Virus record (IMG/VR): IMGVR_UViG_3300025078_000023
Coordinates: 1-24,637 of that record
Strand: one strand, 5' to 3'
Length of the DNA stretch: 24,637 nucleotides
Origin: a virus
Lineage: Duplodnaviria > Caudoviricetes
The notes below the pieces were generated by a model. That model had not been told where the DNA came from. It saw only the letters and a program-made list of their open reading frames with translations, and did not search any database. Of the stretch, positions 1-24,637 are shown one piece after another; the stretch's first letter is position 1; every line of letters begins with the position of its first letter. Both the position numbers and the translations under genes were made by a program.

Positions 1-2
1 AT

Positions 3-206
3 ATAGTGAGGTATGATTATCCTCACTATTACAGATACGGATATGATTACTATTACAGACCATTAGAAGTTCGCCAGTATCGTCAATATACGCCAGTTAG
101 AAGTGGAAGTAGTGGTGGCGGTAAAGAGGTTAGTGGGACTACCCACACAGGAACTGTGAGAAAAGATACACCAGAGAGAAAGAAATCTTGGGGGAATAAA
201 TACTAA
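3..206 (+). CDS. Hypothetical protein, probably 5'-truncated; Tyr-rich segment, then Gly/Ser-rich and basic tail
   Basis: Frame is open from the window edge (ATA at 3, GTG at 6) to TAA at 204-206; co-oriented with downstream genes. Confidence 0.55.
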   Translation: MVRYDYPHYYRYGYDYYYRPLEVRQYRQYTPVRSGSSGGGKEVSGTTHTGTVRKDTPERKKSWGNKY

Positions 207-252
207 AATGGATGGCGAAAACAATTAATAATAATAATAACAAGGAGATAAA

Positions 253-504
253 ATGATATTAGATAAGTACAGATTAAGAAAAGAACAAGGTACACTTTCT
301 CTTAAAAGAGTAGGTTACGATGTTATTTTAACTCGGGATGGAGAAGGTGTCCCTGATAAAAAGATTACTTCTGCCTATGTAAAAGATAAATTAAAAGAAT
401 TAGCTGTATCTAAAAGTGAATCAATAGTTTACTATGAAAATATGATAAGTGATTATGAAGAAGCTTTTAAAGATATTAAAGAACAAGAAGCCTTAGTCTT
501 ATAA
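253..504 (+). CDS. Hypothetical protein (83 aa)
   Basis: Strong SD (AAGGAG) upstream; stop overlaps the next start (TAATG at 502-506). Confidence 0.8.
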   Translation: MILDKYRLRKEQGTLSLKRVGYDVILTRDGEGVPDKKITSAYVKDKLKELAVSKSESIVYYENMISDYEEAFKDIKEQEALVL

Positions 505-1838
505 TGGCAGATATTATAATAGATAGCGACTCTGGTAAGTTAAAAGCTGGAGGAGACCAAGATTTAGAAATATATAATGACGGTAGTCATTCTTATATAA
601 AGAATACTGTTGATGACCAAACTATAGTCCTTGCGACTAGTACTGGCGGGGCTACCACTACTGCTGTTACCGTTGATGGTAGTAATGATGTAACAATGGT
701 AGGTAATATCATAATGGCAGACGATACTTCCATTGGTATTGCTGATGATGCTGAAAGAATTGAATTTGATGGGGCTGGTGATATATCTTTATTAGGTGCC
801 AATGTCGGCATCGGGACAGTGTCGCCTAATATTACTGGATTTACAAAAGCCTTAACTATAGATGGAGGTTCTGCTGCTTCCAGTGGACTTGAATTAGCTA
901 AAAATGGTACGGTAAAAGGTGCATTATTTGTTGATGGGGGTGATGATGAATTAACACTTGCACAAGTTGCACCTGAGAAATTATATTTTAATACTGGCGG
1001 GACTGGCACTTCATATAGGCGTATGACCATAGACTCATCAGGCAATGTCGGAATTGGAAAAACCCCTGAAGCATGGACATCTTTTAACAAAATATTAGAA
1101 GTTGGTGATGCCTACAATATTGCTAATGCTTCTGGTCAGACTTATGTGTCAAATAATAGCTATTACGATGGTTCTTATAGAGCGATTGTATCAGGGTATG
1201 GTACTTATATACAGCATAGTATAACTGGTTCAGGGATTATATTTGGAACAACATCAGATACAAAAGAGGAAGATGTGGCATTTACTGGTAGGGCTGAACG
1301 TATGCGTATCGACTCTGCAGGCGACGTAACAATACAAACAGGCGACCTCATCATGGGTACAAGTGGCAAAGGTATTAGTTTTGCAGCAACTGCTAATGCT
1401 GGTGGAATGACAAGCGAAATCCTCGATGATTATGAGGAAGGGACTTTTAGTCCAACTCTGGTGGATGATAGTGATGTTGAACCTAATACTTGGGGAGATT
1501 ATATACAAAGGTATGGTTATTATACTAAAATTGGTGATGTGGTTCATATTCAGGCTAAAATGAGACCCCGCAATCTTACTAATATGAATACAGCTGCTGC
1601 TTTTAAAATAGCTAATCTTCCTTTTCCTATAAGTTCTGCTAATAGCTATTATCCTGCATTTGCCATCGGTGGATGGGGTGGCACAGCTTGGGGTTCTAAC
1701 TATGCTTGTATAGTGGGCGTTAATAATACTAGTTATATAAATGTTTATGTAACTGACGGGGATACATCTACAATAATGACGCTTGCTACTTTCTCGGCTA
1801 ATGGAGACGTGCAATTTTCTGGTACGTATCATACATAA
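504..1838 (+). CDS. Tail fibre / receptor-binding protein (444 aa)
   Basis: Gly/Thr/Asp-rich beta-type repeats (ANVGIGTVSP, RMTIDSSGNVGIG, RMRIDSAGDV) and a C-terminal LDDYEEGTFSP...YTKIGDVVHI...NLPF tip domain of the kind common in marine phage fibres. Confidence 0.85.
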   Translation: MADIIIDSDSGKLKAGGDQDLEIYNDGSHSYIKNTVDDQTIVLATSTGGATTTAVTVDGSNDVTMVGNIIMADDTSIGIADDAERIEFDGAGDISLLGANVGIGTVSPNITGFTKALTIDGGSAASSGLELAKNGTVKGALFVDGGDDELTLAQVAPEKLYFNTGGTGTSYRRMTIDSSGNVGIGKTPEAWTSFNKILEVGDAYNIANASGQTYVSNNSYYDGSYRAIVSGYGTYIQHSITGSGIIFGTTSDTKEEDVAFTGRAERMRIDSAGDVTIQTGDLIMGTSGKGISFAATANAGGMTSEILDDYEEGTFSPTLVDDSDVEPNTWGDYIQRYGYYTKIGDVVHIQAKMRPRNLTNMNTAAAFKIANLPFPISSANSYYPAFAIGGWGGTAWGSNYACIVGVNNTSYINVYVTDGDTSTIMTLATFSANGDVQFSGTYHT

Positions 1839-1894
1839 TAATTCAATACTATATGGATATATAGTTGGAAACGAATAACAATAAGGAATAAAAA

Positions 1895-2152
1895 ATGGCT
1901 TTAACAAAAGAAGTAAAATACGACAAGATTGAAATTGTCGGTGATTACAAAGCGGTACAATGCCGTCAAGCAACCATAATTAGTGAAGATGGAGTAGAAC
2001 TTTCAAGAAGTTTTCATCGTCATGTACTTCACCCCGATTCAGATATTAGTGGTGAACCACAGGAAACGCAAGACATCTGTAATGCAGTTTGGACAGATGA
2101 AGTGAAAGAAGCTTGGGCTGAATTTCAAGAAAGTCAGTCAATTGGTGAATAA
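1895..2152 (+). CDS. Small acidic fibre-associated protein (85 aa), possible fibre assembly chaperone
   Basis: SD AAGGA. The pattern DKIEIVG...VQCRQAT...DGVELSRSFHRHVL...ICNAVWT resembles small proteins typically encoded right after YEEGT-type fibres; the chaperone role is inferred. Confidence 0.7.
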   Translation: MALTKEVKYDKIEIVGDYKAVQCRQATIISEDGVELSRSFHRHVLHPDSDISGEPQETQDICNAVWTDEVKEAWAEFQESQSIGE

Positions 2153-2198
2153 CCTACAATCCTACAATACTACGCAAAATTTAATGAGATAATGAGCA

Positions 2199-2633
2199 GT
2201 GATTATTAGAAGAAGTTCACAAGGAGAGAATATTCGTATTTATAGGAATACAACACCTGGTGCTACAAGGATAAGAAATTATAAAGATGGTAAGACAGCA
2301 AGCGTATCTTATCCACCTTCTAAGGTATATTTCGTTACTGTTGATAGTGAAGTTGTCAAGTCTACTAATAGTTTAAAAGTCGCAGAAGAGTTTTATACTA
2401 CAGAATGTAAAAAAGTATATCCCAATACTCATGGAAGACAATTAGTTGGTAAGCATAAGATGATAAATAAAGTATGTACTGCAAAGGATGATTACCCAAC
2501 AAGTTCAAATACTAAAAATGATATAAAATCGTTCTTAGACATTAGAAGTGTAAGTTATGATTCAGATGATACTAAAAATAAATTATTAGATATTGTGACA
2601 AGTTTAAACCCATACTCCGAATTAGAATGGTAA
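2199..2633 (+). CDS. Hypothetical protein (144 aa) with C-terminal HeH/LEM-like motif
   Basis: GTG start; C-terminal TKNDIKSFLDIRSVSYDSDDTKNKLLDIV resembles a helix-extension-helix motif. Confidence 0.65.
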   Translation: MIIRRSSQGENIRIYRNTTPGATRIRNYKDGKTASVSYPPSKVYFVTVDSEVVKSTNSLKVAEEFYTTECKKVYPNTHGRQLVGKHKMINKVCTAKDDYPTSSNTKNDIKSFLDIRSVSYDSDDTKNKLLDIVTSLNPYSELEW

Positions 2634-2794
2634 AAGATTATTTAGATAAAATAATTGTTTGTTCTCTTTTTCTAAATAGCATTTTAATTGCTATTATTCT
2701 TAGCCAAACAAGTCATAAATTGATGCCTACGATTATAATCGGATTGCTTATAACAATTGGATTAAAAATTACTAAGAAAGTATGGAATGATTAA
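2627..2794 (+). CDS. Small two-TM membrane protein (55 aa), holin candidate; absent from the ORF track
   Basis: Manual translation MVKDYLDKIIVCSLFLNSILIAIILSQTSHKLMPTIIIGLLITIGLKITKKVWND; fills the gap and overlaps both neighbours; two hydrophobic helices and a basic C-terminus. Confidence 0.7.
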   Translation: MVKDYLDKIIVCSLFLNSILIAIILSQTSHKLMPTIIIGLLITIGLKITKKVWND

Positions 2795-3092
2795 TCTTGA
2801 GACATATGCAGAATATGGGGCAATTGGAGTAATAGTAGTTTTGTTTGCTATGATGATAATCAATTTGATTAAAAGTCAAAAGATACAGAATGAGGACTTA
2901 GATGGGATTAGACAGTCAATTGCTAAGGGTGAGACTAAGATGTCTAATATTGAAGGAATAGTATTAAAGATGTTGGATAGATGGAATCGTTCAGATGAAA
3001 TCTCTCAAAGACATAGAGAAGATATAGTGAAGGAATTAAATGATGTTACAGACGGCCTAGCATACTTAAAGGGCAGGATAAATGGAAAATGA
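2787..3092 (+). CDS. N-terminal TM plus coiled-coil protein (101 aa), BhlA-like holin candidate
   Basis: TM segment YGAIGVIVVLFAMMIINLI followed by a heptad-rich region; ATGA overlap with the next gene. Confidence 0.65.
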   Translation: MINLETYAEYGAIGVIVVLFAMMIINLIKSQKIQNEDLDGIRQSIAKGETKMSNIEGIVLKMLDRWNRSDEISQRHREDIVKELNDVTDGLAYLKGRINGK

Positions 3093-3346
3093 ATAAGAGT
3101 CAAGTGGATAATTGGAGAACAGATACACAAACAAGATTAGAGGAGTTGACCATTATGAGTGCCAAGCAAAATAGTGACATTCATTATATTAAAGATACTG
3201 TAGATGAAATCAAAAGTCTAGTAAAGGAACAAAACGGAAGAGTTAGGACATTGGAACAGCAGACCTCATATATTAAAGCTATTGGTGCTGTGGTTACCGT
3301 ATTCTTTTCTGGTTTCATTGGCTGGATTTTTAACACGAGGAGTTAA
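3089..3346 (+). CDS. Coiled-coil plus C-terminal TM protein (85 aa), XhlA-like architecture
   Basis: KEQNGRVRTLE coiled coil followed by the TM segment AIGAVVTVFFSGFIGWIF. Confidence 0.65.
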   Translation: MNKSQVDNWRTDTQTRLEELTIMSAKQNSDIHYIKDTVDEIKSLVKEQNGRVRTLEQQTSYIKAIGAVVTVFFSGFIGWIFNTRS

Positions 3347-3347
3347 T

Positions 3348-3539
3348 ATGAGTGAAGTAATCAGTTTTGTAGGAGGTAATTATCTTGTAATCTTATCATC
3401 GGTGTCAAGCATTGTTGGTGGGTTTGCAGTTTTAGCCTCTCTTACACCGAATAAAAGTGATGATAGAATAGTACAAATCATTTTAGATGTTGTAAATTTT
3501 ATCGGAGCTAACTTTGGCAAAGCAAAGAATGATAAATAA
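3348..3539 (+). CDS. Small membrane protein (63 aa) with TPNKSDD motif, holin-like
   Basis: Start reassigned from 3282 to ATG 3348, which follows SD GAGGAG; hydrophobic helix, TPNKSDD, then an amphipathic helix. Confidence 0.7.
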   Translation: MSEVISFVGGNYLVILSSVSSIVGGFAVLASLTPNKSDDRIVQIILDVVNFIGANFGKAKNDK

Positions 3540-3553
3540 TAGGGTAAAAGACG

Positions 3554-3703
3554 ATGTTAAAAAAGATAATAAGTCGTTTAGTTCGCAAACATGGCATGGT
3601 GGGAATCTTGCTTATGATTGGCGACATTGCAGTTAAGCAAACTAAGACAAAAGAAGATGATAAAATCTGGGCAAAGGTCAAAGAGTTATTAGAAAGTTTC
3701 TAG
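3554..3703 (+). CDS. Small amphipathic protein (49 aa) with TKTKEDD motif; absent from the ORF track
   Basis: Manual translation MLKKIISRLVRKHGMVGILLMIGDIAVKQTKTKEDDKIWAKVKELLESF; ends 1 nt before the next start codon. Confidence 0.7.
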   Translation: MLKKIISRLVRKHGMVGILLMIGDIAVKQTKTKEDDKIWAKVKELLESF

Positions 3704-3704
3704 C

Positions 3705-6560
3705 GTGCCAAAACAAATCTGGAAAATAGATGAGTTTCATGGTGGAATTAATGATAATGCAGACCCCAGAGATATTCTAAACAATGAGTTGGCTGTCGCT
3801 GAGAATGTGGCAGTCAGCGAGTTAGGTAAATTGAGAATGTTGGGAGGAGTTGGGGATGCTCATACAGCTCCTACTGACGCAGACGTATCTGCTGGATATG
3901 GATTGTTTCAATTTAGTCATGATATGGCTGGGGCTGATGTTGTGGGAGAAGTAGCTATAGCTCCAACCGATTACTTAGCTTTATCTGATACTCTCGATAC
4001 TACTGGTGGAGATTCTAGTACTTCAGTTATAGATTTAGCTGCGGATGGAGGGGCATGGTCTGACGGAGGGGCTGATAATGTAGGAGTTACATTTAGTAAT
4101 GCAGTTAGCGGAAAAGCTGATATGTATTTTGTAGATGGAGCCCTTAGAGTTTCAGATGCTGGTTTTGATGCGACAGCTGCTCCAAAGTGGTATGGATATA
4201 TTGGAGATAATTCTAGTGGGACTGCAGCTAATAAAGTGATGATGACTACAGCTTCTACAAGCGTTTCTCTTCCTAAAAAGTTTTATGAAAGAAATTCTAA
4301 AATTGCTAAGCCATCCAGTTCTACATATGAACCTGCCGAAACTCAACCTATACATTCTGCTTCATATACAGCAGCGGCATCTGAAATAAATGCATTAAGC
4401 CTTACTTCTGCGACTAGTGCTAGTGATGCTGTTGTTCATGGTAATATAACTGGAGCAAGCGTAGATGAGGTAACAAGAGTTATTGTTGAAATAGAAGCTG
4501 TAATGAAAGATGATTCATTAAGCATAGCTGGGTCATGGGATTATGATATTAAAGTTGAAGAAGATGATGGAGGTAACGAAATAGAGATTACTGATAATAT
4601 AGGTCAAGGGCCATTAATAAATTATCATAGTTTTGAATATACTTCTAATGTTACAGTTGACCAAGATTGGAGCATTACATTAACGGTAGCCAGCATAGAT
4701 ACAGATAGCATTGAACGTATAAAAGTTAATTCTGTGGAATTTATTAAAGCATCTGGGAGCTATTCTGACCATACTGGTTTATCTAACTCATCACATAATT
4801 TTCATATTTCATTAAAACAACATAGTGGTTCAGTCACTGATGCTTTCGGATGGGGAGAGAAATGGGAAATAGGAATGAGTCTAATCTATGATGGTAATCA
4901 AGAAAGTCTCATTAGACAATTAGTAGATGAATCTGCAACAACAGATAAGGTTTTTGATTGGACAAGTTATAACGATAGACCTCCAGATATAGCAGTGTTT
5001 TGTCAATATGGTACAGGTTGGAACCCTAGAATAACTGGAGCTGTTGTTTATATGAAAAGAGTTTTAGATAAACAATGGTATCCACAATTAGAATTAGATT
5101 TTGTAAGAGGGAACGGGACTGCTATTTTTTCTGATAAAGAAAGACCTGTCCAGTTTGCGTCTCTTGACAGTGTTAATAGTTATATATTTCAATTTTATCA
5201 AGAAGATTTATTAGAACCTCAATTTGCTCTAACATACGAATCAAGAACTGGGATTAGCCATGAGGAAAAATCAATATCATCTCTTTGGAAAACATCTTGT
5301 GTTGCAAATAGAAGAGCTTATATAGGAAATTTAAAAACTGCCAATGAGGATGGTACGGTGGAATTTTTGCCAGATACTATGATTAGAAGTCTTCCAAATA
5401 AATTTGATATATTTCCTATATCTGAGAAGGTTGACGTAGCTATTAATGATGGAGAGGAAATAATTGCTATTGAGGAATTTAATGATAGGATATTGCAATT
5501 TAAAGAAAGAACCTTATATATTATTAACGCCTCTCAAGATACAGAATTTTTAGAAGATAAATTAGATTATAGAGGGGTAACTCATCAAGCATCGGTATTT
5601 AAAACAGAATATGGTATTGTTTGGGCTAATGTGCATGGATGTTTTTATTATGATGGAAGAAGGGTAAATGATTTATTAGAGAAAGATGGAAGACCTTTGA
5701 TTAAGCAATCAACGTGGGAAAGCTTTGCGGGGACTCCATTGGTAGGATATACTCCAAAAACAAAACAAGTTATAGTTGTAAGAGATTGTAGAGCATTATT
5801 TACACTTACTGGTTCAATAAATGTAACAGGCACGAACACAGCTGTACCTGGTACTGGAACGAAATTTCTTACAGAGCTTCATATAGGAGATAGCATTGTT
5901 GTTTCTGGAGAAACGAGAACAGTGTCTTCAATTACAAATAATACTACGGCAACAGTTAGTGCTGCTTGGGGTAGCGATTTAGCTAATGACGCTTCACCAG
6001 ATTGTATACCAGCAGGAGATGCATATATATATGATATGATAACAAAAAGTTGGACTAAAGCTGTTGGGGCCTTTCCAACTACTAATAAAACAAATTTTGC
6101 AATTGATTGGGCTGGGGATTTAATTTATTCAAGTCATGATGGAGATGCAACTTCTCTTTTAAAGAAGTGGACTGATACTCCAACACAAACTTTGCCTAAG
6201 GTTATTACTAAAGATATAGACTTTGGGAATCCAAGTCAAAAGAAGTCTGTTAAAAAAGTATATATATCATATAAAGGAGACGGTTCTGCGGTGACATTTC
6301 TGTATGGGAAGGATGGAATTATACCTGCCTCTAATTTTTATAGAACTGGGGCTGATGGTTCAAGTACAAATGCGACTGATAGTGCAACCCCACTTCATTC
6401 AAGCACTGTTGGTATAGATGATTGGGTATGTGCAGAATTAAAACCAGTAGCAGGTTCCATTACTTGTAATAGTTTTAGAATAGCAATAGATGGTACAGCT
6501 GGGACTGATTTTGAAATCAATGATATATCTATAGTATATAGACCTAAGTCGGTGAAATAA
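3705..6560 (+). CDS. Tail nozzle / stabilisation-like protein (951 aa; P22 gp10 / T7 gp12-like role inferred)
   Basis: N-terminal FHGGINDNADPRDI..NE...ENV....G.L and C-terminal TKDIDFGNPSQKKSVKKVYISYK...EINDISIVYR patterns, beta-rich composition, and position directly before the core proteins. Confidence 0.7.
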   Translation: MPKQIWKIDEFHGGINDNADPRDILNNELAVAENVAVSELGKLRMLGGVGDAHTAPTDADVSAGYGLFQFSHDMAGADVVGEVAIAPTDYLALSDTLDTTGGDSSTSVIDLAADGGAWSDGGADNVGVTFSNAVSGKADMYFVDGALRVSDAGFDATAAPKWYGYIGDNSSGTAANKVMMTTASTSVSLPKKFYERNSKIAKPSSSTYEPAETQPIHSASYTAAASEINALSLTSATSASDAVVHGNITGASVDEVTRVIVEIEAVMKDDSLSIAGSWDYDIKVEEDDGGNEIEITDNIGQGPLINYHSFEYTSNVTVDQDWSITLTVASIDTDSIERIKVNSVEFIKASGSYSDHTGLSNSSHNFHISLKQHSGSVTDAFGWGEKWEIGMSLIYDGNQESLIRQLVDESATTDKVFDWTSYNDRPPDIAVFCQYGTGWNPRITGAVVYMKRVLDKQWYPQLELDFVRGNGTAIFSDKERPVQFASLDSVNSYIFQFYQEDLLEPQFALTYESRTGISHEEKSISSLWKTSCVANRRAYIGNLKTANEDGTVEFLPDTMIRSLPNKFDIFPISEKVDVAINDGEEIIAIEEFNDRILQFKERTLYIINASQDTEFLEDKLDYRGVTHQASVFKTEYGIVWANVHGCFYYDGRRVNDLLEKDGRPLIKQSTWESFAGTPLVGYTPKTKQVIVVRDCRALFTLTGSINVTGTNTAVPGTGTKFLTELHIGDSIVVSGETRTVSSITNNTTATVSAAWGSDLANDASPDCIPAGDAYIYDMITKSWTKAVGAFPTTNKTNFAIDWAGDLIYSSHDGDATSLLKKWTDTPTQTLPKVITKDIDFGNPSQKKSVKKVYISYKGDGSAVTFLYGKDGIIPASNFYRTGADGSSTNATDSATPLHSSTVGIDDWVCAELKPVAGSITCNSFRIAIDGTAGTDFEINDISIVYRPKSVK

Positions 6561-6564
6561 AGAA

Positions 6565-6606
6565 TTGATTAATATGAACAGATACATTAACTTTAGTAAA
6601 TATAAT
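6565..6606 (+). promoter_or_regulatory. Possible sigma70-like promoter upstream of the core-protein cluster
   Basis: TTGATT (6565-6570), 17 nt, TAACTT (6588-6593), plus TATAAT at 6601-6606, in one of the few intergenic gaps. The AT-rich background weakens this. Confidence 0.3.
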
Positions 6607-6616
6607 AAGGTCTAAA

Positions 6617-7969
6617 ATGGCACGTGTAGGTCAATACAAAGCTCTCGGTACAAAATTAGGTGGATATAAGTCTACTTTATCTAAAATTGAATCTAAGGAA
6701 TATGGTAAAAAACATGCTGATTGGAAAGCTGCGGAGGAAATATCATTATATAACCAAATAGGTGGAACTGTTGCTAATGTCATCGGCATTGCGCAGGAAT
6801 CAAGGATTGCAAGAGAACAAGCAGATATGTATGCTAGAGAATTTGGGATTGACCCAGGTGACAAATTTGCTAAGAGAGTCACTAAGGAAGGCAAAGAGCA
6901 AAATCCATGGCTGAAATTGTCCGAAGAAGCACAAGATGAAGCATTTTGGGCAGATGAAAATATGAGTGATAAAGTAGTCGGGTTGCCTGAGACTCCAGAT
7001 TCTCAGTCATCTTTGTTTGAAGGAGAACCAGGAGAAACTTCACCTATATCTAGACAAAACATTAGTGGTGGGATTGCTGATACTGAGACAGCATATCAAG
7101 AAAGTTTAAAAAATTTTTCCCCATCTCCACGTAAGTCGGTTCATCAATTAGAGAGTGAATCTTTAAGAAGCAATTTTAAAGAGCAAGACTACGACACAAT
7201 GGGAGGAAGGACTGGGGCAACTGCTTATAAAGAAATATCTACATCTACCCCTACTATTATGAGCCAAAATCCAAATGTTTATGGGATGGAGAATGAAGCT
7301 TTAAGAAATGCAAATTCTCCTTATCTTCAAAACCCAGACGATTATAAACCATCAGGTGTATCTCCTACATTTTTACCCAATGAGGTAACTGATAATACGG
7401 CTTTTAATGCCGTGTCAGACCCTCTGTTGGGAGATTTAGATACAAGTGTTAAATCTTCTTCTGTTGAGCAAGCTATGCTAAATAAATTTGGAAAATCTGG
7501 GGCTAGTAAAGATAAGCTAGATGAATTAATTGATGTTATAGGAACTGTTGAATCTGGAAATCAAAATATTGCTCAAATTGGAGGGGGACCTGGTCGTGGA
7601 ATATTTCAATTTGAAACTGGAGAAGGAAAAGGAATGCATACAGCTTTAAATAGAATAAAAAGAATGTATACAGAAAAAAAACATCTTGGTCAAGATACAT
7701 ATCCATCTTGGATTGATGATGCTTCAAACCCAAATCACGAAAACTATTTAGATGCTACAAAATTAAGTCCTTCTCAACAAAGAGAACTTCTTATTGCAGA
7801 TTTATACATGAAAGCAGGAAGTGATGAATATTTAAAAACAGCATTTAGTAGTGGAAATTATAAAGATTTATGGTTAGAAAGTCATTGGGCTGGGGCAGAC
7901 GAAGATAAAGAATCTAAATCTGCTTATTATGATAGTGTTATGACTAAAAATAAAAGGAGAAAATACTAA
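6617..7969 (+). CDS. Internal virion protein (450 aa) with C-terminal lysozyme-like domain
   Basis: VES (E312) followed by GRGIFQF (G328), a lysozyme/lytic transglycosylase-superfamily pattern; disordered-looking middle region; no Cys. Confidence 0.65.
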   Translation: MARVGQYKALGTKLGGYKSTLSKIESKEYGKKHADWKAAEEISLYNQIGGTVANVIGIAQESRIAREQADMYAREFGIDPGDKFAKRVTKEGKEQNPWLKLSEEAQDEAFWADENMSDKVVGLPETPDSQSSLFEGEPGETSPISRQNISGGIADTETAYQESLKNFSPSPRKSVHQLESESLRSNFKEQDYDTMGGRTGATAYKEISTSTPTIMSQNPNVYGMENEALRNANSPYLQNPDDYKPSGVSPTFLPNEVTDNTAFNAVSDPLLGDLDTSVKSSSVEQAMLNKFGKSGASKDKLDELIDVIGTVESGNQNIAQIGGGPGRGIFQFETGEGKGMHTALNRIKRMYTEKKHLGQDTYPSWIDDASNPNHENYLDATKLSPSQQRELLIADLYMKAGSDEYLKTAFSSGNYKDLWLESHWAGADEDKESKSAYYDSVMTKNKRRKY

Positions 7970-8589
7970 TGGGATTTGGTTCAACAATGGCTGCGTCCGG
8001 GGCTACTTCTTTACTGGGTTCTTTCGGGACTGGGGCTTCGATAGGCGGGGCTGCTGGTGGGGCTTCTATGTTAGCTACAAATCCTATTGGATGGGCTATG
8101 CTTGGAATCGGGGCTGCCACTTCTATGCTGGGGACTGGAGCCGAAAGAAAAGCTGGTGAAAGAAAGATGGGATACATAGGTGAACAACAATCTATGTTAG
8201 CGGGAGCAGGTCAACAAGTTACTGAATTAGCTGGTATGAAAACAGAGTTAGCTCAAGACGTATATGGTACAGACCTTAATAGGTCTATGTTCCAAACTGG
8301 TCAAGACTTATTTGGATTAAAAAGACAGGGGGAAAGCGCAGCTGCTCGTACAGGATTTGCTCATTCTGGTCAAGTGCAAGGTCAAATACAAAGAGGGATG
8401 GAGGCTGGTGTCCAATCTTTTGGATTTCAAAGACAAGGTTTGCAAGATGTTCTTGGTCAAAAATTAATGGACATATCTGAATGGGAGGGTGGAGAGCAGG
8501 GCAGAATAAAATCCGAACAAGCAAGATTGAAATATGAAATGAAAGAAGCAGTAGCTCAAAAAAATAAGAAATTTCTGGGGATATTCTAA
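7969..8589 (+). CDS. Internal virion / ejection protein (206 aa)
   Basis: Gly/Ala-rich hydrophobic N-terminus (NPIGWAMLGIGAA) then Gln-rich helical region, the architecture of T7 gp14 / P22 gp7-type ejection proteins; SD AAGGAG; TAATG coupling at both ends. Confidence 0.7.
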   Translation: MGFGSTMAASGATSLLGSFGTGASIGGAAGGASMLATNPIGWAMLGIGAATSMLGTGAERKAGERKMGYIGEQQSMLAGAGQQVTELAGMKTELAQDVYGTDLNRSMFQTGQDLFGLKRQGESAAARTGFAHSGQVQGQIQRGMEAGVQSFGFQRQGLQDVLGQKLMDISEWEGGEQGRIKSEQARLKYEMKEAVAQKNKKFLGIF

Positions 8590-9926
8590 TGGCAAATGGA
8601 TTAAGTGATATATTAAGTGTATACAGGCAGGGATTGGCATCTGAAAGGCAATCCAGACAGGCTGAAATGCAGTTTGCTTTACAAGCTATGCAATTTGAAT
8701 CTGCTCAAAGGTTTAGAGAAGAAGGTAGGCAAAGAGAAGATATAATGGGAGTCTTAGATTACACCAAGAAATCAGCTGAGCAAGCTAAGAGTTTAGATGC
8801 AGGTGAAATATATTCAAGGATTAGTTCTCTCGAACCAATTATATCAGCTGATGTCGACACAGAAACTATGTCGATTACAAACTCAGATAGTATTATTAAA
8901 ACATTATCAAAACCATTAAATAAACGAGGTAAATATGGGTTTTCAATTGACCAAGCAACTCAAATAGTAACTATAGCAAATTTACATCAAATGGCTGGAA
9001 AGAATGCTAAACTTGTATCAACTGCTCAAAGGGCAACTGAAACATTTGCCAAGCAAGTCGCTAGGGACTATGAGCAATACCCCAATTCTGGACTTATGAA
9101 AGCCATGGAAAAATCTGGATTGATATATAAAGGACTTGACCCATTACAAAAAGAATTATCAGCTGATACCTATCTTGGTGTAAGGGATGCATTAATAGCT
9201 CTTGAAAATATTGATAAGGAACAATCAGAAATTGCATCTGGAGATTATAAAGTAGACACTCCAATAACTATTGGGGATGTGTCTGAATCAGATGTTGGTC
9301 AAATGGATTGGAAACAACTAGCTGTACCTATCGCTAGGGAACTAACAGAGCCTTCACCTACTCAAGTAGACTTGCAATCTATTGATTTAGGAGCAACAGA
9401 TGAAGATATAATTAAATCTTTAGATTTCTTAGACCCTAGCAAAACTGCAGAGGTGAGGGCGGAACTAGAGAGTTTAAATAAAAATATTTCAAAGAAAAGA
9501 GCAAAATTAGATATACTAGCAGTTGAAAGGGATTCTCTGGTTGCTGATTATGAAAAATGGAACGAAGAATTTAATTGGCAAAAAAAGCAAGAGAAGGCAG
9601 CTGGTGTGGCTGGAGATGCTCAATCTGAGCAGAAACATTCTAAAGAAGCTGAAAGATTAGCTAAATTAATAGGACAAAGAAGAGGTGAGGAGACAACCTC
9701 TAAAGCTGCAAAAGAATTTGAAATACAAGAAAATATAGAAATCTTTCCTGCTGGGTATACAAGAAAAGCCTTTGAGGAACCAGGGGCAATTGGGAAAGCA
9801 TTTGGTAAATTCTTTGATGTACCATCTAAAGAATGGGCAGAAGAAACAAAGGGAGTTCAAATCTTACAACTTTCAAATGATATAAGAAAACTAGTGAAAC
9901 AAAGAGAATCTCTTAGCGGTCGGTAG
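8589..9926 (+). CDS. Internal virion protein (445 aa), helical / coiled-coil
   Basis: Coupled to the upstream gene; Q/E/R-rich N-terminus; no Cys; directly precedes the giant ORF. Confidence 0.65.
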   Translation: MANGLSDILSVYRQGLASERQSRQAEMQFALQAMQFESAQRFREEGRQREDIMGVLDYTKKSAEQAKSLDAGEIYSRISSLEPIISADVDTETMSITNSDSIIKTLSKPLNKRGKYGFSIDQATQIVTIANLHQMAGKNAKLVSTAQRATETFAKQVARDYEQYPNSGLMKAMEKSGLIYKGLDPLQKELSADTYLGVRDALIALENIDKEQSEIASGDYKVDTPITIGDVSESDVGQMDWKQLAVPIARELTEPSPTQVDLQSIDLGATDEDIIKSLDFLDPSKTAEVRAELESLNKNISKKRAKLDILAVERDSLVADYEKWNEEFNWQKKQEKAAGVAGDAQSEQKHSKEAERLAKLIGQRRGEETTSKAAKEFEIQENIEIFPAGYTRKAFEEPGAIGKAFGKFFDVPSKEWAEETKGVQILQLSNDIRKLVKQRESLSGR

Positions 9927-9928
9927 AA

Positions 9929-12900
9929 ATGGCTGACAACCTTACTCTTAGATTAAAAGAGGAATTAGAAAAAAGACACGGGAAAATAGTCTCTGAGGCT
10001 GATGTATCCTCGTTTTTACAATCCCAAGGTCTTTTATCTGGTGGGGCCGCTGTTCCACAGACCCCACAACCTATACAATCCCCACAATCTGCCCAAGCTC
10101 CATCATATGAAGGAGTACCACCTTGGGAAATTCCTCAAAATTTACCAGACCAAGAATCTAAAAGTAGTCTTATAAATGCAGTCGGGGCTGGTCTGTGGAC
10201 TTTCTTTGATGTAGCATCTTTTGGAGCTCTCGGTGTTGCAGCTGGTTACGAGGAAAAACAAGGTGATGAGTCTTTTCGTTCAATGATTGACTTTGAAGAC
10301 CCAATGGCTAAATGGACTGGTGCGGTAGGTGGATTAGCTGGGTTTGTAAAAGGAGCTCCAATAAAAATAGGTGGTAGAGTAATGACAAAGATTGCTCAAC
10401 CATTTATAAAAGCAGCTGGATACAAAACTGTAGGTGGAGTATCAAAACAAATGCTTAAAAGGGGGGCTGAACTTGGAGTTGATAAAACAGCAGCTAAGGA
10501 AATTACTCATCATTATTCTAATTTAGCTAGGAGAGCACAAACTGATGTTAATTTTGCAAAAACATTTGGAGAGAAAGCCACTAAATTATTAGTTAATTAT
10601 ACAGATGATGCTCTGCAAATGGGGAAAATAAGTCCAGCTGAATCTGCTGCAATTAGAAAAATGTTTGGCGAAAACTATATGAAGAGACCTTTGCAGGATT
10701 TCATAGGTTTGATGGGGACTAGAATGGCCAATCCTAGACTTGCAAGAGTAGCTGGCTCTTTACTTAATGAATCTATAATGTTTAGTGCGATTGATACTAT
10801 TTTTGAAGGAGTGTCTGTATTAGATGACCATCATTTTGATTGGACAGCTCCAGTTTGGGGGGCTTTTACTGGAGTAGCATTTTCTCAATTACAATGGTTA
10901 AATCCAGTTGGTAAAGGTTCTAAATGGAAACTTGACTTTAAACAGGGAATAAGAGGAGCTTTTGGTAAAAAACCTCAATATCATACATTTAATGACCAAC
11001 AATTAAAAGGGACTGCTAGATTCTTTGGTGAATCACTTGATAGATTTGCAAAAGAGGAACTCAAAACTGTTAAAAATCATGTTGTAAACATAGAAGGCAA
11101 AACTATTGATTTAAGTTCTGATAATGTTTTATTACAAGTTGCTAAGAAATTTGGAGGGTATCAAGCAGGTAAAGATGCTTTAATAAGATATTTTGAATCT
11201 CAAAGAAAATTCTTTGGTAAAGAAATTATGAAATATTCTACTGGAGAGGGGCTTGTTAATATACAAAAGAATTGGTTTAGAATGGCTGCTGGTGGAGTCG
11301 CTTTTAATGCCCATACTCTTGCAGAAATGGCTTTACATGGGACAACGCCAGGGTTCCATGATATGTTACCTCACTTTCTTATAGGCGCCTTTTTACAAGT
11401 TGGTAAAAATCCAGCTAGTTTTGATTTAAACTCTGGAAGAATGAATCAATTTCGTAGTAATCTAAAAATGCTTGGTATAGATTCAAAGCAATTAAATTAT
11501 ATACCATCTCTTGCTAGGACTCCTAATAGATTTAATAATGGTGTAAATAGACAAACTCATCCAGAAACATTAAGGATGTATGAAGAACTTGGAATTGGAA
11601 GTGATATTATTGAACCAACTGATATAAGCCTTAAAGAAGGGGATATAAGTATTAACATTCAAGGTAATTCAAAGTATGAAAAAATTGCTCAAAGAGTTGC
11701 CCCTCAATTCAGACATGGTAAAAGTCCAGATGCTATAAGTACAAAAGATGCTCAAAGACTTGTAGATGCTTTTGAAGCCGAGACTGGAGTTACGAAATTA
11801 GAAGATTATGACAGACATTTTGATAGTTTAGCTGTTGAAAATACAGCTCTATTAGAAAGAGATATTCCTAGTCTTGTTAAACAGGTAATGCTTGCTGATA
11901 AAGGCCAAGAATTGGGAATGAATGAAAAAACTAAAGAAGGTAAAACAATTATTCAAGGCCCTGATGTTATTATGGCTTCTGAAGAAATTTATCAATTAGC
12001 AAGAGAAGGTAAACTTGATTTTATAAAAGATTCTGAAGGGAATACTATTACTGATGGTACTTTAGCATTAGAAAAATTAAATGAAGCTCTTGGTGGATAT
12101 TCTCAAGTTTTTAGGACAAGTAGACTTTTAAATGAAGTAATTGATTTACCTTCTGATAAAATGACAAAAACAGTTCATACATTAGAAACTATTAAAGATA
12201 TTTATGAAAGTATTACTTTAGTAGAAGCTAAAATAAATGATGCTTTTCCAAGTAAAATGTCTTATTCAGATGCTTTCACATTTAAAAACTCAGCCTCAGA
12301 TTATATTATGATACTTGCAAATAATATAAATTTAAAAAATTCAGCTATGGTTAGAGATATTTTTAGTAAAGATTATGGCCAAAGAGATGAATTAATTTCT
12401 TTAATGAGAGCAGCTGGAATTCTTGAAGGAGATTTAGTTAACCCTCTATTAAGAAAGAGTATTGAAAATATTGAGTTTATAAAAGATGATTCTGTTCCAG
12501 AGAACGAAAGAGAAGCTAGGGAAGGTGAACTTAGACGAGGATTAAAGAAAATATTACAATTGCAATCTGTGACTGGAGGTTACGAAAGGTCTGAAGGTGT
12601 TGATAAAAAACCAATTGAAATTGCAGATGCAGAAAAATTAATAGGATTTATATCTGGAGCAGGGTTAAAAGATATATCTAATACGTATGATTGGATGCAT
12701 CAAGAAACTATAAACTTTATCATAAGAGATAAAATTGGTTCTTCAAATCTTGAAATGCAGGAAATGACTGCATTTTTTGAAATAGCAGAAGCAGGGATGG
12801 CTAATTTTAATTTAGATATGAAGTCAGGTCGTCAAGGTTTTGATATAAAATTATTAGATACAACTTTAGTTCCAGAATCAGTTATGGATGCAGCTATTGA

Positions 12901-15900
12901 ATACAATGATTTTGTTAGAAAGATTATTGCAAAAAGTGGAGGGTTAATAGAACCCGCTGGTAAATCGATAGCACAAAGTAAATATGATATACTTGGTTTA
13001 AAAAATCTGTTACCAGAATATAGAAAAAATGGTACACTTAATCGAGATAAAGCTCAAGAGTATTTATATGATTTTATGGAAATACTTCCAAAAAATAGTC
13101 AAATAATGCATGATGTGGCGCAATACACTTTAGAAGGAGGGAGCGCCGATGTTCTTAATTGGTTAATAAGAGCTGGAGTAATGAAATATAGCAATAAATC
13201 TGGTAAACAATATGAGGTTATTGTTGAAAAATTTTCACCTGAATTAGAAGCTAAATTAAAAAATAAAATAAAAAAGAATGGTTTTGATGAACATTATATA
13301 AAAGATGTGATTTCATCAGAGGAACAAGCTTCTCGAGCTGCTCATGGCGATGAAAGATTTATGGTTGACATGGATTCTAAATTTGATATGAATACATTTT
13401 TAGAAAAATATAATATTGAAGGTGTAGATTATTCTGTTAAATCTAAAGAAATGAAACGAGAAGTGTTTGAGAGTTTATTTTTATCTGAGGTAAATGACCC
13501 AAAAGATAGAATACCAGCTGCTCAAATAGTAGAAAATGTTTTAAAAAGAATAGAGATAAAAAATACTACTACTAATAAATATGTAAAATACTCAGAAATT
13601 GATGCAGCCCAAAAAGAATTTGTTAAGAAAGAGATTGTTGGCGATTTAGTAAAATTGATTGCAAGTCAATATAATACAACAAAAATAAATTTTATTAAAA
13701 TGGAAAATGGGCAAATTAAAGAATCCACTAAATTTCAACAAGAAACAAGATTAAATACTCTTTTAAGAGAATTAGAGATATCTCCTGTTATAATTGAAAA
13801 AGAGGTGGTTGATTATGAAATGTTTGAAGGTAGAATACAAAGGGTATTTAAGAACGTATTTACCGATACCACAGATTTACCAAGATGGCAAAGAACCTCT
13901 ATAATAAAATTACACAAAAAATTAAAAGATGATTTAAAATCAAGAGAAACTTCTTTTGGGTTAACGAATCAAGGTGGAATGGAAATTTTTCAAATATCTA
14001 AAGATACTGCCCCAATTGCTATAGCAAGACAAGATTTTCCGAATATGCATGCTAAATATATTGAATTTGCGGATTGGGCTTTAAAACAAAGAAATATAGA
14101 TGGAGGAGTCAAAGGTCAAATACAAAAAATAATTGATAAAATTAACGAACCTACTAAAATAGTTAATAATGAAGAAATTGGTAATCCGACTACTTTTGAT
14201 TATCAATATATGTTATCACAAATTGTGTTTAACGATATGTTAAGAGGTAGTAAAAAAACTTCAGCTTTAGAAGATTTCCTTAATGGATTTGATGTAAGTA
14301 AAACTATGGGTCGTGTAAAACTATATGATTCTAAAAACTTTGTTAAACATGATAGAAGTCTATTAAGCAGTATGATGGAACTTTATAAAAAAGAATTAAA
14401 TGACAATAAGACTCACGATGCAATCGGAAAAATAATGCAACAAAATGGATTTAATGTTGCTATATGGAATGATAAGGATTATGCGAATGTTAATACAGAA
14501 GTTAGAAGTATATTAAAAGAAAATGGATGGAGCCAACAAAAAATAGATAAATTTTTTAAGGATGTTATCGGTGACGCCCATGATAAGTCATCATCATTTG
14601 ATAGCATTGCCTTTGTTCCAATAGGTACGATGAGATATGCTCATTCAATGATGGGGAATAATCCAAATTCTACAAATCCAGTAAAACCTGCTATTGCTTC
14701 TGGTGGTAGAAGTGGTCAGCTTTTACTTGGAAAAACTTTATTTGTTTATGACAAATCATTAGATACTTTTTTCAAAAATAATGATAATGTTGATATTCTA
14801 TTGGCGTCTACTGGAGCTAAATCTTTTAATAAGGGGTTGGATAGAGATGGGTTGGATAGTAGTCTAATAAATAAACCTTATAACCAGATAAATTCTACTA
14901 CAGTTTTAGGAAAACAAAAGATAAGAAAGATTCCTATTGATGCTGTTGGATTTAAGCCTGAGGTTGACAAGCCTTTTAAAGATGCTGTTGAATCTACAAG
15001 TGATTATAACTATATGACCAATGAAGAATCTAAGAATATGTTTAACGAAAACTATCGTGATGATATTATAGATGCTGTTGATGGTATGAGAAAAGAAAAC
15101 ATTAGTGGAGTCACAAGAAGAAGATTTATTTTAGATATATTTGGTAAAGATGCTTTTAGTGTTAGTCCAGAATCAGGTGGAAGTCAGCATTTATCAAACA
15201 TAGCCAAATTTGTTTCAATGCATAGGGATGCCGACCCAATGTCTTATAGTGAAAATATTGTCAAAAATAAAATTTATAATCATTATATAAATAGAATTTT
15301 AAATGGCAAAAGAACTACTATAAAAATAGAAAATGGTAATGATGTTAGATATGGAGGGCAAGCCCCCGTTATACAAGTTGCAGATGCTAGACATAGATTA
15401 AAGCCTACTATTGTAAATGAAGAAGGCAAGATGGAGATGCGTGGAGAAATAATGATTGGGCATCATGAGAGATTTTCAAGCGTTTCTGAAATTGTAAAGA
15501 GTGGAAGACAAATGATTCTTGTTGATGGTGCGAAAACAATAGACCCAAAAGAATTCTTTGGTAGTTATGAAACAAAAAAAGAAGGTAAAAAGTATTATTG
15601 GAATGATTTGTTAGAGGCTGGTTTAGATTTGGGTACTTTGCATGACCTTATTGAAGCTGGGAAAACTGGAGTAACTCCCTATAGCAAAAATCTACAAATT
15701 GGAGTAGTGACAAATAGAAAACCTCATACAAGACCTAATGATACTGCTATTTTAGGATTAAAAGGATTTCTTGATAAAGCATATGGAAAGTCTGCTCTTG
15801 TAAATAGTCTTGATATTGTCAATTTATTTGAAGGTGATTATGATGCTGATAAAGTTGATTACTTTTATGGAGCTAGAAAAGCTGTTCACGAACATGCTAA

Positions 15901-18529
15901 AAGGGTATCTGATTTATTTGTTCAAGCAATTGACCCTGATTATTTAAAAATAGAAACTAACTTTAGTTGGGCAGATGACCCATCGAAAGTTGCAGAAAAT
16001 ATAGAAAGAATGGCTGCAAGTAGTGACCTTGCAAAAAAGACAATTGGGGTAGTCCAAAAAATTCCTAGAAAATTAGGGTATTTAAATAATATTGCTATGG
16101 ATGGGACGAATGACCCTGGTCTTAAAATAAGATTCGGTAAAGATAAAAAACCTAAAATATTATTTATGACTCCAGGCAAGAAAGGTCAAGAATATAGAAT
16201 TACAATAGATTTTGATAATATGGATTATTATACTAGAGCTGCTTTAGAAACTCAATATATGCTTGATATGGGTGGGGGTGTAAACCCAAAACTGATGAGA
16301 GATGTATCTGAGTGGAGTGATGAATTTTTATTTCCTCCAGAAAAAGAAGGTATTACTCCTTCTCAAGTTAGAAAAATGGGTATAGGATTTATTAATAGTA
16401 ATATAAGAAGAAAAACTCCATCTAAAAGAATAAGAATATTTAGGAAATTTGATAAGGAAGGAAATGAATTAGTATTAAATGACCTTGAAAAAAGCATGAT
16501 TAAAACTATGATGTCTGAATATGGTAAGTTTTTAAATGTCGCAGGCAATAAAACATTTAATCAAAAAACAGGTGAACAAAGGTCTGTGACTTATGATAAT
16601 GTATACGAAGCTTCTGATGCATTTTATAATTTTAATAGAGATTTAAGTAAGTCACTTTATTATAAATTAAGATATAAAAAAGATTCAGCTGGTAATCCAT
16701 TTTATAACGATGGTCAATTTAAAAATATGTTTGGTGTGCAAAAAAGCACTTATCAAAAATATGATAAAAAACTAAAGAAAATGGTAGATAAGACTGTTTA
16801 TAAACCTGGAGCTGGTGGCATATTTGTTGATGAGTCTCAGCAAATCAAAAATAATAGTGTAGCAATTTCTGAGGGTAAAAGAGGTGGGGTTTTAGAGAGG
16901 TCTTTGCATCGTGTTTGGGATGCGGATATATTTGGTAATAGAAAAGACGCTGGATTAGAAGCATCCTTTAATGACACTGGTAATATGGTACAATATATGA
17001 ATAGATGGTATGACCAATTAAGAACAGGAGATATAAGTGAATATTCTGGTTCTGTTGATGCTTTGCAAGGTAATATAATGAAAACTGTTACTGACTATAA
17101 TTCAGCAGCTTATTACATAGGTAATCTTAAACAAAAAATTGTAACTACTCAATACAGGACAGATTTACCATATAAGAGTAAAATGTCTATTATTAATAAA
17201 TTAAATAAAGTTATTAGAGGTATTGAGTATAAACTAGCAGACGAAATTGTTCCTCCAGAATATAGGGAGACTTATAAAACTAAAGATTTAAAACCATTTA
17301 AATTTATTCCAGTTAAAGGAAAAGATGTTGACGAAGGACAAGTACAATTTAATACAATTTATTCTATATTGAAACTTCAAAGAGAGTCTGGAGTTGTTTT
17401 ACCACCAGGTGGGCATGAACTTCTTAAATATTTAAAAGATATAAGAAGACAGTATTATAGCAATCAAGAAAATTTAGGAGACATATTTAAATATAAAGAA
17501 AAAACTGTATTAAATAAAGAAAATTTAGATTTTCTTGCTAATATGCCACCCCAGAGTACATTTAGAGAAGTAGAAGATGCTATTCTGCATCAAGGGCTAA
17601 GGGAATATAGTCTTCCTTTTATACTTGAATTTATGGCTACTGCTCAAAATAAAAGACAAATAGGTATTCAAGGTGGTAGATTGGTTGCTATGCCTTTTTC
17701 TAAAAGTGGTAGGTTTAGAAGGGGGTATCAGTTTCTTACTGGTATCGTAAATGCTCCAAAAGGTAATGATAAAAATGTTATGGCAAATTATGAATCTAAT
17801 GAAACATTTCTTGTTGGAAATCTGTTAAGGACTCTTCAAATTACTGAGGCAAATTTTAGAAGATTTCAAAATAGAAGATATGATAAAAGAAATTTTTCTG
17901 ATTCAAATTATATGGAAAATATAGGGACTATAGAAAAACCAGTATATTTATCGTTAGAACATATAAGATTACCTAGTTTTGGTAAAGAATTAGAGAGTGT
18001 AGTTGGTGATTATGCTTCTATACGTTGGGCTAGAGATACTAATAGGATTAGTTCTGGATTTGATAATATGAATGATTCTGTCCTTAGTTATTATAGAGAT
18101 ATAATGGAAGTGGCAGGCAAAGGGCCTGAATTTGAAAAATATGTTGAAATTATGCATGGTTTAAAACAGGATATGATTAAAAATAAAACTATTGACCCAA
18201 TAAAATATTTAGCTACAAAAGCACAAATAGAGAGTGATATTTCAGAAATAGCCAATAAAGTATTAACAGGTGGAATAGATACATCTAAAAACCCAGTTGC
18301 TTATAAAAGATTATTACAAAACCCAATGCATATTATTAATGGTGGAGATGGAGAATCTGGATTTTTTAGGGGAATAAGTCTTGGGACTAAATCTGGATAT
18401 AGTGCAAAAAGATTAAGAGAGGTTGTTAAAGTTCATCAAGAATTATCTAAAGGTGAGACAGAAACAAGATTTAGAACAGAAAAAAGTGAGAAAGATTTAG
18501 ATAGATTTCTTGGGAATTGTAAATTATAG
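9929..18529 (+). CDS. Putative virion-packaged single-chain two-barrel (DPBB) DNA-dependent RNA polymerase (2866 aa)
   Basis: VVTNRKP (R1930)...LFEGDYDADK (D1970/D1972/D1974) parallels beta-prime LLNRAP...NADFDGD. Upstream FDS (D1558), LGKT (K1602) and STGAK (K1631) are candidate motifs of the other barrel. Lies in the virion core cluster. Confidence 0.85.
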   Translation: MADNLTLRLKEELEKRHGKIVSEADVSSFLQSQGLLSGGAAVPQTPQPIQSPQSAQAPSYEGVPPWEIPQNLPDQESKSSLINAVGAGLWTFFDVASFGALGVAAGYEEKQGDESFRSMIDFEDPMAKWTGAVGGLAGFVKGAPIKIGGRVMTKIAQPFIKAAGYKTVGGVSKQMLKRGAELGVDKTAAKEITHHYSNLARRAQTDVNFAKTFGEKATKLLVNYTDDALQMGKISPAESAAIRKMFGENYMKRPLQDFIGLMGTRMANPRLARVAGSLLNESIMFSAIDTIFEGVSVLDDHHFDWTAPVWGAFTGVAFSQLQWLNPVGKGSKWKLDFKQGIRGAFGKKPQYHTFNDQQLKGTARFFGESLDRFAKEELKTVKNHVVNIEGKTIDLSSDNVLLQVAKKFGGYQAGKDALIRYFESQRKFFGKEIMKYSTGEGLVNIQKNWFRMAAGGVAFNAHTLAEMALHGTTPGFHDMLPHFLIGAFLQVGKNPASFDLNSGRMNQFRSNLKMLGIDSKQLNYIPSLARTPNRFNNGVNRQTHPETLRMYEELGIGSDIIEPTDISLKEGDISINIQGNSKYEKIAQRVAPQFRHGKSPDAISTKDAQRLVDAFEAETGVTKLEDYDRHFDSLAVENTALLERDIPSLVKQVMLADKGQELGMNEKTKEGKTIIQGPDVIMASEEIYQLAREGKLDFIKDSEGNTITDGTLALEKLNEALGGYSQVFRTSRLLNEVIDLPSDKMTKTVHTLETIKDIYESITLVEAKINDAFPSKMSYSDAFTFKNSASDYIMILANNINLKNSAMVRDIFSKDYGQRDELISLMRAAGILEGDLVNPLLRKSIENIEFIKDDSVPENEREAREGELRRGLKKILQLQSVTGGYERSEGVDKKPIEIADAEKLIGFISGAGLKDISNTYDWMHQETINFIIRDKIGSSNLEMQEMTAFFEIAEAGMANFNLDMKSGRQGFDIKLLDTTLVPESVMDAAIEYNDFVRKIIAKSGGLIEPAGKSIAQSKYDILGLKNLLPEYRKNGTLNRDKAQEYLYDFMEILPKNSQIMHDVAQYTLEGGSADVLNWLIRAGVMKYSNKSGKQYEVIVEKFSPELEAKLKNKIKKNGFDEHYIKDVISSEEQASRAAHGDERFMVDMDSKFDMNTFLEKYNIEGVDYSVKSKEMKREVFESLFLSEVNDPKDRIPAAQIVENVLKRIEIKNTTTNKYVKYSEIDAAQKEFVKKEIVGDLVKLIASQYNTTKINFIKMENGQIKESTKFQQETRLNTLLRELEISPVIIEKEVVDYEMFEGRIQRVFKNVFTDTTDLPRWQRTSIIKLHKKLKDDLKSRETSFGLTNQGGMEIFQISKDTAPIAIARQDFPNMHAKYIEFADWALKQRNIDGGVKGQIQKIIDKINEPTKIVNNEEIGNPTTFDYQYMLSQIVFNDMLRGSKKTSALEDFLNGFDVSKTMGRVKLYDSKNFVKHDRSLLSSMMELYKKELNDNKTHDAIGKIMQQNGFNVAIWNDKDYANVNTEVRSILKENGWSQQKIDKFFKDVIGDAHDKSSSFDSIAFVPIGTMRYAHSMMGNNPNSTNPVKPAIASGGRSGQLLLGKTLFVYDKSLDTFFKNNDNVDILLASTGAKSFNKGLDRDGLDSSLINKPYNQINSTTVLGKQKIRKIPIDAVGFKPEVDKPFKDAVESTSDYNYMTNEESKNMFNENYRDDIIDAVDGMRKENISGVTRRRFILDIFGKDAFSVSPESGGSQHLSNIAKFVSMHRDADPMSYSENIVKNKIYNHYINRILNGKRTTIKIENGNDVRYGGQAPVIQVADARHRLKPTIVNEEGKMEMRGEIMIGHHERFSSVSEIVKSGRQMILVDGAKTIDPKEFFGSYETKKEGKKYYWNDLLEAGLDLGTLHDLIEAGKTGVTPYSKNLQIGVVTNRKPHTRPNDTAILGLKGFLDKAYGKSALVNSLDIVNLFEGDYDADKVDYFYGARKAVHEHAKRVSDLFVQAIDPDYLKIETNFSWADDPSKVAENIERMAASSDLAKKTIGVVQKIPRKLGYLNNIAMDGTNDPGLKIRFGKDKKPKILFMTPGKKGQEYRITIDFDNMDYYTRAALETQYMLDMGGGVNPKLMRDVSEWSDEFLFPPEKEGITPSQVRKMGIGFINSNIRRKTPSKRIRIFRKFDKEGNELVLNDLEKSMIKTMMSEYGKFLNVAGNKTFNQKTGEQRSVTYDNVYEASDAFYNFNRDLSKSLYYKLRYKKDSAGNPFYNDGQFKNMFGVQKSTYQKYDKKLKKMVDKTVYKPGAGGIFVDESQQIKNNSVAISEGKRGGVLERSLHRVWDADIFGNRKDAGLEASFNDTGNMVQYMNRWYDQLRTGDISEYSGSVDALQGNIMKTVTDYNSAAYYIGNLKQKIVTTQYRTDLPYKSKMSIINKLNKVIRGIEYKLADEIVPPEYRETYKTKDLKPFKFIPVKGKDVDEGQVQFNTIYSILKLQRESGVVLPPGGHELLKYLKDIRRQYYSNQENLGDIFKYKEKTVLNKENLDFLANMPPQSTFREVEDAILHQGLREYSLPFILEFMATAQNKRQIGIQGGRLVAMPFSKSGRFRRGYQFLTGIVNAPKGNDKNVMANYESNETFLVGNLLRTLQITEANFRRFQNRRYDKRNFSDSNYMENIGTIEKPVYLSLEHIRLPSFGKELESVVGDYASIRWARDTNRISSGFDNMNDSVLSYYRDIMEVAGKGPEFEKYVEIMHGLKQDMIKNKTIDPIKYLATKAQIESDISEIANKVLTGGIDTSKNPVAYKRLLQNPMHIINGGDGESGFFRGISLGTKSGYSAKRLREVVKVHQELSKGETETRFRTEKSEKDLDRFLGNCKL

Positions 18530-18538
18530 GATAAAATA

Positions 18539-21262
18539 ATGGCTGTTACTGGAAAATGTTTAATTAATGCGAGAGATTTAGGAGAGGAGATTAAAAAATG
18601 GTCTAATCTTCCTAAAGTTAAAAAAACTTTTAAGAATCCTTATGAGGCTGCTTTTAGAATGGTTGAAACTGAGTTTTTAATGCCTCTTAGTGATATTGGA
18701 TTAAGAGATGTTGATATTACAAAAGGGCAAGTACAAGCTTTTAAGTTAAGACTTAGACAATTAAATCAAAGTATAGATAAAGGTAACCTTGGAAGTACCT
18801 TTGCAACACATATGTGGCAAACATCTCATTTTGGTAAAAGAGACCCTATACTTGGTTCAGTTTTAAGAGATTCTCAAAAATCAGAATTTCACAATCAGGG
18901 AAGTATATCTGCTAACAAGACAGTAATGCATGGAATAATGAAAGAAATTGAATTAGAATCAATAGATAGAGATATAATAAAAGGAGGGGAAACGTTTGCT
19001 GGGTTTAGTACTAGGAAAGCTCAAAAACAAATGAAAAAGATGGATATAATGTTACAAGAAGAAATTGTTAAATGGAGGAATGGAGAAGAACCAAATACTT
19101 CAAAGATTTCAGAAATAGATAATAAAATTGATAAAATGATTTCTAATAATTATTTACAAGTTTATGAAGATTTACGTCATATTATTGAAAATGATTTAGG
19201 GAGAATAGAGCAACAAATATATAATAAAATGAATGATAATGATAAATTAAAAGTTAGGAATGGGGAAAAGATTATACCAATAACTCAAAATGATTTAGCA
19301 ACTGCTAGAACGAAAGATGGTAATCAAGTCAGTAGACATATGTTTAATGCTTTAAGGGGTTATAAGTCTTTGATGGATAATTTATATGGACAACTTAGAC
19401 ATGGAGTAGATGCTAAAATAGATGGTCTTCTTATAAGAATGCAAAATTTTAAAGGTGAAATGAATTCTAGTAAATTAGAAAGTATTAGAAAAAAATTAAG
19501 AGGGAAACTTATGCCTAAATATGAAGGTAATGGATTTTTCCCTCACTATACAAGAGATTTAAGTGTTGATTTTATGCAAGGATTAATGCCTCATTTAGAT
19601 AAATTACAAGAATCTGTGAATCCATATATAAAAACTAAAGGAAAACAACAGACAATATCTCAAGTAATAGATGGTGTAGATACTTTTATTAGTGACCATA
19701 CTAAAAAGAGAAGTAAAGATTATTCTTATAGTAAAAACTTTCTTGGTTCAGTACAAAATTATATGTCAGATGTGAATAGATTTAATCATAAAGCTTTTAT
19801 GGATAAACATATGTTAAATGGATTAACTGCTGTAGAAAGCATATATAAACTTGATGGGGAGGCTAAGGGATATGGAGAAAACGTTGTTAGTTATTTAACA
19901 GATATGCATTATGCGGCTAATGGGAGTGCTGATATTCCTCGGACAACTAGAGCTTTAATGAGAACTATGTTAGGATTTGAGTTTATATCAAAGTTGGGAT
20001 ATAACCCAAGAGGTGCAGCTAGAAATCTTATGCAAAGATTGTTAGATTTTGTAGAAATGGGTGCAGGTGCAAATAAAAAATCTAAAGAAGTAATAGATAG
20101 AATAGCTGGTATTAATGAAGAGTTTTTTGAAACAGAACTAAAGAAAGTTGGATTGTTATTTGATGAAGGAGCTCCTCAATTAATAGAAGCTGGAGTTGGA
20201 CGTGGGGCTGCTTTCCACAAACAATTAGAATATGACCCAGTTACTAATAAACATAAACTTGTTAAAGAAACTATATTAGAAAAAGTAGCAGATAAAGTAG
20301 GTTGGGCTGCTAGTAAGGCAAGTTATTTACATAGAAGAGCTGAGAATTCTAACCGTAAAAGAACATTTAAATTATCTTTTGCTCAAATGTATGATTGGTT
20401 AGATGGCCCAAAATATAGAGAAGTTTTAAAAGAAAAAAATCCAAATATTTCAGATGCTCAAGTAAATGCTGCTATTAAAACAAAGGCAAGTAACTACGCT
20501 ATTAATATGACAGTATTAAATCATTTTGATTATGCTGAATATGCAAAGTCACCATTTATGCGTACAAAACATGGTAGATTTTTAGGTCAGTTTCAACATT
20601 ATAGTTTAGAATTTTTTGAACGTAATGCTCGTATATTAAGAGAAGCAAAAGGAGATTTAAAAGCTGGTTATTTACTTCCAGGCCAAAATGCTCAAGGATT
20701 AGCAAAAGCATATAGAATGTTTTTGGCTTATTATGCAGCCCCAGCTATTGCAGCTATGTTAACTGGTAAGACTTTTACAAATTTAATTGAACATGATACA
20801 TTTGAAAGACTTAAACAATTAGCTATTGCATTCACAGGCGATGAAGAAGAAGTAAAAGAAGCTTTTTATGGAAAAGGGCCTGTTGTTTCTACATTTGGTG
20901 GCCCTCTTGTATCAGACTTACTTGATATAGGTCAGATGTTAGATTTTATTAATTTAGATGAAGATGGTGTTCTTCATAAACTTACTGGTATGGAAAAACA
21001 TGACCCTTCTAATCAATCAACAAAAACAACACAAATAATAAGACTTTTAAATACTGCACTTGGTAGAACTGTTGAAAGACATATTCCTTTAATTTTTGGA
21101 GAGAAATCTGGTATGGGTTTGGGGATAGCTGTTCAACAAGAATTTGGACTTTATCCTACCGCTGAAGCTAGAAAAGTGCAAAAAGCTTATAAGAAATCAA
21201 GAGCTAAAATACTTCCTAAAGATGTAGAAGCTGCTTTGCAGGCTCTCGAAAGAAGACAGTAG
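18539..21262 (+). CDS. Large internal virion / ejected protein (907 aa)
   Basis: Helical; C-terminal NHFDY...RFLGQFQHY plus hydrophobic FLAYYAAPAIAAMLTG and TFGGPLVS, reminiscent of the C-termini of large ejected phage proteins; SD AGGA; single Cys at position 7. Confidence 0.7.
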   Translation: MAVTGKCLINARDLGEEIKKWSNLPKVKKTFKNPYEAAFRMVETEFLMPLSDIGLRDVDITKGQVQAFKLRLRQLNQSIDKGNLGSTFATHMWQTSHFGKRDPILGSVLRDSQKSEFHNQGSISANKTVMHGIMKEIELESIDRDIIKGGETFAGFSTRKAQKQMKKMDIMLQEEIVKWRNGEEPNTSKISEIDNKIDKMISNNYLQVYEDLRHIIENDLGRIEQQIYNKMNDNDKLKVRNGEKIIPITQNDLATARTKDGNQVSRHMFNALRGYKSLMDNLYGQLRHGVDAKIDGLLIRMQNFKGEMNSSKLESIRKKLRGKLMPKYEGNGFFPHYTRDLSVDFMQGLMPHLDKLQESVNPYIKTKGKQQTISQVIDGVDTFISDHTKKRSKDYSYSKNFLGSVQNYMSDVNRFNHKAFMDKHMLNGLTAVESIYKLDGEAKGYGENVVSYLTDMHYAANGSADIPRTTRALMRTMLGFEFISKLGYNPRGAARNLMQRLLDFVEMGAGANKKSKEVIDRIAGINEEFFETELKKVGLLFDEGAPQLIEAGVGRGAAFHKQLEYDPVTNKHKLVKETILEKVADKVGWAASKASYLHRRAENSNRKRTFKLSFAQMYDWLDGPKYREVLKEKNPNISDAQVNAAIKTKASNYAINMTVLNHFDYAEYAKSPFMRTKHGRFLGQFQHYSLEFFERNARILREAKGDLKAGYLLPGQNAQGLAKAYRMFLAYYAAPAIAAMLTGKTFTNLIEHDTFERLKQLAIAFTGDEEEVKEAFYGKGPVVSTFGGPLVSDLLDIGQMLDFINLDEDGVLHKLTGMEKHDPSNQSTKTTQIIRLLNTALGRTVERHIPLIFGEKSGMGLGIAVQQEFGLYPTAEARKVQKAYKKSRAKILPKDVEAALQALERRQ

Positions 21263-21316
21263 GAGCCTGGAGGGAAGAAAGGTAGACCCCCCAAGCACCC
21301 AAAAATCCTACTGCCT
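21254..21316 (-). terminator. Nested hairpin between convergent operons; probable terminator or 3' structure of the minus-strand transcript
   Basis: Outer stem 21254-21264 / 21306-21316 and inner stem 21265-21274 / 21287-21296; followed by UCUUUC on the minus strand. Confidence 0.65.
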
Positions 21317-21318
21317 AA

Positions 21319-21516
21319 TTATGATTTTGCGAAATTAAAAGACCTTTCCATAACTTTACCAAATTCCATTATACCTTTCAACGTAGAATAAGTAATTATT
21401 TCTTGTTCTTCTGTCGTAGATTTTTCAGATAGCTCCATTAGCCTTAAATTTGCTTCTAATATCATTCTTAACATTTCATAGTTTGTTGAGTTTTCATTTG
21501 CGACATTAATTTTCAT
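21319..21516 (-). CDS. Hypothetical protein (65 aa)
   Basis: Overlaps the RuvC-like gene end, has a GGAG-type SD upstream, and is last in the minus-strand operon. Confidence 0.65.
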   Translation of the reverse strand: MKINVANENSTNYEMLRMILEANLRLMELSEKSTTEEQEIITYSTLKGIMEFGKVMERSFNFAKS

Positions 21517-21997
21517 TTGCTCTTCTCCAAACCGCTATACATATTGCGTCTGCTGTATATAAAGTTGTTTTTTCATAAAAGCATTTTGCTATTTTTTTCA
21601 ACTCTTGTTTCCTCTCTCTTTTTTCTTTAGGTAGGTGGAAGTCGTGTTGCCATTTTTTTGGCATTACTAATTCATATTCTATATTATTAGATTCTAATAT
21701 TCCCATCCAAGCTCCATAATTTGTTCCAAATTTAAAAGCAGAACTTCTTCCGTCAGTTGGAAATGCATGAACTTTTTCTAGCACACATATATAAGAATTA
21801 TTATTACTTATTTTTTTTATTAATTCAGCCATTTCCTTAAATGTTGGCGGGCATTTATACGCTTCAACAGAATCTTCACTAAGTATAGCTATCCCCCCAG
21901 ACTTGCCTGGGTCAATTGCTAGATATTTTTTCTTTGAAGAGATTATTACTTTCTTTATCTTTTTTGTATCTTTTTGATTGCGTCGCTTTTGTACCAT
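21506..21997 (-). CDS. ruvC: RuvC-like Holliday junction resolvase
   Basis: YLAIDPGKSGGIA, VLEKVHA, SAFKFGTNYGAW, P..WQ, ADAICIA: the RNase H-fold D-E-D catalytic pattern of phage RuvC-like proteins. Start uncertain (ATG 21997 preferred over 22015). Confidence 0.88.
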   Translation of the reverse strand: MVQKRRNQKDTKKIKKVIISSKKKYLAIDPGKSGGIAILSEDSVEAYKCPPTFKEMAELIKKISNNNSYICVLEKVHAFPTDGRSSAFKFGTNYGAWMGILESNNIEYELVMPKKWQHDFHLPKEKRERKQELKKIAKCFYEKTTLYTADAICIAVWRRANEN

Positions 21998-22148
21998 AAT
22001 ATTCTCTAATTGCACATTTCTTGCATATAATAAATTTATCAGTTTTTAGTGGAGATACATAGTTATACATATCAGTATAACCTAACTTTCCACACATCCT
22101 ACATTCTCTATATTCAGGTTTTAATATTCGATTTATTCTCGGTATCAT
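21912..22148 (-). CDS. Small zinc-finger protein (about 78 aa)
   Basis: CRMC...CKKC pair; likely start ATG 22148 overlapping the helicase 3' end. Confidence 0.65.
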   Translation of the reverse strand: MIPRINRILKPEYRECRMCGKLGYTDMYNYVSPLKTDKFIICKKCAIREYYGTKATQSKRYKKDKESNNLFKEKISSN

Positions 22149-23448
22149 TAAATGCAAGTTCTCTATTCCCATAGAATTTACACTTGTTTCCATTAAATCC
22201 AACTATGTAACTTCCCACATTACCATATCTTGCTTTTGCTGATATAATTTTACTTTCATATTTATCATATGATGCACTATCAAAGTTATATCCATAGAAT
22301 ACAAACATAGCAGTCTCAGCTGTTTGTTCTATAACACCACTTTCAGAATAGTCACTCATCTTAGGTTCTGGGTTGATACGTCTATCCATTTCTCTATTTA
22401 GCTGGCTAAGCAAGAAAGCACTTGCGTTTTCTGCTTTGCATACCCATTTATATTCTTGCATTATTTTCTCAATTTCAAATCTCCTACCTTCATTCACACC
22501 ATCTGCTTGAATTAACTGAATATAATCATCAATAATAACATCAGGTTTATGCTTTGCTATTTCAGACATAGTGTCACTTAAAGAACGTATATGGTCATAC
22601 ATTTTTAGTTTTGCATATTTGGTTTTCAGCTTTTCCATTTGCATTTCCATAACAATTTCAGTATCATCATTAAACTGATTCTTACGAACATCAGCATATA
22701 ATAATTCTTTATTTTCTAGGACACACATCTTTTTAATCATTTCTGTATTACTCATTTCACGATTAAATAACATTACTTTAAGTCCCTGTTCTATAAGACT
22801 CTTTAATATATTAATCATAAGAGTAGTTTTGCCATGACCTGGTCTTCCCCCTAATACAGTAATTTCTTTTCTTGTCATTCCCCCTGCGGGGTAATCTAAG
22901 ACATCCATACCGAAAGGGATAAGGTTCCCACCTTCTTTAATATTAACCTTTGCTTCATCTACAATATCTTCAATTGTTTTTACTCTTGAAGGTTGTATTT
23001 CTTTAAGCTCTTCTATTAATCTGCTATGTTCATCTAAGATTGTTTGAACATTTTCTGTTTCGTCAAAACTAACATTATACAATTTATTAGCACTTTTAGC
23101 TGTTTCTCTTTGAATATATTTTTCCCAGATAATCCTAGCATATTCTTCTACATTAGATGTTGTTGGTACTTTTTCGGGTAATCCTGTTAAATAATATCCT
23201 GTTAATTTATTATTTTCATTATACATACTCTTGCTTTTTTCCATAACAGTTACTACATCAATTGGAGTATTTTCTTTATAAAGAGTTTTTATTATGTTCC
23301 ATATTATTTTATTATCATTATTATAAAAAGCTTCATCAACTCTAATCCAAGGCGATACTTTTTCATATATTGTTTTACCTTCTAACAGTATTGCACCAAG
23401 CAAGGATTCTTCTGCGTCATAACTTTTTGGGAAAGGTTTATTTACCAT
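22114..23448 (-). CDS. dnaB: Replicative DnaB-like (SF4) DNA helicase (444 aa)
   Basis: N-terminal AEESLLGAIL domain, Walker A GGRPGHGKT, EMS, IIDDYIQLI, LSQLNR, SGVIEQ, KARYG. Confidence 0.96.
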   Translation of the reverse strand: MVNKPFPKSYDAEESLLGAILLEGKTIYEKVSPWIRVDEAFYNNDNKIIWNIIKTLYKENTPIDVVTVMEKSKSMYNENNKLTGYYLTGLPEKVPTTSNVEEYARIIWEKYIQRETAKSANKLYNVSFDETENVQTILDEHSRLIEELKEIQPSRVKTIEDIVDEAKVNIKEGGNLIPFGMDVLDYPAGGMTRKEITVLGGRPGHGKTTLMINILKSLIEQGLKVMLFNREMSNTEMIKKMCVLENKELLYADVRKNQFNDDTEIVMEMQMEKLKTKYAKLKMYDHIRSLSDTMSEIAKHKPDVIIDDYIQLIQADGVNEGRRFEIEKIMQEYKWVCKAENASAFLLSQLNREMDRRINPEPKMSDYSESGVIEQTAETAMFVFYGYNFDSASYDKYESKIISAKARYGNVGSYIVGFNGNKCKFYGNRELAFNDTENKSNIKT

Positions 23449-23451
23449 TAT

Positions 23452-23688
23452 TTATCCCCTTTCCAAATCAATCGTTTGCCGAAAATTATAATAATATTTA
23501 TCTTCGGGTAGCATACTATTTTTAGGATACAGCACATAAACTCTGTTCTTAGTATCCTTATCTTGCATCCTTGCAATATTTCTATCAATATCTCCATAAC
23601 TATTACCTTCATCATCCGATGCTATATTTATTTCAGCATCCAAATTATGAAGATGTATTAATTCTTTTATTAATTCTTTAACTGTCAT
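23452..23688 (-). CDS. Hypothetical phage protein (78 aa)
   Basis: Start reassigned to MTVKELIKEL (23688), which follows SD AAGGAG; contains a SDDEGNSY motif. Confidence 0.75.
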   Translation of the reverse strand: MTVKELIKELIHLHNLDAEINIASDDEGNSYGDIDRNIARMQDKDTKNRVYVLYPKNSMLPEDKYYYNFRQTIDLERG

Positions 23689-23884
23689 CTTCGACTCCTT
23701 CCAACTCATTCTCAAGTAAACATATGACTTTCCCACTTAAATTTTGCATAGAATAAAAATGGGCTGTTAATTGTTTAGTGAACAATTTTTTACTTGGGTG
23801 AAATTCGTGAATTATAGAGGGGTGAGCCATTCCTTGAATCTCCTTCAAATATGCAAATATTTTTTCCATGTTATCTTGTTCCAT
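23678..23884 (-). CDS. Hypothetical protein (68 aa)
   Basis: SD AAGGA; fills the gap between the methyltransferase and the next gene. Confidence 0.7.
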   Translation of the reverse strand: MEQDNMEKIFAYLKEIQGMAHPSIIHEFHPSKKLFTKQLTAHFYSMQNLSGKVICLLENELEGVEDDS

Positions 23885-23900
23885 TTTTCGTTTCCTTTTT

Positions 23901-24637
23901 TCAGAACATCTCTATTTGAGGAGGTTCTGTATCATAATTTGTTATTACTAGTTCAATAAAGTATTTTACATCATCTTCATTTCTACCAGCATATTGAGTT
24001 TCTATTTCATAAATATTATAATCAGAATATATATCTCTAATTACTTCTCTATCATCATAGCTAATCATAAATTTAGCACCAGCCTTATCTATGTAATCAA
24101 CACACTCTATCATATCTTCATGTTCTTCAATACCAAAGTCTGCCATATAATAATCACCTCTTTCAGTTGCTATTATATATGGTGGGTCTAAATACCACAT
24201 ATCACCTTTTTTTGGTTTATAATCTACGACTAGTTTTCTGAAATCTAAATTTTCAATTGTAGTATCATTAAAGAATGTTCTAGAGTATTTTAAGTTCTCT
24301 ATTATCTCAGATGTATTCCAAGCAGAGATTTTAGAAAAACTTCCATAGGGTATTTTATTAAATGCATTCCTAATACAATAAAAATATTGTGCAGCTCTTT
24401 CTACGTCTGGAATATTAATATCCTTTGTTGAATGAACAGCAGATTTTGCATCATTAAATAATGTTCTGCTCTTAGGAAGCCATAGTAAGGTATCAATTAA
24501 TTTTTCTAACTGCGATACAACACAAGTATATAGGTTCACAATATCGTTATCTATATCATTTACGATGCTATATCTAGCTTTCTTCTTGCGAAAGAACATA
24601 CTTAGTCCACCTGCGAAAACCTCTACATACCTTTCAT
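23901..24637 (-). CDS. Dam/D12-family DNA adenine methyltransferase, 5'-truncated by the window edge
   Basis: Frame is open to the window edge, adding ERYVEVFAGGLS (SAM-binding motif I); then VNDID, IENLDF, catalytic YLDPPY, MISYD and ELVITNY. Confidence 0.93.
   Translation of the reverse strand, partial: ERYVEVFAGGLSMFFRKKKARYSIVNDIDNDIVNLYTCVVSQLEKLIDTLLWLPKSRTLFNDAKSAVHSTKDINIPDVERAAQYFYCIRNAFNKIPYGSFSKISAWNTSEIIENLKYSRTFFNDTTIENLDFRKLVVDYKPKKGDMWYLDPPYIIATERGDYYMADFGIEEHEDMIECVDYIDKAGAKFMISYDDREVIRDIYSDYNIYEIETQYAGRNEDDVKYFIELVITNYDTEPPQIEMF

Follow-up and report, generated by a model that had tools for sequence, protein, structure and literature searches.

Two neighbouring genes of an uncultured marine phage encode large proteins with a single cysteine each, and these two cysteines lie at the termini that face each other across the gene junction. 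Comparison of related sequences indicates that this facing-cysteine pattern is real, strongly selected and widespread. The window analysed here is the whole stretch of 24,637 bases, a virus record in which tail genes are followed by a run of five genes (6617 to 21262) and then by replication genes on the opposite strand. The relevant features are:

3705..6560, + strand: 951-aa tail (nozzle-like) protein with 7 cysteines, weak PHROG tail match; control for normal cysteine content
6617..9926, + strand: three cysteine-free genes (450, 206 and 445 aa), presumed small ejection proteins by gene order
9929..18529, + strand: predicted two-barrel RNA polymerase, 2866 aa, with a long N-terminal extension (motif, fold search); presumed virion cargo, single Cys2864
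15830..15850, + strand: catalytic motif EGDYDAD, residues 1968-1974 (homologue alignment)
18518..18520, + strand: TGT codon of Cys2864, the third residue from the polymerase C-terminus (cysteine count)
18539..21262, + strand: 907-aa protein, predicted all-alpha (model, profile comparison); last presumed cargo gene, single Cys7
18557..18559, + strand: TGT codon of Cys7, an invariant column in alignments of 66 and 83 rows

Cysteine content of the window

The first-pass annotation had counted the cysteines by eye, and a computational recount gave the same result across the 4874 aa of the five-gene run: none in the 450-, 206- and 445-aa proteins, Cys2864 as the only one in the 2866-aa protein, third from its end, and Cys7 as the only one in the 907-aa protein. 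The two codons are 39 bases apart. By a post-hoc estimate, two cysteines placed at random would have a chance of about 2e-5 of both lying no more than seven residues from one of the four junctions; conservation across gene pairs is the stronger test of their placement. A public protein collection contains exact copies of both the 2866-aa and the 907-aa protein, in clusters of 27 and 34 members, respectively, which excludes an assembly error as the source of the pattern.

Tail proteins provide the control for normal content, with 238 cysteines in 37,495 residues (0.63%) among 39 relatives of the 951-aa protein, which may be a nozzle, judging from gene order. The genes for the 450-, 206- and 445-aa proteins keep their position in related loci, where they are mostly cysteine-free; lacking cysteine, these proteins cannot join a disulfide chain. 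The 2866-aa and 907-aa proteins are presumed to be packed in the virion, as gene order after the tail genes, their relatives and the loss of cysteine all suggest.

Membership of the Crassvirales is judged by capsid, terminase and portal phylogeny and by a genome near 100 kb. Related records span 44-111 kb, mostly near 50-60 kb, and tblastn against 50,697 GenBank phages gave zero matches; the phage is therefore not filed in this order.

Identity of the two proteins

The predicted model of residues 1449-2368 of the 2866-aa protein (pLDDT 81.8) has the virion RNA polymerase of phi14:2 (6VR4) as its top PDB fold match, with an E value of 3e-10, followed by QDE-1 and RDR2. By this fold search, the protein is a two-barrel RNA polymerase of the crAss type with a DxDxD motif. 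The aspartates D1970, D1972 and D1974 are invariant among 51 aligned homologues, while some remote relatives carry DFDGD or DFDID in place of the motif. The polymerase alignment showed no significant HHalign match to the single phi14:2 sequence. Neither the 2866-aa nor the 907-aa protein was recognised in Pfam or PHROG scans, and sequence searches of the PDB with both returned nothing. Matches in the ESM Atlas are unnamed viral clusters, the nearest named one being an RdRP at 0.81, which is taken as a lead only. The polymerase has one weak hydrophobic segment (Kyte-Doolittle, 19 residues, cut-off 1.3). Cellulophaga phage phi19:3 was also matched in the fold search; the five of its proteins that were checked have no facing cysteine pair.

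The model of the 907-aa partner is all-helical (pLDDT 70). Its fold resembles predicted C-terminal parts of large polyvalent or internal virion proteins (60 matches, E <= 0.001), and comparison with the PDB by Foldseek and VIA-align retrieved generic helical bundles, the best with a Z of 7.2, and no solved relative. HHalign of its profile against an alignment of crAss proteins of the gp65/gp49 type, with 13 rows, gave a weak match (E 1.4e-4, probability 53%, 290 columns) and hmmsearch gave none, so that the protein may be a remote relative of crAss gp65/gp49, a weak assignment. The partner was also considered as a membrane pore; it is not so called, since a Kyte-Doolittle scan over 19 residues showed no transmembrane segment exceeding 1.3.

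Conservation of the facing cysteines

Related loci were retrieved with search patterns that themselves contained no cysteine. From 177 loci, 62 duplicate junctions, 11 loci without a partner and six with a cut partner were removed, leaving 98 distinct pairs, which form 62 clusters at 70% identity, 34 at 50% and 12 at 35%. All 98 carry both facing cysteines: the upstream protein has its cysteine among the final 11 residues, and the partner ORF has its own within the first 20. The terminal pair is thus kept in homologous gene pairs, a check that the first-pass annotation had proposed. No other cysteine occurs in the 266,070 and 87,427 residues of these pairs (about 353,000 in all). The free ends are likewise devoid of cysteine, which occurs at none of the 83 N-termini of the polymerase and none of the 91 C-termini of the partner. 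The residues flanking the two cysteines are unconserved, and no conserved histidine, aspartate, glutamate or second cysteine lies nearby.

The pattern extends to homologues collected for each protein separately. All 56 polymerase homologues, the one in the window included and down to 27% identity, have a cysteine among their final six residues, and in 55 of them it is the sole one. Among 95 partner homologues, 89 have one in the first 12 residues; the other six are pieces of 534-783 aa that start inside the family. Of the best 150 of 433 profile matches to remote partners, the 81 new ones of at least 850 aa were examined: 78 have a cysteine in the first 30 residues, three have none at the N-terminus as called, and only two other cysteines occur in the 75,235 residues of this set. 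The rule also holds in one locus (G001) whose 3253-aa polymerase shares little beyond the catalytic region. In another (L031), a cysteine-free gene of 218 aa separates the polymerase and partner genes and both facing cysteines are kept. No fusion of polymerase and partner was found in the window's own family, a weak test that yielded no fused protein of more than 1797 aa.

Gene fission and fusion in crAss-like phages

Natural fusions are available in crAss-like phages. Sixteen genomes were compared, namely phi14:2, crAss001 and 14 hand-picked for family spread among 60 listed of 147 tblastn matches. In the three-gene forms, cysteine is found at the C-terminal end of the first protein, at both ends of the polymerase and at the N-terminal end of the third; in phi14:2 the positions are 1797 of 1797, 3 and 2179 of 2180, and 3, respectively. 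In crAss001, DAC17 and IAS the first gene has the reverse orientation, and its product still has the C-terminal cysteine. Five Suoliviridae and Flavobacterium phage Fpv1 have the first two genes fused and retain the last pair alone; the 4401-aa fused protein of Fpv1 has a single cysteine, at position 4400. In four Intestiviridae the fusion joins the last two genes, and there the first pair alone is found.

By hand count, 19 of 22 open junctions fit the rule strictly. The exceptions are cr273, with its last cysteine 49 residues from the end; C0531BW4, with Cys24 in an ORF whose annotated start is not ATG; and IAS, with one extra break that is one-sided in cysteine, in a sequence containing ambiguous bases. 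The giant cargo proteins of crAss-like phages thus keep the terminal pair at open junctions, while fused homologues have no conserved pair at the joined junction, placed roughly via BLAST offsets; both had been put forward as checks in the first-pass annotation. Some fused gut crAss proteins contain scattered internal cysteines, but no pair of these is shared. The facing pair is kept in gut crAss phages of anaerobic hosts, which nevertheless tolerate internal cysteines, an observation that counts against the main explanation given below.

Previous work on these phages bears on the same proteins. In crAss001, disulfides stabilise the tail, the cargo is expected to leave partly unfolded, and its ejection order is described as probably set by packing and mutual interactions (PMC10172136). 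The three cargo proteins are known to be sometimes fused (bioRxiv 2020.03.07.982082). Neither the main text of the former nor the text of the latter mentions cargo cysteines.

A solved case in cyanophage A4

In cyanopodophage A4 (Anabaena phage A-4L), cryo-EM of the pre-ejectosome shows gp27 inserting its C-terminal helix into a gp26 cleft and reveals a disulfide between gp27 Cys1715 and gp26 Cys5 (PMC12002296). According to the text of that paper, the bond further stabilises the packed ring of five gp27/gp26 pairs, and a chain reaction upon ejection is proposed; the text presents the bond neither as conserved nor as under redox control (PMC12002296). A sequence check identified Cys1715 as the only cysteine of gp27 (1717 aa) and Cys5 as the only one of gp26 (1114 aa). 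Like the window pair, these are adjacent, co-oriented cargo genes whose products have one cysteine each at facing termini. No homology to the window proteins was detected (HHalign E 0.65), no A4 chain occurs among the fold matches and no polymerase motif was found in gp27. As there is no sequence or fold link to gp26, A4 serves as an analogy for the window pair.

Proposed mechanism and alternatives

The polymerase and its 907-aa partner are likely joined by a hetero-disulfide. This reading draws on the matched facing cysteines, the absence of cysteine at free ends, its loss at fused junctions and the single solved case. If the bond forms, it would probably tow the partner during ejection. With modest confidence, the inter-chain disulfide is taken to replace a peptide bond; the two proteins, although synthesised separately, would then exit the capsid joined in a single chain.

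In the proposed sequence of events, both proteins would first be placed in the capsid core, where the polymerase C-terminus would dock non-covalently on the N-terminal part of the partner, as gp27 does on gp26. Both thiols would then oxidise once the virion exits the reducing cytoplasm, and the purging of all other cysteines would leave one possible bond. During ejection the partly unfolded chains would traverse the tail from N- to C-terminus, and the bond would tow the partner behind the polymerase and survive the oxidising periplasm. Finally, thioredoxin and glutaredoxin systems of the host would cut the bond in the cytoplasm. This release by reduction is plausible and is the least supported of the steps; natural fusions indicate that it is not needed.

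Phage assembly takes place in the cytoplasm, which is reducing. A thioredoxin-family gene occurs in only two of 20 related records, so that no conserved phage gene was found for this family, the only one searched. Taken together, these points suggest that docking is probably non-covalent at packaging and that oxidation takes place after lysis or in the periplasm. The first-pass annotation had proposed that a disulfide could chain the two proteins for both packaging and ejection in order, with release on reduction in the cytoplasm. The chaining part gains from the homologues, which keep the pair, and from the bonded A4 analogue, but of the five presumed cargo proteins no more than two can be joined; an ordering of packaging by the bond is unlikely for the reasons just given.

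The same hetero-disulfide could instead be static, locking the packed core after lysis or holding the ejected complex together, with neither towing nor release needed. The A4 structure fits this equally well, as the bond is reported there to stabilise the helix-in-cleft contact in the packed ring (PMC12002296), and disulfides have a stabilising role in the crAss001 tail (PMC10172136). The natural fusions also point this way, in that the polymerase can be linked permanently to the protein on either side and release is not required. However, a static link could lie anywhere in the interface, whereas the cysteines always lie about 10 residues or fewer from the facing termini and never at free ends. 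Strictly terminal cysteines suit a load-bearing link in unfolded chains; towing is therefore favoured, and the static bond is considered rather unlikely.

An improbable alternative is that the two thiols bind metal, for example in a zinc clasp in which two pairs make a Cys4 site, or form another non-disulfide link that closes in the cytoplasm and guides packaging. Such a link would solve the problem of timing in the reducing cytoplasm and in anaerobic gut hosts, and would agree with the finding of no conserved oxidase in the thioredoxin family. The lack of a conserved histidine, aspartate, glutamate or second cysteine by either residue argues against it, as does the modelling of the single solved case as a disulfide (PMC12002296). 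Less credible again is a separate role for each cysteine, in homo-oligomer disulfides, in a bond to the portal or tail, or in lipid or other modification. Cargo proteins are multi-copy and tail proteins do bear cysteines, but the N- and C-terminal cysteines are matched in number in nearly every system, disappear together at fused junctions and are never found at free ends. The last reading takes the cysteines as leftovers of a purge from ejected proteins, retained through overlap of cysteine and start codons or at loose ends; depletion in ejection proteins is indeed known (PMC11445570) and the partner start codon overlaps the polymerase cysteine codon in 18 of 53 junctions, but the other 35 have no such overlap, which in any case never explains the partner's own cysteine, and these junctions together with the 98-pair conservation and the bare free ends refute it.

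Implications

How giant cargo proteins exit the podophage head in order is the question that the proposed bond would address. In genomes without annotation, the facing-cysteine rule may serve as a sequence guide to which proteins are ejected and in what order. The window adds a two-member version of it from an uncultured marine lineage. The phi14:2 polymerase is self-inhibited and was purified with reductant (bioRxiv 2020.03.07.982082), so the bond may bear on its activation. Extending the towing disulfide further, it is tentatively suggested that many podophages could use a redox-switched pseudo-polyprotein: wherever a giant cargo protein is split between genes, the break would be closed by a terminal Cys-Cys bond, which would pull the virion RNA polymerase through the tail in a set order and be cut by host reductases, possibly switching the polymerase on only inside the cell.

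Comparison with known systems

In the literature searched, which included few subscription papers, a terminal Cys-Cys bond was found only for A4 and cysteine depletion only for DEV and N4; a general terminal-cysteine rule was not found there. A close counterpart is the crAss-like module (phi14:2 gp67-gp66-gp65, crAss001 gp47-gp50-gp49), which has in common with the window the two-barrel polymerase and the terminal-cysteine rule. The two-gene layout of the window corresponds to that of the Suoliviridae and Fpv1. Its partner is smaller, at about 900 aa compared with 1350-2000 aa in crAss-like phages, and the window pair has no internal cysteines.

The polymerase of N4 is of the T7 type. A sequence check found zero cysteines in N4 gp50-52, which include this 3500-aa polymerase. 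Suppression of cysteine in the ejection proteins of N4-like phages (N4 gp50-52, DEV gp71-73) has been tied to passage through the periplasm (PMC11445570). Both systems thus have giant ejected proteins that are nearly or wholly cysteine-free, and the window differs in keeping one cysteine on each side of the break. A further parallel is offered by AB toxins, in which the enzyme is tied to its delivery chain by one disulfide that is reduced in the cytosol. In the toxins a single precursor is usually cleaved to give the two chains, whereas those of the window are encoded by two genes, and the likeness is one of analogy only.

Codon layout and gene content around the junction

The start codon of the partner, the 907-aa protein in the window, overlaps the cysteine codon of the polymerase at 18 of the 53 junctions (L073-L097 and other related loci), and the two cysteine codons are then spaced 11-14 bases apart. 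In loci L016 and L135, the gene of the polymerase or of the partner appears in pieces with frameshifts, which are probably assembly errors, and the terminal cysteines are still found.

Locus L031 (G002) carries an additional gene between polymerase and partner:

9253-9909 of L031, inserted gene, 218 aa, cysteine-free

No PHROG match was obtained for this gene, which is possibly additional cargo. A cysteine-free gene of similar size is located downstream of the partner in locus L020.

Other genes of the window

Residues 286-357 of the 450-aa protein (window 7472-7687) match phrog_3108, a family of unknown function, and presumably resemble a lysozyme/transglycosylase motif. Further genes are:

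2199-2633, Arc-like repressor match
21506-22015, Holliday junction resolvase
22114-23448, DnaB helicase
23901-24635, cut ORF, putative DNA adenine methylase

Terminal cysteines in crAss-like phages and a cultured cyanophage

The cultured cyanophage Leptolyngbya phage Lbo-JY46 has the terminal cysteine pair, and two phage loci are listed here:

4429-17335 of L201, Lbo-JY46, terminal cysteine pair present
2248-19632 of L117, cr273, recoded, with 36 in-frame TAG codons

In Lbo-JY46, the pair consists of Cys1552 in a 1552-residue protein and Cys4 in a 2748-residue protein, and a gp65-like C-terminal part is present; a pattern search found no polymerase motif in this locus. The loosest case of the rule is cr273, with a 49-residue low-complexity tail after the last cysteine. 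The giant proteins of gut crAss-like phages (L108-L121) contain up to a dozen internal cysteines, whereas none occurs in about 353,000 residues of the window's family (IMG/VR loci), a difference possibly explained by a lower oxidising pressure on phages whose hosts are anaerobic.
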